IMG/VR virus record: IMGVR_UViG_3300021373_003070
Direction: 5' to 3' (one strand)
Origin: a virus
DNA: 64,000 nt
Numbering within the stretch: position 1 is the first letter of the stretch; every line of letters begins with the position of its first letter. This document shows, piece after piece, positions 1-64,000 of the stretch. The position numbers were made by a program, and so were the translations under genes. The notes beneath the pieces were generated by a model. The model ran no database searches and had not been told where the DNA came from. It saw nothing but the letters and a program-made list of their open reading frames with translations.

Positions 1-1
1 C

Positions 2-943
2 GATACATGGTCAGAGGCTATGTACGACGAAGCCGACACTGACTTCTCTGGTAACACTACACCTGCTCACGCTGGTAACTCTCAAACTGGTGCACACGGT
101 ATCGGTATGGAGACTAGCACTGCTGAAGGTCTTGGTGACGGTACCAACCCTGACTTCGGTGAGATGGCGTTTAGCATCGACAAGGTAACTGTAACAGCTC
201 GCAGCCGTGCGCTGAAGGCAGATTACAGCTTAGAGCTCGCACAAGACTTGAAAGCAGTACACGGTCTTGACGCTGAAGCTGAGCTTAGCAACATCCTTGC
301 TGCTGAGATCCTGGCTGAAATCAACCGCGAAGTTATTCGTACAGTAAACAAGTCAGCTGTTGCTGGTTCACAAGGTTCTGTTACAACTAACGGTACTTTT
401 GACCTTGACGTTGACGCTTCTGGCCGTTGGTCAGTTGAAAAGTTCAAGGGCCTTATGTTCCACATCGAGCGCGAAGCAAACCGCGTCGCTAAAGACACTC
501 GTCGTGGTAAGGCTAACATCATCATCTGTTCTTCTGACGTAGCTTCAGCTCTTCAGATGGCTGGTGTCCTTGACTACACTCCTGCTCTTAACAGCAACAA
601 CCTCGCAATCGACGATACTGGTAACACATTCGCTGGTGTATTGAATGGCCGTTTCCGCGTATACATCGATCCATATGCAACTACTAACTACATGAACATC
701 GGCTATAAGGGTTCAGGCGCATTTGACGCTGGTATCTTCTACTGCCCCTATGTTCCACTGCAGATGGTACGTGCGGTTGACCAAGACACTTTCCAGCCTA
801 AGATTGGATTCAAGACTCGCTACGGCATGGTCGCTAATCCTTTCGCTCCATCAGTACAGGGTACTCCTGCAGTTGGAGATGGTTCATTGTCTGCTGGTAC
901 TAACGGATACTACCGTATCTCTACAGTCCAGAACTTGCTATAA
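2..943 (+). CDS. gp23: Major capsid protein gp23, C-terminal part (5'-truncated by the window)
   Basis: Frame open from base 2; T4-gp23 motifs ARSRALKA.YSLELAQDLKAVHGLDAE, FYCPYVPLQMVRA, FQPKIGFKTRYG. Confidence 0.98.
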   Translation, partial: DTWSEAMYDEADTDFSGNTTPAHAGNSQTGAHGIGMETSTAEGLGDGTNPDFGEMAFSIDKVTVTARSRALKADYSLELAQDLKAVHGLDAEAELSNILAAEILAEINREVIRTVNKSAVAGSQGSVTTNGTFDLDVDASGRWSVEKFKGLMFHIEREANRVAKDTRRGKANIIICSSDVASALQMAGVLDYTPALNSNNLAIDDTGNTFAGVLNGRFRVYIDPYATTNYMNIGYKGSGAFDAGIFYCPYVPLQMVRAVDQDTFQPKIGFKTRYGMVANPFAPSVQGTPAVGDGSLSAGTNGYYRISTVQNLL

Positions 944-992
944 CAATAATAATAGCAATCGACCTCGCATTGGTCTGAAATGCGAATTTATA

Positions 993-1017
993 GGGGATCT
1001 TCGGATCCCCTTTTTTT
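993..1017 (+). terminator. Rho-independent terminator after gp23
   Basis: GGGGATC-TTCG-GATCCCC stem with UUCG tetraloop, then T7. Confidence 0.95.
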
Positions 1018-1022
1018 GTCTG

Positions 1023-1051
1023 TGTACCTTGCATAAATAGTACTGTATAAT
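1023..1051 (+). promoter_or_regulatory. Sigma70-like phage promoter (TGTACC-N17-TATAAT)
   Basis: Matches the recurring TGTAC/TTTAC-N17-TA(G/T)AAT motif; a late-like CATAAATA lies in the spacer. Confidence 0.6.
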
Positions 1052-1068
1052 CTATTCATGGATATGAT

Positions 1069-1551
1069 ATGACTACATTCAATAAAAACATGTTATCTCC
1101 TCTTGGCTTTACATTCGAAGTCAAGAAGCTGCCTGGTTTCAATCACTTCGTACAAGCTGTTTCAATACCGGGCGTAACATTAGGTCAATCTGAAATACCA
1201 ACACCGCTCAAAGCAATGCCTATCTATGGCGATCACTTGACATATAGCGAATTGGTTGTAGACTTTAAGGTCAATGAGGATCTGAGTAACTATATTGAAA
1301 TCTTCAACTGGATCAAAGGTCTTGGTTTTCCAGATGACTTTCAACAATTCAAAGAGCTCGATCAAAAAGAATCTGACTGCAATCTCATGATCATGTCGAG
1401 CAATATGAATCCCCTTGTAAGAGTCGACTTTCTCGATGCATTCCCTGTTTCTCTGACTGATATTCGAATGGATTCAAAGGATACCGCAGTGGAATACATC
1501 GAAGCTACGGCTACATTTAAGTTCCTCAATTATACGTTTACAAGTCTATAA
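1069..1551 (+). CDS. gp3: Tail tube terminator/completion protein gp3
   Basis: N.LSP.GF.F, IPGVTLG, F.VNEDLSNYIEIFNW, F.DAFPVSL motifs; lies between gp23 and uvsY. Confidence 0.9.
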   Translation: MTTFNKNMLSPLGFTFEVKKLPGFNHFVQAVSIPGVTLGQSEIPTPLKAMPIYGDHLTYSELVVDFKVNEDLSNYIEIFNWIKGLGFPDDFQQFKELDQKESDCNLMIMSSNMNPLVRVDFLDAFPVSLTDIRMDSKDTAVEYIEATATFKFLNYTFTSL

Positions 1552-1565
1552 AAGTATGGTAGAAT
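1537..1565 (+). promoter_or_regulatory. Early/middle-type promoter (GTTTACA-N17-TAGAAT) for uvsY-uvsW
   Basis: T4-early-like -35 GTTTAC, 17-nt spacer. Confidence 0.65.
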
Positions 1566-1591
1566 AGCCTTTTATTGTACGTAAACACATT

Positions 1592-2029
1592 ATGACATTA
1601 GATGAAATTTTCGAAGAATGGTCAAGTGATACACAAATAGATCATACAGAGTTAGGTAATGCGGCATTAGAGCTAGCCAAATTACATCATAAGTATTATC
1701 GAATGTTATCACGTGAAAGACTTCATGGCAAAAAACTCGAAGCCGATATCAAGCAACTAAAACTTGAGAAAACGGAGTTTTACCAAGATGGACCTACTGA
1801 AGAGCATATTGAAAAAGGCTGGAAGCTTCCTGCTAAAGGACGAATACTACGTTCCGATGTTGGAAATTATGTTGATAGTGACAGCGATATTATTGCTGCT
1901 AACTTAAAGCTAGCCTATCAAAATGAGAAGGTGAATTTATTGCAAGACATTATTAAGACGATTTCTAATCGTGGATTTCATATTAAATCTGCGATAGATT
2001 GGGAGCGCTTCAAAACGGGATCTATATAA
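1592..2029 (+). CDS. uvsY: Recombination mediator UvsY
   Basis: LH.KY, I.NRGF.IKSAIDW.RF motifs; synteny with uvsW. Confidence 0.93.
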   Translation: MTLDEIFEEWSSDTQIDHTELGNAALELAKLHHKYYRMLSRERLHGKKLEADIKQLKLEKTEFYQDGPTEEHIEKGWKLPAKGRILRSDVGNYVDSDSDIIAANLKLAYQNEKVNLLQDIIKTISNRGFHIKSAIDWERFKTGSI

Positions 2030-2109
2030 TGGAATTTAGTGACATGGTAAGTAAGAGTAGATCTAATATGTCAAGATATCATTTTGATAATTGCAAAAAT
2101 AAATTATGA
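2029..2109 (+). pseudogene. 26-codon remnant resembling a homing endonuclease C-terminus
   Basis: Translates MEFSDMVSKSRSNMSRYHFDNCKNKL; NMxR(Y/W)HFDNCK resembles the terminal module of phage free-standing endonucleases. Confidence 0.5.
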
Positions 2110-3551
2110 TTAGAATTCGTAAAGTCAATGAGGTATACAATCAAGTACTCGTTGACGATATGGGCATCGCTCAAGAAATCTCAGACTATTTTACATTCCA
2201 AGTACCCGGCGCACAGTTTATGCCAGCGTACCGTAATCGTATGTGGGATGGGAAGGTCAGGCTGTACAATACATCTACACAGATGTTGTATTCAGGTTTA
2301 AATAATTACGTTCAGATATTTGCCAAAGAACGCGATTATGATGTCACATATGAATACGATAATTCTGCCAATGAGTTCTCTGTCGTAGAAGCCAAGCAAT
2401 TCCTCAAAGATCAGAAGTTTACACTTGAACCTCGCGACTATCAAATCGAAGCATTCGTTGATGCTGTTCGTTATAATCGTGGTCTGTTCTTATCTCCAAC
2501 GGCATCTGGTAAGTCGTTTATCATTTATATGATTATGCGTTGGCATCTCAAGCAGACACTACTCATCGTCCCCACGACTACTCTCGTCCATCAGATGTAT
2601 TCAGACTTTCAGGATTATGGTTTTAACTCAGAAAAATATTGTCATAAGATTTATTCAGGTCAGGATAAAAAGACAGATAAGCCTATTGTCATCACCACGT
2701 GGCAGTCTATCTACAAACTACGTAAGGATTTCTTCAAACAATTTGATGTAGTCATTGGTGACGAAGCGCACCTCTTCAAAGCTAAGTCACTGACATCGAT
2801 ACTGACTAAGTTAGAAGATTGCAAATATCGATATGGCTTTACAGGTACACTCGATGGATCACAAACACATAAGCTAGTCCTCGAAGGTTTATTCGGTCCA
2901 TGTCAACAGGTCACAACAACCAAAAAGCTGATGGATCAAAAACATCTTGCTGACTTTAAGATCAAAATACTGGCGCTCAAATATCCAGATGAGATACGAA
3001 AAGTCGTTGCAAAGATGAACTATCAGGATGAAATGGACTATCTGGTGGCGTGTGAAGCACGCAACAAATTCATTAAGAACCTTGCTCTATCGCTTGAAGG
3101 TAATACGCTTTTACTGTTTCAATATGTTGAAAAACATGGTAGAATATTACAAGATATGGTCGAGAAAGAAGCAGGTGATCGTAGAGTATTTTTTATACAC
3201 GGAGGTGTCAAAGGTGAAGAAAGAGACGAAATCAGAGGAATCGTCGAAAAAGAAACCAACGCTATCATTATTGCTTCTTATGGGACTTTTAGCACTGGGG
3301 TTAATATCCGAAATCTACATTCTATTATATTCGGATCACCTTCTAAATCCAAGATACGAAATCTTCAGTCTATAGGACGAGGACTACGTAAGTCAGATAC
3401 AAAAGAATCCGCCGTGCTATATGATATAGCAGATGATTTATCATGGAAGAGTACAAGTAACTATACACTTAAACATCTCATGGAAAGAGTAAAAGTGTAT
3501 GACGAAGAAAAGTTTGATTATAAACTCTATAGCATAGGAATCAGTGGGTGA
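2106..3551 (+). CDS. uvsW: UvsW DNA helicase
   Basis: SF2 motifs SPTASGKS, DEAH, TGT, QSIGRGLR; WDGK N-terminal motif. Confidence 0.97.
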   Translation: MIRIRKVNEVYNQVLVDDMGIAQEISDYFTFQVPGAQFMPAYRNRMWDGKVRLYNTSTQMLYSGLNNYVQIFAKERDYDVTYEYDNSANEFSVVEAKQFLKDQKFTLEPRDYQIEAFVDAVRYNRGLFLSPTASGKSFIIYMIMRWHLKQTLLIVPTTTLVHQMYSDFQDYGFNSEKYCHKIYSGQDKKTDKPIVITTWQSIYKLRKDFFKQFDVVIGDEAHLFKAKSLTSILTKLEDCKYRYGFTGTLDGSQTHKLVLEGLFGPCQQVTTTKKLMDQKHLADFKIKILALKYPDEIRKVVAKMNYQDEMDYLVACEARNKFIKNLALSLEGNTLLLFQYVEKHGRILQDMVEKEAGDRRVFFIHGGVKGEERDEIRGIVEKETNAIIIASYGTFSTGVNIRNLHSIIFGSPSKSKIRNLQSIGRGLRKSDTKESAVLYDIADDLSWKSTSNYTLKHLMERVKVYDEEKFDYKLYSIGISG

Positions 3552-3928
3552 TAGTAGTTGTAAAAATGAAGAGCGGCGATTTTATTATGGGCAATCTTAC
3601 AATCACTCATGAATCGAGCATCGAACTAAAGGATGCACTGATCGTTGAAATTGGCAAGAATCCTGCCGGTATCACTGTATACTTCTATAAGTATTGTCCA
3701 TTTAATACCTCATTCGATATCTCTTTGCAGAAAACAGAAATATCTAATATATTTGATGATCCTATTCCATCGTTGTCAGATTATTATAAAGCGCAATGCA
3801 AAATACTAAAGCGCACATATGATTTAAAGCTTGAACAGGATGAACAAGACGAAGAGGATGAGCTAGAGGATGATCCATCTTACGAAGCCTTTTTTGAAAA
3901 ATTGAAGACAGACCCGGAGGTACACTAG
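3548..3928 (+). CDS. Hypothetical protein between uvsW and gp55 (Sm-like N-terminus, acidic tail)
   Basis: Overlapping start/stop on both sides. Confidence 0.65.
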   Translation: MIVVVKMKSGDFIMGNLTITHESSIELKDALIVEIGKNPAGITVYFYKYCPFNTSFDISLQKTEISNIFDDPIPSLSDYYKAQCKILKRTYDLKLEQDEQDEEDELEDDPSYEAFFEKLKTDPEVH

Positions 3929-4437
3929 TGGCCAATTATATCAACAACAAAGAATTTTATGCATTGCTTGTAGATTACAAAGCAAAGTGCAATGAAGCTG
4001 ACCTGAACAGTCAGCCAACGCCTCGTATTCCTGAGGACATTGGCAAATGCTTTATGATGATCGCTACTAAGTTATCGACGAAGGCCAATTTCTCTGGCTA
4101 CACATATAAAGATGAGATGATATGTGATGCTCTCGAAAACTGCATCGTGGCTGTGCATAGTTTCAATCCTGAAAAGTCTAAAAATCCATTCGCTTACTTT
4201 ACTCAAATCATTTGGTATGCATTTCTACGCCGCATCGAGAAAGAAAAGAAACAAACATATGTCAAGTACAAATCTCTCGAGCAATTGGTTGTCGATGCTG
4301 ATCTCTTAGAAGACGATAACTATAAGAATTTTGATATCGCCAACGAGAAGATGAAACCTATTATTGATAAATTTGAACAAAAGAAAGCGAAGAAGCCACC
4401 TGAGAAAAAAGGTTTAGAGAAGTTTACAGATGAGTAA
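3928..4437 (+). CDS. gp55: Late transcription sigma factor gp55
   Basis: YINNKEF, NFSGYTYKDEMI.D, NPFAYFTQI...AFLRRI.KEKKQ. Confidence 0.96.
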   Translation: MANYINNKEFYALLVDYKAKCNEADLNSQPTPRIPEDIGKCFMMIATKLSTKANFSGYTYKDEMICDALENCIVAVHSFNPEKSKNPFAYFTQIIWYAFLRRIEKEKKQTYVKYKSLEQLVVDADLLEDDNYKNFDIANEKMKPIIDKFEQKKAKKPPEKKGLEKFTDE

Positions 4438-4591
4438 AGCTTGGTTAGTATGGAAGTATGCCATCGGATCATTTTCTGATGACAAGACTGAAAACTATGA
4501 TGACATTGTGGCGATAATTAGGACACTGGTTGTGCTGGTTAACTTCGTCACATGTTTTTTTATTATGAGCAACGTGGTGCATAACTGGTGA
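4430..4591 (+). CDS. Small membrane protein (53 aa, not in ORF track)
   Basis: MSKAWLVWKYAIGSFSDDKT...IIRTLVVLVNFVTCFFIMSNVVHNW; overlaps gp55 stop and gp47 start. Confidence 0.7.
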   Translation: MSKAWLVWKYAIGSFSDDKTENYDDIVAIIRTLVVLVNFVTCFFIMSNVVHNW

Positions 4592-5643
4592 AGATAGCAT
4601 TAATTACAGATCAACATTTCGGCGCACGAAATGATTCAATACAATTTCATGAGTACTACAAAAAATTCTACGACGAGTATTTCTTTCCTATACTTGCTGA
4701 AAATAACGTCGATACAATTGTGGAGTTAGGAGATATATTCGATCGCCGTAAGTATGTCAACTTCGATACACTATATCGAGCGAGAGAATACTTCTTCGAT
4801 CCTATCATCAACAATGGATATCAGCTTCATTGCATCGTTGGTAATCATGACATCTACTTTAAGAATACAAATCGTGTAAACGCACCTACTCTTCTTGTTG
4901 ATGAGGCTGGTGATAATATACATGTATATGATGATCCAACTGTTGCCAACTTTGATGGGTTGAACATCTTATTGATGCCGTGGATCAACAACGAAAACTA
5001 TAATGATGCGATGCATTATATCGAGAATAGTGGATGTCAAGTTTGTCTTGGCCATCTCGAGCTGAAAGGTTTCGAGATGTACAAAGGCGCCGTGATTGAT
5101 GCTGGATTGCCACACGGCGTGTTTAAAAAGTTTGATATGGTAATGTCCGGACACTTCCATCATAAGTCTACACGAGATAACGTGCACTATCTAGGCGCAC
5201 CATATGAAATGACGTGGTCAGATTATAACGACGATCGTGGTTTTCACATCTTCGATACAGATACTCGCGAACTGACGTACTATAAAAATCCATACACGAT
5301 GTTCAATAAGGTGTACTATGATGATCTAGAAGGTGAGAAAGTATTAGAGCAAACTTTCGGGCATCTTACAAATACCTATGTCAAGGTCATCGTAAAAAAT
5401 AAAGATAATCCATATCTATTTGACCTGTTTATTGACAAACTCAATAGTGCCAATCCTGCTCATGCTCAGGTAGTGGAAGACAACTTCCATCTCGATATGG
5501 AAGACGACGACACCATAGTTGATGAGGCTGAAGACACGATCACAATCATCAACAAGTATATCGATAATCTACAACTCCAAAACAGCAAACCAATGAGTGA
5601 TCTATTTTACGATCTATATCATGAGGTGATAAGTGCAGAATGA
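4588..5643 (+). CDS. gp47: Recombination endonuclease subunit gp47 (Mre11-like)
   Basis: TDQHFG, LGDIFD, GNHD, GH, SGHFH phosphoesterase motifs. Confidence 0.96.
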   Translation: MKIALITDQHFGARNDSIQFHEYYKKFYDEYFFPILAENNVDTIVELGDIFDRRKYVNFDTLYRAREYFFDPIINNGYQLHCIVGNHDIYFKNTNRVNAPTLLVDEAGDNIHVYDDPTVANFDGLNILLMPWINNENYNDAMHYIENSGCQVCLGHLELKGFEMYKGAVIDAGLPHGVFKKFDMVMSGHFHHKSTRDNVHYLGAPYEMTWSDYNDDRGFHIFDTDTRELTYYKNPYTMFNKVYYDDLEGEKVLEQTFGHLTNTYVKVIVKNKDNPYLFDLFIDKLNSANPAHAQVVEDNFHLDMEDDDTIVDEAEDTITIINKYIDNLQLQNSKPMSDLFYDLYHEVISAE

Positions 5644-6076
5644 AGTCATAGCTACCGATGCTGTACCTCACGAATGTGATGGATGCATAGGATGTTGTGA
5701 TGGTACTTTATCACATCGCTATGTGACACAGTCCGGTAAACAATTATATTGTGATAATGATGCCGCGTGCGATTATTGTGGACCATCAGGTTGTCTAGGA
5801 TATGACGATAGACCACAAGGTTGTGATGAGTTCCAATGTTACTGGAAACAAGATTCTGGTTTGCCAATGTGGTTGAACCCCAAAGAATGTGGATTCATGA
5901 TTTTACCTTATCCGAAAGACGGTGGCAATTACTTTACGATCAAAGAGATAAAATCATATGACTTGAATTGGTCTTCGTTGTTGTGGGCATTGGCTTGGGC
6001 TAATGAGACTCATAAAAATGTGTACACTATTTTGGCAAAACAAGGTACAATGTACTTTGAAAACGAACGCGAGTAA
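5633..6076 (+). CDS. Cys-cluster protein (CxxCxxCC, YkgJ-like)
   Basis: CDGCIGCC ... CLGYDDRPQGCDEFQCYW. Confidence 0.6.
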   Translation: MQNEVIATDAVPHECDGCIGCCDGTLSHRYVTQSGKQLYCDNDAACDYCGPSGCLGYDDRPQGCDEFQCYWKQDSGLPMWLNPKECGFMILPYPKDGGNYFTIKEIKSYDLNWSSLLWALAWANETHKNVYTILAKQGTMYFENERE

Positions 6077-6078
6077 GT

Positions 6079-7779
6079 ATGTTATATTTTAAGAAGATTC
6101 GTTGGCAGAATTTTTTGTCAACTGGTAATCAATTTACAGAGATATTGCTTAACAAATCACAATCTACATTGATCGTAGGTGAGAATGGCGCCGGCAAATC
6201 AACAATGCTGGACGCTATTTTGTTTGCGTTATATGGTAAGCCGTATCGAAACATCAATAAGCCTCAGCTAGTCAACAGCATCAATAACAAGCATGCACTT
6301 GTCGAAATAGAATTTAGTACAAAGGGCAAAGACTACTTAGTTCGCAGAGGTATCAAACCGGCAAAGTTTGAGATCTTCTGCGACGATAAGCTTGTTGATC
6401 AGAATGCAAGTGTCAAAGAGTATCAAGATTATCTCGAGAAGACTGTCCTCAAACTCAATCATAAGTCATTCACTCAAATCGTTGTGATTGGTTCGGCCAA
6501 CTTCGTACCATTTATGCAGATGAAAGTATGGGAACGACGTGATGTGATCGAAGATCTTCTTGATATCGAGATCTTTACGAAGATGAACAACGCATTACGC
6601 GACCGCATATCCAAAAACAAAGACGAAGTCATCGAAGCAAAGTATCATATCGATCTGCTCAATGAAAAGATAGAGCTTACACGTAAGCATATGAACGAAC
6701 TAGCGTCTATCAAAAAGTCTGATAAAGAAGCAAAAGAAAAACAGATCAAAGAACACAAACAACAACTGTCTGAGCTCACAGAAAAATACGAAGAGGTCAA
6801 TGGTCAGGTAAAAGAATTACACGAAAGTATTTCTGACTATCAAAAGCTAAAGGATAAGAAGTCGCAACTCAATGAGTTGAAATATAAGCTTGATCATAAA
6901 GTCAAGACATTACACGAAGAGATTGATTTCTTTGAACACAATGACAATTGTCCAGCTTGCACACAACCTATCGATTCACATGTAAAACAATGTGCCGTTG
7001 ATGACAAGAACAGTAAGCGTGTTGAGTTGCAAGAAGCAGTCACACAGATGGATGAACACTTTAGTGAGGTTGAGAATAGACTTGAGCAGGTCATGGTTGT
7101 ACAAGAAAAGATTCAAAGTCTCAACTCATCTCTTCTTAGTCTAAATAATGATATGCTATATCATTCCAATACGATCAAGAAATTGTCAGTTGAAGAGAAG
7201 AAACCAGAAGTCAAAGAAAATACAGATGACATGGCAGATTTGAAGGCTAAGCTAACTGCCAGTCAAGCATCTCATGAGTTTCTATTATTTCAAAAAGAAA
7301 CATATGAAATGGCATCATCACTGCTCAAAGACGGTGGTATCAAAGCAAAGATCATCAAACAATATGTACCTATCATCAACAAATTGATGAATAAGTATTT
7401 AGCTGCCATGGAATTTTTTGTGCAGTTTGAGTTAGATGAACAGTTTAATGAGAAAATCAAGTCGCGATTCCGTGATGAGTTTACGTACGACTCTTTTAGT
7501 GAAGGCGAGAAGATGCGTATTGATTTATCATTATTGTTTACTTGGCGAGCTGTAGCCAAGTTGCGTAATTCTATTACGACAAACCTGTTGATTATGGATG
7601 AGGTGTTTGACAGCTCTCTTGATAACACGGGTACAGATGAATTTATGAAACTGATTACGCAGTTGACTAGCGACACCAATGTGTTCGTGATTAGCCATAA
7701 AGGTGATCAACTATTTGATAAGTTTCATAGTAATATTAAATTTGAAAAGGTTAAAAATTTCTCGCAGATTGCTGCATAG
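6079..7779 (+). CDS. gp46: Recombination ATPase gp46 (Rad50-like)
   Basis: GENGAGKS Walker A, CPAC zinc hook, FSEGEK signature, IMDEVFD Walker B. Confidence 0.97.
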   Translation: MLYFKKIRWQNFLSTGNQFTEILLNKSQSTLIVGENGAGKSTMLDAILFALYGKPYRNINKPQLVNSINNKHALVEIEFSTKGKDYLVRRGIKPAKFEIFCDDKLVDQNASVKEYQDYLEKTVLKLNHKSFTQIVVIGSANFVPFMQMKVWERRDVIEDLLDIEIFTKMNNALRDRISKNKDEVIEAKYHIDLLNEKIELTRKHMNELASIKKSDKEAKEKQIKEHKQQLSELTEKYEEVNGQVKELHESISDYQKLKDKKSQLNELKYKLDHKVKTLHEEIDFFEHNDNCPACTQPIDSHVKQCAVDDKNSKRVELQEAVTQMDEHFSEVENRLEQVMVVQEKIQSLNSSLLSLNNDMLYHSNTIKKLSVEEKKPEVKENTDDMADLKAKLTASQASHEFLLFQKETYEMASSLLKDGGIKAKIIKQYVPIINKLMNKYLAAMEFFVQFELDEQFNEKIKSRFRDEFTYDSFSEGEKMRIDLSLLFTWRAVAKLRNSITTNLLIMDEVFDSSLDNTGTDEFMKLITQLTSDTNVFVISHKGDQLFDKFHSNIKFEKVKNFSQIAA

Positions 7780-7787
7780 GAGTCATC

Positions 7788-7964
7788 ATGTATAAGCTAT
7801 ATACAAAACTAAAAGAAGATCAAGAGTGGATTGCTGTTCTTGATGTCAAGCTCAGTCGAGTAAATAAAGTAGATCGTATTTTTATGAACCGTGAAGAGGC
7901 TGAGGCGTTCGTTAAGCAACAAAACATTCCTGATAACATGTACAAAATTGAAGAACAAGAGTAG
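7788..7964 (+). CDS. Hypothetical protein (58 aa, not in ORF track)
   Basis: AGGAG RBS; MYKLYTKLKEDQEW...EEQE. Confidence 0.55.
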   Translation: MYKLYTKLKEDQEWIAVLDVKLSRVNKVDRIFMNREEAEAFVKQQNIPDNMYKIEEQE

Positions 7965-7967
7965 AAT
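7939..7967 (+). promoter_or_regulatory. Promoter TGTACA-N17-TAGAAT upstream of the NTP pyrophosphatase
   Basis: Exact match to the recurring motif. Confidence 0.6.
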
Positions 7968-7991
7968 AGATACATCATTGAGGAGAAAATT

Positions 7992-8405
7992 ATGAGTAAC
8001 GATTGGGCATCAGACATTCGATCTATGCATGACAAATATGGTGTACACGAATGGGTACAGGAAAATCCAGAAAAGCTACGTGAGTTCCTACAGTTCCGAA
8101 TGAAGTTTATACAAGAGGAATTTAGCGAGACGCTCGAAGCAATCATCAATAATGATCCTGAAGAAATGGTCGACGGTCTTATTGATCTATGTGTTGTAGC
8201 TATCGGCACAATGGATGCATTTGGTATCGATGCTCATAAAGCGTGGAACGAGGTCTTCGCTGCCAACATGGCGAAAGAACGTGGTGTAAAAGAAACACGT
8301 CCTAATCCTCTCGGTCTACCAGATCTGATCAAGCCAGAAGGATGGCAAACACCATCACATGCCGGCAATCACGGCCTACTGGCTGAGATGTCACGATCGG
8401 AATAA
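7992..8405 (+). CDS. MazG-like all-alpha NTP pyrophosphohydrolase (possible dCTPase)
   Basis: EEFSE ... EMVDGLID acidic metal motif, ANMAK, DLIKPEGW. Confidence 0.8.
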   Translation: MSNDWASDIRSMHDKYGVHEWVQENPEKLREFLQFRMKFIQEEFSETLEAIINNDPEEMVDGLIDLCVVAIGTMDAFGIDAHKAWNEVFAANMAKERGVKETRPNPLGLPDLIKPEGWQTPSHAGNHGLLAEMSRSE

Positions 8406-8441
8406 CCGATTAATTTTGTGTTTTTTTGCTGAAAATAAGTG

Positions 8442-8470
8442 TGTACTTTTTCTTGATTATGCTGTAGAAT
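8442..8470 (+). promoter_or_regulatory. Early promoter TGTACT-N17-TAGAAT
   Basis: Motif match, AT-rich upstream tract, downstream TCAAAT leader motif. Confidence 0.7.
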
Positions 8471-8501
8471 AGACTAGTCAAATGGAAAAAGGTACACACT
8501 T

Positions 8502-9128
8502 ATGGCCTATTATTACGGCTCACTCAGAGACTCTCTGATCACAGAATGCCAGAACCAAGGCATGTCTCCATCTCATATCGAAAAGTATGCCAAGTACTAC
8601 ATGGCAAAGCAGAGAGCTGCTCGAGGTGGCGGCCGTTCAAAGACTGGATATCAGGACTCCGATAAGACAAAAGTCTATCGTTCAGAGTGGGCATTTCAGT
8701 CAAAGGTTGACATCCGTCAATTCAAAGATATCGACGAAGCAACACAAAGATTCAAGCAAATCAAGAAGTCAAAGCTGTGGAGTCAGATTGGTAAGCAATG
8801 CTATCTGATGGACAATCGCCGCATGGGTCGTGCTACTGCAGGTCGTGCACACGTTGGTGGTAAGATCGAGCTAGGTACAACAGGCATGGATGAGTATACA
8901 CTTATCCACGAAATGGCACATCAGACACATAACTCAATGCACCACGGTGTACAATTTCGTATCCACTTGTTAAAGTTAGTATCTAGATTTATGGGACGAG
9001 AAGCACATGACATTCTCAAAGCAGAATTCAAAGAACGTAAGCTTAAGCTATCAATGCCTAAGCCACGTTCACCGGCTAGCTGGTTCAAATCATATCAACA
9101 CATGCAAAAAGTAAGAGGTGAAGCATGA
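8502..9128 (+). CDS. SprT-like HExxH zinc metalloprotein
   Basis: TLIHEMAH...HHGVQF. Confidence 0.65.
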   Translation: MAYYYGSLRDSLITECQNQGMSPSHIEKYAKYYMAKQRAARGGGRSKTGYQDSDKTKVYRSEWAFQSKVDIRQFKDIDEATQRFKQIKKSKLWSQIGKQCYLMDNRRMGRATAGRAHVGGKIELGTTGMDEYTLIHEMAHQTHNSMHHGVQFRIHLLKLVSRFMGREAHDILKAEFKERKLKLSMPKPRSPASWFKSYQHMQKVRGEA

Positions 9129-9466
9129 AAGAATCACTTAAAGTTTTACAAGAATGTGCTGAGGTACAAATCAAAAAGTCTAATGACTATCAAAATGATT
9201 ACTCTCGCATTCGTCAAGCAGACTACTATCCTCGTGGTGTAGCTACTATCACAGATCTCATCTATGCTAAAGTTCTTCGTATGCAATCAGTCATCGAAGC
9301 TAGCGAACGTGATCCAGAATATACACCAAACTTCGAATCAATCGAAGATTCTGCTAAAGATCTAATCAACTATGCATCATTCGTTGTTGCATACATGCGT
9401 GGCCAAATGGATGGCCAAGAAACAAACCGTGACTTCCTTAATCGGGTGATTGATGATTCAGAATAA
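9125..9466 (+). CDS. Nucleotide-modification-associated all-alpha NTP-PPase (Nmad1/DUF1599-like)
   Basis: KKSNDY ... K.LR ... ESIEDSAKDLINYA pattern; adjacent to the hydroxymethylase. Confidence 0.7.
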   Translation: MKESLKVLQECAEVQIKKSNDYQNDYSRIRQADYYPRGVATITDLIYAKVLRMQSVIEASERDPEYTPNFESIEDSAKDLINYASFVVAYMRGQMDGQETNRDFLNRVIDDSE

Positions 9467-10130
9467 AGTACATGATATCCGTTCTTATTTCAAAGAAGCT
9501 TTACACAAAGAACAATTCACAATTGACAAGACTGGTCAAAAGACTATCGAATTAATTGGTGCATCGTTTATTGCAGACGAGCCATCTATCTTTGGTAGAC
9601 CGGTTCAAAAGTATATCGATGCCGAGATCAATTGGTATATTTCTCAATCTACTAACATTCACGATATCTATGATGAAGGTAGAGCACCACCTGAAGCTTG
9701 GAAGTATTCGGCAAATGAACACGGTGAGATCAACTCAAACTATGGCCATCTTATTTACAGTGAAAAGTATGGTAATCAATACCATCGTGTAATGCAAGAA
9801 CTTCTCGCTCATCCGGATGGCCGACGTGCAACAATGATTTATAATCGTCCATCTATATGGAATGAATACAACGAGAATGGTAAGTCAGACTTTATTTGTA
9901 CCAATGCTGTAACTTACTATGTACGTAATGGTAAACTCCACTGTGTGGTTCAGATGCGCTCTAACGATGTGGTTTTCGGTTACAAGAATGACTATGCTTG
10001 GCAGAAATATATACTAGATATGTTGGCTTATGATATTTCTAGTCATCACACACAAATATTTTCTGGTGATATTATGTGGCAGGTTCAAAACCTTCACGTA
10101 TACGAACGACACTTTAAATTGGTGGAATAA
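9450..10130 (+). CDS. gp42: dCMP hydroxymethylase (thymidylate synthase fold, T4 gp42-like)
   Basis: NSNYG, DFICT catalytic Cys, MRSNDVVFGYKNDYAWQ with Asp at the dCMP-specificity position, LHVYERHF. Confidence 0.9.
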   Translation: MMIQNKVHDIRSYFKEALHKEQFTIDKTGQKTIELIGASFIADEPSIFGRPVQKYIDAEINWYISQSTNIHDIYDEGRAPPEAWKYSANEHGEINSNYGHLIYSEKYGNQYHRVMQELLAHPDGRRATMIYNRPSIWNEYNENGKSDFICTNAVTYYVRNGKLHCVVQMRSNDVVFGYKNDYAWQKYILDMLAYDISSHHTQIFSGDIMWQVQNLHVYERHFKLVE

Positions 10131-10631
10131 ATGTGGATAATGTCCTCTCTTAGAATGATGTTTGTAGGTGCGCTGGCTTCGGCTGGTGTGCTTGCATATT
10201 TTTATTATGTTAATACTCAAGCTGAGTTAGAGTTACTACGCACTGAGATTGAACTATACGAAGTAAAGTTTGCCACACAAACTGAAACTATTGATGAGCT
10301 AAGAGATGAAATACAAGCTCAAACTGAAAGGCTAAATACTTTAGCCATGGCAAATCAAGAAGCTGAAGTCGAGTTGAACAGATATCTTGATATTTTTAGA
10401 CGACACAATTTGCAAAGGTTAGCGGCAGCTAAACCGGACTGGGTGTCGAATATTGTTAATAATGGAACGAAAGATGTATTTGACAGCATTGAAGAAGTTA
10501 GTCGTGTTATCGACTCTATTGATGGTGACGGGGTGCAGTTGGCTCCATCCGAAGACGGAGATACAGATACAGACGAAACAGGTGAGAGTGCCAATAGCAC
10601 AGCCGACACTTCCACGGGAACTGGATCTTAA
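10131..10631 (+). CDS. Probable inner-membrane spanin (Rz-like)
   Basis: N-terminal TM helix, long coiled coil, overlaps a lipoprotein gene. Confidence 0.65.
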   Translation: MWIMSSLRMMFVGALASAGVLAYFYYVNTQAELELLRTEIELYEVKFATQTETIDELRDEIQAQTERLNTLAMANQEAEVELNRYLDIFRRHNLQRLAAAKPDWVSNIVNNGTKDVFDSIEEVSRVIDSIDGDGVQLAPSEDGDTDTDETGESANSTADTSTGTGS

Positions 10632-10854
10632 AGAACCAAAGTTCTACGTAGTATCGGATAAAAATCTCGACGATTTTCTCGTAGAAATTGAGAAGCGTGC
10701 TGGTGGAATTGTATTCGTCGCCATCACTGTTGATGACTACGAACTGATGTCATATAACATGCAAGAGATTAAGCGCTATGTACAACAGATGAAATCTGTA
10801 GTAGTATATTACTATGATATCGTCGAAGACAACAATGCGAAGGCTGAAAAGTGA
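10474..10854 (+). CDS. Probable outer-membrane lipoprotein spanin (Rz1-like)
   Basis: Signal peptide with lipobox MVTGC; Pro-rich; starts inside the previous gene in another frame. Confidence 0.7.
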   Translation: MYLTALKKLVVLSTLLMVTGCSWLHPKTEIQIQTKQVRVPIAQPTLPRELDLKEPKFYVVSDKNLDDFLVEIEKRAGGIVFVAITVDDYELMSYNMQEIKRYVQQMKSVVVYYYDIVEDNNAKAEK

Positions 10855-11486
10855 GAGTTGCGTATTACGTCAATGGTAGTATACGTAAGGTAAATCAAAA
10901 CAATTTGCCATACGATCCTATTGATGTGCATACAGATTTTGCCAATAAGATTGGTGCAGATCTCGGAATGTCAACATGGGAAGTAAGTAGTGATCCAAAA
11001 TCAATATCGCTTCAAGAGCTCATGGAATTGCCATTTGAGAGAAGTAAACAGCCGCCGGGTTATTATCCGGATTTGTTCTGGCAACATGTAAATTATTGTG
11101 AATGGGCGGCATGCAATTATGAAGTATATGACGTATTAGTCAGAGGTCGTTGGGATAATATTTACAATGAAGATAACATCGACCTGATCAGTGAAAGCAT
11201 TACGGCGTGTTATACTGATAGAATGGCGTTTGGATTTTGCAACAGTCGATATCGAGCATTAGATGAATCACTCAAAAATATCAATGATCATGTGATTATT
11301 CATCCAGCTAAATCGTTTGATCCGGATTTTACCTCAAATTTCTTTCGTACATTCACCGGCGTATGGGAAGAAATGGGACCAGTAAGACAAAGTCAGCATG
11401 CTGCATGTAAAGCTGAACATATATGGTGGTGGCTACTATGTGGTCGAACAAATTTACCTTACAAGAATATTAGATTATCTGAATGA
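10851..11486 (+). CDS. Putative GT-A-like protein, paralog family member 1
   Basis: RVAYYVNGSIR ... YDVLVRGRWD; paralogous to 39729, 42474, 60768. Confidence 0.55.
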   Translation: MRVAYYVNGSIRKVNQNNLPYDPIDVHTDFANKIGADLGMSTWEVSSDPKSISLQELMELPFERSKQPPGYYPDLFWQHVNYCEWAACNYEVYDVLVRGRWDNIYNEDNIDLISESITACYTDRMAFGFCNSRYRALDESLKNINDHVIIHPAKSFDPDFTSNFFRTFTGVWEEMGPVRQSQHAACKAEHIWWWLLCGRTNLPYKNIRLSE

Positions 11487-12652
11487 TTGAAACTACAAAA
11501 TATTATGATGAATTCATAAGGTACTTCAACTTAGCCTATAAACAGCAAGAGCTATGTAATGTATCTGATAAAGAACCTTATGGCATGGTCGCACATAAGG
11601 ATTCGAATCTCGGTGATGATCTCATGGAGAATGTTGAATTATATGATGTAGTCGAACGCAAATATGCAGGCTTTTCTCAGATCATAAATGATTGTTTTTA
11701 TGGATGGACAGAAGATCATCCATATTGGAAAAAGATGCAGGCGGGCTTGTGTACCCGTCAACGAGAGACCGTCGCCAAAGACTGGACCGGTAAACAAGAC
11801 GTATTCTCTCTTCCTGAATGGCTCTATGTTTTTATCCTTCATAGAGTCACCGGTTCAGCAATTAACTATGCCCAGAAACCATCTGGGTATTTTAACACCA
11901 TCCTCTTCAATCTCCATCAGTGTGATACAATAGAAGAGATGGTGCAGCTGGCGAAGCACTACCCGGTACCCTTCTATACCTCAGTCGGTTACCAGTTCCC
12001 AGCGTTTCCAAAACCAGTCGGCGACTATAAGAAAGGCGGTGATTATTACCTCGGTGAATTTGCCCCTCGATTAGCTCGCGATCTCGCGGACCATTTGACG
12101 ATGGGTCCTCGCAAGGACCTTCGCGAGATTGGTGAGTTTATGCTGAAGTGGAATGAAGACAATGGTCTTCGACGCTATCAGTTTCAATACGCAGCTGTAG
12201 TCGCTGACGTCGCCGACTGGTTTCCTCAATACGTTAACCGTGAAAGCATGTTCTATTACGGTACAAATGCAGTAGAATGTATCTCTTACTTGGCTAAACC
12301 TGTCAAGAAGATGAAAAAAGAGTTGTTCCTTGATGCCGTCATGACGAAAATATATGATGATACAGGAAGTGTACCATATAATGCTGAAGATGTATGTTGC
12401 GACTTCATTCGTTATGTTGAAAATTATGTTCGCCCTGGTCCGGAATATAATCATTTAGATTATGATAATCTGTGGTCGTCATGCGGCATCAAGGATCACC
12501 CTTATGGAAGACAGAAATATATGTTGGATATGGGGTTGATAGAAACTTTTAATGGCATGAAAAATCATCCATCTGATGATGCAATTCTAAAAAATAATGA
12601 AATGACTGTTGAAGAGTACCAACGTAATGTCGCTAACTTACTTTCTAGGTGA
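11483..12652 (+). CDS. Amino acid:DNA transferase / aGPT-pyrophosphorylase-like protein A
   Basis: DDLMENVELYDVVER, FQYAAVVADV...YGTNAVECISYL, NAEDVCCDFIRY resemble aGPT-Pplase motifs; context of gp42 and a PLP enzyme. Confidence 0.6.
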   Translation: MIETTKYYDEFIRYFNLAYKQQELCNVSDKEPYGMVAHKDSNLGDDLMENVELYDVVERKYAGFSQIINDCFYGWTEDHPYWKKMQAGLCTRQRETVAKDWTGKQDVFSLPEWLYVFILHRVTGSAINYAQKPSGYFNTILFNLHQCDTIEEMVQLAKHYPVPFYTSVGYQFPAFPKPVGDYKKGGDYYLGEFAPRLARDLADHLTMGPRKDLREIGEFMLKWNEDNGLRRYQFQYAAVVADVADWFPQYVNRESMFYYGTNAVECISYLAKPVKKMKKELFLDAVMTKIYDDTGSVPYNAEDVCCDFIRYVENYVRPGPEYNHLDYDNLWSSCGIKDHPYGRQKYMLDMGLIETFNGMKNHPSDDAILKNNEMTVEEYQRNVANLLSR

Positions 12653-13619
12653 ACACGAAAATGATATCCAATATCAGAACATTGCTGAGGTGGATTACAA
12701 AAACGGCAAACCTACGTCGTCGTGGTTAAAAGGTTGGTGTCAAGAAGCTCGAACTGAAAAGTTTTTCGAGTTCTGTCGTGGCTACGATGCACGTCAAGAC
12801 TTTTTACTAAAGAACAACTATCAACAATTCTCACATCGATTGCACTGGCACGAATGTCCTTTTGTTGACGAGATGGCACAAGAGAAAGACAGAGTCAAGG
12901 TACTCGAAGCATGCGTTCTCTTCTCATTTAGCAACGAGCATTGGCAAACATTCAGAGCATGGCGTGATCATGGTCAAGACGGTATGAGAGTAAGATTTAC
13001 AAGCTATCGTCATGCTCGTAGCGATCTGTTTCAGATCTACTATCCAAAAGATACGAAGGTCAAAGACTGGCTCATCGAAGCGCCAGCTCGTATTGCACTT
13101 GAGCTCGATTCATTATTCGATGGCATGCGTAGACCGTTCACGATGATGGAATTTGCCAAAAAAATGAACATCATCATGGTCCGCGATTTTGGTTTTCGTA
13201 ATGCCATGTACCCGTCAAAGAATGCAGCGCGACATGTAGCGATGAGCCATCCTGAGTGGGTTGATCCTGACTCGTTCTTACATGGTGGTACAGGATACTT
13301 CGATGGTTTGTCGCAGATCTTTGACTGTCCACATCTTATGTCAAGATCAAAGTATGAGATTGATGAGGATGGTGAATACGTACCGATGAATAAATGGGCA
13401 GAGATGCAGATCCAACACATGGACTATCTCAAAAATCATCCTAGCAATCCTATTCATACACATCAGTATCTCAACTTAGAAGACAAGCTATGTATGCATT
13501 ACAAGTTTATGTCAATGAAGCTAGGTTCTAAAAAGCAAACAAAGATGATACCATATAACTGGGTGTATCCAGAGAATTGGTCTCTTAAAACAAATAGGTA
13601 TGATCGTGGCACACAATAA
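12627..13619 (+). CDS. Amino acid:DNA transferase / aGPT-pyrophosphorylase-like protein B (paralog of A)
   Basis: DFLLKNNYQQFSHR, HPEWVDPDSFLHGGTG, NLEDKLCMHYKF parallel protein A; ATG 12627 gives N-terminal MSLTYFL. Confidence 0.55.
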   Translation: MSLTYFLGEHENDIQYQNIAEVDYKNGKPTSSWLKGWCQEARTEKFFEFCRGYDARQDFLLKNNYQQFSHRLHWHECPFVDEMAQEKDRVKVLEACVLFSFSNEHWQTFRAWRDHGQDGMRVRFTSYRHARSDLFQIYYPKDTKVKDWLIEAPARIALELDSLFDGMRRPFTMMEFAKKMNIIMVRDFGFRNAMYPSKNAARHVAMSHPEWVDPDSFLHGGTGYFDGLSQIFDCPHLMSRSKYEIDEDGEYVPMNKWAEMQIQHMDYLKNHPSNPIHTHQYLNLEDKLCMHYKFMSMKLGSKKQTKMIPYNWVYPENWSLKTNRYDRGTQ

Positions 13620-14490
13620 TCATGTAATCGATGGCGTCAACAAAGACGTAGGAGTTTTTGGCTATGAAGCAGCAAAAGAATACTACTTATCTCTCACTGA
13701 AGGATGGGAACCATTCAATCCAGATCCCGTTGTCCGTGAACATGAAGGAGTACGGGTCGTTAGAGATGACCTTATCATGGGGACAAAATCGCGAGCTGGC
13801 GATCTCCTTGCCTTCAAAGCCCCTGCCGAAACGTTGGTATACTGTCAGCCAAGGACTGGACTCGCTGGGGTATCGTTATTAGATGTAGCTAAACATCACA
13901 ATCGTAAGGTTGTCTTGTTTATGCCATCATCAAAGAGAGTATCACATCATCAGGCATGTTGTATAGAACGTGGAGCAGAAGTGCATTTCCATCGTATTGC
14001 AGCGATGCCAAATCTTAACAAAAAGGCAAAAGAATATGCAGAAAAACATGGATACTTTTTCATCCCTCTTGGTCTTAGACACGAGTACGCTACCGCCGCA
14101 ATTGTACACGCAGCTAGTAAAATACCTGAGCCAGATGAAGTGTACGTTGCTACTTCGACTGGAGTTCTCAATCGCGCTCTTCAAATTGCATGGCCAAATG
14201 CTCGTATCAATGGTATTGCCGTCGCTCGTAACATGAAGGCCGGCGAGCTAGGTCGATCTACCATTACATCAGAACCTTTGCCATTCATAAAAGCAGAGAA
14301 GAAAGAAAATCTACCACCGTTCCCGTCCATCGACACATATGATGGTAAGGTGTGGAAATACATTCCAAAAAATAGTGGTAAAAATATACTTTTTTGGAAT
14401 GTAGGTACTGAACCTAGTTTACAAGATGATACAATCTATGATAGAATAGATTCATATCGCGATTGGGAGAAAAATAATGCATCAGCGTAG
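13600..14490 (+). CDS. PLP-dependent enzyme, fold type II
   Basis: VVRDDLIMGTKSR (PLP Lys), ATSTG phosphate loop, YDGKVW, LFWNVG. Confidence 0.8.
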   Translation: MIVAHNNHVIDGVNKDVGVFGYEAAKEYYLSLTEGWEPFNPDPVVREHEGVRVVRDDLIMGTKSRAGDLLAFKAPAETLVYCQPRTGLAGVSLLDVAKHHNRKVVLFMPSSKRVSHHQACCIERGAEVHFHRIAAMPNLNKKAKEYAEKHGYFFIPLGLRHEYATAAIVHAASKIPEPDEVYVATSTGVLNRALQIAWPNARINGIAVARNMKAGELGRSTITSEPLPFIKAEKKENLPPFPSIDTYDGKVWKYIPKNSGKNILFWNVGTEPSLQDDTIYDRIDSYRDWEKNNASA

Positions 14491-15580
14491 TGGATTAGTA
14501 GCAACACCTTTTATTACAATCTCACGCCAATTAAGTAGCCATAGAGCTGCGCAAGGTGTTATATATGCCGATCAATTACAAGAAGCTAACGTTGGCCAGA
14601 TTAAAGTCAACATGACAGGGGACCAATACGAAAGTGAATTCAGTAATTATGATGACCTGTATGTATATCATGGCAATGATTGGAGTGGCAATATTAATCT
14701 TTTTGGCGGTCTCAATAATTTCCCTTATATTGAAAACTTTGTCAATTTCTCTAGATTTACTGGTAAAGTGTATTCCCTTGTTATTGATATGCCTGATTAT
14801 TATGGCCTTATGAAAGAGAAGTTCGACAAGGCTAAAGAAAAAGGCAAAGAATGGAATCCTTTATGGGATGGCATCGATTGGGATAATCTCAAACGAATGT
14901 GTGAAACTGCCGAAACGATTGTGCCTAACGAACTACACAAATTTACAAAAATGTCTGTCGGTGATAGTCATGCAATATGCATGTATCGCCCGGGCTGGAA
15001 CAATCTATCCGTACCATTCAAGACATTACACGGCGCATTGAAAGAAGGACTCGAATCATTTCTCGAAGATAGAACATATACACATCTAGAATTTTACTTT
15101 GGCAACATCGATGTAAGACATCACCTTTGTCGTCAAGATGATCCTGTAGCTGCCACACGACAACTCGTTGCAGAGTATATGAAGCAGGCTCATGCCATTG
15201 CACAGAAGTATAATTGCAAAATTCGTATCTACGAACTCCTGCCAATCGAAGCAGAAACACGATCTATTCCAAAAACTGGTTGGTATAAAGGTACGCCGTT
15301 CTATGGCTCTCGTCAAGAGAGAAATGATATTCGCAAGTTGTTCAAAGAAGAAGTAAGAAAGAGATGCACAGACGAGGTGCAACTTTACGAGTGGATTGGT
15401 GAGATGGTTAACTCGAGAGGTGAACTCGATTTTGAGTTTATGGAACGACCTCAGTCAGTACATTTATCTCGTCGTTGGTATCCACATTGGCAAGGCTATC
15501 AGTGGAGTCACGCTCCGTATGTTGAATATATACCTACAGCAGAGCGAGAAACAACTACACTTGAGGATTTTTTTAGCTAA
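14477..15580 (+). CDS. SGNH/GDSL-fold protein with C-terminal clamp-binding-like peptide
   Basis: VGDSH (block I), FGNID (block III), SVHL (block V); ends TLEDFFS. Confidence 0.55.
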   Translation: MHQRSGLVATPFITISRQLSSHRAAQGVIYADQLQEANVGQIKVNMTGDQYESEFSNYDDLYVYHGNDWSGNINLFGGLNNFPYIENFVNFSRFTGKVYSLVIDMPDYYGLMKEKFDKAKEKGKEWNPLWDGIDWDNLKRMCETAETIVPNELHKFTKMSVGDSHAICMYRPGWNNLSVPFKTLHGALKEGLESFLEDRTYTHLEFYFGNIDVRHHLCRQDDPVAATRQLVAEYMKQAHAIAQKYNCKIRIYELLPIEAETRSIPKTGWYKGTPFYGSRQERNDIRKLFKEEVRKRCTDEVQLYEWIGEMVNSRGELDFEFMERPQSVHLSRRWYPHWQGYQWSHAPYVEYIPTAERETTTLEDFFS

Positions 15581-16788
15581 TGAAGCATGCGACTATTATT
15601 CCATTAATTGGAGGTGAAGTGCTCGCCTCCGAAAAGGTGTTCGGCCATAAGCCGGATTATATCCTATCATATAATGCGTTTCAAGCAAACGAAGAGCACC
15701 TACTAAATTATTGGAATCATGAGGTACCGTACTACGTACTCGACGAAGGGGATCGCCACCCCCATCCCGTAGACGTAGTGTCCAGTGTATGTCCTTGTGC
15801 TGGCTTGTCATTGTTCAGCACGCGTTATGGAGAGGACAACAAAAACAATCGCTGGATGATTGAAACGGCTAAGTACGTTCTTGGCGAGATCAAGCCTCTT
15901 GTATTTTGGGGAGAGAATGCCCCAACCTTCACCGGTAAAATCGGTGCACCAATTCGAAATCAACTTATCGAAGTTGGTAAAGAACACGGTTATGTTATGT
16001 CAATGTTTAAGACAAAAAGTCTTTTGCACGGCATACCACAAACACGCGAACGTACATTCTACTTCTTCTGGAAAGGAGACAAGGTACCAGTGTTTGACTA
16101 CTATCGTAGAGACATGACATCAATCGAAGATCTTATACTGAGTGTCGATCGTGATCCTAAGGATCCGATGTCTGAAGTCATTAATAGAACCAAACCAACA
16201 GACAATCCTTTCTACAAATATTTACTTGAGGAGATTCACGGTGGAATATCTCATCGCGATCATTTTGATTCCATTGATGTGCGGGACCCTTCAACTCCTA
16301 ATTATCTTGATGTATATAGCCTCATTGAAAGCCATAAACACGACTACGTCCGTGTTGGAAAATGGCTGGAAAATAAAGGCTATGACCGCGAATCGAAGCG
16401 AGCTTATCGAATGTATGATAAGTTGGAGTCAGGTGGTAATATTATGCGCCGCGGCACTATTCTGCCTAAAGGTCATATCGGATCATTTGTAGGTCACTAT
16501 CCTCAGATGCTAACACATCCACATGAAGATCGATACATTACATTTCGAGAAGCAATGACAATCATGGGTCTGCCTGAAGATTATCAGCTTCTCAATCCTC
16601 GTGGTAGCTTCAATCATATATGTCAGAATGTACCTTATCAGACAGCTGTAGATATGGCTACCGAAGTAAAGGCAGCAATCGAAGGTCAACGACCATGGGT
16701 TGATGCTAACGTTTCTTTGCAGCAAAACACATCTAAAAAGTTTGAAATTTTAGACAAAGAAGAATCTACACTTGAATCATTTTTCTAG
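15580..16788 (+). CDS. DNA cytosine-C5 methyltransferase-fold protein with degenerate SAM motif
   Basis: PCAGLS (IV), ENA (VI), PQTRER (VIII), RYITFREA...GLPEDY (IX); motif I reads IPLIGG; ends TLESFF. Confidence 0.8.
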   Translation: MKHATIIPLIGGEVLASEKVFGHKPDYILSYNAFQANEEHLLNYWNHEVPYYVLDEGDRHPHPVDVVSSVCPCAGLSLFSTRYGEDNKNNRWMIETAKYVLGEIKPLVFWGENAPTFTGKIGAPIRNQLIEVGKEHGYVMSMFKTKSLLHGIPQTRERTFYFFWKGDKVPVFDYYRRDMTSIEDLILSVDRDPKDPMSEVINRTKPTDNPFYKYLLEEIHGGISHRDHFDSIDVRDPSTPNYLDVYSLIESHKHDYVRVGKWLENKGYDRESKRAYRMYDKLESGGNIMRRGTILPKGHIGSFVGHYPQMLTHPHEDRYITFREAMTIMGLPEDYQLLNPRGSFNHICQNVPYQTAVDMATEVKAAIEGQRPWVDANVSLQQNTSKKFEILDKEESTLESFF

Positions 16789-16817
16789 TGTACATTCTTG
16801 TCCACATGCTGTACAAT
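16789..16817 (+). promoter_or_regulatory. Promoter TGTACA-N17-TACAAT
   Basis: Motif match upstream of the GT-gp45 unit. Confidence 0.55.
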
Positions 16818-16846
16818 TTATAAATCTTATCGAATATAGGTAAACT

Positions 16847-17824
16847 ATGGAAATCAATGTACCAGTCGAAGAACTTCGCCAATATAAGGTGATGATTGGC
16901 ACACCAATGTACGGGGCTCAATGCTCAGGTATGTACACGCGATCGATGGCAGAGTTAACAACTACGATGCAGCGATATGGTGTTCCGATGCAATTTTATT
17001 TCTTGTTCAATGAATCTCTTATTACTCGAGCACGTAACTATTGTGTTGATGAGTTTATGCGATCTGATTGCACGCATCTTATGTTCATCGATTCTGACAT
17101 CTCATTTAAAGCACAAGATGTACTATCGATGCTAGCTATTATGCATCAACGACAAGAAATGGATGTGTGTTGTGCACCATATCCGAAGAAGACAATTGCA
17201 TGGGAAAAAATTACTCAGGCTGTCAAGAGTGGTGTCGCTGACGAAGATCCAAATGTCCTCGAAAATTTTGTTGGTGATTATGTCTTCAATCCAATCAGAC
17301 CCAAAGAAAAGGGTGAACACTTTATCAAGTTATCAGAACCAACCGAAGTAGCAGAAGGTGGTACTGGTTTTATGATGATCAAGCGAGAAACGTTTGACAA
17401 GTATAAAGAAACATATCCACAATTTATGTATCGACCAGATCATGTTCGAACTGCACATTTTGATGGTTCAACAGAAATCATGGCATATTTCGATGCATTG
17501 ATTGATGATAAATCACAGAATCTAATACCTGAAATAAAAGCATTCTTTAAGAAGAATCCGAATGCTAAGAACAATGATGTCGTCAGGTTCCTTGAAGATA
17601 AGACAAAGGGTATCGATCAGAAGCAATACTCGAATCGATACCTGTCAGAAGATTACATGTTTTGTTATAATGTAAGACGTGCAGGAATGAAAGTATTCAT
17701 GTGTCCTTGGATGGAATTGAAACATATGGGTGCATACGTATTCGGTGGTTCTCTTGCAGCTCTCGCATCAGTTGGTGCAGCGGCTACAGCGGATCCTGAA
17801 AAACTTGGAAAGAAAAAAGGATAA
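16847..17824 (+). CDS. GT-A fold glycosyltransferase
   Basis: GTPMYG, ESLITRARN, FIDSD (DxD), GTGFMMIKR, YLSEDY.FC. Confidence 0.85.
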   Translation: MEINVPVEELRQYKVMIGTPMYGAQCSGMYTRSMAELTTTMQRYGVPMQFYFLFNESLITRARNYCVDEFMRSDCTHLMFIDSDISFKAQDVLSMLAIMHQRQEMDVCCAPYPKKTIAWEKITQAVKSGVADEDPNVLENFVGDYVFNPIRPKEKGEHFIKLSEPTEVAEGGTGFMMIKRETFDKYKETYPQFMYRPDHVRTAHFDGSTEIMAYFDALIDDKSQNLIPEIKAFFKKNPNAKNNDVVRFLEDKTKGIDQKQYSNRYLSEDYMFCYNVRRAGMKVFMCPWMELKHMGAYVFGGSLAALASVGAAATADPEKLGKKKG

Positions 17825-17832
17825 ATTATATT

Positions 17833-18486
17833 ATGAAACTCAACCAACGCTCGGTACAAATTCTCAAGAATTTTTCTACCATTAATCCGTCAATTCAGTT
17901 TCGAGAAGGTAATGCTCTCAAGACTATTTCGCCAAACAAAACCATTATGGCGAAAGCAGTTCTCGAAGATCAGATTCCACAAGACTTTGCAATCTATGAC
18001 TTGTCGCGATTCTTAGGAGTGTCATCTTTGTTCGAAGATCCTGATTATGTACTCGCTGATCGCAATGTTGTGATTGCGGCACCGGGACGACAGGTAAGTT
18101 ATACTTTCGCTGATCCTAATACGATCGTGTCAGCTCCAAACAAAGACATTGATATTGGTGATGTCGATGTGCAGTTCGAACTGAAGCAAGAAGTATTTGC
18201 CGAAGTAATGAAAGCACTCGGTGTGATGAGCTTTCCTGAAGTTGTAGTTGCAGGCGAAAATGGTCGAATTGTTTTACGCGCAACTGATACGAAGAATCCA
18301 TCAGCAGATAAATATGACATTGAAGTTGGTGAAACAGATCTTGAATTCACCTCTGTCTTCAAATCCGAGAATCTCAAAATCTTATCTGGCAACTATGTTG
18401 TTGGTATCTCATCGAAAGGTATCTCACACTTCCGCGGTGATGATGTAGAATATTGGATCTCGATCGAATCGAACTCTGCTTTTTAA
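17833..18486 (+). CDS. gp45: DNA polymerase sliding clamp gp45
   Basis: ILKNFSTINPSI, FAIYDLSRFL, YWISIE. Confidence 0.95.
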   Translation: MKLNQRSVQILKNFSTINPSIQFREGNALKTISPNKTIMAKAVLEDQIPQDFAIYDLSRFLGVSSLFEDPDYVLADRNVVIAAPGRQVSYTFADPNTIVSAPNKDIDIGDVDVQFELKQEVFAEVMKALGVMSFPEVVVAGENGRIVLRATDTKNPSADKYDIEVGETDLEFTSVFKSENLKILSGNYVVGISSKGISHFRGDDVEYWISIESNSAF

Positions 18487-18488
18487 TA

Positions 18489-18506
18489 TAGGGGCGTAAG
18501 CCCCTA
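18489..18506 (+). terminator. Hairpin/probable terminator after gp45
   Basis: TAGGGGC-GTAA-GCCCCTA (GNRA loop), AT-rich tail. Confidence 0.65.
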
Positions 18507-18517
18507 AATTATTTTGA

Positions 18518-18525
18518 TATAAATA
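18518..18525 (+). promoter_or_regulatory. T4-type late promoter TATAAATA
   Basis: Exact gp55 consensus, intergenic, ahead of the membrane/secreted gene cluster. Confidence 0.75.
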
Positions 18526-18588
18526 ATTCACTGATTTGTGCTTCCTTATATGATGTCTTTGTTACGAGACTTAATATGAGGAATAATC

Positions 18589-18900
18589 ATGTCTGAAGAA
18601 AAATATCATCCTGCTGACACTAATGGTGATGGCAAGGTAAGCAAAGAAGAAGAATTGCTGTATCTGGAATTCAAGCGAAAAGAACTTGAAGATGCTGATG
18701 CGATGCGTGATGCTCAGCGTAATATGACTTGGTTTGCACTGGCTGGTCTTCTCTTATATCCATTCGCTGTCGTATTGACAGATATTATAGATCTTGAACA
18801 AGCTGCCAAAATCCTTGGTGATATGGCTGCTACTTATTTTGTTTCCGTTGCCGGTATTGTTGCGGCGTTTTTTGGAGCGCAGGCTTGGAGCAAAAAGTAA
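18589..18900 (+). CDS. EF-hand plus two-TM membrane protein
   Basis: DTNGDGKVSKEE EF-hand loop; two hydrophobic helices. Confidence 0.75.
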   Translation: MSEEKYHPADTNGDGKVSKEEELLYLEFKRKELEDADAMRDAQRNMTWFALAGLLLYPFAVVLTDIIDLEQAAKILGDMAATYFVSVAGIVAAFFGAQAWSKK

Positions 18901-19584
18901 ATGAGACATATGATCATATTCATTATGTTTCTGCTTTTATCAGGATCTGTAGCTGCTGAAAAAAGTATTCGTGAAGATTACATAGAACCATCAGAACCAG
19001 TTGAAGATATTGTCGATCCTAACAATGAACAGAACGGCGATTTAAATTCTAATCAACAAAATTCAAACAATAACAATAGAAGTACAACTAATATTGGTGC
19101 AGGAGCAGGAGCTCCGACGCCAGTACCTACGGCTATCGCTCCATCTCTCATGTCGTCTGGGAGTGATACCTGTTTACAAAGTCGAGGAACCGGTGTGCAA
19201 TTATTAGATATCGGAGTTTCGCGTGGAGCATATAAGCAAGATGAAGAATGTAACCGACGACGTGACGCGAAAGTCTTCAAAGATTTAGGCATGGTGCTAC
19301 CAGCAGTTAGTCGCATGTGTCAAAATGAAGACAATTGGAAAGCCATGTTTTCATCAGGCAATCCATGTCCGATATTAGTGGCCGGTAAAATGGTCTTTGG
19401 TAAGAGAGCCGTGCTGGCAATGAGAAACCAGCCAACGGTTTATATTCCTGATTACGATGAAAATAGAACTTACTACGACACAGTTTTAGGAATAGGACAA
19501 AAAGATGAAAAATCTGAAAAATCTGATGATGAGCGTAGCATTAGTGAGCGGTTCCGCACTAGCGGGTCCAGTACAGTGGAATAG
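18901..19584 (+). CDS. Secreted Cys-containing hypothetical protein
   Basis: Signal peptide, Asn-rich linker, TAIAPS...DTC...EECNRRR...MCQ...PCP. Confidence 0.7.
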   Translation: MRHMIIFIMFLLLSGSVAAEKSIREDYIEPSEPVEDIVDPNNEQNGDLNSNQQNSNNNNRSTTNIGAGAGAPTPVPTAIAPSLMSSGSDTCLQSRGTGVQLLDIGVSRGAYKQDEECNRRRDAKVFKDLGMVLPAVSRMCQNEDNWKAMFSSGNPCPILVAGKMVFGKRAVLAMRNQPTVYIPDYDENRTYYDTVLGIGQKDEKSEKSDDERSISERFRTSGSSTVE

Positions 19585-20440
19585 CGTCGATAACCTCGTA
19601 ACTGCTTCCGGTAGTATCAATACAACTTTAGACGCCGCTATTAAGCGTGTTGGTGGTGTACAAAGTGGAATTGGTGTTTCTGCTGGTAACATTACGCCCG
19701 ATGGATTCCTAGAAACTTCTGCTACGTTGTTAACGAGTGCACAGCAAGATGCCTACAACCTTGCTGTCTTGGAAGTCACCGCGGATGTATTTTCGAAAAC
19801 AGCAGCAGAGTATTTTGCTGAAGAGTATGAAACTGCGGGTATTAGCTTTAGTGAAGCAGTTGATGCATTCGTCAATGCTACTACAGCTATCGCAATTGCA
19901 AGTCATGTAGGAAATATGGCAACACAGGTACAAACATCCGGTGATGCTATTCAAGGTCAACAACTACAGGCGTATGTTCAGAACAACTCTGTTTTGATTA
20001 CGACTGCAGAACTTGATGCCTTTAACAACTCGCAAACTGCATTGCAAGATGCAGCTGATCAGTATGCTGCGGTTGCCGCAGTATATAATGATGCGCAAAT
20101 GATTTCTAATTTCCAGACTAACGCTGATTTAAACGGTGTAGATTTCTTGAATGCTGATTCAGTATTCTTAGATCGTATCGAAAATCAAGGGCTCACTGGC
20201 TTTCAGGCTGGTGTCGTAGTTGACTTTACATCAACTGCAAGCTTGATGTTAGTTGAAGATATTAGTGCTAATATTGAAACGACAAACTTCTTTGTTAACG
20301 CAGGTGCCACGAGCTTCTTTTATACACAAGGCCCAACACAAGATGTTGACACAACTTGTTCTGTTGTAAATGGTGTACTCACTGGTACATTCCAAAACGA
20401 AGATCCTGCAATGCCATGTTACATTGAACCAATGCCATAG
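19505..20440 (+). CDS. Secreted Ala/Thr/Gln-rich helical protein
   Basis: Signal peptide MKNLKNLMMSVALVSGSALA. Confidence 0.7.
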   Translation: MKNLKNLMMSVALVSGSALAGPVQWNSVDNLVTASGSINTTLDAAIKRVGGVQSGIGVSAGNITPDGFLETSATLLTSAQQDAYNLAVLEVTADVFSKTAAEYFAEEYETAGISFSEAVDAFVNATTAIAIASHVGNMATQVQTSGDAIQGQQLQAYVQNNSVLITTAELDAFNNSQTALQDAADQYAAVAAVYNDAQMISNFQTNADLNGVDFLNADSVFLDRIENQGLTGFQAGVVVDFTSTASLMLVEDISANIETTNFFVNAGATSFFYTQGPTQDVDTTCSVVNGVLTGTFQNEDPAMPCYIEPMP

Positions 20441-20449
20441 GAAACTAAA

Positions 20450-20992
20450 ATGTCAATAGAAGAAATGGAACTAAATGTTGGCGGTACATCATTCAAAGGT
20501 GTATGGCTAGCAGTGCTTCTTTCATTTTCTTCTACACTTGGAGGCGGTATTTGGGCCGCCTCTGAGTTCTTCTCACGACTAAATTTGTTAGAGGAAACGG
20601 TAGAAGAATCGCTAAAAAATACTGAGCTAGTATCTGCTCGTTTCAATGATCTCAAGGAAGAGATTGATGAAGACTTAAATGATGCTGATGTAGAAATAAA
20701 CAAAGTGACTCAACAACTCTTAGACAATGATGTAGCTGGTCTACAAGGCAAGTTAGCAACACTAGGTACAAACCTAAAAAGTATTATGGATCGACAACAA
20801 GAACTGATTACACTTGGTGAACGTATTGTCGAAGTTGAGAAAAAAATAACCGAAACTGAAACACTCGTTTCGAAAGCTGAGATACTCTTTAAAGATGCAG
20901 ATAAAATCAACAATAAACTAGATGTGATTCAAAAAGAGATCGACGATTTATGGAACGGCCTCGATTATCTTTCGAATCCATACGGGAGCTAA
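20450..20992 (+). CDS. Membrane-anchored coiled-coil protein
   Basis: N-terminal TM, heptad pattern, ends LDYLSNP. Confidence 0.7.
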   Translation: MSIEEMELNVGGTSFKGVWLAVLLSFSSTLGGGIWAASEFFSRLNLLEETVEESLKNTELVSARFNDLKEEIDEDLNDADVEINKVTQQLLDNDVAGLQGKLATLGTNLKSIMDRQQELITLGERIVEVEKKITETETLVSKAEILFKDADKINNKLDVIQKEIDDLWNGLDYLSNPYGS

Positions 20993-20993
20993 T

Positions 20994-21179
20994 ATGACTG
21001 GATTTATTTTCTCTTTGTGGGAGTGGGTCAACGCGTTGACTCTACTAAGCGTAATGTGTTCGGCCTTTGTTGCCGCGACACCAACACCAAAAGACGATGA
21101 GCTGTGGGGAAAGATCTATAAGTATATAGATGTCTTCGCACTCAACATAGGCAAGGCAAAAGATAAGTACAGCCTATAA
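20994..21179 (+). CDS. Small membrane protein (holin-like)
   Basis: Hydrophobic helix, AATPTPKDD, ALNIGKAK. Confidence 0.6.
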   Translation: MTGFIFSLWEWVNALTLLSVMCSAFVAATPTPKDDELWGKIYKYIDVFALNIGKAKDKYSL

Positions 21180-21244
21180 CATGTCAAATATGTGAGGAAT
21201 GCTGTATAATTTATATTGATCAACACCCTGAGGTTTTTTATATT

Positions 21245-22183
21245 ATGAATGATGATTTTTTATGGGTAGAAAAGTATCGGCCACGTACTGTCGCTGATAC
21301 TATTCTACCAGTCCAACTTCAACAAACGTTTCAACAGTTCGTTGATGATGGTAATGTACCAAATCTTATCCTCACCGGTACTGCCGGTGTGGGTAAGACT
21401 ACTATCGCAAAAGCCATGCTCGAGCAACTCGATTGCGATTACATCGTTATCAACGGTTCGATGAATGGCAATATCGATACACTTCGCAACGATATCATGT
21501 CGTTCGCATCATCGGTATCTCTTCAAGGTGGTCGTAAGTATGTGATCCTCGACGAGGCAGATTACCTTAATCCAAACTCAACTCAACCAGCTCTTCGTAA
21601 TTTCATGGAAGAGTTCTCCAAAAACTGTGGCTTCATCCTCACATGTAATTTCAAGAATAAGATCATCGATCCACTACATTCTAGATGTAGCGTTGTTGAG
21701 TTTAAGCTTGACAAAGAACAACGTATGGAATGTGCAGCACAGATGTTCAAGCGTACATGCACTATCCTTGATAGCGAGAACGTTGATTATGACAAAGCAG
21801 TTGTTGTTGAAGTAGTCAAGAAACACTTCCCTGACAATCGTCGTATTCTCAACGAGCTACAACGATATTCTGCAACTGGTCGTGTCGATACAGGCATTCT
21901 TACCAATTTGCAAGAAGTGACTCTCGACAATCTACTCAAATCTCTCAAAGAAAAAGACTATACCTCGGTTCGTAAGTGGGTAGCAGACAACAGCGATGCT
22001 GATAATACTGTCATCTTTCGTCGACTGTATGACAAATGTTCAGACTTCATGGAAAGCGGTTCGATACCTCAGCTCGTTCTTATTCTCGCTGACTATCAAT
22101 ACAAGGCTGCATTCGTTGCTGACCATGAAATAAATATGACTGCATGTCTCACTGAAATTATGGCGAATTGCTCATTTAAATGA
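21245..22183 (+). CDS. gp44: Clamp loader large subunit gp44
   Basis: LWVEKYRP, GTAGVGKT, ILDEAD, PLHSRC. Confidence 0.97.
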   Translation: MNDDFLWVEKYRPRTVADTILPVQLQQTFQQFVDDGNVPNLILTGTAGVGKTTIAKAMLEQLDCDYIVINGSMNGNIDTLRNDIMSFASSVSLQGGRKYVILDEADYLNPNSTQPALRNFMEEFSKNCGFILTCNFKNKIIDPLHSRCSVVEFKLDKEQRMECAAQMFKRTCTILDSENVDYDKAVVVEVVKKHFPDNRRILNELQRYSATGRVDTGILTNLQEVTLDNLLKSLKEKDYTSVRKWVADNSDADNTVIFRRLYDKCSDFMESGSIPQLVLILADYQYKAAFVADHEINMTACLTEIMANCSFK

Positions 22184-22701
22184 TTGTTGTTCCTAAGTTC
22201 CTCACTCTCGATACCTGTCTCAATATCACTCGTGAATTGGATGACAGGCTATTGAAAGAAGGAATGTGGAAAATTAACAAGAACAACTGGGCAGATCATC
22301 TTACTCGAGGCTTTGACGGAGCTGTATATCTTGCAGATTTCAGAGACCACATGGCACAAGATGACAAAAAGATTTGTTGGAAAATACAGAATAGTGGTTA
22401 CTTCGATCGTAGGATCAATTGGCAAAAGACAAGATTGGTCATGCAAGTATGGGACACTGGCTCAGGTTGTAACTGGCACGCCGACAATCATGTTGACTTT
22501 GCCTGTACCATTTATCTCAACGATAGATGGCAAGAGGAATGGGGTGGTCTGTTAAAATATAGACCGAAAGACGAAGACAAGTATGTCATACCAGATACAG
22601 GTACAATGGTCATCAACACTGATCAAACCTACCATATGGTCACTGAACAGAAGGCTCCATTCTATCGATACACTTTGCAATGTTTTGGAACATACGAATG
22701 A
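22180..22701 (+). CDS. 2OG-Fe(II) oxygenase (prolyl-4-hydroxylase-like)
   Basis: WHAD, IYLN..W..EWGG.L, HMV, R.TLQ.F. Confidence 0.85.
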   Translation: MIVVPKFLTLDTCLNITRELDDRLLKEGMWKINKNNWADHLTRGFDGAVYLADFRDHMAQDDKKICWKIQNSGYFDRRINWQKTRLVMQVWDTGSGCNWHADNHVDFACTIYLNDRWQEEWGGLLKYRPKDEDKYVIPDTGTMVINTDQTYHMVTEQKAPFYRYTLQCFGTYE

Positions 22702-22883
22702 AAATATTTAAGAACAAGAGACCACTGTGCGAAGTAGCTGCATGTAGTAACTTTTTAGAAGACGATCCAGTCATCATCTATCTCGACGAACATGAGTTTA
22801 AAGTTTGTAACGAATGTAGTATGGTATTAGAAGCAATAACGACCAAATTTGAAGAGCGAGAAGACGATGTCGAATCCATTTGA
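22698..22883 (+). CDS. Small Cys-containing hypothetical protein
   Basis: CEVAAC...VCNEC; overlaps both neighbours. Confidence 0.5.
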   Translation: MKIFKNKRPLCEVAACSNFLEDDPVIIYLDEHEFKVCNECSMVLEAITTKFEEREDDVESI

Positions 22884-23253
22884 TTACCTTAATTCTATCA
22901 ACACCACCAAGAAGAATCTTATGCGAGGTTCTAACGATGATGATGTGGCTGAGAAAGACTATCTGCCATTCATGATCAATCGAGGACTGTCTTACTTTCA
23001 GGATACCATCGCTCTTGCCAATGAGATGAATCGCTATCACGACATCGACAAAAAAATGCAATACGAGTTTTATATAAATATTGTCAGACCACGGAAGAGA
23101 TTTTCTAAGTGGTTCAAAAAAGAAGAAGATAGTGACATCGAGGCGGTAAAAGAATATTATGGATATAATGACCAGCGAGCTTCTCAAGCACTTTCCATTC
23201 TCTCAAAAGAACAATTACAAATAATAAAAAGCCGACTAGAAAAAGGTGGTTAG
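22867..23253 (+). CDS. gp62: Clamp loader small subunit gp62
   Basis: PFDYLNSIN, Y.PFMINRGLSYF.D, RPRKRFSKW, ends KGG. Confidence 0.93.
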   Translation: MSNPFDYLNSINTTKKNLMRGSNDDDVAEKDYLPFMINRGLSYFQDTIALANEMNRYHDIDKKMQYEFYINIVRPRKRFSKWFKKEEDSDIEAVKEYYGYNDQRASQALSILSKEQLQIIKSRLEKGG

Positions 23254-23256
23254 TGT

Positions 23257-23655
23257 ATGAACATCGACTCGTTAATTGAGGTCGAACTTGTATCTCCCGA
23301 TGATTTTTTAAAGGTGCGCGAGACGTTAACACGAATCGGTATTGCATCGCCACGGGACATGAAATTATATCAGTCATGTCACATCCTACACAAGCGTGGT
23401 AAGTATTACATCGTACATTTCAAAGAGTTGTTTGCGCTTGACGGAAAGCCAACAAATTTCAATGAGCAAGATGAAGGTCGACGAAACACAATTACAAAGC
23501 TGCTGGCCGATTGGAATCTTATCAAAGTGACAAGACCAGACAGCATTAGCGAACCAATAGCTCCAATCAATCAGATCAAAATCATTGCTCATAAAGACAA
23601 AAATGACTGGCAATTGGTTGCTAAATATAACATTGGAAACAAAGGTAAAAATTAA
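23257..23655 (+). CDS. regA: Translational repressor RegA
   Basis: DDFLKVRETLTRIGIAS, LYQSCHILHK.GKYYIVHFKELF. Confidence 0.97.
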   Translation: MNIDSLIEVELVSPDDFLKVRETLTRIGIASPRDMKLYQSCHILHKRGKYYIVHFKELFALDGKPTNFNEQDEGRRNTITKLLADWNLIKVTRPDSISEPIAPINQIKIIAHKDKNDWQLVAKYNIGNKGKN

Positions 23656-23659
23656 TTTT

Positions 23660-23730
23660 AAAAGTGCTTTAGAATCAATAAGTTAGAGAGTGACAGAGGC
23701 ATGTACATCAGTTATGAATTGTAGTAGAAT
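23660..23730 (+). promoter_or_regulatory. Early promoter with a single IHF-consensus site
   Basis: AATCAA-TAAG-TTA at 23673-23685; TGTACA-N17-TAGAAT at 23702-23730. Confidence 0.7.
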
Positions 23731-23753
23731 GGTACTTCAAATTGGAGATATCT

Positions 23754-24281
23754 ATGGCTATCGTACGATCTTACGGTCTTGATCCACTACAGAAGAAAAT
23801 AGCTAAAAGCTTCTGCGATTTCGCGATGAAGAAGTTTATGCCTCGTATTCATAATAAGATATGCATCAAAATTAAAGGCAAGGACACCTTGCTAGATGTA
23901 GAAGGCATACACGCTGATGTAATTTACGAAGAGTCTTGGTCACCTCGTGAATTCGTTTTACGTATTGATACTAAGCAATCTTACGAACTTTTTACCAAGT
24001 CATTGGCCCATGAATGCGTACACATTAAGCAATGGGCCAAAGGCGAAATGAGACAATACGAACGTGACTACAAAATGACACGTTGGCACAAAGAAAAAGT
24101 CAACGTCGATCGTGTTGCGTACGGTGAATTACCATGGGAGATTGAAGCTCATGGTCGTGAATATGGATTATATGTAGAATTCTTGGAAAATAATGAGACC
24201 CTTGGAGCTTTGATTGATGAAACACATACGGATTACAAACTGCTCGGACCAAAGCAGATGGTATTCAAATTCGGTCGGTAA
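23754..24281 (+). CDS. HExxH metallopeptidase-like protein
   Basis: LAHECVHIKQW ... PWEIEA; GGAG RBS. Confidence 0.7.
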   Translation: MAIVRSYGLDPLQKKIAKSFCDFAMKKFMPRIHNKICIKIKGKDTLLDVEGIHADVIYEESWSPREFVLRIDTKQSYELFTKSLAHECVHIKQWAKGEMRQYERDYKMTRWHKEKVNVDRVAYGELPWEIEAHGREYGLYVEFLENNETLGALIDETHTDYKLLGPKQMVFKFGR

Positions 24282-24411
24282 GACGTTCCCTCTCCTTAAA
24301 GAATACGATACAGAGTATCTCACCTTGCAAGAGCCAGACGACAGCGTGTTGCCCGGCTATCGCTTTAAAAATTATATACTGAAACAAGACTCGGAGTTGT
24401 GTAATGAATGA
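24217..24411 (+). CDS. Hypothetical protein
   Basis: GGAG RBS upstream; fills the gap to the next gene. Confidence 0.5.
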   Translation: MKHIRITNCSDQSRWYSNSVGKTFPLLKEYDTEYLTLQEPDDSVLPGYRFKNYILKQDSELCNE

Positions 24412-24673
24412 TGTTATGACGTACGTCACCATGGGTGGCGAGATTGTTGGTCGATTGAAAGAAGAGCTTGATGATCGTTTGATTATTGAAAATCCACGTG
24501 TGTTTGCAGCAACACCAGAAGGCGCAGCCTTTGTGCCGGGTGTATGTATGACAGGCGAAAAAGAATTGTCTGAATGCGAAGTCATGAAGACTGGCGTTAT
24601 TCTTATCAGCCGCACTGATCCTCAAATTGTCAAAGCTTGGCAACAACAAACATCTGGTCTCGTATTGCCGTAA
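24404..24673 (+). CDS. Hypothetical protein (Sm-like, GGEIVG...NPR)
   Basis: GGAG RBS; ends SGLVLP. Confidence 0.65.
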   Translation: MNDVMTYVTMGGEIVGRLKEELDDRLIIENPRVFAATPEGAAFVPGVCMTGEKELSECEVMKTGVILISRTDPQIVKAWQQQTSGLVLP

Positions 24674-26160
24674 TGATTCTCGAGAATGATCCCTTATTAC
24701 CGATATATCATATCTTATATACTGGCGACAAGGAAGGTGTAAAAGGTCATAATGTAGAAAAGTACTTTGACGATTTTCGAACAGTGAGAATCGTCGATGC
24801 TAATACTGTCGCGCGACGTACACAGGCATGGGATTTTTACAATGGTCACATGCTGAAGAAGCACACCTTATCGATCAAAACTTTCTACAAATCAAAAGAG
24901 AAAGTAGAAAACTTCCAGTACATGAAGTGTGCGCCTGACACACATCAGAACTACTATCGTGATATTATCAAGATGCAGTGGTTGTGCAATAATATTATCG
25001 ATACTGGTCTACGCGAACCTGTTACAGCAGTCACGTTCCCATACAAAGACAAAGATATCGGTAAAATCAGATACAGTTCTGTGATACATCCCGGCACATT
25101 TAGATGGTATGCATTTCAAATATGTGACGTCAATCCACAATGCATTGTGTTCGATCCATTCGATCAGTTTACTGATTATCCAAAAGCAACATTGAGCGAG
25201 TGCTTAGACTTGTTTACTGAGGAAAGTAACAAGTATGAGATTGCAATCTTACCTAATAATGACAACTATCTTACACCTCAAATCATGAATATGAAAGATG
25301 GTTCTACGAATGCATCGATGACCAAAGCGGTCACAGAATATGAAGAACGTGTGAAAGAACATTGGCATTCACCTATCAATATCTTTGTTGGGTATGACTC
25401 AAGACATAACGATGTACATGAGGCTTGCATAAAGAGTATCAAACTCAGCAGCACAGGTATTGAAAACACACCTAATATCAACATCATTCCACTTGACATT
25501 GCTGATATACCTGAATACGATCGTGAGTTTGCCAATCAAAGTGTTGAGTTCTCATACTCAAGATTTCTTGCACCGTACCTGTCTGACTATAAAGGATGGA
25601 GTATTTTTGTCGACAATGATTACATCTTCGAGTCAGATATACTCAATCTATTATGGTTTATCGACGATACGAAAGCAGTGTCGGTTGTACAACATGACTT
25701 TGAGAAGAAATACGATAAGAAGTTCGGTGATACTAAAGATGTGTGGTATGACAAAAAGCTATGGTCAAGCCTGATGGTTTTCAATAACGCTCATCCTGAT
25801 TGCCAAAAATTGACACCAGAAACGATCAATACTGAGTCTGGAAAATATCTACATCAGTTCGAATGGACAGAGAATGTTGGCAAGATACCTGACAAATGGG
25901 CATGGCAAGAAGGCTATAGTCCAGTCGATGAATTTGATGACGCTCGTTCCATGCACTGGACACGAGGTGGATACTGGATAAATAATATGGACATTGATGA
26001 TATATATGGTATGAATGTGCACGCAGCATATCATTACATCAATAATGACTTTCCATCGACGTATAAAAGCTATATAGATCCGAGGAAGTATTTTTACATG
26101 GACTTTATAGCAAGGAAAGATAATTCGAAATACTGTCAACCCAAAGATTTAGGAGAATGA
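24673..26160 (+). CDS. Two-domain protein: unknown (ParB/Srx-like?) N-domain plus GT8-like glycosyltransferase
   Basis: C-half: IFVGYDSR, EFSYSRFL.P, FVDND, WSSLMVFN..H, YLHQFEW, HWT.GG. Confidence 0.75.
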   Translation: MILENDPLLPIYHILYTGDKEGVKGHNVEKYFDDFRTVRIVDANTVARRTQAWDFYNGHMLKKHTLSIKTFYKSKEKVENFQYMKCAPDTHQNYYRDIIKMQWLCNNIIDTGLREPVTAVTFPYKDKDIGKIRYSSVIHPGTFRWYAFQICDVNPQCIVFDPFDQFTDYPKATLSECLDLFTEESNKYEIAILPNNDNYLTPQIMNMKDGSTNASMTKAVTEYEERVKEHWHSPINIFVGYDSRHNDVHEACIKSIKLSSTGIENTPNINIIPLDIADIPEYDREFANQSVEFSYSRFLAPYLSDYKGWSIFVDNDYIFESDILNLLWFIDDTKAVSVVQHDFEKKYDKKFGDTKDVWYDKKLWSSLMVFNNAHPDCQKLTPETINTESGKYLHQFEWTENVGKIPDKWAWQEGYSPVDEFDDARSMHWTRGGYWINNMDIDDIYGMNVHAAYHYINNDFPSTYKSYIDPRKYFYMDFIARKDNSKYCQPKDLGE

Positions 26161-26161
26161 C

Positions 26162-26461
26162 ATGGATAATTTAATCGCACTTGTATTGTTCGCCGGCGCA
26201 GCAGTTGCCATTTATTACTGGCTTCAAAAGCGCAAAGAACCAAAACCCTTTTCGCCTGCAAACCCCGGTATTAGTGAAGCATATTTCAATCAGATTGTAG
26301 ATGGTTATCTACGACTTGGTCGCGAAGGAATGATTCAAGAATGGTCACGCCTTATTATTGATAAAGGTGGAAACTATGTACCACCTACACTTGGTGACGG
26401 CATGACTGATATGGAAATTGCCACTGAGATGGCAATCCTACAAACTGGCGTAAGATACTAG
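26162..26461 (+). CDS. Membrane-anchored hypothetical protein
   Basis: AGGAG RBS, N-terminal TM. Confidence 0.6.
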   Translation: MDNLIALVLFAGAAVAIYYWLQKRKEPKPFSPANPGISEAYFNQIVDGYLRLGREGMIQEWSRLIIDKGGNYVPPTLGDGMTDMEIATEMAILQTGVRY

Positions 26462-26490
26462 TTTACAAATGAATGCATACGATGTAGAAT
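26462..26490 (+). promoter_or_regulatory. Promoter GTTTACA-N17-TAGAAT
   Basis: Motif match; implies the next gene starts at 26514. Confidence 0.65.
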
Positions 26491-26513
26491 GGTATGGAAA
26501 TGAGGAAACACGT

Positions 26514-27104
26514 ATGCAAGAAAAAGTAATTCTAACCGACTGTGATGGCGTACTTCTTGATTGGGAGTATGCCTTCGGTCGTTGGATGGCCCGCCACGGA
26601 TATGAAGTAAAAGTAGAGGGTGTCTATAAAATGGACGTCAAGTACGGTCTCCCTCGACAAGCGTCGAAGGCGTTAGTACGAATGTTTAATGAAAGTGCAT
26701 CAATCAGGAAGATACCACCACTGAGAGATGCAATTAAGTATGTGCGAAAGTTACATGAAGAACATGGCTATGTATTTCATGCCATTACTTCTCAAACAGA
26801 TGACGAGTATGCACAACACCTTCGAATCAAAAATTTATGTGAACTGTTCGGACCATCTACGTTCGAAAAGTATGTCATCTTAGACTGCGGTGCAGATAAG
26901 GATGAAGCGTTAGCAGAATACAAGAACACAAATTGTTTTTGGATCGAAGATAAAGTAGAGAATGCATTGGTCGGTGAGACGATGGGTTTAAGATCAATCC
27001 TCATGGCTCATGGCTTCAACGAAAATCAAGAAGAATGGGCAGACTCTGAAATCATCAGAGTACAGGATTGGAGAGAGTTGTATGACGTCATCACCGGATA
27101 CTAA
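26514..27104 (+). CDS. HAD-family 5'(3')-nucleotidase-like protein
   Basis: ILTDCDGVLLDW (DxDG), ITS, WIEDK. Confidence 0.85.
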   Translation: MQEKVILTDCDGVLLDWEYAFGRWMARHGYEVKVEGVYKMDVKYGLPRQASKALVRMFNESASIRKIPPLRDAIKYVRKLHEEHGYVFHAITSQTDDEYAQHLRIKNLCELFGPSTFEKYVILDCGADKDEALAEYKNTNCFWIEDKVENALVGETMGLRSILMAHGFNENQEEWADSEIIRVQDWRELYDVITGY

Positions 27105-27249
27105 GAAATGTGTCCAGTGTGGTAAAGAATTTAGGGTTGTATTAGTTTGGGCTACGTATTGTAGCGGCGATTGCGAGAGAAAACATTATGACAAAATGGC
27201 AGGAGCACACAAAAGAAGTGCAGATAAGCGAGTTCTTCGCTCAAGATGA
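27082..27249 (+). CDS. Small zinc-finger protein
   Basis: CVQCGKEF...YCSGDC. Confidence 0.5.
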   Translation: MTSSPDTKKCVQCGKEFRVVLVWATYCSGDCERKHYDKMAGAHKRSADKRVLRSR

Positions 27250-27430
27250 TTCACGTAAAGCTGTATTGAGTCAAGATAAATACCATTATATATGCCGATT
27301 GTATGACATAACACATTCCGGTATATTGAGAGAGTATGACACTGTATTGATTGCTGATAGAACACAACAATATGCAGAAGATTGCTGTGAGAATTTTGTA
27401 AATTATGTTGGTAGTTTCAATATTCGCTGA
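27188..27430 (+). CDS. Hypothetical protein
   Basis: 80-aa ORF ending YAEDCCENFV just before the tmRNA. Confidence 0.55.
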   Translation: MTKWQEHTKEVQISEFFAQDDSRKAVLSQDKYHYICRLYDITHSGILREYDTVLIADRTQQYAEDCCENFVNYVGSFNIR

Positions 27431-27752
27431 AGCTTGTAATAGGAAGTGCGGACGCGGGTTCGACTCCCGCCGCCTCCACCAAATGAACACTGTTGATCTA
27501 AAGAGTAGTCATTTTAGTCTACGATCAAGATCCCGGCCGCCGGGTATGTGGGTGGAAATCCGACACAGTGTTCATCTGATGGGGGCGTAATGGATTCGAC
27601 GGGCGACTGAAAGCAAGTGGAGAATCGTCAATGATGCTGACGTTAAACAGGGTCAAACAAAATAGTTGCAAACGATGACAACTACTACGGTGATTACGCA
27701 CTAGCTGCCTGATCCCGCGAGGCTCGCTCCCTCCTCGTCGCCCAACGGGAGC
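27426..27752 (+). ncRNA. ssrA: Circularly permuted (two-piece) tmRNA, tag ANDDNYYGDYALAA
   Basis: T-arm and CGCCTCC-A-CCA at 27454-27481 precede the 5' end GGGGGCG...GGATTCGAC at 27581; G3.U70 pair; tag frame 27668-27712; outer ends approximate. Confidence 0.92.
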
Positions 27753-27771
27753 TTCGATTTAGGACTATAGT

Positions 27772-28071
27772 ATGACACCAAAAAGTAAAGGCGATCCAAT
27801 GCAACGAGCATTAGGACGATTCAAACCAGATCGAAACTGGTATCCAGACGACTTCGATTGGTATCTCAAATGGGTTGCCTCGATTCTCGTTCTTATATCT
27901 CTAGCCATGCGTTCAGCTGGCATCGATTATCGTATGTACGATCTTGGCTTTGGTTTAGCTGGCATTGTTCTATGGACATGGGTATCTGTCATATGGAGAG
28001 ATCGAGCTCTTATCATGTTGAATTCAATCTCGGGCTTTATGTTAGCAGTTACTATTCTTAGGGAAATGTAA
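27772..28071 (+). CDS. Small multi-TM membrane protein
   Basis: DWYLKWVAS...W.DRALIMLN; three hydrophobic segments. Confidence 0.7.
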   Translation: MTPKSKGDPMQRALGRFKPDRNWYPDDFDWYLKWVASILVLISLAMRSAGIDYRMYDLGFGLAGIVLWTWVSVIWRDRALIMLNSISGFMLAVTILREM

Positions 28072-28799
28072 TGGCTCTGATTGCTGAAAATTATACACCT
28101 CTAAAATTATGGGCAACACCGATTGTCGAATACAATATCGAGTTTACTGAAGAAGAAAATCAGTTGATCGAAAAATTCAATGATGATGCTTTCATTGAAA
28201 AGCACAATGCTACGATCGACGGTCCAGAAAAAAACTTTAGATTGGCATGGATGGGTTACAACATATTGAATCGTAATCCTGAGTTTCAATCAATCGCAAA
28301 GACAGTCGTCGAATTATCATTTCACTATCTACGTGATGTCTGGAATCAGAATATACCTGATGACCTCGCTCTTACGATATCAGATTCATGGATTGTAAAG
28401 GTTGGAGGCGACAGCAACTTTAACGAACCAAATTACTTTAGAAATCACAATCATGCTGGTGCATTACTTACTGGCATCATCTATCTTGATGACAGCAGTC
28501 ATGGTACTGTCATTAAAAACCCACAGTATGATTTTCCTTTCTTTCCATTCGTATGGAAACCGCTCGTAGATGATCCATGGCGCAAATCCGAATACATCTC
28601 AGAATCAAAAAGAGGCAAGGTGCTCATCATGCCGGCCAAAACACATCACGAATTATTTCAAACTCCTGATGAATCCGACAGACGATCAACTATCATCTTT
28701 AATATATGGCCAACTGGTGTGATAAGTGCGCAAGCAGGTTCAGAGCTTGATGTTGAAGACTTTGCCAACTGTTATACTCAAGCTGATTTAGCCGACTAG
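28071..28799 (+). CDS. 2OG-Fe(II) oxygenase
   Basis: HNH...TGIIYL, LIMP...HH, R.TIIFN. Confidence 0.8.
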   Translation: MALIAENYTPLKLWATPIVEYNIEFTEEENQLIEKFNDDAFIEKHNATIDGPEKNFRLAWMGYNILNRNPEFQSIAKTVVELSFHYLRDVWNQNIPDDLALTISDSWIVKVGGDSNFNEPNYFRNHNHAGALLTGIIYLDDSSHGTVIKNPQYDFPFFPFVWKPLVDDPWRKSEYISESKRGKVLIMPAKTHHELFQTPDESDRRSTIIFNIWPTGVISAQAGSELDVEDFANCYTQADLAD

Positions 28800-28810
28800 T
28801 TACAAAAGCA

Positions 28811-28839
28811 TGTACATTCGTTTTGCAATGCTGTAGAAT
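28811..28839 (+). promoter_or_regulatory. Early promoter TGTACA-N17-TAGAAT
   Basis: Motif match plus TCAAATGGAG leader. Confidence 0.7.
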
Positions 28840-28866
28840 AGCATCTGTCAAATGGAGATATATACT

Positions 28867-29187
28867 ATGGGTATGATGTTCACTAACACACTTTCGTATG
28901 ACATGAATGGCCGTAAGCGTAAGGCCAAGAAAGCCAAAGGCGAGGTGTATGGCAAATACAAACCAGAATTCAAACCTTATGTGGCTAAGCCAAGTACACC
29001 TCGTCGCGACGAAGGTGTTACATATGCATCTGTACCACTGTCTGCCAACAATGCTCAGACACCACGTAAGGAGTCAATGAAGTACACTGGTACCTTGATT
29101 AAAGGTATCGCAACAATGCACAAGTCAAATGCTGTGCCAGTTATAGAGAAGTCTCACGCTGAAGACATCTCGAGGATGAGGAGATAA
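28867..29187 (+). CDS. Basic hypothetical protein
   Basis: YTGTLIKGIATMHKSNAVPV...DISRMRR; GGAG RBS. Confidence 0.7.
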   Translation: MGMMFTNTLSYDMNGRKRKAKKAKGEVYGKYKPEFKPYVAKPSTPRRDEGVTYASVPLSANNAQTPRKESMKYTGTLIKGIATMHKSNAVPVIEKSHAEDISRMRR

Positions 29188-29188
29188 A

Positions 29189-29497
29189 ATGAAGTACTTT
29201 GCAATCGCGCTGTTCATGATGGCATCATCACCAGCTTTTTCTGAAGATAGATTCGAAGACATTCGCGATAAGTGGAAGATGTGCACAACTTGTCATGGAG
29301 CTCAAGGTCAAGGTGGTATTGGACCAACACTTGCAGGTCAGTCTGCTGATGACATTATTGATAAGCTGTTGCATTATAAGGCAGGTCATCAACTTGGTTC
29401 ACAGTCCGCATTGATGATTCCATGGGCTCAACAATTAACTGAAGGACAGATCGGTACTTTCGGTGTATTTGTTCAAGAAGGATTTCCAGATCAGTGA
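29189..29497 (+). CDS. Monoheme class I cytochrome c (c553/c554-like)
   Basis: Signal peptide, CTTCH heme motif, GPTLAGQ, distal Met in SALM. Confidence 0.9.
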   Translation: MKYFAIALFMMASSPAFSEDRFEDIRDKWKMCTTCHGAQGQGGIGPTLAGQSADDIIDKLLHYKAGHQLGSQSALMIPWAQQLTEGQIGTFGVFVQEGFPDQ

Positions 29498-29649
29498 ACG
29501 GTAAGGGTGACAAGAGACGACCTCCTAGTGTAGATCAAAAAACATTTGATAGCAACTGGGATCGTATTTTTAATAAACAGCAACAACAACCTGCGCAGCC
29601 TAATCTTGATGAAAAGAAAAGGCAAGCGCAGGATCGTCGGAATGGTTGA
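29494..29649 (+). CDS. Small hypothetical protein (51 aa, not in ORF track)
   Basis: GTG start overlapping the cyt c stop; GKGDKRRP...FDSNWDRIF. Confidence 0.55.
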   Translation: MNGKGDKRRPPSVDQKTFDSNWDRIFNKQQQQPAQPNLDEKKRQAQDRRNG

Positions 29650-29651
29650 AT

Positions 29652-29906
29652 TTAAGCAACCACGATATTGATCTTCTCAACTTCACATTGCATAGTTTTT
29701 CGTCCTTGTTTTACAAGGACTTTATCTACTGGAAAGTGACGTTGTTTAGTGAGTATCTTTACAGGTTGAGTGGGATCAATGGTGCAGTTTTCAACTGTGA
29801 TGGCCCAAGTGTATTTGTCTTGTTCGACATATACTATTTTGGTTTCTTCTTGATTTGCGTATGCAAATGTAGATGTGAGTAGCAAGAGTGATGCTAGATA
29901 TTTCAT
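29652..29906 (-). CDS. Small secreted protein
   Basis: Signal peptide, AAGGAG RBS and upstream late promoter on the minus strand. Confidence 0.7.
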   Translation of the reverse strand: MKYLASLLLLTSTFAYANQEETKIVYVEQDKYTWAITVENCTIDPTQPVKILTKQRHFPVDKVLVKQGRKTMQCEVEKINIVVA

Positions 29907-29960
29907 TTTTGTCTCCTTTTTTCGTCATCACGACGAGTTAATTGCCTCACGGCATAGTTT

Positions 29961-29968
29961 TATTTATA
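29961..29968 (-). promoter_or_regulatory. Late promoter TATAAATA (minus strand)
   Basis: TATTTATA on +, 55 nt upstream of the 29906 start. Confidence 0.65.
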
Positions 29969-30019
29969 CAAAATTGTAATACAACCTTAACATAGACTTA
30001 ACAAAAAATTAACAATTTA

Positions 30020-30095
30020 GCCGCTATAGCACAATTGATAGTGCATTCGCCTTGTAAGCGAAAGGTTCTTGGTTTGAGTCCAAGTAGCGGCACCA
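30020..30095 (+). tRNA. tRNA-Thr(UGU)
   Basis: GCCGCTA/TAGCGGC acceptor stem, TTCGC-CTTGTAA-GCGAA anticodon arm, encoded CCA; atypical T-loop TTTGAGT. Confidence 0.9.
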
Positions 30096-30102
30096 TTTTA
30101 AT

Positions 30103-30128
30103 TCCCTGTTAGCTCATGTTAAAGAGCA
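30103..30128 (+). pseudogene. 5' fragment of a tRNA (Asn-like)
   Basis: TCCCTGT-TA-GCTC-ATGTTAAA-GAGC-A gives an acceptor 5' strand plus D-arm; no 3' half follows. Confidence 0.55.
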
Positions 30129-30134
30129 ACTTTG

Positions 30135-30142
30135 TATAAATA
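30135..30142 (+). promoter_or_regulatory. Late promoter TATAAATA for the endonuclease gene
   Basis: Exact consensus, then GGAGGT RBS and ATG at 30160. Confidence 0.7.
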
Positions 30143-30159
30143 AAAATACGGAGGTGCTT

Positions 30160-30492
30160 ATGAAAACATGTAAACATTGTGGTATAGATCTATCTACTGT
30201 CAAACATGAAGGTAGACAGTGTAAAACTTGTCGTAATGGATTGGCAAGATATGGTTTAAATCGCAAACAACAACAGGAGTTGTTAGAATCACAGAATCAT
30301 AAATGTGGTATTTGTGAACAAGAAGTAGAATTATTCGTGAATAATAATCAGGCAGGAGTAATTGATCATTGTCACGAAACAGGAAACGTTAGAGGGATAT
30401 TATGTGGACCATGCAATACAGTTTTAGGACGAATAGATATTGTTGGCCAACAAAAATTCTTATCTAACGTCGAAAAATATATTCCCGAGTAG
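30160..30492 (+). mobile_element. Endonuclease VII-family free-standing (homing) endonuclease
   Basis: CxxC pairs, YGL, Q...CGIC, IDHCHETG.VRGILC..CN..LG. Confidence 0.85.
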
Positions 30493-30559
30493 CTCAGTTG
30501 GTAGTAGCAATTGACTGTTAATCAATGGGTCGTAGGTTCGAGTCCTACCTCGGGAGCCA
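30483..30559 (+). tRNA. tRNA-Asn(GUU)
   Basis: TCCCGAG/CTCGGGA stem, ATTGA-CTGTTAA-TCAAT, GTAGG-TTCGAGT-CCTAC, CCA. Confidence 0.95.
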
Positions 30560-30620
30560 TTTTTTTATATAAATGTGAAAAATTAACAAAAATAATTGAA
30601 AATAATCGCACTTTTTTCTC

Positions 30621-30716
30621 AAAAAAGTCTAATGAAATCAATAAGTTACAAGTCTCAAAAAACTCTAATCAAATCAATAACTTAGAGATGTACTTTCCTG
30701 ACCATTGTAGTATAAT
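30621..30716 (+). promoter_or_regulatory. Early promoter cassette with two IHF-consensus sites (copy 1)
   Basis: WATCAA-N4-TTR at 30636 and 30672; TGTACT-N16-TATAAT. Confidence 0.75.
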
Positions 30717-30743
30717 GGTACCATCAAATAGAGGAAAGCAGAC

Positions 30744-31022
30744 ATGGCACGAATCATCTACCAAACAGAATGTGAAATCGCAGAGATGAAGGACAGCGGT
30801 ATCGACTTCAACCAAGCCCTTCGTATCATCAAGGGTTTCATGGGTACAGACGATACTCTTGACGCCCTTCAAGGTTTCGAGCGTCGTTATTCGAAAGCTG
30901 AGGTTGATGCTCTCGAGACTGACGACTACGATTTCGACCACGAATGGCGGTACGAGGTTTACTCTTACAACCTTCTGGTCGAAGGTTTTTCTAAATTGTT
31001 TGCTCCAAAGGAGGTAGCGTAA
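30744..31022 (+). CDS. Early hypothetical protein
   Basis: GAGGA RBS; first gene behind the cassette. Confidence 0.7.
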   Translation: MARIIYQTECEIAEMKDSGIDFNQALRIIKGFMGTDDTLDALQGFERRYSKAEVDALETDDYDFDHEWRYEVYSYNLLVEGFSKLFAPKEVA

Positions 31023-31204
31023 TGCCAGTAACTGAATGGTGGATGAGAGGTGAGATGGGCGAGTATCTTCGCGATTGTGTTGAGCATCGCATTTATAATG
31101 CGCCCAACCCTGAGTGGGGTGAGCTCGAGCAAGACGCTAAGCGTGCAGGCTTGTCTTACTCAGAGACGTTTGAATTTTTGCAGAATGTAAGAGAGGAAGG
31201 TTAA
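31022..31204 (+). CDS. Early hypothetical protein
   Basis: AGGAGGT RBS, coupled start. Confidence 0.65.
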   Translation: MPVTEWWMRGEMGEYLRDCVEHRIYNAPNPEWGELEQDAKRAGLSYSETFEFLQNVREEG

Positions 31205-31206
31205 TC

Positions 31207-31557
31207 ATGGAAGTTAAGTCAGGTCGTACCCCAGCATACGTTTGCACTTTAGATCCAATGTCAGTTGGTGATATGCAACACCTTGATCACATGCGCGCAG
31301 CAATTGCTGCAGCAAATCGTACCGCAGAACGCGTGTACACGAAGTACGGTTCGAGCTACATTGCTAAGCAGCGTGTGACTGTCAAAGGTCGTAAGCCTAT
31401 TCAAAAGCAACTCGTTAACGTTGGCGGTTATTACGGTAAACCAAAACTCGCTTGGAGAGGTCACAATTCTTTCGGCGACATCGTAGGTGGTCTTGCCAAT
31501 GCTGGTGAGTATGACATCTACATTCATCAAGATCGACGAAATTGGGAGTATGCATAA
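31207..31557 (+). CDS. Early hypothetical protein
   Basis: GAGGAAGG RBS. Confidence 0.65.
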   Translation: MEVKSGRTPAYVCTLDPMSVGDMQHLDHMRAAIAAANRTAERVYTKYGSSYIAKQRVTVKGRKPIQKQLVNVGGYYGKPKLAWRGHNSFGDIVGGLANAGEYDIYIHQDRRNWEYA

Positions 31558-31678
31558 TGAATGAACAAAGAAACTGGTTGATACATCAACTATCAATGGA
31601 AGACATAAAAGTCTACCGACTTATGGCTCTTGAAACAGAAGAGCTTATTCGTCTCGCTAAGTCATATGGTATTGAGTT

Positions 31679-32221
31679 ATGACACATCCATTTAGAAAGA
31701 TGCAGGAACGCCTGCGTCAAGAAGGCTGGTATGTTGGTTGGAACGAACCATGCTGTCAGTCATGTGCATGGTCTTGTCTACCTGACTATCTTGACGAAGA
31801 GAAAGAGATCGACGTCGACTTTTCCAAGGTACTCTTCAATCACTCACAAGATTGTGAAGTCGATATGTACATGGATGAAATGGAATGTGAGATGTGTGAT
31901 GGTGAAGGCTACTATTACGAAGAAGATCTCAACGAAGATCAAGGCGAAGATGATGACGATGAATGTCCTAAATGTGGCGGAAGCGGATACAATCAAGCCT
32001 TACTCGAAACGATGTATGACGATGACGAATTCGATCGTTCGGTTGACGGCTTTCTATGTCTTACACCTGAAGCATCGAATGGATCAAATTTCTGTTTCGA
32101 TGGCAGCAAAGAAGGTGTCGAGAACTTCAAAGCCGTTATGCCAATCATTGAGGAGTGTGGCATCAAAATACATTGGAACGGTTCCGGCGATTCAAGGATT
32201 GAACTGACATGGAGAGATTGA
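31679..32221 (+). CDS. Cys-rich acidic protein with DnaJ-type zinc-finger repeats
   Basis: CCQSC; CEMCDGEG and CPKCGGSG (CxxCxGxG). Confidence 0.7.
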   Translation: MTHPFRKMQERLRQEGWYVGWNEPCCQSCAWSCLPDYLDEEKEIDVDFSKVLFNHSQDCEVDMYMDEMECEMCDGEGYYYEEDLNEDQGEDDDDECPKCGGSGYNQALLETMYDDDEFDRSVDGFLCLTPEASNGSNFCFDGSKEGVENFKAVMPIIEECGIKIHWNGSGDSRIELTWRD

Positions 32222-32300
32222 TAGATATTAGTATAGCTTGTACTATTATAGACATTACTCTCTTAATAGCATTTCAATTATTAGTCAACCGAAGTATGAT

Positions 32301-32615
32301 ATGATGTCAGAAAAAACATACAAATACAGACAGGTATCGTTAACATTGATTGAGGGAGCTGCGTTAGTATCACGTAAGTTTCCTAAGTCATATGTTTATC
32401 TGCCCGAAGATCAACGTCTTAGCGATTTGATGAATGATGAACGACAGTTCCTCCCAGTGTATAAAGAAAATCAATATCACATGGGCGACTATGATATGAT
32501 GATTGTAAACAAAGCAGTCATCGCAGTGATTGAAGAGGAAGGTAATGGCGCGAAGAAAAAAATCAGTAGAGAAGGAATTAAAACCAATAGCGGGATTCGT
32601 TTCGACACCGACTAA
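32301..32615 (+). CDS. Hypothetical protein
   Basis: RLSDLMNDERQFLPV...IVNK; start uncertain. Confidence 0.55.
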   Translation: MMSEKTYKYRQVSLTLIEGAALVSRKFPKSYVYLPEDQRLSDLMNDERQFLPVYKENQYHMGDYDMMIVNKAVIAVIEEEGNGAKKKISREGIKTNSGIRFDTD

Positions 32616-32865
32616 TAAGATACCCGGCTATAAAACAAGCTTTCGAAAAGGTGGTATCACATTTAATGTTGGTGATACAATCTTGGCTGGTGTAGGTGAT
32701 GAGGCGATAGAAGGTCAGCTGACTTCTGTTCTCGCCTCGCAGTTCGTTGTAACAGGTGATCAAGCACCATATGGTAAGTTCTTCTTTTATAATGGTACGA
32801 AGCTAGTGATGATTAAATCTACAAAACCACAGAAGCCTAAGCGCAAGCGACGTACGAAGAAATGA
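32545..32865 (+). CDS. Basic hypothetical protein
   Basis: GAGGAAGG RBS before MARRKK. Confidence 0.6.
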   Translation: MARRKKSVEKELKPIAGFVSTPTNKIPGYKTSFRKGGITFNVGDTILAGVGDEAIEGQLTSVLASQFVVTGDQAPYGKFFFYNGTKLVMIKSTKPQKPKRKRRTKK

Positions 32866-33413
32866 TTGAAACTCCAGTTTTTCCAACGATGTTTTATGAG
32901 ATGAATATTGATCCGAATCTTGCGATCGATATCATTGCATACATTAAAGAACAAGAACCAAGAATAAGATCGATATCAGAGGCATCACAGCCTCATCCTA
33001 TTACTGACTATGCAACAGATTTTGCTCATCCCATACACATACCATTATTTCATGAGCATGTCATTCCAGCTGTAGAGGCATCAGCTAGCTCAATTGGATA
33101 CAAATTTCAGTTAGAAAATTATTGGGTGTCATGCTATACTGGACCAGCTGGTTCACATCCTATGCATAATCACCAAGAGAAATACAATGGTAGAATCATG
33201 ATGTCAGCCATTCTATATTTGTCTGATATTGGTTTTACTGATTTCTTTAACATGAGCTATTCAGCTGACCAATATATGTATAGCGTACCATCGAAGATGG
33301 GTAAGATTGTATTCTTTCCTTCTATCGTACCTCATCAATACAGAGCAGAACAATACGACGGTAATAGCCGTTACACATTACCATTCAACGGAAGCTTTAT
33401 ACGTGCAGACTAG
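32862..33413 (+). CDS. 2OG-Fe(II) oxygenase
   Basis: HNH, SAILYL, VFFPS.VPH, R.TLPFN. Confidence 0.8.
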   Translation: MIETPVFPTMFYEMNIDPNLAIDIIAYIKEQEPRIRSISEASQPHPITDYATDFAHPIHIPLFHEHVIPAVEASASSIGYKFQLENYWVSCYTGPAGSHPMHNHQEKYNGRIMMSAILYLSDIGFTDFFNMSYSADQYMYSVPSKMGKIVFFPSIVPHQYRAEQYDGNSRYTLPFNGSFIRAD

Positions 33414-34101
33414 AATTATATACGTAGAACAATCTGAAAAAAGTGTAAAAGCAGCAACAGCATTAAAAGAAAAGATGTTGGATTATTTTAAGAATGTAGA
33501 ATTGTCTGCTGGTGTATGGAAAGATGACGTCGATATTTCTAAACACAAGTTGCTACCGTATTTTGGTGGACAACACGGCAGTGAAGGTCGACTAGATATA
33601 GCTGCTGAAGTGGCAACCTTTCTTTCTCATAAACAATGCTGGGAAGAGTGTGCCAAAGGTTTTGAGAATATGCTCATTCTCGAGGATGATGCTGCATTCT
33701 TAAACGATCCGGATATGACAGCTATTGAGATGTTTCACGGTCATGTTCTTAATCTTGGCATACCAAATTGGGGCACACCAAATGGTAGACAGAAAAAGTC
33801 AATCATAAAACGCAGAGAGTTAAAGCGCCGGCTCGACTGCAACTATGATCATAACGTTATGAATATTACAAATGATAAATGTGATTGTGACAACATTAAT
33901 TTATTCGGTGCACATGCATATATTCTGTCGCCAGCAGGTGCAAAATTATTATTAGCTGATGTAAAAAATGGTATTAGACCAGCTGATGTTTTCATTCGAC
34001 AAGAGATAGTCACCATATATGATTTGTTTCCACTCATTGCAAATCAATCAACATATATTGGAGAATACTTTTCAAACATAGTGAAAGATTATAATGTATG
34101 A
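33403..34101 (+). CDS. GT25-like glycosyltransferase
   Basis: FLSH..CW, LILEDDA, GAHAYILSP.GA..LL, PAD. Confidence 0.8.
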   Translation: MQTRIIYVEQSEKSVKAATALKEKMLDYFKNVELSAGVWKDDVDISKHKLLPYFGGQHGSEGRLDIAAEVATFLSHKQCWEECAKGFENMLILEDDAAFLNDPDMTAIEMFHGHVLNLGIPNWGTPNGRQKKSIIKRRELKRRLDCNYDHNVMNITNDKCDCDNINLFGAHAYILSPAGAKLLLADVKNGIRPADVFIRQEIVTIYDLFPLIANQSTYIGEYFSNIVKDYNV

Positions 34102-34810
34102 TGACATAGAAGGTTACGCCACTTCTGCTTTTTTCGAATGTGTTGGTATGATCAATGACGCGATTAAGAGTGATGCAGGTATCGCCGAAATAGGCGCATA
34201 TAAAGGTAAGAGCTTTTGCATGTTGAATCACTATTCGAATGGAAAAGAATCATACGCATTTGATATCTTCGAAGATCAACAATTTAACTGGCCGAGATCG
34301 GGCACAATTGATTTGACAATGGATATGTTTACCGAAAACTTACGTAAGCATGATCGTTGGTCCGGAAAAAATGTACATATCATGAAGTGCGATACGCTAT
34401 ATTCGACGAAGCTTATCACTGAAGATTTTGTAAAGAAGAAAGTAAAAATGTTCAGTGTAGATGGTTCTCATACGAAACATCATGCACTCAACGATCTGTA
34501 TATTGCTGAAAAGTGTATTACAAAGGATGGCGTTGTCATTCTCGATGATTTCTTTTCATCGCAATATGCAGGACCTACGGAAGCGTTGTTTGCCTATGAA
34601 GGAAACCTCGTTCCGTTTTTTAATGTTGATGGTGCTTTATTTTTGTGTGATCAGAGTTATCACAATCAATACTATCAACATGTTTATACCCGTACTATCA
34701 ATGCACATGGAGGACATACAGAGTTCTTCAACAATATCAGTAATATTAATATTGTTAATTTTTCAAAGTTGTTAAATTTTGATGTACTGTGGTATAAATA
34801 TATGCCGTGA
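34094..34810 (+). CDS. Class I SAM-dependent methyltransferase (Methyltransf_24-like)
   Basis: AEIGAYKGKS, SVDGSH, GVVILDD. Confidence 0.8.
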   Translation: MYDDIEGYATSAFFECVGMINDAIKSDAGIAEIGAYKGKSFCMLNHYSNGKESYAFDIFEDQQFNWPRSGTIDLTMDMFTENLRKHDRWSGKNVHIMKCDTLYSTKLITEDFVKKKVKMFSVDGSHTKHHALNDLYIAEKCITKDGVVILDDFFSSQYAGPTEALFAYEGNLVPFFNVDGALFLCDQSYHNQYYQHVYTRTINAHGGHTEFFNNISNINIVNFSKLLNFDVLWYKYMP

Positions 34811-34863
34811 TGCCTAATGGGTCACATAATTCTTGCTTAATAAAAAAGGAGAAAACCACTATG
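34793..34863 (+). promoter_or_regulatory. Late promoter plus ROSE-like structured leader of hsp20
   Basis: TATAAATA 34793-34800; TTCTTGCTT (34830-38) can pair with SD AAGGAGAA (34846-53) with a bulged G. Confidence 0.6.
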
Positions 34864-35292
34864 GTTACGACTAAACATTTTACGTTCCCTACCTCTAGCT
34901 TTATCGGATTCGACCACCTCTGGGATGAGATCACCAAGCTGCAACAAGTTGGCGATAACACATACCCGAGACACAATGTAGTCAAGCACAGTGAGACGGA
35001 GTACAGTATCGAACTGGCTTTAGCTGGCTACGGGAAGGACGAGATTGAAGTAGAGTTGAAGGAAGGGATACTCGTCATCAAAGGCGAACCGTCCAAAGAT
35101 GACGTAGAGTACCTGCATAAAGGAGTCTCTACTAAGAGATTCACACGAACGTTCCGTCTGTCCGAACACGTTGTAGTGGATGGAGCTGACTTCAAGAATG
35201 GACTACTAGTCATAGATTTGAGAGTAGAAATTCCAGAAGAAAAGCGTCCTCGCAAAATTCCCATTGGAAAACAATTGCTAACAGAGGACTGA
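34861..35292 (+). CDS. hsp20: Small heat-shock protein Hsp20 (IbpA-like)
   Basis: IGFD, YP.HN, ELALAG, YLHKG, F.NGLL.I.L...PEEK.PR.I.I. Confidence 0.95.
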   Translation: MVTTKHFTFPTSSFIGFDHLWDEITKLQQVGDNTYPRHNVVKHSETEYSIELALAGYGKDEIEVELKEGILVIKGEPSKDDVEYLHKGVSTKRFTRTFRLSEHVVVDGADFKNGLLVIDLRVEIPEEKRPRKIPIGKQLLTED

Positions 35293-35293
35293 G

Positions 35294-35521
35294 ATGAAAA
35301 AACTGGCCATTACGGCTCTATGTTTTTTTTCTTCATTATCGCAAGCATCTGACATGGAAGAGATGGTTGTAGTAGCACGGCAAGTACGAATTGTATTGCT
35401 GTCTATCAACGAGACTCACCGGTACGATGCGTTTACACGCTCTTGGATATACGATGCCGCTAAAGAAAAGGCAGCGATGGCTAAGAAGCTTGCAGATATT
35501 GAAGACAAAAAAGCCGCCTAA
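35294..35521 (+). CDS. Small secreted protein with TonB-box-like EEMVVVA
   Basis: Signal peptide followed by MEEMVVVAR. Confidence 0.6.
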   Translation: MKKLAITALCFFSSLSQASDMEEMVVVARQVRIVLLSINETHRYDAFTRSWIYDAAKEKAAMAKKLADIEDKKAA

Positions 35522-35523
35522 CA

Positions 35524-35545
35524 AAAAGGGGCTTCGGCCCCTTTT
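35524..35545. terminator. Bidirectional rho-independent terminator
   Basis: AAAAGGGGC-TTCG-GCCCCTTTT between convergent genes. Confidence 0.9.
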
Positions 35546-35546
35546 C

Positions 35547-35993
35547 TTAGACAACCTCTAAACGGCCCATTAACCTTTCAGCGCGATTAGTTACTTGACG
35601 ATACCACAATGAATCACGACCTTCCACAGCAGCAGAACTCCACTCACCACATTCGAGGTGGGCATTCATCTTCTTAAATTTTGATAAGCGAGTACGACCC
35701 ATATTGAACATCATATTGACAAGAATTTCTTGTACTTCACCGGGATATCCTTCCCAAATATCAGGTCCATATAATGCAACACATTCACTTATAGCCAAAT
35801 CGAGATCCGCTTCGAAGAGTTCGAAGACTCTTTCTTCCGATACTTTTGTTCCCACATCGGCTCCGTGTTCTGGCTCTCCTTCTTTAATGAGGTGGCCGAC
35901 TCCAAGGGTTGGATAGCCGAGGTGATCAAGGTAGATTTCATACTCGACGCCTTCATCGATCTTGAGTTGTTGATATACATTGTTTCTGTCCAT
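35547..35993 (-). CDS. T4-type lysozyme (GH24 endolysin)
   Basis: Start MDRNNV with AGGAA RBS; E-x8-D-x5-T triad (EGVEYEIYLDHLGYPT), NMMFNMG, SLWYRQV..RA.RL. Confidence 0.9.
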   Translation of the reverse strand: MDRNNVYQQLKIDEGVEYEIYLDHLGYPTLGVGHLIKEGEPEHGADVGTKVSEERVFELFEADLDLAISECVALYGPDIWEGYPGEVQEILVNMMFNMGRTRLSKFKKMNAHLECGEWSSAAVEGRDSLWYRQVTNRAERLMGRLEVV

Positions 35994-35997
35994 TATG

Positions 35998-36026
35998 TTT
36001 ACTTTCCTATGTTTTTTTGGTAGAAT
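35998..36026 (+). promoter_or_regulatory. Promoter GTTTACT-N17-TAGAAT for gp43
   Basis: Motif match; the ATG follows after only 6 nt. Confidence 0.65.
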
Positions 36027-36032
36027 AGCCTT

Positions 36033-38585
36033 ATGACTAAATTTTATACTAATATCGATCAGCACGGTTCGCAGATACTCGTACGTGGCTATAATGAAGA
36101 TGGCACACCTTTTCAACATAAAGAGAGATACGAACCTTATTTGTTTATGCGATCTCAGGTTGAGACCGGTTACACAGATATTTATGGTAATCATGTCAAA
36201 CGCATGGACTTTCCTAACATCGGCGAAGCCAAGCAGTTTCGCAAGAAATACGAAGACGTTGAAGGTGTAGACATCTACGGTCTTGAACGATATAAGTGTG
36301 TCTATATTTATGACAACTTTCGAAATCAAGTACCTGATACATCACGTATCAACATTGTCAACATAGATATCGAGGTTGCATCCGATGATGGTTTTCCAGA
36401 ACCTGAAGATGCCGACAAAGAAGTAACAGCCATTGGCTTACGAGATCGTACTAAAACAGTTGTGCTTGGTTGTGGTGAATTTAAACATGACGATCCTAAT
36501 ACCTACTACGTAAAGTGTAAGAACGAGATTGAGCTACTCGATAAGTTCTTGAACATATGGCAGCATATGAATCCTGACGTAGTCACAGGTTGGAACACAG
36601 AATTCTTTGATATTCCATATCTTGTCCATCGCATTGCAAAGTGTGGTGCACTTGGCGAAGAAGCACTTAAAAGATTTTCTCCATGGAATCTGCCACTACG
36701 TAAAGGTAGTGTGTTTCGGCCTGGCAGCGACAAAGCTTCAACGACATATCGCATCATCGGTGTAGCAAGTCTTGATTATCTGTCAATCTACAAAAAGTTT
36801 AGATTGCAACCGCGTGAATCATACAAGCTCGATTTCATTGCCGAGACAGAACTTGGTACCAAAAAGATTGACTATAGCGAGTATGGCAATCTACACGAGT
36901 TGTACAAAAACAACTATCAAAAGTTTATCGAATACAACATTCGAGATATTGATCTGATCTTTGATCTCGAAGAAAAGCTAGGTTTCATCGAACAAGTATT
37001 TACTGTCGCATATGATGCTGGCGTCAACTATGAAGACACGCTCGGTTCGGTAGGCATATGGGATGTGATTATTCACAACTATCTCATGGACCAAAACATT
37101 GCGGTGTCAGACAAAGTCAACGCCATATCAGATAGACAGATCGAAGGTGGTTACGTCAAAGAACCAATCGTTGGCATGCACAAGTGGGTGATGTCATTTG
37201 ACCTCAACTCGCTGTATCCTCACTTAATTCAACAATACAACATATCACCTGATACAGGTCTCAATAAGTTTGACGACCTCTTTCATATTACTTCGCGTGC
37301 ATCAGTCGACAATATCTTATCAGAAGAAATTGACTTTAGCGAATTAAAATCTTACAACGTAACCATGACACCGAATGGCAAGATCTATCGACGTGATCGT
37401 CAAGGCTTCTTACCTGCATTGATGAAGAAGATGTATGATGATCGTGTATTGTACAAGAAGAAGATGTTGGAATGCAAACAAGAAGCAATCAAGAATCCAA
37501 GCCGACAACTTGAGATTGACATCTCTCGCTATCACAACTTACAACACGCCAAAAAGATTCAGCTAAACTCAGCTTATGGTGCACTTGCCAACAAATACTT
37601 CAGATGGTTCGATAACGAGAATGCCGAGGCTATCACCATGGCTGGTCAGTTGTCTATTCGTTGGATCGAAAAGAAGATCAACATATGGTTGAATGACATA
37701 CTCAAAACCAAAGGTCGTGACTACGTCATAGCGATCGATACCGATTCAGTATATGTGTCATTCGATAAGATGATCGAACTTACCAATCCAAAGAATCCTG
37801 TTGAATTTCTTGACAAGGTGGCACAGCAACAAGTCGAACCATTCATCGATAAGTCTTATCGTGAGCTAGCCGATTATCTCAATGCATATGATCAGAAGAT
37901 GATTATGAAACGAGAAAACATCGCTGATAAGGCAATCTGGACTGCCAAGAAGCGATACATCATGAACGTATGGGACTCTGAAGGTGTACGATACGAAAAG
38001 CCAGATCTCAAGATGATGGGTATCGAGGCCATTCGATCAAGTACACCAGCGGTATGTCGTGATTACATTAAGAATACGTTGCAGCTTATCATGTCAACCA
38101 GTGAAGCTGATGTGCAAAAATATATTGCTCACATTCGCGAAGAGTTCCGCACATTACCATTCGAAAAAGTTGCATTCCCTCGATCATGTAACTTCGTAAA
38201 GTGGCAAACAAACTCACATACAGGTCAGCGATATCCATCTACATATGCTGATGATAAGACAATCTACAAGAAAGCAACACCTATTCAAGTCAAAGGTGCT
38301 CTACTATACAACTGGTACTTACATAAATATAACTTGACAAAGAAGTATGAACTCATAAAATCAGGCGAGAAAATTAAGTTTTGTTATCTACGAAAACCAA
38401 ACTCATTTCGAGATTCGGTTGTTTCGTGTCCTGATATTTTGCCATCGGAGTTTGGCTTGGAACAGTATATCGATTACGATACACAATTCGTAAAAGGTTA
38501 TCTCGATCCAATTGAAATCATACTACATGCAATCGGTTGGAAGTCTGAAAAGATTTCTACATTGGAGGACTTTTTCAGTGACTAA
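36033..38585 (+). CDS. gp43: Family B DNA polymerase gp43
   Basis: DIEV exo I, FDLNSLYP, KIQLNSAYG, DTDS; ends TLEDFFSD. Confidence 0.98.
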   Translation: MTKFYTNIDQHGSQILVRGYNEDGTPFQHKERYEPYLFMRSQVETGYTDIYGNHVKRMDFPNIGEAKQFRKKYEDVEGVDIYGLERYKCVYIYDNFRNQVPDTSRINIVNIDIEVASDDGFPEPEDADKEVTAIGLRDRTKTVVLGCGEFKHDDPNTYYVKCKNEIELLDKFLNIWQHMNPDVVTGWNTEFFDIPYLVHRIAKCGALGEEALKRFSPWNLPLRKGSVFRPGSDKASTTYRIIGVASLDYLSIYKKFRLQPRESYKLDFIAETELGTKKIDYSEYGNLHELYKNNYQKFIEYNIRDIDLIFDLEEKLGFIEQVFTVAYDAGVNYEDTLGSVGIWDVIIHNYLMDQNIAVSDKVNAISDRQIEGGYVKEPIVGMHKWVMSFDLNSLYPHLIQQYNISPDTGLNKFDDLFHITSRASVDNILSEEIDFSELKSYNVTMTPNGKIYRRDRQGFLPALMKKMYDDRVLYKKKMLECKQEAIKNPSRQLEIDISRYHNLQHAKKIQLNSAYGALANKYFRWFDNENAEAITMAGQLSIRWIEKKINIWLNDILKTKGRDYVIAIDTDSVYVSFDKMIELTNPKNPVEFLDKVAQQQVEPFIDKSYRELADYLNAYDQKMIMKRENIADKAIWTAKKRYIMNVWDSEGVRYEKPDLKMMGIEAIRSSTPAVCRDYIKNTLQLIMSTSEADVQKYIAHIREEFRTLPFEKVAFPRSCNFVKWQTNSHTGQRYPSTYADDKTIYKKATPIQVKGALLYNWYLHKYNLTKKYELIKSGEKIKFCYLRKPNSFRDSVVSCPDILPSEFGLEQYIDYDTQFVKGYLDPIEIILHAIGWKSEKISTLEDFFSD

Positions 38586-38883
38586 ATCAGCAGTAGACTT
38601 ACAAGACTTTGACTTTGGTTTTTCGCTTGTAGATGCAGACGAGTTAGACGTCGTACAGCAACTCAAAACAGAGACCACTAATATCTCTTCAACGGCAGAA
38701 GAGTGGGAAGCAAACGCCGAGCAATGGCGATTGAAAGCAAATACCATATACAGTGCAATTATACCTTTGCTTGAAAACCTATCGCAATCACCTGAGAAGG
38801 AATATATTTTATGGCCGGGTGAAGATCGCGTAAACAAAATCAATGCATTCAAACTAAAGTTAATGCAAATACTGGAGGACTAA
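38578..38883 (+). CDS. Hypothetical protein downstream of gp43
   Basis: GGAGG RBS, FDFGFS.VD, PLLENL...PEKEYI.WP. Confidence 0.7.
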   Translation: MTKSAVDLQDFDFGFSLVDADELDVVQQLKTETTNISSTAEEWEANAEQWRLKANTIYSAIIPLLENLSQSPEKEYILWPGEDRVNKINAFKLKLMQILED

Positions 38884-39726
38884 ATGAACATCAATCATCT
38901 CGTCTTAGTGATGGGATTGTTGTTGACGGCAGTTGGTGGGTATTTTTCGGTTATTGGTCTCGCAACAATTTTTGCTGGAGCATTTTGGTCGGTAGTAGTC
39001 ATGGCGACTACGCTCGAATTATCTAAAGTAGTAGCAGCTTCTTGGATTTACAGAAGCTGGAGTATAGCACCGTTTCTTATACGTCTGTATATGATTATTG
39101 CAGTAGTCGTACTGGTGTTCATCACATCGATGGGTATCTTTGGTTACTTATCAAAGGCGCATGTCGAGCAGACAATCAATCAAGGTGGAAATAATGAACT
39201 TCAAATCGACAGCTTGGAAAGAAAGATTGCAAGGCAGCAATCAATCATTGTGGATTCAGAGACGGTACTCTCGCAATTGGATCAACAAGTCTCTGTACTC
39301 ATTCAGTATGACAGAATTCGTGGCCCTTCAGGTTCGATTGCGGTACGCGAAAGTCAATCAGAAGAAAGGAAAGCACTCAACCAGAAGATCGATGCTGCGT
39401 ACGTTCGAATTGAAGAACTCCAAACGGACCTCGCACCGCTACAAAAACAGTCACTTGCGCTTGAAGCGGAAATTGGCCCGCTTAAATATATTGCGGAGTT
39501 AATTTACGGAGACGAAGCCCAGTCTTATTTCGATACTGCTGTTCGTTGGATTATTATATTACTCGTCTCTGTATTTGATCCTCTCGCAGTAACAATGATT
39601 ATTGCAGGTAACGTTGGACTATCACGAAAAACAATGGTGATACCAATGACAGAAGAAGAAATCATGAAAGACGTTAATATAGATATAAAAAGAAGATCGA
39701 GAGAGGGCCATGGCCTAAGCGGGTAG
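38884..39726 (+). CDS. Multi-TM coiled-coil membrane protein
   Basis: FSV.GLA, LE.SK, TSMGIFGYLSKAH, EIGPLKY, VFDPLA. Confidence 0.8.
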   Translation: MNINHLVLVMGLLLTAVGGYFSVIGLATIFAGAFWSVVVMATTLELSKVVAASWIYRSWSIAPFLIRLYMIIAVVVLVFITSMGIFGYLSKAHVEQTINQGGNNELQIDSLERKIARQQSIIVDSETVLSQLDQQVSVLIQYDRIRGPSGSIAVRESQSEERKALNQKIDAAYVRIEELQTDLAPLQKQSLALEAEIGPLKYIAELIYGDEAQSYFDTAVRWIIILLVSVFDPLAVTMIIAGNVGLSRKTMVIPMTEEEIMKDVNIDIKRRSREGHGLSG

Positions 39727-39728
39727 AT

Positions 39729-40685
39729 GTGAAGAAATGTTTAGTATTATTAGCTGGCATACCAGAATGGGATTTGATAAAACCCGGTGAAGATGGTTGG
39801 CCAGATTCGATCGTTGAGTCTATTAGATTTAAGCATGTACATCATCGATGGAGAAAGTGGTTAATAGAAAAAAATCCAGACGTTCAGTTTGATCTTAGAC
39901 TGTCGTGGGATACTACATTCGTTTCTCCATCCGGTGAGTACCTTAAAAAACATATGGGACTCAAGAAAAGATATATCGATCACGACGAAACCATTAAATG
40001 GATATGTGAAAACTGCATGGGCCGCAATGGCTACAATGATATCGTCGTCAATGACCTGCCTATCGTAGGCAATGGCAAATGGGAACTACCAACAGAATTG
40101 TCCGATCAAAAAATCTATAGTCCTAATATCATGCCCTTTGTTCGTATGTTTCGAGTATTTCAGCAGACAAAGAACATGGGCTATGATTACTTCGTATATG
40201 CCAGACCTGATTCATTTATCAAAAGTTCTTTATATCTTGACAAATTTGAGAATACTGCGAGTATCTTTACGCCATCAGAAAATTGGGGCGGACTGTTCTT
40301 CAATAATAAAGACTTCGACTATATGTGGGGAGGCACTTACGAGGCTGTACAGCGTCTCTTACGTTTGTTTGTTAGCGCTCCACACATACAACTACAACCT
40401 CATCATACACACAAATTATCTGAAAAACGAAAGCTTGAAATATGTTCTAAGTATGATCTATTCGGCATTCAGTTTCGGAAAGAAGATAATGTCACTCGAG
40501 ATACCGATCAGAGATTATTAGATTATCTCGTTGAGATAGAAAATTATTGGTATGCATGCATTGATATATTTGAGAATGAAGGATACAATTTTAGTACGAC
40601 ACATAATCATGGCATATTGTGTATACTAAAGCAAGCTATGTTACAACCGCATCCAAAATATGATAGAGGCGAACGACCTTGGTAA
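39729..40685 (+). CDS. Putative GT-A-like protein, paralog family member 2
   Basis: KKCLVLLAG ... YDYFVYARPD. Confidence 0.5.
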   Translation: MKKCLVLLAGIPEWDLIKPGEDGWPDSIVESIRFKHVHHRWRKWLIEKNPDVQFDLRLSWDTTFVSPSGEYLKKHMGLKKRYIDHDETIKWICENCMGRNGYNDIVVNDLPIVGNGKWELPTELSDQKIYSPNIMPFVRMFRVFQQTKNMGYDYFVYARPDSFIKSSLYLDKFENTASIFTPSENWGGLFFNNKDFDYMWGGTYEAVQRLLRLFVSAPHIQLQPHHTHKLSEKRKLEICSKYDLFGIQFRKEDNVTRDTDQRLLDYLVEIENYWYACIDIFENEGYNFSTTHNHGILCILKQAMLQPHPKYDRGERPW

Positions 40686-41140
40686 TTATTGCACATCGTG
40701 GAAATACAGCAGGATCAGATAAAGATATCGAGAATAATCCAGAACAAATTGACCGTGTCTATCATCAATATGGTTTTCATAGTGAAATCGATTTGTGGCG
40801 AATCAATGAGCAACTCTATCTTGGACATGACACGCCTGATTATAAGATAGATTCTGCGTGGTTGAAGATGCGTAGCAATATATTGTGGATTCATTGTAAA
40901 AACATTGAAGCATTTGCCATGTTTCAGAATCATCCATATCGCGAGAAGTTCAATTACTTTTGGCATGAGGAAGACGCATATACAATGACGTCACATGGAT
41001 GGATATGGGCATACCCGGGCAAGAAAGTACCAGACACGTGTAAAGCCATTGCTGTTATGCCTGAAATTACTGGTATGCTGCATAAAGATTTGTGTAACTT
41101 TCATGGTGTGTGCACAGATTATGGAGTCAACTACCTGTGA
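40679..41140 (+). CDS. GDPD/PLC-like phosphodiesterase
   Basis: IAHRGN, EN, EIDLW, LGHD, WIHCKN, GVCTDY. Confidence 0.8.
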   Translation: MVIIAHRGNTAGSDKDIENNPEQIDRVYHQYGFHSEIDLWRINEQLYLGHDTPDYKIDSAWLKMRSNILWIHCKNIEAFAMFQNHPYREKFNYFWHEEDAYTMTSHGWIWAYPGKKVPDTCKAIAVMPEITGMLHKDLCNFHGVCTDYGVNYL

Positions 41141-42477
41141 TAAAACTTATATTATTTGATTTAGATGGTGTACTCATCGATGCAAAAGATATTCATTATC
41201 GAGCCTTGAATAGTGCACTCGGCAAACATTTTAATATCTCTCATGACGAACACTTAAACATATATGATGGTCATAAGACTCGTAAAAAATTACAGATGCT
41301 GACTGAGGCGAAAGGTCTACCACTCGAATTGCATGATGAAATATACAATCGAAAGCAAGCTATTACACAGGTAGAAATAGGTAATCTAAAACCTAGCAAT
41401 AAGATAGTCAAACTCTTTCGTCGATTGACAGATGATGGATATAAGATCGGTGTGTGCTCGAATAGTATTCGACAAACGGTGTTGACTGCTCTCGCAAAAT
41501 CACAGCTAATAGAATTCTGTTCTGTTATCATATCCAACGAAGACGTAAAGAATAGTAAGCCTCATCCAGAAATGTATTGGAAGGCAATGTCAATCATGAG
41601 TGTGCTACCTGAAGAGACAATCATTATTGAAGATTCACCGCCAGGTCTATTGGCAGCTGAACGTTCACGCGCACAATATATAAGAGTAACATCTCCTCGT
41701 GATGTGACGATAGATAATATACTGCCGCAAATAAACGGTGATCCAATTGTACATAAATGGAAGAATGATAAGATGAATGTATTGATTCCCATGGCCGGCG
41801 CTGGTTCGAGATTCGCCGAAGCTGGTTATACTTTTCCTAAGCCTCTTATTCAGGTCAATGACAGGCCGATGATCGAACTTGTTGTCAATAATATTGGCAT
41901 CGAAGCTAACTATATTTTCGTTGTTCAAAAAGAACATCGCATCAAATTCAATCTCGACACAATGCTATCATTGATTGCACCTCGCTGTCAGATTGTCGAA
42001 GTAGATGGCATTACCGAAGGCGCAGCATGTACTGCACTTTTAGCAAAAGAATTTATTGACAACGATGAACCATTATTCTTTGCCAATAGTGATCAATATG
42101 TTGAATGGAATCCTGTTGAATTCATGTATGAAATGCAAGAAAGACAGGCAGATGGTGGCATTGTAACATTTAAAGCAACACATCCAAAGTGGTCATTCGC
42201 TGAAGTTGTAGACGGATATGTGACACGTGTTGCTGAGAAGGATCCAATTAGTGATGAGGCTACGGTAGGATTCTACTATTGGAAATATGGATCTGACTTT
42301 GTAAAATATGCAGAGCAGATGATTGAGAAAGATGTACGTGTCAATAATGAATTCTATGTGTGTCCAGTCTTTAATGAGGCCATCGGCGATGATAAGAAGA
42401 TAAGAACATACCGAGCTGAGAAGATGTGGGGTCTTGGTACTCCTGAAGATTTGGAATATTATTTGGAGAAGAATTGA
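41137..42477 (+). CDS. HAD phosphatase fused to a sugar-phosphate nucleotidyltransferase
   Basis: FDLDGVL, KPHP, IEDS; then IPMAGAGSRF, PKPLI, EK, EFYV.P, LGTPEDL. Confidence 0.88.
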   Translation: MIKLILFDLDGVLIDAKDIHYRALNSALGKHFNISHDEHLNIYDGHKTRKKLQMLTEAKGLPLELHDEIYNRKQAITQVEIGNLKPSNKIVKLFRRLTDDGYKIGVCSNSIRQTVLTALAKSQLIEFCSVIISNEDVKNSKPHPEMYWKAMSIMSVLPEETIIIEDSPPGLLAAERSRAQYIRVTSPRDVTIDNILPQINGDPIVHKWKNDKMNVLIPMAGAGSRFAEAGYTFPKPLIQVNDRPMIELVVNNIGIEANYIFVVQKEHRIKFNLDTMLSLIAPRCQIVEVDGITEGAACTALLAKEFIDNDEPLFFANSDQYVEWNPVEFMYEMQERQADGGIVTFKATHPKWSFAEVVDGYVTRVAEKDPISDEATVGFYYWKYGSDFVKYAEQMIEKDVRVNNEFYVCPVFNEAIGDDKKIRTYRAEKMWGLGTPEDLEYYLEKN

Positions 42478-43430
42478 TGCCAAAGAAAGTAGCAGTATTT
42501 TTCTCCGGTCTATTACGTGGACCATTTGAAAAGTATGCTGAACAAATAACACAATGTTTCGATCCTGAATACACTGACTTTTTCTATACAACATGGAAAC
42601 GAAAGTATGGTCAGAGTGAGTGGGATAATAAAACTGATGGATGGAAAACACGTCTTAAACATCCACCTCGTAGTGCACTCATCAATCATTATTTCGATGA
42701 ACCAGAGCAAAACTTTCAATACGATCTCTTATCTGTTCGTGAATATATTCGAGCATATAGGAAAATGGAAGAAGAATATAACTGGGACATCAGCAAACTA
42801 CCTCGCATTATTACTAACTCCGGTAAGAAAACTGTTGAGCAAGTAAAAGACGATCTCATCAACCCAGCACGTAATTTTAGGATGATGAGACATCAACACA
42901 AACAAACACTTGCACATGCATGGGCTGTCGATCATTTGATTGATCGCAGAAAATACGATTTGATTGTAAGAGTACGATACGATACTGTTGCAATGCGTGG
43001 ACTCAGAGACAACATGTCCACACTCCTAGATCTTTGTTATGATACTAAGATGCCTATAGGATTCAACTACCTTAATTACTGGGGTATGACGAATATGTAT
43101 CCGGGCAGATTCGAGTTAAAGTATCATCCGACCGAAGATCTACATGACTTTATGATTATTCATAGAGCAGATCAGATTGACGTTAACTATATCAACTACT
43201 TATACCAAGAGAAGAAAATGTGTATCGCTGAAACAGGATGGTATCAAGCACTGTGTTTGCCATACGACTGTTTTAGTTGGGAGACACTCGGTCTTGTCAA
43301 GCTCCATGCTCAGCATGTAGATGAACAGAAATGGTTTGATTGGTACAGAAAACAACCGTCTGAATCATATAAGAATTCGTATCAAGAAAAAATGAAAGCT
43401 GTGGTAGGAAACGTAGGAGCAAACTTATGA
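42474..43430 (+). CDS. Putative GT-A-like protein, paralog family member 3
   Basis: KVAVFFSGLLR ... YDLIVRVRYD ... DFMIIHR. Confidence 0.6.
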   Translation: MMPKKVAVFFSGLLRGPFEKYAEQITQCFDPEYTDFFYTTWKRKYGQSEWDNKTDGWKTRLKHPPRSALINHYFDEPEQNFQYDLLSVREYIRAYRKMEEEYNWDISKLPRIITNSGKKTVEQVKDDLINPARNFRMMRHQHKQTLAHAWAVDHLIDRRKYDLIVRVRYDTVAMRGLRDNMSTLLDLCYDTKMPIGFNYLNYWGMTNMYPGRFELKYHPTEDLHDFMIIHRADQIDVNYINYLYQEKKMCIAETGWYQALCLPYDCFSWETLGLVKLHAQHVDEQKWFDWYRKQPSESYKNSYQEKMKAVVGNVGANL

Positions 43431-43747
43431 AGTTTACTGTGGTAACAAATCAAAAGTGGTTGTTCTGGGCAGGTGGCATGGTCATCTATCCTTTCGTTAT
43501 TATAAAAGGTCGTGTTCTCAGTAAACGTCTCTTTCGACATGAACTAGAACATTGCTATCAAATTGAACGCATGGGTGTCTGGAAATTTTATCTGAGTTAC
43601 ATTGGAAAATATCTGCTAAAAGGATATTGGCATCACCCGTACGAGAGAGAAGCACGTCAAGTAGAATACGATGCCCTTACATCTCGAGAAGAAGAATGGT
43701 ATAAGACAGGCAAGATCGATCTGTCTAAGAAGTGGCTCGAAGACTAG
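43427..43747 (+). CDS. Small HExxH protein
   Basis: RHELEH..Q ... PYEREA. Confidence 0.7.
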   Translation: MKFTVVTNQKWLFWAGGMVIYPFVIIKGRVLSKRLFRHELEHCYQIERMGVWKFYLSYIGKYLLKGYWHHPYEREARQVEYDALTSREEEWYKTGKIDLSKKWLED

Positions 43748-43776
43748 TGTACAAAATCATCATTATGCTGTAGAAT
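43748..43776 (+). promoter_or_regulatory. Promoter TGTACA-N17-TAGAAT
   Basis: Motif match. Confidence 0.65.
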
Positions 43777-43782
43777 ATGCAG

Positions 43783-44436
43783 ATGATTGGTAAAAATAAA
43801 TATGGTTCGTATTCGGTACCTGAGAGTTCTTCTTGGCGTGTTTGCGCGCAGCAAATACTTGCCGGTAAAGTATACGAGCCTGATACAATCTCTTATATGA
43901 TCGAAAATTGTGGTGATGGTAGTATCATACATGCCGGCACATATTTTGGTGACTTCTTACCTGCCCTTTCACGGCACTGTCAAAACACAGTCTATGCATT
44001 CGAACCTAACACAGAAAATTATGAGCATGCTAGAGCGACATGTGACATGAATGATTGTTGGAATGTGGACCTTCATCACTATGCGTTAGGCAATGATGAA
44101 ACGATGGTCAACTTAGAAGTCACATCTCATGGTAGATCTGCCGGCGGCATTAGTAAAGTCGTATCATTTGCTTCAGACAAAACTGAAAGAGTCAAACAGG
44201 TTAGACTCGATGATGTTATACCAGACGAACCTATCAGTATTCTGCAACTCGATGTCGAAGGACACGAAGCATTGGCCATCGAAGGTGCTTTACGTATCAT
44301 CGAAGAAAATAATCCTATTATTATTGTTGAAGGCAAAAATGCATTCGACATACTACAACAACTTGAGTACAAATTAATCAAACACATACATCTAAATACT
44401 GTATGGAAACGAACATTAAATAATGGAGAGACTTAA
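43783..44436 (+). CDS. FkbM-family methyltransferase
   Basis: HAGTYFG, AFEP, ALG, LDVEGHE, PIIIVE. Confidence 0.85.
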   Translation: MIGKNKYGSYSVPESSSWRVCAQQILAGKVYEPDTISYMIENCGDGSIIHAGTYFGDFLPALSRHCQNTVYAFEPNTENYEHARATCDMNDCWNVDLHHYALGNDETMVNLEVTSHGRSAGGISKVVSFASDKTERVKQVRLDDVIPDEPISILQLDVEGHEALAIEGALRIIEENNPIIIVEGKNAFDILQQLEYKLIKHIHLNTVWKRTLNNGET

Positions 44437-45491
44437 TGTCTGTATTGGCAAAACTAAAGAAAAATTCAACAATCAAGGATACAGCTATCCTCACTGAATC
44501 AAAGTTCTTTACACAAAAAGACATGATTCCAACATCTATTCCTGTCATCAACGTTGCATTAAGTGGACGACTTGATGGCGGTCTTACACCCGGCTTAACA
44601 ATGTGGGCCGGCCCTTCTAAACACTTTAAAACGGCATTTAGTCTACTCATGGCTAAAGCATACATGGACAAATATAATGATGCAGCGCTTTTATTCTATG
44701 ATTCGGAGTTTGGTACTCCTCAATCCTATTTTGATTCCTTCGGTATTGACTCTGATCGTGTTCTACATACTCCTATTACTGATGTCGAACAACTAAAATT
44801 CGATATTATGAAGCAGCTTGATCAAGTTGATCGTGGCGATAAAGTGATTATTATTGTTGATTCCATCGGTAACTTGGCTTCGAAGAAAGAAGTTGAGGAT
44901 GCATTGAACGAGAAAGCTGTGGCTGATATGTCACGCGCTAAACAGATCAAGTCATTGTTCCGTATGGTCACACCACATCTTACACTCAAAGACATTCCTA
45001 TGGTTGTAGTCAATCACACATACAAAGAGATGAGTCTCTTTCCGAAAGACATTGTTGGTGGTGGTACAGGTTCTTACTACTCAGCTGACAATATCTACAT
45101 CATCGGTCGTCAGCAAGAAAAGCAAGGCAAGGATGTGGTTGGTTACAACTTTATTATTAACGTGGAGAAATCACGACATGTTCGAGAGAAATCTAAGATA
45201 CCTGTTACTGTTACTCACAACGGTGGTCTTTCTAGGTGGAGTGGACTCCTTGAGATGGCCCTCCAAGGTGGATTCGTCGTCAAACCAAGTAATGGCTGGT
45301 ACGCGAGGGTAAATGCAGAAACAGGTGAAGTCGAAGACAAAAAGTTCAGACTCAATGATACTGACTCATCAGATTTTTGGATGCCTATTCTTACTCAATC
45401 AAACTTCTCAGAGTACGTAAAGAATACATATTCAGTAGCACACGATTCGATTATTAAAGATGACGAAGTAGAGGATTTCCTAAGTGCTTGA
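44436..45491 (+). CDS. uvsX: UvsX RecA-like recombinase
   Basis: GPSKHFKT, YDSEFG, DSIGNLASKKE, GGTG. Confidence 0.97.
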   Translation: MSVLAKLKKNSTIKDTAILTESKFFTQKDMIPTSIPVINVALSGRLDGGLTPGLTMWAGPSKHFKTAFSLLMAKAYMDKYNDAALLFYDSEFGTPQSYFDSFGIDSDRVLHTPITDVEQLKFDIMKQLDQVDRGDKVIIIVDSIGNLASKKEVEDALNEKAVADMSRAKQIKSLFRMVTPHLTLKDIPMVVVNHTYKEMSLFPKDIVGGGTGSYYSADNIYIIGRQQEKQGKDVVGYNFIINVEKSRHVREKSKIPVTVTHNGGLSRWSGLLEMALQGGFVVKPSNGWYARVNAETGEVEDKKFRLNDTDSSDFWMPILTQSNFSEYVKNTYSVAHDSIIKDDEVEDFLSA

Positions 45492-45562
45492 TGAATCTAC
45501 AATAGCATTGCTTGTACTTTTTCTGCCAATCAGTGTAATATGGTGGTTGATCAAAGGCGGAG

Positions 45563-46978
45563 ATGATGATGACTAGTGATGCTTCAATTGAAAGAATTAT
45601 ATTTGCAAACTTGCTGTCTAACGAAGGCTATATTCGAGCAACACTTCCATTTATAAAAGAAGAATACTTCCCTCAACAGGAGTATCGAATTGTTTATAAA
45701 TTGATTGCCGAGTACTTCGCAAAGTATAACAAGTGTGCACCAGCTTCTGCACTCAAGATTGAACTTGATGAACTACAAATTGCAGATGGACTATATCGAG
45801 ACACTCTCGAGTTTCTTATCAACATATCGCAAGATAAAGTTGAAACTGACTATGATTGGTTGATTGAGAATACCGAGAAATATTGTCAAGATAAAGCAAT
45901 CTACAACGCCATCATGGAATCGATTCAGATTATTGATGGTAAGTCTGATCAAGATAAAGGTGCATTACCTAATCTACTTGCTGATGCTCTTGGTGTCTCG
46001 TTCGATACCAATATCGGTCATGACTTTCTCGAAGATTACAATGATCGATACGACTTCTATCATAAAACGGTAGAACGCATTCCATTTGATATCGACTATC
46101 TCAATCGTATCACTCGTGGTGGCATACCTCGTAAAACATTAAACGTCATCTTAGCTGGCACCGGTGTTGGTAAAACATTGTTGATGTGTCACTTCGCCGC
46201 TGCTAATATGATGGCTGGTAAGAATGTGTTGTACATTACTTTAGAGATGGCCGAAGAACGTATCTCTGAACGTATCGATGCTAACTTGATGTCAGTACCA
46301 TTGAATGATCTCGAGACATACCCACGCGAGACCTATGAGACTAAAATACAACGTATAAGTAATAAGACGACTGGTAAACTTATCGTCAAAGAATATCCGA
46401 CTGCGTCGGTTGGATCTGGCCACTTTAGGCACCTCTTAAATGAATTGAAGTTGAAGAAAAAGTTTACCCCTGATATTATCTATATCGATTATCTGAATCT
46501 GTGTACATCATCTCGTATTAAAGGTGGTGCTAATGTAAACAGCTACACGCTTGTGAAGGCGATAGCAGAAGAATTGAGAGGACTCGCAGTTGAATACAAC
46601 TTACCGATTTTTACGGCAACGCAGACAAATCGAACAGGCTTCTCGTCGTCGGATGTGGGTCTCGAAGACACCAGTGAATCCTTCGGATTGCCCGCTACTG
46701 CAGACTTTATGTTTGCCGCGATCTCTTCGGAAGAACTTGAATCACTCAACCAACTCCTCATCAAACAGCTCAAAAACCGTTACAATGATCCCGGTATGCA
46801 CCGTCGATTCGTAGTCGGTGTTGATCGAGCTCGTATGAAAATCTATGATGTTGAACAAGGTGCTCAAGATAATGTTGGCAAAGACATTGATGACAAACCA
46901 GTCATGGATAACACAGACTTCGGTCGAGGTTTAAAAGCAGAAAAATTTAATAAGGACGTATTTGACTCGTGGAAATAG
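45563..46978 (+). CDS. gp41: Replicative helicase gp41
   Basis: AGTGVGKT, YITLEMAEE, IDYLN, ATQTNR, SESFGLPATAD, QLKNRY. Confidence 0.97.
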   Translation: MMMTSDASIERIIFANLLSNEGYIRATLPFIKEEYFPQQEYRIVYKLIAEYFAKYNKCAPASALKIELDELQIADGLYRDTLEFLINISQDKVETDYDWLIENTEKYCQDKAIYNAIMESIQIIDGKSDQDKGALPNLLADALGVSFDTNIGHDFLEDYNDRYDFYHKTVERIPFDIDYLNRITRGGIPRKTLNVILAGTGVGKTLLMCHFAAANMMAGKNVLYITLEMAEERISERIDANLMSVPLNDLETYPRETYETKIQRISNKTTGKLIVKEYPTASVGSGHFRHLLNELKLKKKFTPDIIYIDYLNLCTSSRIKGGANVNSYTLVKAIAEELRGLAVEYNLPIFTATQTNRTGFSSSDVGLEDTSESFGLPATADFMFAAISSEELESLNQLLIKQLKNRYNDPGMHRRFVVGVDRARMKIYDVEQGAQDNVGKDIDDKPVMDNTDFGRGLKAEKFNKDVFDSWK

Positions 46979-47166
46979 TAGAAGTAATCTATAAGCACTG
47001 GAAGTCAGGACAGCAGCTAAGTTGTGTTGGCGAAATAGTGCCTAAGTATAACAATGATGCATCAGACAGACTGATTGTGAAGACAGGTGATGCTTTCGAA
47101 GACATTATTAAGAAGACTATTATTGAGGTAAGACCGTATAATGCTAGAACCAATTTTCCTGTGTAG
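46969..47166 (+). CDS. Hypothetical protein
   Basis: Overlaps both neighbours. Confidence 0.5.
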   Translation: MEIVEVIYKHWKSGQQLSCVGEIVPKYNNDASDRLIVKTGDAFEDIIKKTIIEVRPYNARTNFPV

Positions 47167-47728
47167 TACACTCACAACAATGATACCTGATGTCGACAAT
47201 AAGGTGTTGGCTGAACAGATTTATGCGCTCAAAGATAAGAAGCAATACACTGATGAGAAACACACATTCAATGAAGACAGCGATTATCCAGACACACCTG
47301 AGTGTGAAGCATTAGTAGATCTCATCGATCATTACATACAAGAGAATGTGCATTCGAAGTTTATTACATGGACAAAGTGGTCGCATATCATTGAACCACG
47401 TGAGCAGACAATGATGCATACTCATACCAATCGAGAGCTGCCAATCACACAGCTATCATGGGTATATTATGTCGACGTGCCAGAAAATTCAGGTGATCTT
47501 GGATTTGTTTTGAATGTTGGTAAGAAGTCAGTGCATCGAGATATCACACCAGAGACTGGTATGCTAGTCGTATTTCCAGATTGGATACCACACTTCACTT
47601 ACAAAAACAACAGTGATAAAGCAAGAATCTCTGTGAGTGGTAACTCGTATCCTGCAGTCGATGACATACAAAGATGTTATGACGATCCAGAAAATTTATA
47701 TAATATAGTGGGTATCGCAAATGATTGA
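47141..47728 (+). CDS. 2OG-Fe(II) oxygenase
   Basis: HTH, SWVYYV, SGDL, VFP.W.PH, RISVSGN. Confidence 0.85.
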   Translation: MLEPIFLCSTLTTMIPDVDNKVLAEQIYALKDKKQYTDEKHTFNEDSDYPDTPECEALVDLIDHYIQENVHSKFITWTKWSHIIEPREQTMMHTHTNRELPITQLSWVYYVDVPENSGDLGFVLNVGKKSVHRDITPETGMLVVFPDWIPHFTYKNNSDKARISVSGNSYPAVDDIQRCYDDPENLYNIVGIAND

Positions 47729-48005
47729 ATACAAATTTAGAGAGAATGAATTACTCAGTGAGTTCATGGCATACATTGACTCGACATATGATCAACACTA
47801 TTCCAAGAATGGTAAGCAAACATTGGAATCGATCATTCGTGATGGTCATGGTACAGGTTTCTGCATGGGTAATCTACAAAAGTACAAAGACAGATATGGT
47901 GAGAAAGGCGATACGCCTGACGAGTGGCGTAAGGACCTCATTAAAGTAATGCACTATGCATTGTTTCAACTTTATATCCATGACGAGGAACATAATGCAA
48001 CTTAA
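47721..48005 (+). CDS. DUF3310-like protein
   Basis: TY.QHY, GFCMGN..KY..RYG.KG, DL.K..HY. Confidence 0.75.
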   Translation: MIEYKFRENELLSEFMAYIDSTYDQHYSKNGKQTLESIIRDGHGTGFCMGNLQKYKDRYGEKGDTPDEWRKDLIKVMHYALFQLYIHDEEHNAT

Positions 48006-48681
48006 AATGATACCGACTGTTGAAGGATCTATTCGACAGCTTTTCTCAGAATACGAATGGATTGATGGCTTTCCAATACTAAAAGGAAAGCTGCATCCTG
48101 TTGTGCATCAGGAATTTATTGATGAGGCACGCAGACTCGAAAAGCAGATGTTTCATCCTGACTTAGGCAAACTAAAGTATCATCTTAATGTTGGTCAGAA
48201 TCTTGGCCAAGCATCTATTCCAAAGCATCGTCTGAATGATGGCTTTTCCTTGCATTATATTACTGCACTCGCATCTCACTTCTTAGCTGAGTTTGGCTTC
48301 TGTGATTTTCAGGATGCATGGAGTAAAGGTCAACTACTCATGTCAAGTCATCCACAGAATCAGGAGTCTTCGTGGTGGCTTAATTGGTCAGACAAAACAA
48401 GTATTAACGAACGACACAACCATCCTACCAGTCTCACATCAGTGCTCTACGTAGAGAATACACAGCTAGCCAGCACATTCTTCTACATGGATGATGAGTC
48501 TAAAGTATACGAACACAAGCCAGAAGACGGCACGATCGTCCTCTTTCCCGGCTGGTTAGAACATTCGGTATCACCTATTGATTCTGATGGTGTACGTATC
48601 ACCGCAGCATGCAATCTAAACTTTTATGCAGCATATTCTGATTACACTGGCAACATTAGTCAGTGGGAAAAAATATACTAA
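47995..48681 (+). CDS. 2OG-Fe(II) oxygenase
   Basis: HNH, SVLYV, LFPGWLEHSV, RIT.A.N. Confidence 0.8.
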   Translation: MQLKMIPTVEGSIRQLFSEYEWIDGFPILKGKLHPVVHQEFIDEARRLEKQMFHPDLGKLKYHLNVGQNLGQASIPKHRLNDGFSLHYITALASHFLAEFGFCDFQDAWSKGQLLMSSHPQNQESSWWLNWSDKTSINERHNHPTSLTSVLYVENTQLASTFFYMDDESKVYEHKPEDGTIVLFPGWLEHSVSPIDSDGVRITAACNLNFYAAYSDYTGNISQWEKIY

Positions 48682-48712
48682 AATGTAATTATTTACATAA
48701 AAAAGTTTAAAT

Positions 48713-48807
48713 AAAAGTCTTTATAAATCATAGACTTGCAACTCTTTAAAAACTCTAATGAAATCAATAACTTAGAGTTGTACTTTCCTGCAACCACTTG
48801 ATATAAT
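48713..48807 (+). promoter_or_regulatory. Early promoter cassette with two IHF-consensus sites (copy 2)
   Basis: AATCAT-AGAC-TTG at 48726 (one mismatch), AATCAA-TAAC-TTA at 48762; TGTACT-N17-TATAAT. Confidence 0.75.
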
Positions 48808-48843
48808 TCTTCTTGTCAAATGGAAAAACACAGGAAAAAACAC

Positions 48844-49503
48844 ATGTCAAATCCAACTTTCAACGCAGAAATGGTCTCAGAAATCGCAGCTGGTGGTTAC
48901 AATGTTTTTGAGTTCGCAAACGAAAAGTACTTCTGGTCAGCACCTGTTCGAGTTAGTGCTCGTATCGGCTACAAGGCTATCGACACTTCAGACCGCAGCC
49001 TAGGCTTCGAAGATACTCTCGAGCTTGATCTCACTAACTCATCTGGTGGCACCAACGGTCTTGACTGTGTCGAAACTGCTGAAGCTATGATGACTCTATT
49101 GCACGAAGCTGTGATGTTGGTCGAAGAACTTCGCGCTAACAAAGATGTTATCATCGCTGAATATCGTGCACAGATGGAAGCACGCCTCGAAGCTGATCGT
49201 CAGGCTGAAGCTGCAGCTCAAGCTAAGATCAACGCTGACACCACAATCGGTACTCAACGAGCAAAGCAAATCGTTCAGACTTTGTTTGAGAATGCTAAGA
49301 AAAACGATCACGATCATGTCAATATTCGTCGACGTGGTGAAGATGTTAACGAAGTTTTCCATGCTCAGTTCACTGGCTCAATCGTTGCATTCTCTGAGCG
49401 TGGCAAGTTCCGTCGATTCACACGTATTCGTCGCTCAGCACTGATCGCTAAGATCGCGAAGATGGCTGAGGTTGTTGAAACTAAAGAGCAGGCCGCGGCA
49501 TAG
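48844..49503 (+). CDS. Early hypothetical protein
   Basis: CAGGA RBS; behind the cassette. Confidence 0.7.
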   Translation: MSNPTFNAEMVSEIAAGGYNVFEFANEKYFWSAPVRVSARIGYKAIDTSDRSLGFEDTLELDLTNSSGGTNGLDCVETAEAMMTLLHEAVMLVEELRANKDVIIAEYRAQMEARLEADRQAEAAAQAKINADTTIGTQRAKQIVQTLFENAKKNDHDHVNIRRRGEDVNEVFHAQFTGSIVAFSERGKFRRFTRIRRSALIAKIAKMAEVVETKEQAAA

Positions 49504-49561
49504 TCGCGGTTGTTATATGCTTATAACAAAAAAGTCTAAGAAAAAGTGAAAAAAGTTATTG

Positions 49562-49656
49562 AAAAAGTCTTTACAAATCAACGACTTGCAAGTGCTCAGA
49601 AAGTCTTTATAAATCAATAACTTAGAGATGTACATCTACACTCAGTGTAGTATAAT
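49562..49656 (+). promoter_or_regulatory. Early promoter cassette with two IHF-consensus sites (copy 3)
   Basis: AATCAA-CGAC-TTG at 49576, AATCAA-TAAC-TTA at 49612; TGTACA-N16-TATAAT. Confidence 0.75.
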
Positions 49657-49691
49657 AGATCCATCAAATCAAAGAAAACAGGTAAAAAACT

Positions 49692-50036
49692 ATGGCAACA
49701 TTCACTATCCACCAGCTAGATCGCGACCTTCCAGATACAAATCTTGACGCGTTCTATCGTTTGTCTTTCAACTCAGATCGCTTTCAGCCTGAAGACTTTC
49801 AATTCTTCAATCCTGTTGCTCGTGTTGAAGCTAACGATATGGAAGAAGTGTTTGACATCAGCAACCGCCTCGGCTTCGTAACCGCTGAGGCTATTCGTGA
49901 CGAGCTCAATCAAAAGCTTCGTCGTTTCATGCCTATGCACTCAATGAGTGTTGGCGACATCATCGAGTGTCACACCGGTGATCATGAATATTACATTTGC
50001 GCAGACTTCGGTTTCGAAGCGATTTCTGTAGCATAA
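49692..50036 (+). CDS. YodL-like domain protein
   Basis: F.IHQL ... EEVF...N ... HSMSVGDII ... Y.C...GF. Confidence 0.65.
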   Translation: MATFTIHQLDRDLPDTNLDAFYRLSFNSDRFQPEDFQFFNPVARVEANDMEEVFDISNRLGFVTAEAIRDELNQKLRRFMPMHSMSVGDIIECHTGDHEYYICADFGFEAISVA

Positions 50037-50057
50037 ATACTTTTGGAGGAAATTGAT

Positions 50058-50348
50058 ATGAAGAAATTAGTAATAGCAGCGGTACTCACGGCATTCGCCT
50101 TCGAAGCAAATGCCAATCCACAAACTACACAGCAGACACAGCAGCCGACTGTAGCTCAACATCTTGAGTCTCAAGCGAAGAAAGCTGATCGTAAGCCATG
50201 TAACTATCGTGATCCACTCACTGGTCCTTGGTGTAATGTTATCGATCGCAATGTTCGTAAGGCGTCAGTTAACACACGCTATACTGTTGATCGTAAAATT
50301 CAACGTAATGTTGACAAGTTTTTACGAAAGCTCGAGAGGAAACTATAA
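50058..50348 (+). CDS. Small secreted protein
   Basis: GGAGG RBS, signal peptide MKKLVIAAVLTAFAFEANA. Confidence 0.65.
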   Translation: MKKLVIAAVLTAFAFEANANPQTTQQTQQPTVAQHLESQAKKADRKPCNYRDPLTGPWCNVIDRNVRKASVNTRYTVDRKIQRNVDKFLRKLERKL

Positions 50349-50515
50349 TGTTGTGGTTCAAGCGCGCCTTATTTTTATGTGTGTTTGTCCCACTTGCATT
50401 CATTTGGGATATGGTTTACTTACTCGTAAAAGTGCTGTATGATATATCAACTACCATCGATGAGGTTGGTGGTAATTATCTAGAGCGCATTCGCATTTTA
50501 TTATGGGAGAATTAA
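50348..50515 (+). CDS. Small membrane protein (55 aa, not in ORF track)
   Basis: MLWFKRALFLCVFVPLAFIWD...; coupled to both neighbours. Confidence 0.5.
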   Translation: MLWFKRALFLCVFVPLAFIWDMVYLLVKVLYDISTTIDEVGGNYLERIRILLWEN

Positions 50516-50680
50516 ATGAAAACAATTGTACAGGTTGAGATCGACGCAATGAATCGAGTTTTGGATTTGCTAGGATCAATGCCTTATAATCAAGTCGCAG
50601 GTCTCGTTGCAGACCTCAAAGAAAATTCAAAAGTCATTCAAGTTGAGGAGACCGTAGACGAAGAAGAAGCTACGGAATAG
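50516..50680 (+). CDS. Small hypothetical protein (54 aa, not in ORF track)
   Basis: GGGAG RBS; MKTIVQVEID...LGSMPYNQVAGLV. Confidence 0.55.
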   Translation: MKTIVQVEIDAMNRVLDLLGSMPYNQVAGLVADLKENSKVIQVEETVDEEEATE

Positions 50681-50683
50681 ATT

Positions 50684-51922
50684 ATGGGCAATAAAAGGAC
50701 TTACACGCCTGAGACTGTTCGCAGTCTACAGGGTAGCCGTGTACACGATTACACGTTTGCTCGCGAGCAAGCAGCTGAACTAAGAAGGTTGTTAAACGAT
50801 AACGATTATATCAACACGTTTGGAGCTTACAATGGACAGCAAGCCGTTCAACATGTCAAAGCAGGTCTTAAAGCCATTTATGTATCAGGATGGCAAGTGG
50901 CAGCCGCCGCTAACAGTGCTGATGAGGTTTATCCAGACCAGTCACTCTACTCAGTTAATTCTGTGCCTAATGTGGTACGCAATATTAATAATGCATTTCG
51001 GAGACAAGATCAAATCGAATATCTTGAATCCGGAGAAGGCTTCGTATATGCACCAATTATCGCAGATGCCGAAGCGGGATTTGGAGGAGTTTTAAATAGT
51101 TATGAATTGGCAAGAAATCTTATTGAGGCCGGCGCAGCTGCTGTCCACTTTGAAGATCAACTCGCATCTGAAAAGAAGTGCGGTCACTTGGGAGGAAAAG
51201 TTCTTATCCCTGTATCTCAAGCTGTGCGTAATCTTACTGCTGCCCGTCTCGCTAGTGATGTTTGTGGTACTGATACAGTGGTTATCGCACGAACTGATGC
51301 CGAGTCTGCTAAGTTACTTTCATCTGATGTAAGTGATGTAGACAAAAAGTATATCAAGCGAGCAGCCGGCCAAGGTAGTGCATCGATGAAGATGCGCACT
51401 TCAGAAGGCTTCTATCAAATCGAAGGTGGTATGGATCTGTGTATCGATCGTGGTCAAGTATATGCTGAGTATGCTGATCTTATTTGGTGCGAGACTTCAA
51501 AGCCATGTTTGAAAGAAGCAAAGCGATTCGCAGATGGTGTACGCGGTGCATTTCCAGATCAGATGTTGGCATACAATTGTTCGCCATCATTCAATTGGAG
51601 ATCTTCTATACCCGGTGATCAAGAACTGGCTGACTTCCAACGTGGATTGGCAGATCTTGGATTTAAATTTCAATTTATTACATTGGCTGGTTTTCATCAG
51701 ACAAATCACGCGATATTTGATTTTGCTAGGCGGTATAAAGATGAAGGTATGCTAGCTTACTCACAGCTGCAAGAAGCTGAATTTGATAGTGAACGTTATG
51801 GATACACAAGCACAAGACACCAACGAGAAGTCGGAGTTAGTTACTTTGATGCAATTACTCAAGCGTGTGGTTCCACTTCCACTGCTGCAATGGCAGGATC
51901 AACAGAAACGGACCAATTCTAA
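50684..51922 (+). CDS. aceA: Isocitrate lyase
   Basis: IYVSGWQVAA, YPDQSLY, PIIADAEAGFGG, HFEDQ...EKKCGH, ARTD, AYNCSPSFNW, HQREVG. Confidence 0.97.
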   Translation: MGNKRTYTPETVRSLQGSRVHDYTFAREQAAELRRLLNDNDYINTFGAYNGQQAVQHVKAGLKAIYVSGWQVAAAANSADEVYPDQSLYSVNSVPNVVRNINNAFRRQDQIEYLESGEGFVYAPIIADAEAGFGGVLNSYELARNLIEAGAAAVHFEDQLASEKKCGHLGGKVLIPVSQAVRNLTAARLASDVCGTDTVVIARTDAESAKLLSSDVSDVDKKYIKRAAGQGSASMKMRTSEGFYQIEGGMDLCIDRGQVYAEYADLIWCETSKPCLKEAKRFADGVRGAFPDQMLAYNCSPSFNWRSSIPGDQELADFQRGLADLGFKFQFITLAGFHQTNHAIFDFARRYKDEGMLAYSQLQEAEFDSERYGYTSTRHQREVGVSYFDAITQACGSTSTAAMAGSTETDQF

Positions 51923-51945
51923 TATTTGTATTTGGGACTTAGAAA

Positions 51946-52170
51946 ATGAAGGTTGAAATTGACATTAATTCTGATTTTGCTGATCTTCTGATCGTAGAAA
52001 ATTTAAAGCAGACAATCGCCGATCTCGAAGCTGATCTAAAACATCGTAGAGAAGGTGGAGGCATATCCATATTTTCAACCAATCAAAAACATGATATAAT
52101 TGAAATCGAACGGCATTTATATGCATTTAGATTAGCTCTTAGATATTATGGTGGACCTGAATATGAATAG
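51946..52170 (+). CDS. Hypothetical protein
   Basis: 74-aa ORF in an operon context. Confidence 0.55.
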   Translation: MKVEIDINSDFADLLIVENLKQTIADLEADLKHRREGGGISIFSTNQKHDIIEIERHLYAFRLALRYYGGPEYE

Positions 52171-52753
52171 ATTTATTATTGAAAATACACCTCAAGCATG
52201 TGCACAATCACACTGTGATAAGCACGTACCTAAGATGTATGTTGAAGAAGCACAGATGCTTTGTACTGTTCATCGTCTTCTCGATGGTGAGCTGACATAT
52301 GTGCCAGCTCTCGATAAGAAAGGCAATCAAGTCTATCTCAAATCAGGCGAGCCGCGAATGAAGAAACATTGGCGCTTACCTGATCATCGTGAAGATGTAC
52401 TGTACAAGGCTGCACATATGAAACATCCTTGTACTGTATGGGCAATGGAAACGGCTGGCAATTACAAGTATGCATATCAGTTTTTTCTGTATCTTGGCAT
52501 CGAGTACGGCTATCGTTACGGTAAACCACACAAGACTGATTCGCTTGACGGTTGGTTATGTGAATTACCTCACAACATCAATCCTTCTGAAGAGATTACA
52601 CCTATGCCACTTGCCATGGGTGCTAATCCCGAGTGTATTGATCATAGTGATGTCATTGGTTCGTATCGTAAGTTCTACCAAACTAAGCAGCATCGATTCA
52701 ACATGGTCTGGTCAAAACGTCCTGTTCCGGAGTGGTTCCAATTTGCTGCATGA
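52163..52753 (+). CDS. Pyrimidine-dimer DNA glycosylase-like (DenV/Pyr_excise-related) protein
   Basis: MN.F, HCDKHV.KM..E.AQ.L, HPCT.W, EY..RYGK.H, P.AM, YR..Y. Confidence 0.75.
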   Translation: MNRFIIENTPQACAQSHCDKHVPKMYVEEAQMLCTVHRLLDGELTYVPALDKKGNQVYLKSGEPRMKKHWRLPDHREDVLYKAAHMKHPCTVWAMETAGNYKYAYQFFLYLGIEYGYRYGKPHKTDSLDGWLCELPHNINPSEEITPMPLAMGANPECIDHSDVIGSYRKFYQTKQHRFNMVWSKRPVPEWFQFAA

Positions 52754-52791
52754 TAAATAGATTTGTTACGAATTAATTTGTCGGAGCTGCT

Positions 52792-53565
52792 ATGACAGAC
52801 GCAAGAGTATCAGACCTAGATGCTGATTTTATACAGCGTGCTACACGTGTCACATCTTTTAATTTAAGAGGTGAGGACATGGGTAGTCTAAAGTACAAGG
52901 CTGAGATTCAGCATTTGTACTCAACGTATGTATTTAAAGGATTTGATCTAAGTAAAACACTCAACACGATGGATGTTACAAAAGCAAACAACATCATTAA
53001 CGAGCTCAAATCTATTAACCGTCAAGGCTTTAATGACCTTTATGATTTTCAACCAAAGGGTGTTGGGCCGGGCGAAGCATTGTTGTATTTTATTATCGAT
53101 AGTGCAAGACTAGGTGGTGGTACATCAGCTGGTGTGGACATGCACATTGGATCTAAGGCATATGAAATTAAAGGTGCAAATATCACCGGCGATAAAAAGT
53201 ATGCCTACGGATTTAAGCTTGGTGGTACCGTCGACTTGACTGAAGCTGTAAATGCATCAGTTACATTTAAAGAAAAGCTCGGGTTCTCTACTCAAGGAAA
53301 GGGTAAGAACGAAGTAAATAAAGAGCAAATAGAAGCCATTAGAAAAGAGTTTCCAAAAGAGTGGAAGAAGATCGAAGCAGAGTATGGTCGCAAAGCTCAT
53401 GCCTATTTCGGTAGCATTCCAGTTATATTTTTTAACAATAATCGTTCTGGTTCTAAATTAACACAGGCTGCTGGGGGCATAGCTGCAGCCAAGGTTGTTA
53501 AGAAAGAAGATATCCAGATCGAACGTATTACACAAGGAACGATCAAACCGATTATACGCTTATGA
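52792..53565 (+). CDS. Hypothetical protein, possible PD-(D/E)xK nuclease fold
   Basis: GVGPGE ... VD......YEIK; late-like GATAAATA upstream. Confidence 0.5.
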   Translation: MTDARVSDLDADFIQRATRVTSFNLRGEDMGSLKYKAEIQHLYSTYVFKGFDLSKTLNTMDVTKANNIINELKSINRQGFNDLYDFQPKGVGPGEALLYFIIDSARLGGGTSAGVDMHIGSKAYEIKGANITGDKKYAYGFKLGGTVDLTEAVNASVTFKEKLGFSTQGKGKNEVNKEQIEAIRKEFPKEWKKIEAEYGRKAHAYFGSIPVIFFNNNRSGSKLTQAAGGIAAAKVVKKEDIQIERITQGTIKPIIRL

Positions 53566-53774
53566 AAAAATTTTGGATTATATTGGCCATGCTCCCGGCC
53601 TGTGTATCTGCTGAAAAAGATGAAAGAATTTGCATAGACTTTGGTAGTTATGTAATTGTAAGAGAAAAGTGTACGCCAATGTATGGAACTCTCATATGTG
53701 CGGACATAGAAGAAACGAGGACATGGTGTAAACTATATGCGGAAACGGAACCTGTTCGCCCAGAGTCAGACTAA
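53562..53774 (+). CDS. Small lipoprotein-like Cys-rich protein
   Basis: MKKFWIILAMLPAC. Confidence 0.55.
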   Translation: MKKFWIILAMLPACVSAEKDERICIDFGSYVIVREKCTPMYGTLICADIEETRTWCKLYAETEPVRPESD

Positions 53775-54315
53775 ATTTTTTAGATTCTTTGCTGATACTT
53801 TTTTTAGAAAGAAGTATGGACAAAGAGCTCTGGTATTAGAAACCGTAGCCGGTGTGCCGGGCATGGTCGGTGGTATGTTAACGCATCTGTATAGTTTACG
53901 TAAATTGCAACCGGGCAATGGCACAAAAATACATGAGTTGTTAGCTGAGGCTGAGAACGAGCGAAAGCATTTAATGTTCTTTATGGAGATTGTGCAGCCA
54001 ACAAAGCTCGAGCGATTTATTATTACGATCGCACAGTTAGTGTTCTGGCATTACTATCTCTTACTATATCTGATATCGCCAAAAACTGCACATTTGACGA
54101 TTGCATATTTCGAAGAAGAAGCAGTTAGAAGCTACACAGACTACATTAGTTTGATCGAGCTAGGTCAAATCGAGAATGTAGATGCACCACAGATCGCAAA
54201 AGATTATTACAATATGTTACCTGATGCTAAGTTGATTGATATGATTAAATACATACGAGAAGACGAAAGGGGCCACAGTGTGGCTAATTTTAGGTACGCA
54301 GATGAGTCATCTTGA
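53737..54315 (+). CDS. aox: Alternative oxidase (di-iron ubiquinol oxidase)
   Basis: LETVAGVPGMVG, EAENERKH, FEEEAV.SY, IREDE..H. Confidence 0.95.
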   Translation: MRKRNLFAQSQTKFFRFFADTFFRKKYGQRALVLETVAGVPGMVGGMLTHLYSLRKLQPGNGTKIHELLAEAENERKHLMFFMEIVQPTKLERFIITIAQLVFWHYYLLLYLISPKTAHLTIAYFEEEAVRSYTDYISLIELGQIENVDAPQIAKDYYNMLPDAKLIDMIKYIREDERGHSVANFRYADESS

Positions 54316-54439
54316 AGAAGAAGGCATGACATATTTTCAACATATGCGAAGAGCATGGTCAATTGCCTTCGTTTGTTTTGTACATGGATTGTTTCCGAAT
54401 GTATGGAAACACAAAGCGAGTGAGATAATTAATGGATGA
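54302..54439 (+). CDS. Small protein, DUF6356-like (45 aa, not in ORF track)
   Basis: HL...GMTYFQH.RRA...VHGLFP....AS. Confidence 0.55.
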   Translation: MSHLEEEGMTYFQHMRRAWSIAFVCFVHGLFPNVWKHKASEIING

Positions 54440-54569
54440 TATCGGACTGCTCGGTCTATTAGCAGTGTTCCTATGTCCGATGGTATTCGGTGGTATCACC
54501 ATGTACTACTCGCACGAAGCAATACATAAAGCAACTCTACAACGGTGGAAACAACATGAAGAAGTTTAA
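54432..54569 (+). CDS. Small membrane protein (45 aa, not in ORF track)
   Basis: MDDIGLLGLLAVFLCPMVFGG...; overlaps both neighbours. Confidence 0.5.
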   Translation: MDDIGLLGLLAVFLCPMVFGGITMYYSHEAIHKATLQRWKQHEEV

Positions 54570-55785
54570 CCAATACATCATTGAAGCAAAGAATACTCAC
54601 ATGGAACACGTTGAGGATTTGATGTTCAATGAAGGTGTAGCTGGTACAAGGAAAGCAATTAACTTCTTACGTAATTTGCGAGACATGTTAGCAGGTTCAT
54701 CGAACAAAAATATCTCACGTACTGTCAAATGGGATGGAGCACCAGCCGTGTTTGTTGGCATCGATCCATCAGATGGTAAGTTCTTTGTCGCAAAGAAAGG
54801 TGTATTCAATAAAGATCCGAAAGTCTACAAGACACCAGCAGATGTAAAGGCTGATACGAGCGGTGATCTACAAGCTAAACTACTTTTAGCACTACAAGAA
54901 TTTTCAAAGCTAGGTATCAAATCTGGTGTATATCAAGGCGATCTGATGTTTACGAAAGGCGACGTTCAGAAGGAAAAAATAGATGATCAATCGTATTTTA
55001 CTTTTCAGCCCAATACTATTGTATATGCTATACCTGTCGGTTCTGCCATCGGTAGGGAAATTACCCGAGCAAACATCGGAGTTGTGTGGCATACAGCATA
55101 CAGTGGGGAGTCATTTGAAACAATGCGAGCCTCATTTGGTAAGCCAATCGTCAACAAGTTCAACCAATCAAAAAGCATCTGGCAAGTAGACGCTAACTAC
55201 GAAGACGAAACTGGTAAAGCTTTGTTTAGTGCCGCTGAGACTGCAGCTGTGACTGCAAAATTATCCGAAGCAGGTAAATTATTCAATGCTGTGCCAGCTG
55301 GTCTCTTAAATGGTATCGCAACCAATGACGAGTTACGAGAGCGATTGAAGGTATTCAATAATACATTTATTAGAGCTGGTCAACGAGCTAATCCTAAAAC
55401 ACATACTCGTAAGCTCATCTCATTTATGACTGACTATTATAAGAAGCAATCAGATAGTCGATCTTCAGAGAGAGGCAAGGCTGCAGTTAAATCAAGACAA
55501 GCTGCGGCTGTTAAGATCTTCTCACAATACAAAGCTAATGACTTTGAAAACATGTTTAAGTTGATGTTAGTTATGACTGATGCAAAGAACATGATTGTCG
55601 ATAAGATGAATCAAGCCGGAAAGCTGAGTACATTCCTCCGTACACGTAATGGTTTTAAAGTCACGAATCCAGAAGGCTTTGTTGCAATCGATCATCTTAG
55701 CAATGACGCTGTCAAAATCATTGATCGCCTCGAATTCTCTCAAGCAAACTTCTCACCTGACATCATAAAAGGATGGCAGAAATAA
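54556..55785 (+). CDS. Ligase-like covalent nucleotidyltransferase (DUF6267-like) with capsid-targeting-like N-terminus
   Basis: MKKFNQYIIE; TVKWDG (KxDG), QGDLMF, PEGFV, VKIIDR. Confidence 0.7.
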   Translation: MKKFNQYIIEAKNTHMEHVEDLMFNEGVAGTRKAINFLRNLRDMLAGSSNKNISRTVKWDGAPAVFVGIDPSDGKFFVAKKGVFNKDPKVYKTPADVKADTSGDLQAKLLLALQEFSKLGIKSGVYQGDLMFTKGDVQKEKIDDQSYFTFQPNTIVYAIPVGSAIGREITRANIGVVWHTAYSGESFETMRASFGKPIVNKFNQSKSIWQVDANYEDETGKALFSAAETAAVTAKLSEAGKLFNAVPAGLLNGIATNDELRERLKVFNNTFIRAGQRANPKTHTRKLISFMTDYYKKQSDSRSSERGKAAVKSRQAAAVKIFSQYKANDFENMFKLMLVMTDAKNMIVDKMNQAGKLSTFLRTRNGFKVTNPEGFVAIDHLSNDAVKIIDRLEFSQANFSPDIIKGWQK

Positions 55786-56472
55786 TTGAGAAGAAAAAAA
55801 TATACGGTATTCGGATTACAACGTAGCGGTACCAATTTCCTAGAGCAGCAATTGATGACAGGTTTACCGAACTGTCGTATCATTAATGCGTATGCTCACG
55901 ATGGCCCATGGAAACACACATACGATATCCACCATGATATCAAAACCATGTATGCCAAAACCACAAACGGATTAGAAACATACGATTATTGGATAGCTCG
56001 ACTGAGAGAGACCAATGCTATATGGATACACAAACATCCAGTGATGTGGGTACAAAGTGTGCTGAAGAAAAACGTAGACTGTCGTCGTCATCCTGATTTT
56101 GATGGCAAACCTGAAGCAAGAGTAAAATACTACACAGGTACCAAATTAAGTCTATGCAACATGTACAGAAATCATTGGTTGTTTTGGAAAGAACAAAGCC
56201 GACATCAAAAAATATATCGTGTACCATACGAGCATCTATTGCCCGGTGCAAATGCAAAGATGCATACGAAGATGATCGCAGAGTTTTTCAATGATGATGA
56301 CTTTACACCATACGACAGAGCGTTCGATAAAGTACCTATGTCTGCCAAATTTACTGAGGATGATCGTAATAAATATCTAAAGTATGAGACTAACTTGAAT
56401 GAAGAAGATCAAGCGTTCATATTAAAGCATGTAGGTAAGGACTGTTTGAAATATTATGGATACGATATATAG
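55786..56472 (+). CDS. Sulfotransferase-like protein
   Basis: GLQRSGTN PAPS-binding loop, WKH, KHP..W..S, V.YE.L. Confidence 0.7.
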   Translation: MRRKKYTVFGLQRSGTNFLEQQLMTGLPNCRIINAYAHDGPWKHTYDIHHDIKTMYAKTTNGLETYDYWIARLRETNAIWIHKHPVMWVQSVLKKNVDCRRHPDFDGKPEARVKYYTGTKLSLCNMYRNHWLFWKEQSRHQKIYRVPYEHLLPGANAKMHTKMIAEFFNDDDFTPYDRAFDKVPMSAKFTEDDRNKYLKYETNLNEEDQAFILKHVGKDCLKYYGYDI

Positions 56473-57130
56473 AAAATTTGTAGATCATCCAGACGAAGTA
56501 AAAGTTATATTTGAACGATATGACTTAGATGGATTATGGTGGCCAGATATTAAGAGAGGTGATGGTTTATGGACTGGTCCTCTTAAAAACTGGAATGAAG
56601 AAGTTGATGTGTGGTTATCATTTCTTAAAAATTTTGATGTATGTGTACAGGCTGGTGGTGCAGCTGGCATGTATCCAAGATTCTGGTCAGAACATTTCTC
56701 GAAAGTAATCACTTTCGAACCATGCCCTCGAAGTTATTCATGTCTTATACAGAATTGTGTTGGCGATAAGTTTGAAACACACAATCTAGGTTTAGGTAAT
56801 CCAAAGCCAGACGAAAAATATCAGATCAACAACAAGAACAAGTCGAATCTAGGTACTCATAAAGTTATAGGACCTGTCAAACATACGAATGCAGATTATA
56901 CAGACATTGAAGTTATATCTATCGACTCGTTAGATCTTGAAGTCTGCGACCTTCTACATCTCGACGTAGAAGGATCCGAACAATCTATCATCGACGGTGC
57001 AATACAAACAATCAAAAGATGTAAGCCTCTTATTATAACAGAACGATCTGGCGGCAAAGCGACACTTGAACAACTAGGATATCGTCAAGTGTTCAAAGGC
57101 AGAATGGATACGGTATTTAGATATGAGTAA
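56456..57130 (+). CDS. FkbM-family methyltransferase
   Basis: QAGGAAG, TFEP, LDVEGSE, P.II.E. Confidence 0.85.
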   Translation: MDTIYRKFVDHPDEVKVIFERYDLDGLWWPDIKRGDGLWTGPLKNWNEEVDVWLSFLKNFDVCVQAGGAAGMYPRFWSEHFSKVITFEPCPRSYSCLIQNCVGDKFETHNLGLGNPKPDEKYQINNKNKSNLGTHKVIGPVKHTNADYTDIEVISIDSLDLEVCDLLHLDVEGSEQSIIDGAIQTIKRCKPLIITERSGGKATLEQLGYRQVFKGRMDTVFRYE

Positions 57131-57938
57131 ACAAGTCCCAGATAAAGTCTATATAATCTACAATTCTGGCAACGATAAGTCTGAAGAATATATGGGCGTT
57201 GCTCGTAGATCTATCAAGCGTGTTGAGATGGACTTCGAAGAGGTAGATTGGCCTACTGATATAGATGAATGTTGGAAGAAAGTCGAGCATCTCAACATCA
57301 AAGATCATGGTCATTTTAACTATTCGCAACCGTTGTATCCTGACTATCATGCTGATCGTACACCTATCGAACAAAAGAATGCAGCAGAGTCAGTCACTTT
57401 AGCTCATCTATATTTATGGGATAAAATAGCAAAAAGTGGTGAAGCGGCATGCATTGTTGAGCATGACTTTATATTCTATAATAACATCGATATGATCATA
57501 CCTGATGGTTTTATTGTCGGCCTAGGATATAAGTTAGCCGAAGCCAATGCATATAGGAATGATTTTCATAACTTAGATGATAAACCAAAAGAAATCGTAT
57601 TGGCTGATAAGATACTTGGTGCACATGGCTATGCTATCACAGCAAAGACTGCTCAAAATCTTGTAGACGAGGCGATAAATAAAGGTACACAAGGCTGGAT
57701 TGATTGCGTTTACTTTCAAGGTAACTCATTGAGACTAACTGATACACGAACATCGATGATGAGTCCACCACCCGGTGCTGCATTGTTACGTGATTCTACT
57801 ATCTGGCCTGTTGTTGCAACGTTAAATTATAAGTGTTGTGATTCATTTATTAAACGATGTAAACCAGAATATACAAACAAGAAACGCAACGAAATATCTC
57901 GACATCACTTCGCAAGCTTAAAAATGAGAAGTGTATAA
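57123..57938 (+). CDS. GT25-like glycosyltransferase
   Basis: AHLYLW..I, IVEHD, GAHGYAIT...A..L. Confidence 0.7.
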   Translation: MSKQVPDKVYIIYNSGNDKSEEYMGVARRSIKRVEMDFEEVDWPTDIDECWKKVEHLNIKDHGHFNYSQPLYPDYHADRTPIEQKNAAESVTLAHLYLWDKIAKSGEAACIVEHDFIFYNNIDMIIPDGFIVGLGYKLAEANAYRNDFHNLDDKPKEIVLADKILGAHGYAITAKTAQNLVDEAINKGTQGWIDCVYFQGNSLRLTDTRTSMMSPPPGAALLRDSTIWPVVATLNYKCCDSFIKRCKPEYTNKKRNEISRHHFASLKMRSV

Positions 57939-57941
57939 ATA
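57934..57941 (+). promoter_or_regulatory. Late promoter TATAAATA
   Basis: Exact consensus about 40 nt before the 57979 start. Confidence 0.7.
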
Positions 57942-57978
57942 AATCAAAATAGACGAAGTTAGGCTAAGGCAATCCTTC

Positions 57979-59505
57979 ATGAAGAAAATTGTAATCTGCT
58001 TCGGCAGAATGAATCCTGTTACTGTGGGACACGAGAAACTGGTCAAAAAGATCCAGTCTGTTGCTCGTTCTCAGCGCGCTGATGCCGCCGTCTACTTGTC
58101 GCATTCGCAAGACAAGAAAAAGAATCCACTCTCATATCAAGACAAAATACGATTTGCAACCAAGGCATTTGGTTCTGTCGTAAAAAAGTCTAACGCCAAT
58201 ACAATCATCAAAGTATTACAGGAACTCGATAGTAAGTATGACGAGGTAACACTCGTGGCTGGTTCTGATCGTGTGAAGGACTTTGATTCATTGCTTAATA
58301 AATATAATGGCAAAGACTATACGTTCAAAAGTATTAAGGTTGTTTCAGCCGGTGAAAGAGATCCGGATGCAGATGATGTTTCAGGAATGTCTGCTTCGAA
58401 GATGAGAGCTCTTGCAGGATCCGGCGATTTTGCACAATTTAAAAAAGGTTTACCTCGTGGATTGCAGGGTAAAGAGGCCAAACAAATGTATGATAAAATA
58501 AGAGATGCCGCCGGTATCAAAGAAGAGAACATACAAGAAGTCCTGACTGTTCAACAGCGTCTCAAAAAGAAAGCTATGATGAAGCGTATCAAGTCTAAGA
58601 TCAAGCTTGGTCGCCGACGTGCTAAGTATAAGGTAGCAAATAAGCAGAAGCTGACAGTAAGATCACAGAAGAAAGCTCGCGAGCTTATTCGTCAACGTGT
58701 TGCTGGCGCACTTGGTAAAAATTATAAGTCACTACCACTCGCTGGTCGTATGCAAGTAGATAAGAAAGTAGAAAAGAAAGCAGCATTGATCAAGCAGATA
58801 GCAAAGCGTATGCTTCCAAAAGTTCGTAAGGCAGAGATGGAGCGAGTTAGCAAAGCTCGAAAGTCTCGCAATGAAAATTACGAAATGTTGTCAATGATCG
58901 AGTCGGTTTACGAAGTTGTAAAGAACGAAGAAATCACGCAAAAAGTAGAACGCAATCTTGCTCGTAAGAGTGAGAAATATGGTGTACAGTTCGAAGAGCT
59001 GAAAGAAAAGTATTTGTCATATCGTCAGTTTGCAAGCGAGGCAGATACATTCCAAGCGATCAACTCTGAGCTTGCGAACGAAGCAATATCACCTGAATCA
59101 CAAAAAGCTCATCGTGGTATGTTTAAAGCAGCACAAAAGAAGAAAGACGATGCGGCCGCACAGCGTGAAAGAGAAACAAGATTAAAGAAAAAAGGTTGGG
59201 TTAGAAACGATCGCGGCGGTTTCTCTAAGATCACCGAAGACGATAAGCCTAATAAGCGAGGCGATGATAGTAAAGGTCATAAGCGGCCGACTGAAGATGG
59301 TGCTGGTTTGACACGTAAAGGTGCAAAGGCAGCCGGTGTCAAAACCGCTGTGACTACACCACCTAGCAAGTTAGATCCAAAGGGAAAAGCTGCTAAGCGA
59401 CGTAAGTCATTCTGTGCTCGTATGGGTGGTATGAAAGGACCAATGAAGGACGAAAAAGGACGGCCAACACGAAAGGCCATGTCATTAAGAAGGTGGAATT
59501 GCTAA
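57979..59505 (+). CDS. HxGH-family nucleotidyltransferase fused to basic modules
   Basis: FGRMNP.T.GH, KNPL, AGSDR, GMSASKMR; Lys/Arg-rich tail punctuated by [ILV]xE. Confidence 0.8.
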   Translation: MKKIVICFGRMNPVTVGHEKLVKKIQSVARSQRADAAVYLSHSQDKKKNPLSYQDKIRFATKAFGSVVKKSNANTIIKVLQELDSKYDEVTLVAGSDRVKDFDSLLNKYNGKDYTFKSIKVVSAGERDPDADDVSGMSASKMRALAGSGDFAQFKKGLPRGLQGKEAKQMYDKIRDAAGIKEENIQEVLTVQQRLKKKAMMKRIKSKIKLGRRRAKYKVANKQKLTVRSQKKARELIRQRVAGALGKNYKSLPLAGRMQVDKKVEKKAALIKQIAKRMLPKVRKAEMERVSKARKSRNENYEMLSMIESVYEVVKNEEITQKVERNLARKSEKYGVQFEELKEKYLSYRQFASEADTFQAINSELANEAISPESQKAHRGMFKAAQKKKDDAAAQRERETRLKKKGWVRNDRGGFSKITEDDKPNKRGDDSKGHKRPTEDGAGLTRKGAKAAGVKTAVTTPPSKLDPKGKAAKRRKSFCARMGGMKGPMKDEKGRPTRKAMSLRRWNC

Positions 59506-59506
59506 C

Positions 59507-60478
59507 ATGGAATACAAAACAAATGCAAAAGCTCGTATTGATCGAGAAAAGAAAGCTGATAAAAGAAAGCATGACACCATGATGGATAGAGCCAGAATTC
59601 GAGATGCGCGCGCTAAGAATCAAGCAACAAAAGCTGAAGCAGTTGAGCGACTTGACGAGTTAGGTAAGAAGACACTCGGCTCTTATATCAAAAAGGCTTC
59701 TAAGAGCGCTGCAGATAACAAAGCTGCGTCGGCTACATACAGCATGGCGGCAAATAAAGAAGCTCCGCGAAGTTCTGGTGAAAGAAGCATGAGAAAACAT
59801 GAACTAAGCACATTTCAAAAGTCGCAGCGACGTCAAAAAGGTATCGAAAGAGCTACCGATCGGTTGACACGAGAAGATATCGAGCAGGTTGATGAGATAT
59901 CAGCAAAGACTGCAAAATCTGCATGGTTGAAGCGTAAGGCACAGGCTGCAAAGGTAAGTGGCCACAATCATGACATTCTTGCTGCGAAGGCGCGAAAGAA
60001 CAAAGAGCGATTTGGCTATAAAGAAGAACTGCCAGAAGCTAAATCAGCACAAGATCCAGATATTAAGGATCGTGAAGGTACACAACCAGCAGCATATCAC
60101 AAAGGTCTAAAGAAGTCGACCAAAGCCAAGCGTGATGCTCATTTTAAGAAACACGGACCAAAAGCGGACAACGATCAATCAGCATACGGTGATGCACCGG
60201 GCGATAAGGCAGCTCGCAAAAAGGGTATGCCAAAGTCTAAGCACACAAAATTCGTTGACAATATGATGAAAGAAGAAGATTCTGGATTCGCAGCAAAGTC
60301 GAAGAAGTCAGGTATTTCGGTATCGACTCTTCGCAAAGTTTACAATAGAGGCGTTGCAGCATGGAAAACCGGTCATCGGCCGGGAACGACACCACAACAG
60401 TGGGGCCATGCACGAGTCAATGCATTTATTGCAAAGAAGAAGAAAGGTGGATTGAACCACGATAAAGATTTAGCATGA
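59507..60478 (+). CDS. Basic modular protein, probable internal head polyprotein
   Basis: LDE/LGKKTLGSYIKKA, VDE/ISAKT, LPE/AK; terminal module KSG.....L..VYNRG.AAW.TGHRPG..PQQW..ARVN.F. Confidence 0.7.
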   Translation: MEYKTNAKARIDREKKADKRKHDTMMDRARIRDARAKNQATKAEAVERLDELGKKTLGSYIKKASKSAADNKAASATYSMAANKEAPRSSGERSMRKHELSTFQKSQRRQKGIERATDRLTREDIEQVDEISAKTAKSAWLKRKAQAAKVSGHNHDILAAKARKNKERFGYKEELPEAKSAQDPDIKDREGTQPAAYHKGLKKSTKAKRDAHFKKHGPKADNDQSAYGDAPGDKAARKKGMPKSKHTKFVDNMMKEEDSGFAAKSKKSGISVSTLRKVYNRGVAAWKTGHRPGTTPQQWGHARVNAFIAKKKKGGLNHDKDLA

Positions 60479-60485
60479 GGATATT

Positions 60486-60764
60486 ATGACTGATATAAAA
60501 GATACACAACAGAATTACCAAGGCTTAAATAGTGCAGTGATGGATGTACTGCAGAAGAATCAAGATCTATATCGACAGGATCTTGAGAATCAATTTGCTA
60601 AGTATATGATTGCGCCAGAAGAAGAAGCGCCTAATCCTACTGAAGCAGAAATGGATGCAGCTACACAACAAAATGTAGTAGCCACTCCTGATCCTATTGC
60701 AGAGCCTGAAGCTGTAAATCCAGACGACGTCATCGATGGCGCAAGTGGTATGTCTGAAGAGTAA
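60486..60764 (+). CDS. Acidic hypothetical protein
   Basis: GAGG RBS; Glu/Asp/Pro-rich. Confidence 0.65.
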   Translation: MTDIKDTQQNYQGLNSAVMDVLQKNQDLYRQDLENQFAKYMIAPEEEAPNPTEAEMDAATQQNVVATPDPIAEPEAVNPDDVIDGASGMSEE

Positions 60765-60767
60765 ACA

Positions 60768-61586
60768 ATGCGAGTTTTATTTTTGTTATCTGGCGAGATT
60801 AGAGGTTCTCGCACGAAAGCTAATATAGAATGGATTAAAGAGTGTTTACCAGATATTGATGTAAAGTGCATTACATGGAACAGAGGTATCGAGTATTCAT
60901 TCGTTGATAAGTATTATGATGAGCCAGTTGCAACTTATTGGCCTGAAAATTCAAAGCAGCACGTCCTACATAGAATTGAAGGACTGAGGCAGTTGAAGAA
61001 ATCGGGTGCAGATTGGCCGCCGTTAAACAACCATGATTTTGAATTGGTGACACAGAGATTTAGTCAAAACGCCAATAATAGAAATCGATGGAAAAAACGG
61101 CATTATCAATTGTTGCAGCATGCATTAGGTGTCGATGATTTTGGTGATGGATATGATATCATAGTAAGAGGACGATTCGATTATCCTTATAGAAACTATG
61201 ATCATATCAAACTGGCTATCGAATATTTAAGTATGAGTAAGACTGATATTGTAGAGGTGAGAAACTCGGTCGATGTTGAAGGTCATGAATTTATTGAACC
61301 AGAGCTAAATTGGTTATCATGGGATTTTACGATCATACATCGAAAAGAAGCATACGATACAGATTTTATTTGGAATGAGCATAAGAACAAAAGGTTATTA
61401 GGTGCAGAGAGTGGTTGGAATCAAGCATTTAAATTAGACCAACCTGAACCGCCAAAGCTGATGAGTATTAACGGTCATCGTTGTAAGGAAGTTGGTATGC
61501 ATAGCATACTCGATTATTTCCAAAGAATGGATGACTTGACTGAACAGGAACAGACTTTCTATGAAAGACAAACAGAACAAGTCTAA
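60768..61586 (+). CDS. Putative GT-A-like protein, paralog family member 4
   Basis: RVLFLLSGEIR ... YDIIVRGRFD ... DFTIIHR ... AESGW. Confidence 0.6.
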   Translation: MRVLFLLSGEIRGSRTKANIEWIKECLPDIDVKCITWNRGIEYSFVDKYYDEPVATYWPENSKQHVLHRIEGLRQLKKSGADWPPLNNHDFELVTQRFSQNANNRNRWKKRHYQLLQHALGVDDFGDGYDIIVRGRFDYPYRNYDHIKLAIEYLSMSKTDIVEVRNSVDVEGHEFIEPELNWLSWDFTIIHRKEAYDTDFIWNEHKNKRLLGAESGWNQAFKLDQPEPPKLMSINGHRCKEVGMHSILDYFQRMDDLTEQEQTFYERQTEQV

Positions 61587-64000
61587 AGATCCAGATGGAC
61601 CTTTGCCAAAATGGGGTGAGCCGAAAGGTGTCGCTAAGTATATGGCGTTTACTCCCGGTCAGAAAAAAGTAAAAGAAGCTTGCTGGGATGGCTATAAAAA
61701 GGTAGGTATGAAAAAGAAAGGCAAGAAAATGGTACCGGATTGTGTACCAGAAATGAAGACGATTAAAGTTGGAGAAGATGCTATCGGCTCCAACAATTGT
61801 CATTATGCTCTTGTTCAGTCGAGAAAGGTAATCGCTACCGGTACCAAAGAAGAGATGATGTCACAATGCCAAGAAAAAGGTGGTCGTGTTTGGGTATCTA
61901 CAAAAGCAGTTGGCGATATTGTCGAAGCCAAGTATAGTGTAGATGTAAGCGGTTTACCTCGTTTTTACATGGATGCAGACTCACCAGCTGAGATCAAGAA
62001 GAAGCTGCGAGTATTGCTTCGTAAAGTTTCAGACATCGACAGTGTAGATCGTGTAAACGACGCTAAGATTAAAGCAGATCTACGTCAAAGAATTAAAGGT
62101 GCTGATACCAATAAGAGATTGGTTGACGAAGAACTCGGTTGCTTTCCAGCAGGTAGCTTAGTATTTGTACAGAGCGACATCAATTCTGAAGCAGCATGGA
62201 CAAATATTCCAGAAGAAGAGCCTGAATTTGATTACGGCGAAGATACCTATGTTGAATTCAAAGCAATCGAAGAAGTTGTAGTTGGTGATGTGATTCTAGG
62301 ATACGGTGGCTGGAACACAGTTGAAGAAGTTCATCACTATCCACAAGAATCTCGTAACATGGTTACATATCAGTTTGCAGGTAACCTCGTTGACTGGACT
62401 GGATCGTTGAAGTGTACAGATTATCATCCGATTATGTTCAATCGACAACGTATATGGGAAACAAGAAAAGATTTTAATCATGGTGATCATACGTATGCAT
62501 GGTGTTCAGCAAATCCAGCCTTAAGTAACACTAAGCATCCCGGTCTCGATGTGACAGAGCCATTGATTGGTGATTATGCTGTTACATATACTGCATATCC
62601 ACCTGATATTGATGCTCCATGGAATTACACATCGTTGACTGGTATGACTACAACAACCGAAAACATACCTGTATACAACCTGACTGTGTCAGGTGACCAT
62701 ACGTATATAGTAAATAGTATAGTCGTACACAATAAAAATTTAGATGAGAAGCTAGGTAACAGTTCCACCGCTGGTGACTGGATAAAAGATTTTAGAAAAT
62801 CAGATGCTCCTCAGTTTAAAGGTAAATCAAAAGAGAAAAAGACTAAGATGGCCATTGCTGCCTATCTTAATCATCGCAGACAAAAGGGACTAGAAGAGAT
62901 GGCCTATCGTAAACCAACTGCCGCTGAGATTGCGGCTGATCGTAAAAAAGATAAGAAGGCACCAGAAGGTGATCGCGCTAGCCGAATAAAGAAAAAAGTG
63001 TATGGTAATGCGATGGGCGGTTTGAAGAAAGAATCAACAGCAGAATATGGTAAGTCTATGGATCGTATTCAGGCCAAGAAAACTTCTGATCAATTATCAC
63101 CGGAACATAAGAAAAAGCTATCTGCATTGCATGCTCTTATGAAGAAGCAAAGAAAGACAGGTAACTACAAGATGGAAGATACACAGCTTGAAGAATCAAA
63201 GAAAGCAGTAGCTGCATTGAATATGTTGGCGAAGAAAGATAGCCGAGTTATTCCGGATCAAATCGCCATGTTGAATAGAATTGTCATGGATGGCAAGCAT
63301 AAGGATGCACACAAGTTTGTTCGAGGAATGGATAAAAAGATTTCATCAACTGTTGCCGGCATCCTACGCAAGCATGGTATAAAAGAGGAAAAAGATACGA
63401 CACCAGAAGAGAAGGCTAAGAAGCGTCAGGCATTCCTTGATCGTCTTCGTGGCAAGCCGCCCGTTAGAGAAGAAGATGAACATCATTACGTAAAGGTACA
63501 TGGCAAATCATACCGCGATCATCTCTATGTAAAAACCAAAGCAGCCAGCAAGCGTGACGCCGTTGCTAAAATTAAAAAAGAATATCCAAACAATAAAGTC
63601 ACTTACCATAAAGAGGAACTAGATATGAACGAAGGTTCAATAAAAGGTTCTGATACATCTAGCGTAAAGGGTAAGCTCAAGAAAGCTTTCCGTAAAGGCG
63701 AAGCTGATCAGAAAACATTTAACACGGCGGGCGGTATGCCAAGACGTAAAGAGCCAAAGAATCCAAAGACTGGAGAGCAAAAGGCTTATAAAGCAGGTCG
63801 TCAGGCTGGATATTCAACCAATAAAACTGGTGCTGCGCGATCAAAGCCACAAGATTCTCTGAATTACAAATCAAATAAGATGTTCCCAAAGCGTCCTACT
63901 GGTTTTAGTGCAGATCCTAAGTTGCCAAAAGATAGGAAGCCACAGAGTGAAGGTTTTGCAGATAATAAGCCTAAGCCTCGATTCTCTGATCGCATGTCAA
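61561..64000 (+). CDS. Large basic modular polyprotein with an embedded Hint domain (>813 aa, runs off the window; absent from ORF track)
   Basis: Translated by hand from ATG 61561 with no stop to 64000; modules CWDGYKKVGMKKKGKKMVPDCVP and DFRKSDAPQFKGKS. Confidence 0.85.
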   Translation, partial: MKDKQNKSKDPDGPLPKWGEPKGVAKYMAFTPGQKKVKEACWDGYKKVGMKKKGKKMVPDCVPEMKTIKVGEDAIGSNNCHYALVQSRKVIATGTKEEMMSQCQEKGGRVWVSTKAVGDIVEAKYSVDVSGLPRFYMDADSPAEIKKKLRVLLRKVSDIDSVDRVNDAKIKADLRQRIKGADTNKRLVDEELGCFPAGSLVFVQSDINSEAAWTNIPEEEPEFDYGEDTYVEFKAIEEVVVGDVILGYGGWNTVEEVHHYPQESRNMVTYQFAGNLVDWTGSLKCTDYHPIMFNRQRIWETRKDFNHGDHTYAWCSANPALSNTKHPGLDVTEPLIGDYAVTYTAYPPDIDAPWNYTSLTGMTTTTENIPVYNLTVSGDHTYIVNSIVVHNKNLDEKLGNSSTAGDWIKDFRKSDAPQFKGKSKEKKTKMAIAAYLNHRRQKGLEEMAYRKPTAAEIAADRKKDKKAPEGDRASRIKKKVYGNAMGGLKKESTAEYGKSMDRIQAKKTSDQLSPEHKKKLSALHALMKKQRKTGNYKMEDTQLEESKKAVAALNMLAKKDSRVIPDQIAMLNRIVMDGKHKDAHKFVRGMDKKISSTVAGILRKHGIKEEKDTTPEEKAKKRQAFLDRLRGKPPVREEDEHHYVKVHGKSYRDHLYVKTKAASKRDAVAKIKKEYPNNKVTYHKEELDMNEGSIKGSDTSSVKGKLKKAFRKGEADQKTFNTAGGMPRRKEPKNPKTGEQKAYKAGRQAGYSTNKTGAARSKPQDSLNYKSNKMFPKRPTGFSADPKLPKDRKPQSEGFADNKPKPRFSDRMS
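62140..62733 (+). other. Hint (bacterial intein-like, BIL-type) domain, 198 aa
   Basis: CFPAGSLV (block A), LKCTDYHPI (block B, TxxH), VYNLTVSGDHTYIVNSIVVHN (blocks F/G); +1 residue is Lys; no endonuclease domain. Confidence 0.88.

Follow-up and report, generated by a model that had tools for sequence, protein, structure and literature searches.

Altogether, our analysis makes it reasonably probable that a T4-like phage from the sea, known only from uncultured material, carries a gene cluster for hypermodifying the 5-hydroxymethylcytosine (5hmC) of its own DNA, and that this cluster dispenses with the DNA kinase on which the known thymine pathways rely. The conserved set of this cluster, consisting of an SGNH enzyme, the two related proteins A and B and a PLP enzyme, most likely decorates DNA cytosines, replacing the sugar-adding enzymes of T4. 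No paper describing this system was found in the literature.

Cluster layout and conservation

The cluster is positioned between gp46 and gp45 in the window, the whole 64-kb stretch of DNA that was analysed. All ORFs listed in a preliminary description of this DNA are present on the + strand, and their coordinates agree. The tight coupling that was claimed for them holds from 8502 to 16788, where ORFs overlap by 1–26 nt or abut with zero gap; the ORF at 7992-8405 lies just 96 nt ahead of position 8502. Unlisted in that description were a weak SprT-like ORF starting at 8502, a Rz/Rz1-like spanin pair with overlapping genes (10131-10854) and an orphan ORF starting at 10851.

Relatives of protein A are encoded in 555 IMG/VR loci, 80 of which were fetched and examined. 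Among these 80, the PLP enzyme and the SGNH enzyme were each found in 72, the hydroxymethylase in 54, the DUF1599 protein and protein B in 46 each, the C5-methyltransferase-like protein in 9, and MazG in 40, the last count being limited by flank length. Gene order is kept across the 80 loci, mostly between gp46 and gp45, and the core that recurs comprises MazG, DUF1599, hydroxymethylase, transferase-like, PLP and SGNH genes; the gene-neighbourhood co-occurrence that the preliminary description proposed to look for is thus present in this sample of the 555. This recurrence bears on the idea that the linkage is incidental, with A, B, the PLP enzyme and the SGNH enzyme having some other purpose, for instance in small-molecule or cell-envelope metabolism, and lying by chance in a variable gp46-gp45 region. 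All four are without close relatives that have been characterised, and the region also hosts unrelated genes, namely the spanin pair and the orphan ORF. However, the module and an Asp-type hydroxymethylase co-occur across divergent phages, including a 256-kb phage in which the hydroxymethylase lies elsewhere in the genome, ~90 kb away, and the DNA-directed fold and clamp tails described below likewise speak against incidental linkage, to which we give very little credence.

Two further genes separate this core from the gp45 sliding clamp (17833..18486, + strand; PF09116 E 4.9e-15, phrog_223 E 1e-70). The first encodes a C5-cytosine-methyltransferase-fold protein (15580..16788, + strand) that matches PF00145 at E 1.2e-15, the match beginning only at residue 63; it has PC at motif IV, ENA at motif VI (canonically ENV) and QTRER at motif VIII (canonically QxRxR), and a degenerate SAM-binding motif I (IPLIGG vs FxGxG). 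Its fold was already named in the preliminary description, but its presence in only 9 of the 80 loci makes it an occasional accessory of the module. In cyanophage S-B43, the CmoX/CmoY system uses a C5-methyltransferase-fold enzyme for an amino-acid-bearing cytosine, 5-carboxymethylcytosine-glycine (PMC12783734), and the two systems are alike in combining this fold with a marine T4-like phage. Unlike CmoX, ORF 15580 reads SVCPCAG, with SVCPC instead of the defining SPPC motif (PMC12783734), and was rejected as a CmoX; it also differs in its rarity among the loci, and neither CmoA nor an AMP-forming ligase was present among the ORFs scanned. The second gene (16847-17824, + strand) is GT-A-like, with weak glycosyltransferase matches (PF13506 at E 0.0011, under the cut-off and with 25 residues matched; phrog_34859 at E 3e-5) and a match to phrog_1574, of unknown function, at E 2e-61. 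It had been counted in the toolkit; however, it is conserved in many T4-like phages in which the transferase-like, PLP and SGNH genes of the module were not found, and it is probably outside the system.

Supply of the hydroxymethylated base

The T4 5hmC pathway comprises the gp56 dCTPase, the gp42 hydroxymethylase, the gp1 kinase, and alpha- and beta-glucosyltransferases. The cluster resembles it in having a nearly full-length gp42 homologue with all diagnostic residues and a MazG-type pyrophosphatase at the dCTPase step. The latter, a MazG/PRA-PH-type all-alpha NTP pyrophosphatase (7992..8405, + strand), passes the cut-off for PF01503 (E 4.5e-11), matches phrog_671 nucleotide pyrophosphohydrolase at E 1e-23, and would be the dCTPase and functional counterpart of T4 gp56. 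A second small protein (9125..9466, + strand) carries the DUF1599 or nucleotide modification associated domain 1 (NMAD1; PF07659, E 5.5e-5, 23.9 bits and so just under the cut-off of 25) and is matched by both phrog_1485 and phrog_18404. Because one half of phrog_18404 corresponds to this ORF and the adjoining half to the MazG ORF, fused forms of the two exist. The DUF1599 gene also overlaps the hydroxymethylase gene by 17 nt.

The hydroxymethylase (9450..10130, + strand; true start probably the ATG at 9453) matches T4 dCMP hydroxymethylase 1b49 by phmmer at E 9.4e-69 over residues 7-226 vs 8-226, contains the motif RSNDVVFGYKND and has its catalytic Cys within SDFICTN. Asp at the ThyA N177 position confers specificity for dCMP rather than dUMP, a hydroxymethyl product is indicated when the residue corresponding to L143 is acidic, and Asn at the D169 position marks 5-hydroxy-dCMP synthases (PMC13326640). 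ORF 9450 has Asp at all three positions (RSND at the last), as do all 53 hydroxymethylase homologues beside the module and the distant copy in the 256-kb phage. Judged by homology and these diagnostic residues, ORF 9450 is a dCMP-specific, hydroxymethyl-forming enzyme, as the preliminary description had it on the strength of the dCMP-specifying Asp; the wider claim that the toolkit is wired to hydroxymethylcytosine is upheld by the adjoining homologues and by the distant copy in the 256-kb phage. The cluster is like the 5-hydroxycytosine arabinosylation systems of RB69 and DLP3 in its gp42-like dCMP enzyme, its T4-like phage background and its presumed post-replicative decoration, but unlike their synthases, which have Asn at the D169 position (PMC13326640); with Asp there, ORF 9450 lacks this mark of a 5-hydroxycytosine synthase. 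Searches of near-complete T4-like relatives for a gp1-type dNMP kinase, a thymidylate kinase and an AAA_33 kinase were negative, which counts against our proposal, since hydroxymethyl-dCMP would have to be carried on to the triphosphate.

HhH-fold, PLP and SGNH enzymes

Protein A (11483..12652, + strand) and its paralogue protein B (12627..13619, + strand) had been described as two paralogous aGPT-Pplase-like proteins. ORF 11483 has zero Pfam or PHROG matches, and at E up to 10 Pfam returned none for ORF 11483 or ORF 12609. Against 26 PF18724 proteins, hhalign gave a probability of 2.7% for the A family and 0.15% for the B family. The structure model of A (pLDDT 95.3) shows the HhH-glycosylase-like fold that the preliminary description had made a check of its reading, and its best structural match is PaMx11 gp46; the closest solved relative of A binds duplex DNA with the base flipped. 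Glu302 and Cys306 of A are invariant in 48 sequences, with the same spacing as E243 and C247, the catalytic pair of PUGT (PMC11472151), and the motif together with the ends of the aligned ranges (317 to 258) would place C306 on C247. In protein B, E285 and C289 are invariant within a Glu-Asp-Lys-x-Cys motif. The two proteins align over 138 C-terminal columns by hhalign (probability 93.4%, E 2.4e-7) with their EDxxC motifs matched, whereas BLASTP alone gives only E 0.008. The paralogy and the HhH fold of the earlier assignment thus hold, and the E-x-x-x-C motif is present, while the Pfam families are undetectable: A and B are aGPT-Pplase-like by fold and motif alone, not by sequence profile.

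The PLP gene adjoins them (13600..14490, + strand). Its assignment as a fold-type-II, tryptophan-synthase-beta-like PLP enzyme is a tentative one, drawn from phrog_7093 'threonine dehydratase' (E 6e-35) and from weak profile matches in the PDB, all to O-acetylserine sulfhydrylases (E 0.02). Pfam matched nothing in ORF 13600; the homologous domain of Erythrobacter phage R6L gp1 matches PALP (PF00291) at 2.5e-10. Lys63 is invariant and lies within GTKSR. By analogy with the thymine-pathway PLP decarboxylases, which have a tryptophan-synthase-beta-like fold (PMC8989533), the enzyme may tailor the appended group.

These features place the cluster beside thymidine hypermodification in M6, ViI, PaMx11, PhiW-14 and SP10, which employs a dUMP hydroxymethylase, a 5-hmdU DNA kinase, the amino-acid:DNA transferase aGPT-Pplase2, and tailoring enzymes that include a PLP decarboxylase (PMC8989533, PMC5889632, PMC11472151). 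Common to both are a thymidylate-synthase homologue that gives a 5-hydroxymethyl pyrimidine, an HhH-fold Glu-x-x-x-Cys enzyme, often as a paralogous pair, an adjoining gene for a tryptophan-synthase-beta-like PLP enzyme, putative in our cluster, and an activating enzyme found fused to the transferase. In contrast to those systems, the base here is cytosine (Asp-type hydroxymethylase) rather than uracil or thymine, A and B are undetectable as PF18724, cluster enzymes bear clamp-type tails, and the cluster is without a 5-HMUDK or P-loop kinase and has instead an SGNH enzyme, the N-domain of which may be glucosyltransferase-like. The kinase's absence from the cluster, already claimed in the preliminary description, was borne out: Walker-A motifs are lacking in the cluster and occur in the 64-kb window only in gp46, gp44 and gp41, PF18723 (HMUDK_hel) had no match at E up to 1 in five near-complete relatives, nor was an HMUDK found in the window, and hhalign of the A family with an HMUDK_hel-type family gave a probability of 0.09%.

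The SGNH enzyme (14477..15580, + strand) is composed of a Rossmann-like N-domain (~1-150), an SGNH domain (~150-354) and a C-terminal TLEDFFS tail. Its SGNH fold, proposed earlier, was recovered, and the catalytic residues are complete, with GDS in block I, G in block II, GxND in block III and His in block V. Most SGNH enzymes are hydrolases. ORF 14477 shares fold and Ser/Gly/Asn/His blocks with PatB, OatA, sialate O-acetylesterase and PAF acetylhydrolase, and differs from them in its Rossmann-like N-domain, its clamp-type tail and its fusion or linkage to a DNA-glycosylase-fold enzyme. Residues 52-104 of the N-domain align with residues 53-100 of BGT (hhalign 66.5%, E 5.4e-5, 48 columns only), and the position of Asp104, which aligns to the catalytic Asp100 of BGT, is occupied by Asp in only 16 of 24 sequences. 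This short segment may be akin to the BGT N-domain, which receives 5hmC in T4; unlike in T4, the UDP-glucose-binding half of BGT has no homologue here and an SGNH domain stands in its stead, a gp1 homologue was not found in the relatives, and a non-sugar decoration is expected.

All seven A-family cluster representatives of at least 639 aa, which stand for seven divergent lineages, are fusions with the SGNH module followed by the A domain. They mirror the kinase-transferase fusions of thymine systems (PMC8989533), and their repeated occurrence puts the SGNH enzyme in the kinase's position. On the evidence of fold, motif and fusions, protein A would be a nucleophile:DNA transferase acting on activated 5hmC. 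These data also weigh on the idea that A and B are glycosylase- or lyase-type enzymes policing DNA, for example by attacking unmodified host cytosine or removing misincorporated bases, with the phage DNA carrying plain 5hmC. We regard this as improbable: the best structural match of A is a transferase, not a glycosylase, the invariant E-x-x-x-C agrees with a transferase's catalytic pair, and neither the linkage and fusion to the SGNH enzyme nor the linkage to the PLP enzyme has a role in base excision.

The same fusions count against a further variant of the pathway, with another order or end product, in which the SGNH enzyme finishes the base as an O-acyl or O-aminoacyl ester of 5hmC or takes off a protecting ester at the end, while the role of A, B and the PLP enzyme is to prepare or tailor the group, with no displacement. 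The presence of the solved O-acetyltransferases PatB and OatA among the structural matches of ORF 14477 fits this variant, as does the clamp tail, which would place the SGNH enzyme on DNA; the preliminary description likewise proposed a possibly acylated base, and in Aeromonas phage 44RR2.8t the SGNH module comes with no detectable PLP enzyme. We nevertheless consider it unlikely, given that the SGNH module precedes the A domain in recurrent fusions, that the Glu/Cys pair in A is a hallmark of C5-methylene displacement chemistry, and that a cysteine enzyme would be needless for an ester alone.

The tail of ORF 14477 (TTTLEDFFS) is the same peptide as that of the DNA polymerase (KISTLEDFFSD; gp43 homologue at 36033..38585, + strand, 49% identical to the DNA polymerases of T4-like cyanophages), and ORF 15580 ends in ESTLESFF. 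From this shared peptide, we suggest that the tail is a probable sliding-clamp handle. Clamp-type tails are present in 38 of 70 SGNH homologues and also in some PLP homologues. When the tail was modelled together with three copies of gp45, the predicted complex scored 0.49 (best control 0.04), which is weak support: among solved complexes 58 of 80 reach the score mark, among mismatched pairs 2 of 110, and those reaching it at 0.60 or under comprise only 7 of the 80 solved complexes and both mismatches. Across the gp45-tail runs, at least 53% of contacts agree, with a partner pLDDT of 37 or higher. ORF 14477 would be best described as a putative clamp-tethered 5hmC-DNA acyltransferase or esterase. 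No acyl donor for it is evident, and no paper was found in the literature in which a DNA base is the substrate of an SGNH enzyme.

That the substrate is DNA is suggested both by the polymerase-type tails on ORF 14477 and ORF 15580 and by A having a DNA-glycosylase fold. These features thereby argue against the enzymes acting before replication on free hydroxymethyl-dCMP or its triphosphate, with the modified nucleotide then polymerised, as does the nearest solved relative of A with its flipped base in duplex DNA. For such a scheme it can be said that the genes sit among nucleotide-metabolism genes, that no dNMP kinase was found in near-complete relatives, and that the 5hmC carbamoyltransferase discovered by MetaGPA works on hydroxymethyl-dCTP too (PMC8670742); still, we hold it to be very improbable. 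The MetaGPA clusters are otherwise similar in linking a dCMP hydroxymethylase and a PRA-PH/MazG pyrophosphatase (PF01503) to an enzyme derivatising the 5hmC hydroxyl in uncultured phages, and dissimilar in that the derivatising families are unrelated, with no carbamoyltransferase here and several steps instead of one (PMC8670742).

A proposed pathway without a DNA kinase

The sequence of events in our model of 5hmC hypermodification on DNA is conjectural. The MazG-type pyrophosphatase would convert dCTP to dCMP, probably aided by the DUF1599 protein, and the gp42 homologue, to judge from homology and diagnostic residues, would convert dCMP to hydroxymethyl-dCMP. This would be phosphorylated by some kinase, and the polymerase would then incorporate 5hmC in DNA. 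Held by the clamp, ORF 14477 may acylate the hydroxymethyl group on DNA through its SGNH Ser-His site, and the acyl would be a leaving group substituting for the phosphate of the thymine pathways. Protein A, plus B if present, could then act as PaMx11 gp46, M6 gp51 and ViI gp247 do on 5-phosphomethyl-uracil: the conserved Cys would attack C6 of the flipped-out base, the leaving group would be expelled, and, as fold, motif and fusions suggest, an amine or amino acid would be added. Finally, the PLP enzyme might trim the appended group, for instance decarboxylating it in analogy to M6 gp52 and ViI gp226, and the product would be a 5-(amino-substituted)methylcytosine. If this pathway is true, the modified cytosine would shield the phage DNA from host nucleases.

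Genomic setting and conserved core of the cluster

The window derives from an uncultured T4-like phage and encodes the major head protein, UvsY, a UvsW-like helicase, the gp55 late sigma factor, gp47/gp46, the gp45 clamp, the gp44 clamp loader, UvsX and a DNA polymerase with 49% identity to the polymerases of T4-like cyanophages. The flagged region is bordered upstream by gp46 (6079-7779) and downstream by gp45 (17833-18486, + strand). All genes of this region are on the + strand, and between 8502 and 16788 neighbouring genes abut or share 1 to 26 nt; a promoter scan of the cluster returned 38 candidates against 34 expected, no excess over chance. Among 50,697 phage records, megablast of the entire cluster gave no near match and tblastn of protein A (ORF 11483-12652) gave no match. 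At least part of the stretch is present in 15 public sequencing runs, all stored as contigs, and the runs that contain half or more of its sampled words come from seawater or marine metagenomes.

The cluster is present as laid out in the preliminary description, and much of it recurs elsewhere. A relative of protein A is encoded in 555 IMG/VR loci, and in the 80 that were fetched it is accompanied by the PLP enzyme (72/80), the SGNH enzyme (72/80), the hydroxymethylase (54/80), the DUF1599 protein (46/80), protein B (46/80) and MazG (40/80), counts held down by contig ends. Gene order is conserved across these loci. In a complete 256-kb phage, the SGNH-A-B-PLP block and an Asp-type hydroxymethylase are ~90 kb apart, and a canonical ThyA is also present.

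Two proteins counted earlier as members of the coupled cluster are probably not part of its core. The C5-methyltransferase-fold protein (ORF 15580-16788), which has intact PC, ENA and QTRER motifs, a degenerate motif I and no SPPC motif of CmoX, is found in only 9/80 loci. The GT-A-like gene (ORF 16847-17824) gives weak glycosyltransferase signals, and its homologues are common in T4-like cyanophages, rhizobiophages, a pelagiphage and others; tblastn of the records of these phages detected no A or PLP gene and, two Stenotrophomonas phage records excepted, no SGNH gene. ORF 16847 is therefore probably a lineage gene that simply adjoins gp45.

Several other ORFs are interspersed or lie nearby. 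A 208-aa ORF between the MazG and DUF1599 genes (8502-9128) has a weak SprT-like metalloprotease match (E 0.0017) and is present in only 6/80 related loci. Two overlapping ORFs in different frames (10131-10631 and 10453-10854), shared by the three closest contigs only, have Rz-like spanin matches (phrog_739, E 2e-11; phrog_812, E 2.8e-13) and look like an i-spanin/o-spanin pair inserted mid-cluster. The 211-aa ORF 10851-11486 shares 4 nt with the beginning of the protein A gene; neither Pfam nor PHROG gave a match to it, and 0/80 related loci have a homologue. The gp45 and gp44 genes, adjacent in T4, are here separated by several small ORFs (18589-21179), one with a weak EF-hand match and others encoding coiled-coil proteins. 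A second enzyme cluster lies between the DNA polymerase and UvsX genes (38884-44436) and includes a HAD phosphatase fused to a nucleotidyltransferase (41110-42477), an FkbM methyltransferase (43777-44436) and four further unassigned ORFs; together with a GT25 glycosyltransferase and a Methyltransf_24 protein (33307-34810), it may constitute an activated-sugar pathway. Three 2OG-Fe(II) oxygenase genes (28071-28799, 47141-47728 and 47956-48681) match phrog_81, the first also PF13759, and no TET/JBP family match was reported for any of them.

Hydroxymethylase specificity and the search for a kinase

The gp42-type hydroxymethylase (ORF 9450-10130) can be aligned along its full length with T4 dCMP hydroxymethylase, an enzyme of solved structure (E 9.4e-69). 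In E. coli ThyA numbering, N177D causes dCMP to be selected, L143D/E accompanies a hydroxymethyl product and D169N is the mark of 5-hydroxy-dCMP synthases (PMC13326640). ORF 9450, with the diagnostic motifs SDFICTN and RSNDVVFGYKND, has Asp at all three positions, as does T4 gp42. As far as sequence can tell, it is thus neither a dUMP enzyme nor a 5-hydroxycytosine synthase. The same diagnostic residues are present in 53/53 hydroxymethylase homologues adjoining the module in related contigs. Upstream of the hydroxymethylase are a MazG/PRA-PH pyrophosphatase (ORF 7992; PF01503, E 4.5e-11) and a DUF1599 protein (ORF 9125; slightly below the Pfam cut-off), which match adjacent halves of one PHROG family, indicating that fused forms exist. 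MetaGPA, too, found PF01503 in linkage with hydroxymethylase genes on viral contigs with modified cytosine (PMC8670742).

The statement that the cluster contains no P-loop kinase is borne out, as Walker-A motifs within the window occur only in gp46, gp44 and gp41. HMUDK_hel was absent from all five near-complete relatives searched, and searches of near-complete T4-like relatives for T4 gp1, thymidylate kinase and AAA_33 recovered only the clamp-loader P-loop. Those relatives yielded no kinase of the gp1, thymidylate-kinase or AAA_33 type that might take hydroxymethyl-dCMP to the triphosphate.

Transferase-like proteins A and B and the PLP enzyme

Protein A has 929 metagenome homologues, all unnamed and lacking any Pfam domain, and an exhaustive HMMER search gave 144 cluster representatives. 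Across 48 diverse aligned members, G124, S125, G135, N138, F234, D242, G260, E302 and C306 are invariant. Its AlphaFold model is confident (pLDDT 95.3), and Foldseek ranked the PaMx11 5-phosphomethyl-dU glycinyltransferase at the top, without significance (none at E <= 0.001). The PaMx11 enzyme uses Glu243, Thr244 and Cys247 as catalytic residues (PMC11472151), and Cys and Glu are essential in M6 gp51 and ViI gp247 (PMC8989533). The E-x-x-x-C spacing of protein A is the same as in the PaMx11 enzyme, and because the structural alignment ends by pairing 317 with 258, C306 of the model would fall on C247. Protein B (ORF 12627-13619) is a paralogue of A (hhalign probability 93.4%, E 2.4e-7, 138 columns), and its invariant E285-D-K-x-C289 is paired with the A motif.

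Profile comparisons placed neither protein in a known family. Pfam at E up to 10 gave nothing useful for ORFs 10851, 11483, 12609, 13600 and 14477, nor did A- and B-family profiles against PDB sequences; hhalign detected no signal between the A or B family and aGPT-Pplase2, or between A and PaMx11 gp46 alone. Since no sequence link to aGPT-Pplase2 was found, we place A and B outside PF18724, in new families with a mode of action that is probably like that of amino-acid:DNA transferases.

The putative fold-type-II PLP enzyme (ORF 13600-14490) matches phrog_7093 (E 6e-35) and, weakly, O-acetylserine sulfhydrylases, and its Lys63 is invariant. Its few relatives in cultured phages are fused to, or adjoin, DNA methylases. 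They are limited to gp1 of Erythrobacter phage vB_EliS_R6L, with a PALP domain (2.5e-10) within an 807-aa N6/N4 DNA methylase protein, and a gene of Microcystis phage Mae-JY30 (26815-27645) adjoining a methylase and a ParB-like gene, a hint that DNA is the target of PLP enzymes in other modification systems. ViI and M6 have decarboxylases of the same fold type that act on DNA (PMC8989533).

The SGNH enzyme and a proposed route to a modified cytosine

Among the A-family representatives, the seven long ones (639-790 aa), drawn from seven separate 50%-identity clusters, all consist of an SGNH module followed by the A domain; in thymine systems, the fusion partner of the transferase is a DNA kinase (PMC8989533). 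The C-terminus of the SGNH enzyme (ORF 14477-15580), TTTLEDFFS, is similar to that of the polymerase, KISTLEDFFSD, and the methyltransferase-like ORF 15580 ends in ESTLESFF. In T4, gp45 is bound by the polymerase C-terminal tail. A clamp-type tail is present in 38/70 SGNH homologues. A predicted complex of three gp45 copies with residues 325-367 of ORF 14477 scored 0.49 (best control 0.04) and lends weak support, the score mark being attained by 58/80 solved complexes and 2/110 mismatched pairs, and at scores of 0.60 or under by only 7/80 solved complexes and both mismatches. Prediction runs had at least 53% contact agreement and a partner pLDDT of at least 37. The fusions, the clamp-type tail and the complex prediction tie the SGNH enzyme to protein A and to DNA. 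Searches with the SGNH-family profile against PDB sequences gave nothing useful; in the ESM Atlas, a feature search with the ORF 14477 N-domain produced no usable match, and a fold search yielded one GDSL cluster and otherwise viral clusters without names.

In the cultured Aeromonas phages 44RR2.8t, 31 and 25 and their relatives, the SGNH module makes up the first 335 residues (hmmsearch E 2.6e-85) of a 795-aa protein, ORF233c (6992-9379 of the 44RR2.8t record). The C-terminal half of ORF233c is an HMUDK_hel-type helical domain, from a family whose members often match HMUDK_hel. This half carries an invariant FGCEIxCCQF motif (E-x-x-C-C-x-F) resembling EDVCCDF of protein A, and the protein ends in a clamp-like tail, SLDGLFAI. 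ORF233c adjoins a sodium:solute symporter-like gene. Searches lent no support to an HMUDK-like nature of A and B: hhalign gave no signal between the A family and the HMUDK_hel-type family reached via ORF233c, or between the latter and aGPT-Pplase2, and comparing A with the C-terminal half of ORF233c by hhalign and hmmsearch found nothing. 44RR2.8t also encodes a gp42 homologue of the Asp type, together with a gp1 kinase. With an SGNH module and a gp42 homologue, phages 44RR2.8t, 31 and 25 make part of the question accessible to bench work.

Altogether, genes, folds, motifs, fusions and co-occurrence support the earlier proposal of a kinase-free, amino-acid-transferase-like toolkit wired to 5hmC, with its chemistry, donor molecules, step order and final base inferred. 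We speculate that a clamp-tethered hybrid enzyme, combining a glucosyltransferase-type 5hmC-receiving domain with an SGNH acyltransferase domain, would activate 5hmC of newly replicated DNA by O-acylation in place of phosphorylation; that the cysteine-dependent HhH-fold transferases of the new family would swap the acyl group for an amino acid or amine; and that the PLP enzyme would trim the added group. The end product would be a 5-(aminoalkyl or aminoacyl)methylcytosine, an undescribed class of DNA base widespread in marine T4-like phages. Taken as a complete chain, this route is tentative, and we consider it rather doubtful.

In literature searches, no account of a kinase-free 5hmC toolkit of this kind came up. 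Known phage cytosine decorations on 5hmC or 5hoC are sugars or a carbamoyl group, and amino-acid-type decorations on thymine are made by a route that depends on a DNA kinase. In cyanophage S-B43, an amino-acid-type cytosine decoration arises by amide ligation to 5-carboxymethylcytosine (PMC12783734). While the thymine pathways use kinase-dependent displacement chemistry, this cluster, if our reading is true, would be kinase-free and act on cytosine, extending displacement-type chemistry to that base and providing a second activation of a hydroxymethyl base by enzyme families without a known DNA role. The SGNH enzyme and the cysteine transferase, both predicted to act on 5hmC, could become 5hmC-labelling tools. 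As aquatic viromes commonly carry the module, with 929 proteins and 555 IMG/VR loci, its modification could influence sequencing, restriction and host-defence sensing of marine phage DNA.

Follow-up and report, generated by a model that had tools for sequence, protein, structure and literature searches.

DNA-modification enzymes that bind a sliding clamp have been described before, with DNMT1 and T4 alpha-glucosyltransferase as examples, and the phage analyzed here presents a variant of that principle. Eukaryotic DNMT1 binds PCNA through a PIP box, which tethers a C5-methyltransferase to the clamp, and modification follows replication. In phage T4, alpha-glucosyltransferase binds the gp45 clamp (Sommer et al. 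2004; PMC13216743; PMC3012046). This enzyme ends ...KEQFDIITK with no obvious polymerase-type tail, indicating that an enzyme can bind the clamp without one, and its gene lies in the neighborhood of genes 55, 47, 46 and 45. [quoted passage not shown] T4 ligands of gp45 have interchangeable tails that compete for three sites (PMC2988020). The motif for the bacterial beta-clamp, Q-phi-x-[LM]-[FL], occupies the C-terminus of Pol II and Pol IV and the N-terminus of Hda (PMC11139829).

The window analyzed here, a stretch of 64,000 nucleotides (IMG/VR record IMGVR_UViG_3300021373_003070), is from a marine T4-like myovirus that has not been cultured. A DNA-modification cluster located between genes 46 and 45 encodes a thymidylate-synthase-like hydroxymethylase, two amino-acid:DNA-transferase-like proteins, a PLP enzyme, an SGNH-fold protein, a C5-methyltransferase-like protein and a glycosyltransferase (Table 1). 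At least two, and probably three, of these enzymes carry the peptide by which the polymerase holds its clamp, suggesting that the DNA is modified by clamp-riding enzymes. As with T4 alpha-glucosyltransferase, the pairing is of a phage DNA-modification enzyme with the clamp (putatively bound here) in the same genomic neighborhood, but the putative docking peptide is explicit, present on several enzymes and conserved in thousands of metagenomic homologues. As with DNMT1, an enzyme of C5-methyltransferase fold would have a clamp tether, although DNMT1 uses another clamp in another kingdom and its motif is internal rather than terminal. The beta-clamp motifs are likewise terminal short linear motifs, through which diverse enzymes join a clamp 'toolbelt', but clamp family and consensus differ, and resemblance to them is limited to a distinct subfamily of SGNH homologues that end Q-T-L-[AS]-L-F.

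Table 1. Modification-cluster genes, replication and transcription genes and terminal peptides in the window
Feature	Position	Strand	Evidence
gp55 late sigma factor	3928..4437	+	phrog_234; tail GLEKFTDE at 4411-4434
Transferase B, 330 aa, amino-acid:DNA-transferase-like	12627..13619	+	AF2 and fold match
Transferase B N-terminal peptide MSLTYFL, candidate clamp-binding motif	12627..12647	+	
PLP-enzyme-like protein, without tail in the window	13600..14490	+	phrog_7093
SGNH protein, two-domain enzyme, 367 aa; C-terminal domain of SGNH/GDSL fold	14477..15580	+	phrog_13881
SGNH variable linker, residues ~345-359, between SGNH domain and tail	15509..15553	+	
SGNH C-terminal peptide TTLEDFFS	15554..15577	+	
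C5-pyrimidine methyltransferase-like protein, 402 aa	15580..16788	+	PF00145
Methyltransferase-like C-terminal peptide STLESFF	16765..16785	+	
Glycosyltransferase-like protein, Lys-rich C-terminus, without motif	16847..17824	+	phrog_1574, weak PF13506 match
gp45 sliding clamp, proposed docking platform	17833..18486	+	PF09116, phrog_223
gp44 and gp62 clamp loader	21245..22701	+	ORFs, gene order, AAA+ Walker motif GTAGVGKTT
gp43 family-B DNA polymerase, 850 aa	36033..38585	+	PF00136, PF03104
gp43 C-terminal peptide STLEDFFSD, reference clamp-binding tail	38556..38582	+	

Modification enzymes share a terminal peptide with the polymerase

A first-pass annotation had pointed to related peptides at the ends of gp43 (...KISTLEDFFSD), the SGNH protein (...ETTTLEDFFS) and the C5-methyltransferase-like protein (...EESTLESFF) and at the start of transferase B (MSLTYFL...), with gp45 encoded just downstream of the cluster; we found all four peptides and the clamp gene in those places. 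The ending [ST]L[ED]xF[FL] occurs in only 3 of the 71 window genes, namely gp43, SGNH and the methyltransferase-like gene, and a scan of 674 stop-to-stop ORFs of at least 40 aa with [ST]L[ED]xF[FL]x0-2$ returned exactly the same three. When the last 40 residues of each of the 71 genes were shuffled, the mean was 0.0013 matches, and three or more matches arose in 0 of 20,000 shuffles. The observation is thus real and far from chance. Because the three tails differ in synonymous codons, they are no recent DNA copy. Their common core is a PIP-like h-x-x-a-a; the canonical PIP box Qxx[LIM]xx[FY][FY] does not fit, as the three tails have T, E and I rather than Gln at position -3.

The window gp43 is ~49% identical to cyanomyovirus gp43, and its tail STLEDFFSD aligns position for position with the T4 gp43 tail ...EEKASLDFL(FG). 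The T4 termini (gp43 ASLDFLFG, gp55 PSLDFLYEAND, gp33 NTLDFLL and the RNase H N-terminus MDLEMML) are likewise short hydrophobic-acidic peptides at the extreme end of the protein after a flexible linker. They differ in spacing, L-D-F-L-F in T4 versus the PIP-like L-x-x-F-F in the window phage, and in their carriers, which are replication and transcription proteins in T4 and base-modification enzymes (SGNH, C5-methyltransferase-like and amino-acid:DNA-transferase-like) here. The tail of gp55 in the window sits at the known clamp-binding position of T4 gp55, and gp55 homologues of related contigs end GIEIFVEGD and GIEKFIKDD.... The same genome encodes the clamp, which matches gp45 of T4 (1czd, E 6e-25) and RB69 (1b77/1b8h, E 2e-22), and a clamp loader, with gp44/62 assigned by ORF and gene order.

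Enzyme tails are conserved and appear to follow the polymerase tail

Conservation of the terminal LxxFF in homologues was borne out, with the motif kept at the extreme terminus in ~90% of them. Of 120 SGNH homologues, 86% end in [LIVM]xx[FYW][FLIMYW]x0-3$ compared to 5.5% at internal pseudo-termini; for 120 methyltransferase-like homologues the motif is found in 93% compared to 3% at internal control positions. The enzyme tails are kept down to ~47-52% identity while the preceding linkers vary, and nearly all homologues have 0-2 residues after the tail. In AlphaFold2 (AF2) models the SGNH C-terminus and the transferase B N-terminus both lie outside the folded domains. Some related genomes have PLP-enzyme homologues with the endings ATLAGF, ATLASFQ or NSLHSFI.

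In a complete relative of 163.7 kb (G001), SGNH, the methyltransferase-like gene and gp43 are the only real genes with such an ending. Across 16 paired genomes the motif is present in gp43 in 16/16, in SGNH in 15/16 and in the methyltransferase-like protein in 11/11; the exception, G005, has the gp43 tail and a tail-less SGNH homologue. In Aeromonas phage Aes012, gp43 ends NNLFDMFDI and the SGNH homologue KTLELFDI, and a fusion protein of phage 44RR2.8t ends SLDGLFAI. We found no gp43-like polymerase or gp45-like clamp in S-TIM5, whose methyltransferase-like homologue has no tail, and in PTm5, where the SGNH homologue is tail-less, the sole gp43 match was weak and ended before the tail region. 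In Pseudoalteromonas phage XG4, gp45 and a gp43 tail (SLDDLFM) are both present, yet the methyltransferase-like protein, 29% identical, lacks a tail. Judged from these termini, the enzyme tails appear to change with the type of polymerase tail from one phage lineage to the next.

We also compared tails with gp45 residues. With Trp at gp45 position 208, a position picked post hoc, 40 of 40 tails have Phe at motif +3, in few clades and in counts that ignore phylogeny; Tyr or Trp at +3 occurs, in three different proteins, only where this post hoc position is Leu or Tyr. Position 208 corresponds to RB69 pocket residue V217 through sequence alignment alone. Acidic residues at +1/+2 are found in 54/60 tails with Lys or Arg at gp45 position 36 versus 6/13 with Ser or Asn (odds ratio 10.5, Fisher p 0.001), a position that was also selected post hoc and lies outside the published pocket residues, in counts uncorrected for phylogeny. 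The co-variation rests on few clades because the motif is highly conserved across the marine group.

Predicted activities of the tailed enzymes

The SGNH protein was modeled by AF2 with a pLDDT of 88. Residues ~153-354 match SGNH esterases and O-acetyltransferases (2hsj: VIA Z 13.9, rmsd 2.8, 167 aligned), with Foldseek E-values of 3e-6 to 1e-3 to PAF-AH, sialate O-acetylesterase and carbohydrate esterases. Both GDSH (G162-D163-S164-H165), which includes the block I serine, and H329, a candidate for the histidine of the block V Asp-x-x-His pair, are invariant in 26 SGNH sequences, and the modeled fold together with block I GDS(H) places the protein in the SGNH/GDSL hydrolase superfamily. The linker is predicted coil, variable in length and sequence among homologues, and the tail is modeled as a short terminal helix (pLDDT 57). 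A metagenomic search gave 977 homologues at E <= 1e-5. Assigning the protein to DNA as its substrate from its clamp-type tail, as the first-pass annotation had suggested, appears reasonable but indirect.

The C5-methyltransferase-like protein matches PF00145 with 58.2 bits against a cut-off of 22 and contains the catalytic Pro-Cys and ENV-like motifs of that family. Aligned to 3g7u, its PCAGLS pairs with PCQGFS and its ENAP with ENVP, and a QxRxR-like motif is also present. The match starts at residue 63, leaving the region of AdoMet-binding motif I outside; the N-terminus of the protein reads IIPLIGGE.

Transferase B had no match in Pfam, PHROG or NCBIfam. Its AF2 model (pLDDT 86) has PaMx11 gp46/PUGT (8z2n) as top fold match, weak for a helical protein at a Foldseek E of 0.02 (VIA Z 9.6, rmsd 4.1, 224 aligned), followed by HhH DNA glycosylases at Z 6-7. 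The pattern M-x-[STN]-L-x-x-[FL]-[LIFMY] opens most of the 39 distinct homologues, with variable sequence after it, and residues 1-6 are predicted to be disordered (pLDDT <50). The proposed N-terminal motif is therefore conserved and predicted disordered, with the same pattern as T4 RNase H MDLEMML, making MSLTYFL a candidate clamp-binding motif.

Probable docking on gp45 and alternative explanations

Taken at the level of sequence, the shared tails are likely to be gp45-docking peptides on modification enzymes that act on DNA from the clamp. The terminal peptides would fit into the hydrophobic pocket that trimeric gp45 has on its C-face. Once gp44/62 has loaded the clamp on phage DNA, the modification enzymes could be carried beside, or after, the polymerase and slide with the clamp along new duplex DNA. 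Such one-dimensional scanning would allow base modification to be finished quickly and with no site missed, ahead of any exposure of unmodified DNA to host nucleases. We infer both the binding of the SGNH, methyltransferase-like and transferase B peptides to gp45 and the catalytic steps. The first-pass annotation had the enzymes docking on gp45 and modifying DNA at the fork. Every sequence-level prediction of docking that we tested held, including tail homology, conservation, apparent lineage tracking, outgroup absence and the N-terminal motif of transferase B; 'at the fork' is too specific and exceeds the data, because clamps left behind the fork would serve equally.

The shared peptide might instead bind another replisome partner, such as gp32, gp59 or a nucleotide-precursor complex, with the gp43 tail doing likewise. 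This is conceivable because gp32 of relatives has a similar ending (ESLDFF...), terminating in DDDDESLDFFRKLANE or DDESLEFFKKLAG with a similar acidic-hydrophobic flavor; T4 gp32 ends DLDDLLNDL, and UvsX in the window ends EVEDFLSA. We nevertheless consider it unlikely, as the gp43 tail occupies the exact position of the T4/RB69 tail crystallized in the gp45 pocket (PMC3012046) and gp55, a clamp ligand in T4, has the same kind of tail in the window, whereas the gp32 motif is spaced L-x-F-F rather than L-x-x-F-F with six residues after it and the UvsX ending is not conserved in relatives. A similarly low probability attaches to docking on gp45 mainly for regulation, in which the tails would compete with gp43, gp55 or gp33 to time replication or late transcription, or retain the enzymes in the replication zone, with no processive scanning. 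The competition among T4 ligands for three sites (PMC2988020) is consistent with such a role, as is the finding that alpha-glucosyltransferase affinity for gp45 does not set the proportion of alpha-glucosylation in T4 (PMC13216743). Substrate delivery fits better than regulation, however, because enzymes of a single modification cluster that are catalytically unrelated have the tail, in some lineages the PLP enzyme included, and no regulatory domain can be discerned.

The endings could instead be structural or unrelated signals, such as an oligomerization helix or a degron, with a chance likeness to the polymerase tail, as short amphipathic termini are common. This is very improbable and the least likely reading, given three matches against 0.001 expected by chance, conservation after variable, disordered linkers, the lineage-specific switch to an Aeromonas-type ending, and loss in outgroup phages with no detected T4-type polymerase tail.

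Implications

Beyond docking of individual enzymes, the whole post-replicative hypermodification pathway might be organized on the clamp as a 'modification toolbelt' made up of the SGNH, C5-methyltransferase-like and amino-acid:DNA-transferase-like enzymes plus, in some lineages, the PLP enzyme, an extension that we hold tentatively and at slightly less than even weight. Three to four unrelated enzymes would have acquired a clamp peptide at either terminus, and one enzyme family would exchange its tail from lineage to lineage to suit the clamp that is used: marine T4-likes have LExFF, Aeromonas phages L..LFDI, and one set of large marine phages QTLSLF, which resembles a beta-clamp motif. If so, terminal clamp peptides in a genome could generally distinguish DNA-acting enzymes from nucleotide-acting ones.

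New pathways of phage DNA hypermodification are turning up at a fast pace. Enzymes acting on free nucleotides and on DNA are often hard to tell apart in them, and the route to near-complete modification ahead of host nuclease action is often hard to see. A conserved polymerase-type clamp peptide would give an inexpensive way to recognize, from sequence, the DNA-acting enzymes of uncultured phages, and for the SGNH-fold protein, whose fold is otherwise uninformative, the tail points to DNA. Clamp-borne modification would bring phage base modification, alongside replication, repair and late transcription, under the clamp 'toolbelt' concept.

Gene organization of the window

The modification cluster lies between gp46 and the gene for the sliding clamp gp45, and all genes of the window share one strand (Table). 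Because a near-identity DNA search returned no near-identical DNA among 50,697 phage records, and the DNA polymerase gp43 is ~49% identical to cyanomyovirus polymerases, we assign the window to an uncultured marine T4-like myovirus. The closest relative among those compared is IMG/VR contig 3300023178_000009 (G001, 163.7 kb), with protein identities of 83-87%. Genes 45, 44 and 62 are contiguous in T4; in the window gp45 and gp44 are separated by five small genes (18589-21179) whose N-termini resemble signal peptides or transmembrane segments. The glycosyltransferase-like protein and its homologues carry a conserved Lys-rich tail (...ADPSKLGKKK), which is possibly DNA-binding and differs from the other endings in the cluster.

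Table. Order and coordinates of replication and modification genes in the window
Gene or product	Coordinates	Strand	Family	Group
gp55	3928-4437	+
gp47		+
gp46		+
Thymidylate-synthase-like enzyme	9450-10130	+		modification cluster
Unannotated protein	11483-12652	+		modification cluster
Unannotated protein (transferase B)	12627-13619	+		modification cluster
PLP-enzyme-like protein	13600-14490	+	phrog_7093	modification cluster
SGNH protein	14477-15580	+	phrog_13881	modification cluster
C5-methyltransferase-like (MT-like) protein	15580-16788	+	PF00145	modification cluster
Glycosyltransferase-like protein	16847-17824	+		modification cluster
gp45	17833-18486	+
Five small membrane-type genes		+
gp44/62		+
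regA		+
gp43	36033-38585	+
UvsX	44436-45491	+
gp41		+

Modification enzymes share the polymerase tail

The first-pass annotation had claimed a common terminal peptide, and it is indeed present: gp43 ends in STLEDFFSD, the SGNH protein in TTLEDFFS and the MT-like protein in STLESFF, while transferase B begins MSLTYFL. Among 674 window ORFs the pattern [ST]L[ED]xF[FL]x0-2$ matches these three C-termini alone, compared to a shuffled expectation of 0.0013 among 71 genes, with three matches in 0/20,000 shuffles. The same ending is confined to SGNH, MT-like and gp43 among real genes of the complete relative G001. Synonymous codons differ among the three tails, ruling out recent DNA copying and arguing for selection on the peptide.

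We collected homologues at E <= 1e-5 (977 SGNH, 2324 MT-like) and examined the best 120 of each, at 47-90% and 52-90% identity, respectively. The ending is conserved: [LIVM]xx[FYW][FLIMYW]x0-3 terminates 86% of SGNH and 93% of MT-like sequences, against 5.5% and 3% at internal pseudo-termini. Most non-matching homologues have variant endings (VMGLFA, LESLFE) or the motif followed by 4-5 extra residues; the IMG/VR contigs with VMGLFA are too short to contain gp43. Within the motif, Leu occupies position 0 in ~90%, Glu position +1 in ~70% and Phe position +3 in 99%, and the preceding 10-25 residues vary freely in length and sequence. AF2 models the SGNH protein with an overall pLDDT of 88; coil begins at about residue 345, and the chain finishes in a short helix of pLDDT 57.

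HMMER aligned window gp43 (...gwksekiSTLEDF) with T4 gp43 (...mdyeekASLDFL) at the extreme C-terminus. The SLDFL-type peptides described for T4 stand at the termini of gp43 (ASLDFLFG), gp55 (PSLDFLYEAND) and gp33 (NTLDFLL), as claimed. Window gp55 has the same kind of ending (GLEKFTDE); BLAST found no gp33 in relatives. In gp55 a divergent, dispensable linker precedes the clamp peptide (PMC2988020), and a crystal structure shows the RB69 tail in a hydrophobic pocket of gp45 made up of Y39, I107, F109, W199 and V217, with R32 and K204 (PMC3012046). Binding to gp45 was described for T4 alpha-glucosyltransferase by Sommer (2004) and confirmed later (PMC13216743), but this enzyme, unlike the SGNH and MT-like proteins, has no polymerase-type tail at its terminus. 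Our literature searches turned up no description of phage base-modification enzymes that carry polymerase-type clamp peptides.

Tails and gp43 across genomes, with possible co-variation with gp45

In 16 IMG/VR genomes yielding gp43 together with the enzymes, gp43 always ends in [STN]L[EQD]x[FYW]F, and a tail is found on SGNH in 15/16 and on MT-like in 11/11; the PLP enzyme, too, ends in ATLAGF or NSLHSFI in some genomes. The exception, G005 (L069/L091), has gp43 with VTLEQFFT and an SGNH homologue that stops directly after the catalytic domain (...WNDSQTK); its gene adjoins uvsX instead of gp45. Aeromonas phage Aes012 pairs a gp43 ending NNLFDMFDI with a stand-alone SGNH homologue, Aes012_228, ending KTLELFDI, whose gene stands in a row (L192, 148209-155045) with those for UDP-galactopyranose mutase and for a protein of 358 aa that ends SCLDLIMA. 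The SGNH domain of Aeromonas phage 44RR2.8t is fused into a 795-aa protein ending SLDGLFAI, encoded beside a sodium:solute symporter (L001). Beyond the domain this fusion continues with a linker rich in Lys and then ...ATADFLAL, possibly a one-time tail that has become internal.

Untailed homologues occur in two phages with no clear gp43 partner: searches of Cyanophage S-TIM5 found neither gp45-like nor gp43-like genes (MT-like untailed), and the sole gp43 match in Tenacibaculum phage PTm5 is weak and stops before the tail region (SGNH untailed). Pseudoalteromonas phage XG4 is a counter-example, with gp45, a tailed gp43 (SLDDLFM) and a 29%-identical MT-like protein lacking the tail.

Mapped through the HMMER alignment, the RB69 pocket corresponds to M39, I106, I108 and W208 (equivalent to RB69 V217) in window gp45. 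All 40/40 tails from W208 genomes have Phe at +3, and Tyr or Trp there is confined to L208 genomes (gp43 TLEDWFA, MT-like TLVEYFM, SGNH TLLEYFV) or Y208 genomes (gp43 SLESYFY, MT-like YLMEYIS). Acidic residues at +1/+2 occur in 54/60 tails with gp45 K/R36 versus 6/13 with S/N36 (odds ratio 10.5, Fisher p 0.001). These counts are exploratory, as positions 36 and 208 were picked post hoc; they involve few clades and carry no phylogenetic correction.

A candidate N-terminal clamp peptide

The conserved start of transferase B is the ATG at 12627, with a stop immediately upstream in several homologues. M-x-[STN]-L-x-x-[FL]-[LIFMY] opens most of 39 distinct homologues (e.g. MNSLAEFM, MSSLVEFY, MQSTLTQFI), followed by a variable stretch of 5-6 residues; in the AF2 model residues 1-6 have pLDDT below 50 and coil extends to residue 23. 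T4 RNase H, which begins MDLEMML, no longer binds gp45 once this N-terminal peptide is removed (PMC3012046), providing direct precedent for a clamp peptide at this end. RNase H homologues of G001 and the related genome G004 lack the N-terminal extension of the T4 protein. The nearest fold to transferase B, a weak match (Foldseek E 0.02; VIA Z 9.6, rmsd 4.1, 224 aligned), is PaMx11 gp46/PUGT, with HhH DNA glycosylases ranking after it. PUGT is a DNA-acting 5-phosphomethyl-dU glycinyltransferase (PMC11472151).

Similar endings on other proteins

We considered gp32 (phrog_224) as an alternative hub. In relatives (L098:17733-18677 of G001; G004 21887-22840) it ends DDDDESLDFFRKLANE or DDESLEFFKKLAG, in which SL[DE]FF comes after a run of acidic residues, close to the C-terminus. 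This ending (ESLDFF...), however, differs in spacing from the tails and is not terminal. UvsX ends EVEDFLSA in the window and EIEDFLTNEV in G001; distant homologues have plain acidic tails, and we rejected it as a further carrier because the ending is kept in close relatives only.

The PLP enzyme is untailed in the window, and homologues from several related lineages (L054, L056-L058, L064, L017) end in ATLAGF, ATLASFQ or NSLHSFI, so this enzyme seems to have acquired, independently, a peptide of this type. A separate, abundant SGNH subfamily (L195-L274, on IMG/VR contigs up to 176 kb; ~35% identity to the window protein) almost always ends in QTLALF, QTLSLF, QTMSLF or QSNALF, is LF-terminal in 79/80 loci, and resembles the bacterial beta-clamp binding motif. 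The gp43-like polymerase of these phages ends Lys-rich, with no T4-type motif; neither a gp45-like nor a DnaN-like clamp was found in the contigs, an uninformative absence at 43-61% completeness.

Possible roles of the tailed enzymes

The MT-like protein retains PC, ENx and QxRxR-like motifs. SGNH residues ~153-354 resemble carbohydrate/sialate O-acetylesterases and peptidoglycan O-acetyltransferases (Z 10-14); the gene lies near the glycosyltransferase-like gene in the window and, in Aes012, two genes from that for UDP-galactopyranose mutase. From this fold and these neighbours it is a reasonable guess, but only a guess, that the SGNH protein attaches acyl groups to, or takes them off, sugars or hydroxymethyl bases in DNA. 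From sequence, we infer that the SGNH and MT-like tails, and probably the N-terminus of transferase B, would bind gp45 and dock these modification enzymes on the clamp.

Follow-up and report, generated by a model that had tools for sequence, protein, structure and literature searches.

Introduction

DNA cytosine C5-methyltransferases (C5-MTases, PF00145) act through the Cys residue of motif IV, which is the nucleophile that attacks C6, and the Glu residue of motif VI, which serves N3 protonation. Among the phage proteins with this fold, CmoX from Synechococcus phage S-B43 (PDB 8yf3) is a Cx-SAM-dependent DNA cytosine C5-carboxymethyltransferase that transfers a non-methyl group; it keeps residues F25, E47 and D69 for Cx-SAM, and R350, placed at the position of N304 in M.HhaI, selects the transferred group (PMC12783734). 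Other C5-MTase genes lie with glycosyltransferases in phage clusters for cytosine hypermodification, where they are coupled to TET/5mYOX dioxygenases; these are SAM enzymes with GpC specificity that supply the dioxygenase with post-replicative 5mC (Burke et al. 2021, PMC8256090). When SAM is withheld in vitro, M.HhaI and M.SssI add aldehydes to cytosine and couple thiols to 5-hydroxymethylcytosine (5hmC) (PMC7176277), and no natural enzyme dedicated to such SAM-free reactions is described in the literature searched. On the side of replication, the T4 α-glucosyltransferase binds the sliding clamp gp45 (PMC13216743).

Here we analyse a gene found in a stretch of 64,000 nucleotides (the window) of the IMG/VR record IMGVR_UViG_3300021373_003070, which comes from a marine T4-like phage predicted to make hydroxymethylcytosine (hmC). 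Its product has the fold and the catalytic motifs of the C5-MTases together with a rebuilt cofactor site, and a literature search found no published description of this PLxGG MTase-like family. The reading that we favour, to which we give slightly better than an even chance, is that of an active clamp-riding enzyme whose substrate is nascent phage DNA and whose use of a cofactor is non-canonical. The new observations are the linkage of the gene to a cytosine-type thymidylate synthase (TS) homologue, its constancy beside variable cassettes, its polymerase-like tail and the phage origin of all its matches in cellular genome collections.

Fold and catalytic motifs

The open reading frame exists as described in the first-pass annotation and encodes 402 residues (Table 1). 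The match to PF00145 (E 1.2e-15) covers only residue 63 onward (profile position 61 onward), and Pfam, phmmer and hhalign all failed to align the N-terminal 60 residues with canonical MTases. In the AF2 model (pLDDT 88) these residues are confidently predicted as β1-loop-helix A-β2-helix B-β3, and in 83 homologues their conservation equals that of the catalytic core. The model has the two-domain C5-MTase fold that had been claimed for it: VIA-align matched residues 1-370 to residues 12-325 of M.HhaI, with Z scores of 25.3 to M.HaeIII (1dct) and 23.9 to M.HhaI over 279-298 residues (rmsd 3.2-3.5), and Foldseek gave E values of 1e-11 to 3e-13 to C5-MTases. The target-recognition region is mostly helical in the model.

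Conservation was read from three sets of homologues, namely 83 sequences at 28-58% identity, 240 full-length sequences and 120 close ones, the last used to count tails. Direct reading of the protein, together with the invariance seen in the 83 homologues, bears out the earlier claim that the catalytic signatures are intact, with the Pro-Cys of motif IV, the Glu of motif VI and the QxRxR of motif VIII all in place. The motif IV cysteine is present in 240 of 240 full-length homologues, embedded in CPCAGLS in 190 and in PPCAGLS in 19.

The family is large: clustered at 90% identity it forms more than 2,300 groups, and clustered at 50% identity at least 239 below E 1e-30. A search of 185,579 species genomes returned 16 matches, every one a phage contig mis-binned into a MAG, which rules out a restriction-modification methylase of cellular origin, and the ESM Atlas matches were only clusters named 'DNA (cytosine-5-)-methyltransferase family protein', all of them viral. 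One fusion form (P0212) carries a zf-CXXC domain and the remaining long forms have no extra Pfam domain; scans with P0187 and P0215 gave no matches.

Table 1. Features of the locus and of the MTase-like protein (window positions).
Feature	Position	Strand	Evidence or remark
MazG/PRA-PH-type NTP pyrophosphatase	7992..8405	+	PF01503 at 4.5e-11; conserved upstream in related loci
DUF1599 protein	9125..9466		near gp42-type gene
gp42-type dCMP hydroxymethylase, constant partner	9450..10130	+	52% identity to T2 gp42; E60, C148, D179 equivalents kept
Upstream ORF, phrog_13881, ends TTLEDFFS	14477..15580	+	present in 33/80 related loci
C5-cytosine-methyltransferase-fold gene with rebuilt cofactor site	15580..16788	+	ORF, PF00145, AF2 model, VIA-align
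Motif I equivalent IIPLIGGE (residues 6-13)	15595..15618	+	P8, G11 invariant, L9, G12 at least 98% in 83 homologues
Conserved block S30-Y31-x-x-F34-x-x-N37-E38-x-H40	15667..15699	+	end of strand β2 and helix B; expected site of motif II ribose-binding Glu
Motif IV VCPCAGLS (V70-S77), catalytic Cys73	15787..15810	+	P72, C73 invariant in 83 homologues
Motif VI GENAP (G111-P115), Glu112, ENV type	15910..15924	+	E112 invariant, N113 in 82/83
Motif VIII PQTRERTF (P153-F160), R156, R158	16036..16059	+	R156, R158 invariant; Q154 in 81/83
Motif X equivalent ICQNVP (I347-P352), Q349 at HhaI N304 position	16618..16635	+	HMMER alignments to HaeIII, HhaI
STLESFF tail, clamp-binding-like peptide	16765..16785	+	3/100 plus-strand ORFs end so
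GT-A-fold glycosyltransferase, invariant D82-S-D84	16847..17824	+	phrog_1574; AF2 pLDDT 75; in 69/83 loci
gp45 sliding clamp	17833..18486	+	PF09116 at 4.9e-15; phrog_223 at 1.2e-70
gp43 DNA polymerase tail STLEDFFSD (ORF 36033-38585)	38556..38582	+	same tail type as MTase-like protein

Linkage to the hydroxymethylcytosine pathway

The identity of the gp42-type protein to its T2 counterpart, with the key residues kept, upholds the earlier view of a probable hmC genome, and the pyrophosphatase encoded upstream likely acts as a dCTPase. A 5-hydroxycytosine (5hoC) genome of the RB69 type is unlikely, since the TS homologue of the window is 52% identical to T2 gp42 and only ~22-24% identical to a second class of coliphage TS-homologue matches, a class that is not identifiable as RB69-type 5hoC synthases.

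A cytosine-type TS homologue accompanies the MTase-like gene in 53 of the 54 informative viral loci (those with at least 7 kb of upstream sequence), and all 95 TS homologues of this kind have Asp at the specificity position. The linkage was seen in five phage groups, namely the window's own, L103-L127, XG4, L088/L092 and S-TIM5, and the cultured carriers of the linked pair are cyanophage S-TIM5, whose family member is gp080, and Pseudoalteromonas phage XG4. All-against-all BLAST of the adjacent ORFs in the groups sampled found no protein partner common to all groups besides the TS homologue, and the partner transferases placed next to the MTase-like gene turned out to be mutually unrelated.

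The cofactor site is altered and conserved

Direct reading confirms IPLIGG in place of FxGxG and CQNV in motif X, as had been noted. Residues of motifs I-III were mapped by a gap-free register and secondary structure, not by residue-level superposition, and in this register I7 would correspond to F18, L9 to G20 and G11-G12 to G22-G23 of M.HhaI. The FxGxG signature of PF00145 is absent: Ile or Val stands for Phe, and Leu takes the place of the first Gly in 81 of 83 homologues (28-58% identity), while G12 is kept in 82 of the 83. The 240 full-length homologues read PLIGG in 208 cases, PLVGG in 17 and PGIGG in one. Strand β2 of the model spans residues 28-30, with helix B following from residue 32; by secondary-structure register only, the motif II acid would fall on Y31, an aromatic position in 99% of homologues, or on the variable N32, and the conserved D/E38 lies two helical turns further on. 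The surrounding block is strongly conserved in the 83 homologues (S/T30, the aromatic residue at 31, F34 and D/E38 at 99% each, N37 at 93%). Asp55, which is Asp in 73% of homologues, may match the adenine-binding Asp of motif III. At motif X, the profile alignment to M.HaeIII and M.HhaI runs without gaps and pairs C348 with Gly, Q349 with Asn (N304 of HhaI) and N350 with Ala/Ser, so that C348-Q349-N350-V351 stands in place of GN(A/S)V; Q349 is kept in 82 of 83 homologues and N350 in 79 of 83.

The first-pass annotation had called the SAM motif broken, a description that does not hold: the site carries another motif, and one that is strongly selected. Decay to a pseudogene is ruled out because the altered motifs are near-invariant over more than 240 sequences, down to 30% identity. 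The departure from the canonical motifs exceeds by far what chance would produce.

The alternative that survives best, although we regard it as rather unlikely, is that of a true SAM-dependent DNA C5-methyltransferase with a diverged SAM site, which would ride the clamp and place 5mC on cytosines that escape hmC, or on host DNA. It is consistent with the complete C5-MTase fold and catalytic motifs, with the possible motif III role of Asp55, with the Gln/Asn pair kept in motif X and with the conservative nature of the Asn to Gln change at position 349. Two glycines of the SAM loop are kept here, and P-L-x-G-G resembles the DPFxGSG loop of SAM-binding amino-methyltransferases; SAM might also be bound in a new pose. 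The base rate of the family speaks for it as well, since nearly all known members of PF00145 in which motifs IV, VI and VIII are intact use SAM or a SAM analogue, and the window encodes further SAM methyltransferases (34094-34810 and 43777-44436). Against this stand the Leu in the place of the first Gly of FxGxG, the loss of the stacking Phe, the aromatic residue that the register puts at the end of β2, motifs I-III that cannot be aligned to canonical enzymes and the fact that no restriction-modification context was found. Moreover, an ordinary methylase would have no reason to be linked to a dCMP hydroxymethylase in nearly every informative locus, with C5 occupied there beforehand.

Neighbouring genes and variable cassettes

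The stop codon of the upstream ORF overlaps the start of the MTase-like gene by one nucleotide (TAATG). On the other side, the glycosyltransferase, whose Foldseek matches include STIV A197, COLGALT1, EXTL2 and TarP, is the constant downstream neighbour within the phage group of the window. The cassettes around the gene vary. The amino-acid-type cassette of the window, made up of two transferase-like ORFs and a PLP enzyme, occurs in ~14 of 80 related loci, and the neighbours in most relatives are glycosyltransferases and sugar-nucleotide enzymes; the MTase-like gene with the same pocket residues is present in all 80.

These observations bear on the proposal of the first-pass annotation, that the enzyme may be a kinase-independent activator coupling a nucleophile to 5hmC. 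In such a reaction a Cys-C6 adduct on 5hmC would expel the hydroxyl, and a nucleophile (a thiol, an amine or an amino acid) would be joined to the exocyclic methylene. The proposal is a sub-case of the favoured reading and, taken by itself, a doubtful one. The SAM-free chemistry on 5hmC that it invoked is on record for M.SssI and M.HhaI in vitro (PMC7176277), hmC is the expected base, and the gene shares one operon with modification genes. The kinase-independent part of the proposal agrees with the absence of any Walker-A kinase motif anywhere in the island 7992-17824. The coupling part is weakened by a pocket that stays invariant beside differing cassettes, of amino-acid type in a minority of loci and of sugar types in the rest, so that a coupler specific for the amino-acid/PLP genes is unlikely; furthermore, the adjacent glycosyltransferases require the 5-CH2OH group intact.

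A clamp-binding-like C-terminal tail

The MTase-like protein ends in an (S/T)LxxFF-type peptide of the same kind as that of the cognate polymerase, as a client of gp45 would. Among the 100 plus-strand ORFs, an ending of the TLE(S/D)FF type is found only in the polymerase, the ORF 14477-15580 and the MTase-like gene; a clamp-like tail is present in 93 of 120 close homologues, versus 8% of background ORFs. The protein would therefore be a candidate for tethering to the gp45 clamp, as judged from this peptide.

A non-catalytic accessory that flips or reads hmC, and so presents it to the transferases or marks the phage DNA, would share this tail with its neighbours and is suggested by the adjacency and translational coupling of the gene to transferases. 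We consider it very unlikely, since Cys73, Glu112 and Arg156/158 do not vary in more than 240 sequences, as catalysis would lead one to expect, and since the partner transferases are unrelated to each other. The weakest candidate, which we hold to be highly improbable, is a SAM-less enzyme directed at host cytosines (through C-to-U deamination or covalent trapping, for example) to which the hmC DNA of the phage would be immune; SAM-starved C5-MTases do deaminate cytosine and the hmC linkage would give self-protection, but phage DNA is the likelier target in view of the clamp-binding-like tail and of the DNA-decorating enzymes encoded in the same operon, and no uracil-processing gene was found in the island.

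Proposed role of the enzyme

In the reading that we favour, the MTase-like enzyme would be a constant core part of the pre-replicative hydroxymethylcytosine pathway. Held on the gp45 clamp, it would act on newly replicated phage DNA, where Cys73 would attack a flipped cytosine-type base at C6, and the C5 so activated would not be methylated by SAM bound in the canonical way. The proposal is prompted by the changes at the cofactor site, where the Gly of FxGxG would be replaced by Leu, the adenine-stacking Phe by Ile or Val, the ribose-binding Glu by an aromatic or variable residue and the group-facing N304 of HhaI by an invariant Gln. Since the pocket is constant while the adjacent cassettes vary, it should serve a generic ligand or reaction.

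Three reactions are considered within this reading. Covalent catalysis on the 5-CH2OH of hmC via an exocyclic methylene intermediate is a possibility that we rate as low, and much the same applies to the placing of a hydroxymethyl one-carbon unit on escaped cytosines in DNA from a non-SAM donor such as methylene-tetrahydrofolate; to our knowledge, folate binding has no precedent for the C5-MTase fold. Some other non-SAM reaction is quite improbable. That this would be the first natural branch of the C5-MTase fold without SAM methyl transfer, riding the clamp and using Cys-C6 catalysis for the installation of a hydroxymethyl-type one-carbon unit on DNA cytosine or for an exchange at the hydroxyl of 5hmC, is a possibility with somewhat less than an even chance. 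Two points of general background count against the favoured reading: T-even phages produce hmC DNA without such an enzyme, and a cofactor-free enzyme would tend to strip hydroxymethyl groups.

SAM-free reactions of C5-MTases have so far been seen as laboratory curiosities, used as tools for 5hmC mapping. If the non-SAM reading is true, DNA hypermodification in nature draws on such chemistry or on a new cofactor, and the enzyme would be a constant, hitherto overlooked component of hmC pathways in abundant marine phages, either as a DNA-level counterpart of gp42 or as a kinase-free activator widespread in ocean phages; it might also be a source of new enzymes to label or write 5hmC. If the protein is a SAM methylase after all, it would still have an unusual SAM site, and would give a phage a DNMT1-like 'maintenance' enzyme that is tethered to the clamp. 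As S-TIM5 and XG4 are both cultured, the question is directly testable.

Comparison with known systems

M.HaeIII and M.HhaI share with the MTase-like protein the whole fold (~280-300 aligned residues), the PC, EN and QxRxR of motifs IV, VI and VIII, motif IX and the motif X helix. The protein differs from them in its motif I, (I/V)PL(I/V)GG, in the (C)QNV of motif X, in the apparent lack of a conserved acid at the end of β2, in the helical target-recognition region and the clamp-type tail, and in having a dCMP hydroxymethylase as neighbour and never an adjacent restriction enzyme.

CmoX is alike in being a phage protein of C5-MTase fold in which the position of HhaI N304 is changed (PMC12783734), and the profile alignment shows part of the variable region to be common to both. 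However, CmoX has SPPC, Arg350 and CmoA as partner, whereas the MTase-like protein has VCPC, Gln349, a TS homologue as partner and replaced SAM contacts. No match to a CmoA-like protein was obtained among the window ORFs scanned, and carboxymethyl transfer of the CmoX kind is ruled out by the missing Arg at the key position and the absence of canonical SAM contacts.

The TET/5mYOX-coupled C5-MTases share the genomic setting, but the hydroxymethyl group is pre-replicative here and comes from the gp42-type enzyme. No TET/JBP dioxygenase (PF12851) was matched among the window ORFs scanned, and a TET search of a 91%-complete relative (G001) gave no match, although the same search matched nothing in its control genomes either. 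The two 2OG oxygenases of the window belong to Pfam families other than PF12851.

The T4 α-glucosyltransferase offers the likeness of a DNA-modifying enzyme with the phage sliding clamp (PMC13216743), with a fold and chemistry unrelated to those of the MTase-like protein, whose own link to the clamp is suggested by the common C-terminal peptide only. A chemical parallel is that of M.HhaI and M.SssI without SAM, where the same Cys-C6 adduct as proposed here activates C5 or the 5-CH2OH group; there it is an in vitro side reaction of SAM enzymes, whereas here it would be the proper reaction of a phage enzyme.

Conserved departure from the canonical cofactor motifs

The MTase-like protein, whose ATG shares one base with the stop codon of the preceding ORF (TAATG), retains the catalytic motifs VCPCAGLS, GENAP and PQTRERTF, with IIPLIGGE replacing FxGxGG and CQNVP replacing GN(A/S)VP. 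In profile alignments with M.HaeIII and M.HhaI, C348 falls at the Gly, Q349 at the Asn304 and N350 at the Ala/Ser position. The match to PF00145 (E 1.2e-15) begins only at residue 63 (profile position 61), and alignments by phmmer to PDB sequences and by hhalign to a phage C5-MTase and E. coli Dcm likewise begin at residues 59–66. Motif reading and profile alignments agree with the first-pass annotation on the C5-methyltransferase match, the intact catalytic motifs and the altered motifs I and X. The SAM motif, which it had called broken, is instead a different motif, conserved across homologues (83 representatives; 240 full-length members).

More than 2,300 homologues were found at E ≤ 0.001 in a 90% cluster database, with full-length coverage in all 120 examined among the matches listed, and 239 clusters at E <1e-30 in a 50% cluster library. 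Among 83 representatives at 28–58% identity, P8, G11, P72, C73, E112, R156 and R158 are invariant, while L9, G12, F34, N37, D/E38, Q349, N350 and V351 reach 93–99%. Readings of the motif I loop among the 240 full-length members include PLIGG (208), PLVGG (17) and a single PGIGG, and conservation in the first 60 residues equals that of the catalytic core. This conservation shows strong selection on cytosine activation (Cys, Glu, Arg-x-Arg) and on the predicted non-canonical cofactor-side surface. Four long fused forms (P0212, P0215, P0196 and P0178; 598–1462 aa) were also seen, one bearing a C-terminal zf-CXXC domain (E 6.6e-07) and the other three no recognisable extra domain.

The AlphaFold2 model (pLDDT 88, pTM 0.86) starts with β1 (3–6), a loop, helix A (12–21), β2 (28–30), helix B (32–44) and β3 (51–53), ahead of the catalytic half. 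Structures on which it superposes are M.HaeIII (Z 25.3), M.HhaI (Z 23.9; model 1..370 on HhaI 12..325), CmoX 8yf3 (Z 22.7), DNMT1 and 3g7u. In the motif I/II/III region, where residues were mapped from gap-free register and secondary structure, I7 would occupy the position of the adenine-stacking Phe18, P8 that of Ala19, L9 that of Gly20 and G11-G12 those of Gly22-Gly23. By the same register the end of β2, which holds the ribose-binding Glu40 in HhaI, would correspond to S30-Y31, aromatic in 99% of sequences, and D55 (73% Asp) may match Asp60.

Features of the window and of the S-TIM5 locus
Feature	Coordinates	Strand	Remark
Island	7992-17824
gp42-type ORF	9450-10130
Swap site (gp42 to MTase-like gene)	10131-14490
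Two transferase-like ORFs	11483-13619		second ORF, 12609-13619
phrog_13881	14477-15580		C-terminal tail TTLEDFFS
MTase-like gene	15580-16788	+	402 residues; C-terminal tail STLESFF
phrog_1574 'unknown function'	16847-17824		models as GT-A glycosyltransferase
Polymerase	36033-38585		C-terminal tail STLEDFFSD
Further modification-type genes	22180-22701, 28071-28799, 33307-34810, 41110-42477, 43777-44436
S-TIM5 annotated thymidylate synthase	L001:6766-7602 (NC_019516)	-	reads RSNDMATGVPLD

A phage predicted to pre-make modified dCMP

The window comes from an uncultured marine myovirus of the T4-like kind and encodes gp23 capsid, UvsW, gp46/47, gp45 clamp, gp44 loader, gp43 polymerase, UvsX and a DnaB-type helicase; no close DNA relative was present among 50,697 phage records. 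Its gp42-type ORF shares 52% identity with T2 gp42 and has counterparts of Glu60, Cys148 and Asp179, which bears out the earlier suggestion of an hmC genome; by its gene content the phage is predicted to make hmC. This ORF is adjoined by a MazG/PRA-PH pyrophosphatase and a DUF1599 'nucleotide modification associated' protein. A 5hoC genome is unlikely: RB69-type 5-hydroxycytosine synthases have been described (PMC13326640), and the second class of coliphage TS-homologue matches, which could not be equated with them, is only ~22–24% identical. Further modification-type genes of the window encode two 2OG-Fe(II) oxygenases, one of Oxy_3 and one of Oxy_5 type, an FkbM methyltransferase, a HAD-phosphatase/NTP-transferase fusion for sugar-nucleotide synthesis, and a GT25 glycosyltransferase with a Methyltransf_24 directly after it.

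A constant gene beside variable cassettes

Eighty IMG/VR loci whose homologues are 51–87% identical share the gene order gp46 ... MazG-like, DUF1599, gp42, variable cassette, MTase-like, GT-A, gp45, gp44. The window's cassette type (two transferase-like ORFs and a fold-II PLP enzyme) recurs in ~14 of these loci and the phrog_13881-type ORF in 33. Other cassettes, assigned by eye from N-terminal sequences, hold dCMP-deaminase-like, GT-B-like, UDP-galactopyranose-mutase-like, epimerase, UDP-glucose dehydrogenase-like or inositol-phosphate-synthase-like genes. Across L004–L083 the swapped sets were amino-acid/PLP, GT-B with UDP-galactopyranose mutase and epimerase, inositol-phosphate-synthase-like with HAD, and others, between constant flanking genes. 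The two transferase-like ORFs of the window gave no Pfam match (E up to 0.01–0.1), the second none in PHROGs, and no ORF of the island contains a Walker A motif.

The association extends to other phages. A second T4-like group (L103–L127) has gp42, deaminase-like, two small ORFs, a 277-aa ORF, MTase-like, epimerase and dehydrogenase genes, in that order. In a distant clade (30% identity; 323-kb and 85-kb contigs) a TS homologue and GDP-mannose-dehydratase/epimerase genes lie no more than 1–5 kb from the gene, and in Pseudoalteromonas phage XG4 a gp42-like gene lies 5 kb upstream. The family member of cyanophage S-TIM5 (IIPLVGG, PPCAGLS, ICQNVP) is 2.4 kb from an annotated thymidylate synthase that is probably a dCMP-modifying enzyme, judging by the Asp at the position of the dUMP-specifying Asn of true ThyA. 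Because TIM5-like phages also encode a 'DNA alpha-GT' (PMC10087341), this Asp-type homologue suggests that S-TIM5 DNA may contain modified cytosine.

Overall, where a locus extends 7 kb or more upstream of the gene, a TS homologue was found in 53 of 54 cases, the exception belonging to a clade whose TS gene lies downstream of the sequence covered, and the specificity position is Asp in 95 of 95 adjacent TS motifs (Asn in none). A scan of 185,579 species genomes returned 16 matches, all on MAG contigs that share this T4-like gene order; no isolate genome and no restriction-modification context was among them. The gene is found only where the phage pre-makes 5-substituted dCMP. The MAG labels of these T4-like contigs (L132–L147; Bacteroidetes, Rhodobacteraceae, Planctomycetes, Verrucomicrobiales, Melainabacteria and others) reflect mis-binning and carry no host information.

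Clamp-type tails and the predicted GT-A neighbour

A TLE(S/D)FF end occurs in three of the 100 plus-strand and none of the 34 minus-strand window ORFs of at least 80 aa. T4-type polymerases dock on gp45 by their C-terminal peptide. The clamp is also bound by T4 alpha-GT (PMC13216743). Such a tail is present in 93 of 120 close homologues (8% of background ORFs), and an xLF end in 27 of 120 distant representatives (1.5% of background), which points to clamp tethering as a trait of the family, fitted to the clamp in use; from its tail, the MTase-like protein probably rides gp45 on nascent DNA. About a fifth of the distant homologues (P0121–P0269) end in ...xLF (KNKLLF, SKVLF, KAKELF), resembling β-clamp-type C-terminal motifs. 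In related loci the 277–281-aa ORF preceding the gene ends in SLETFFG or VEDFFA; in L103–L127 it carries SLETFFG, and the MTase-like protein SLEAFL.

The constant gp45 neighbour in this phage group, phrog_1574, has an invariant D82-S-D84, and its model matches STIV A197, COLGALT1, EXTL2, GalNAc-transferases and TarP. The predicted GT-A fold fits the GT-A DNA glycosyltransferases found in metaviromes beside ThyS homologues, methyltransferases and clamps (bioRxiv 10.1101/2023.12.21.572611).

Possible reactions

An ordinary sequence-specific 5mC methylase accounts for none of the selection, 5-substituted-dCMP and clamp associations. The first-pass annotation had proposed an activator coupling a nucleophile to 5hmC. 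This idea is a weakened candidate: with an invariant pocket beside changing cassettes, a nucleophile specific to one cassette is unlikely, and the glycosyltransferases of these loci need the hydroxyl. A generic reaction is more economical: leftover cytosines might receive a one-carbon unit from a donor other than SAM, 5hmC might undergo a common transformation, or SAM might bind in a new way and still methylate. We lean slightly towards non-SAM chemistry taken in all its forms. Singly, each form is unlikely, hmC derivatisation the least so, DNA-level hydroxymethylation close behind, and any other non-SAM reaction improbable. A SAM methylase with a divergent pocket is doubtful but a real contender. 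A non-catalytic protein is very improbable, and a host-directed enzyme scarcely credible.

Comparison with known systems

Full-text literature searches and papers on TET-coupled C5-MTs, CmoX, MetaGPA and viral GTs gave no description of the family, and homologues are annotated only as 'site-specific DNA-cytosine methylase'; its function is predicted from sequence and models. New here are the linkage statistics over five phage groups, two cultured phages among them, together with the Asp census, the finding that the gene stays constant next to changing cassettes, its absence from cellular genomes and the modelled GT-A assignment of its neighbour. CmoX, which transfers carboxymethyl, keeps all the canonical SAM contacts (F25, E47 and D69), its sole change being Arg350 at the N304 position (PMC12783734), whereas the MTase-like family, by the register above, would alter the SAM contacts themselves and fixes Gln at the N304 position.
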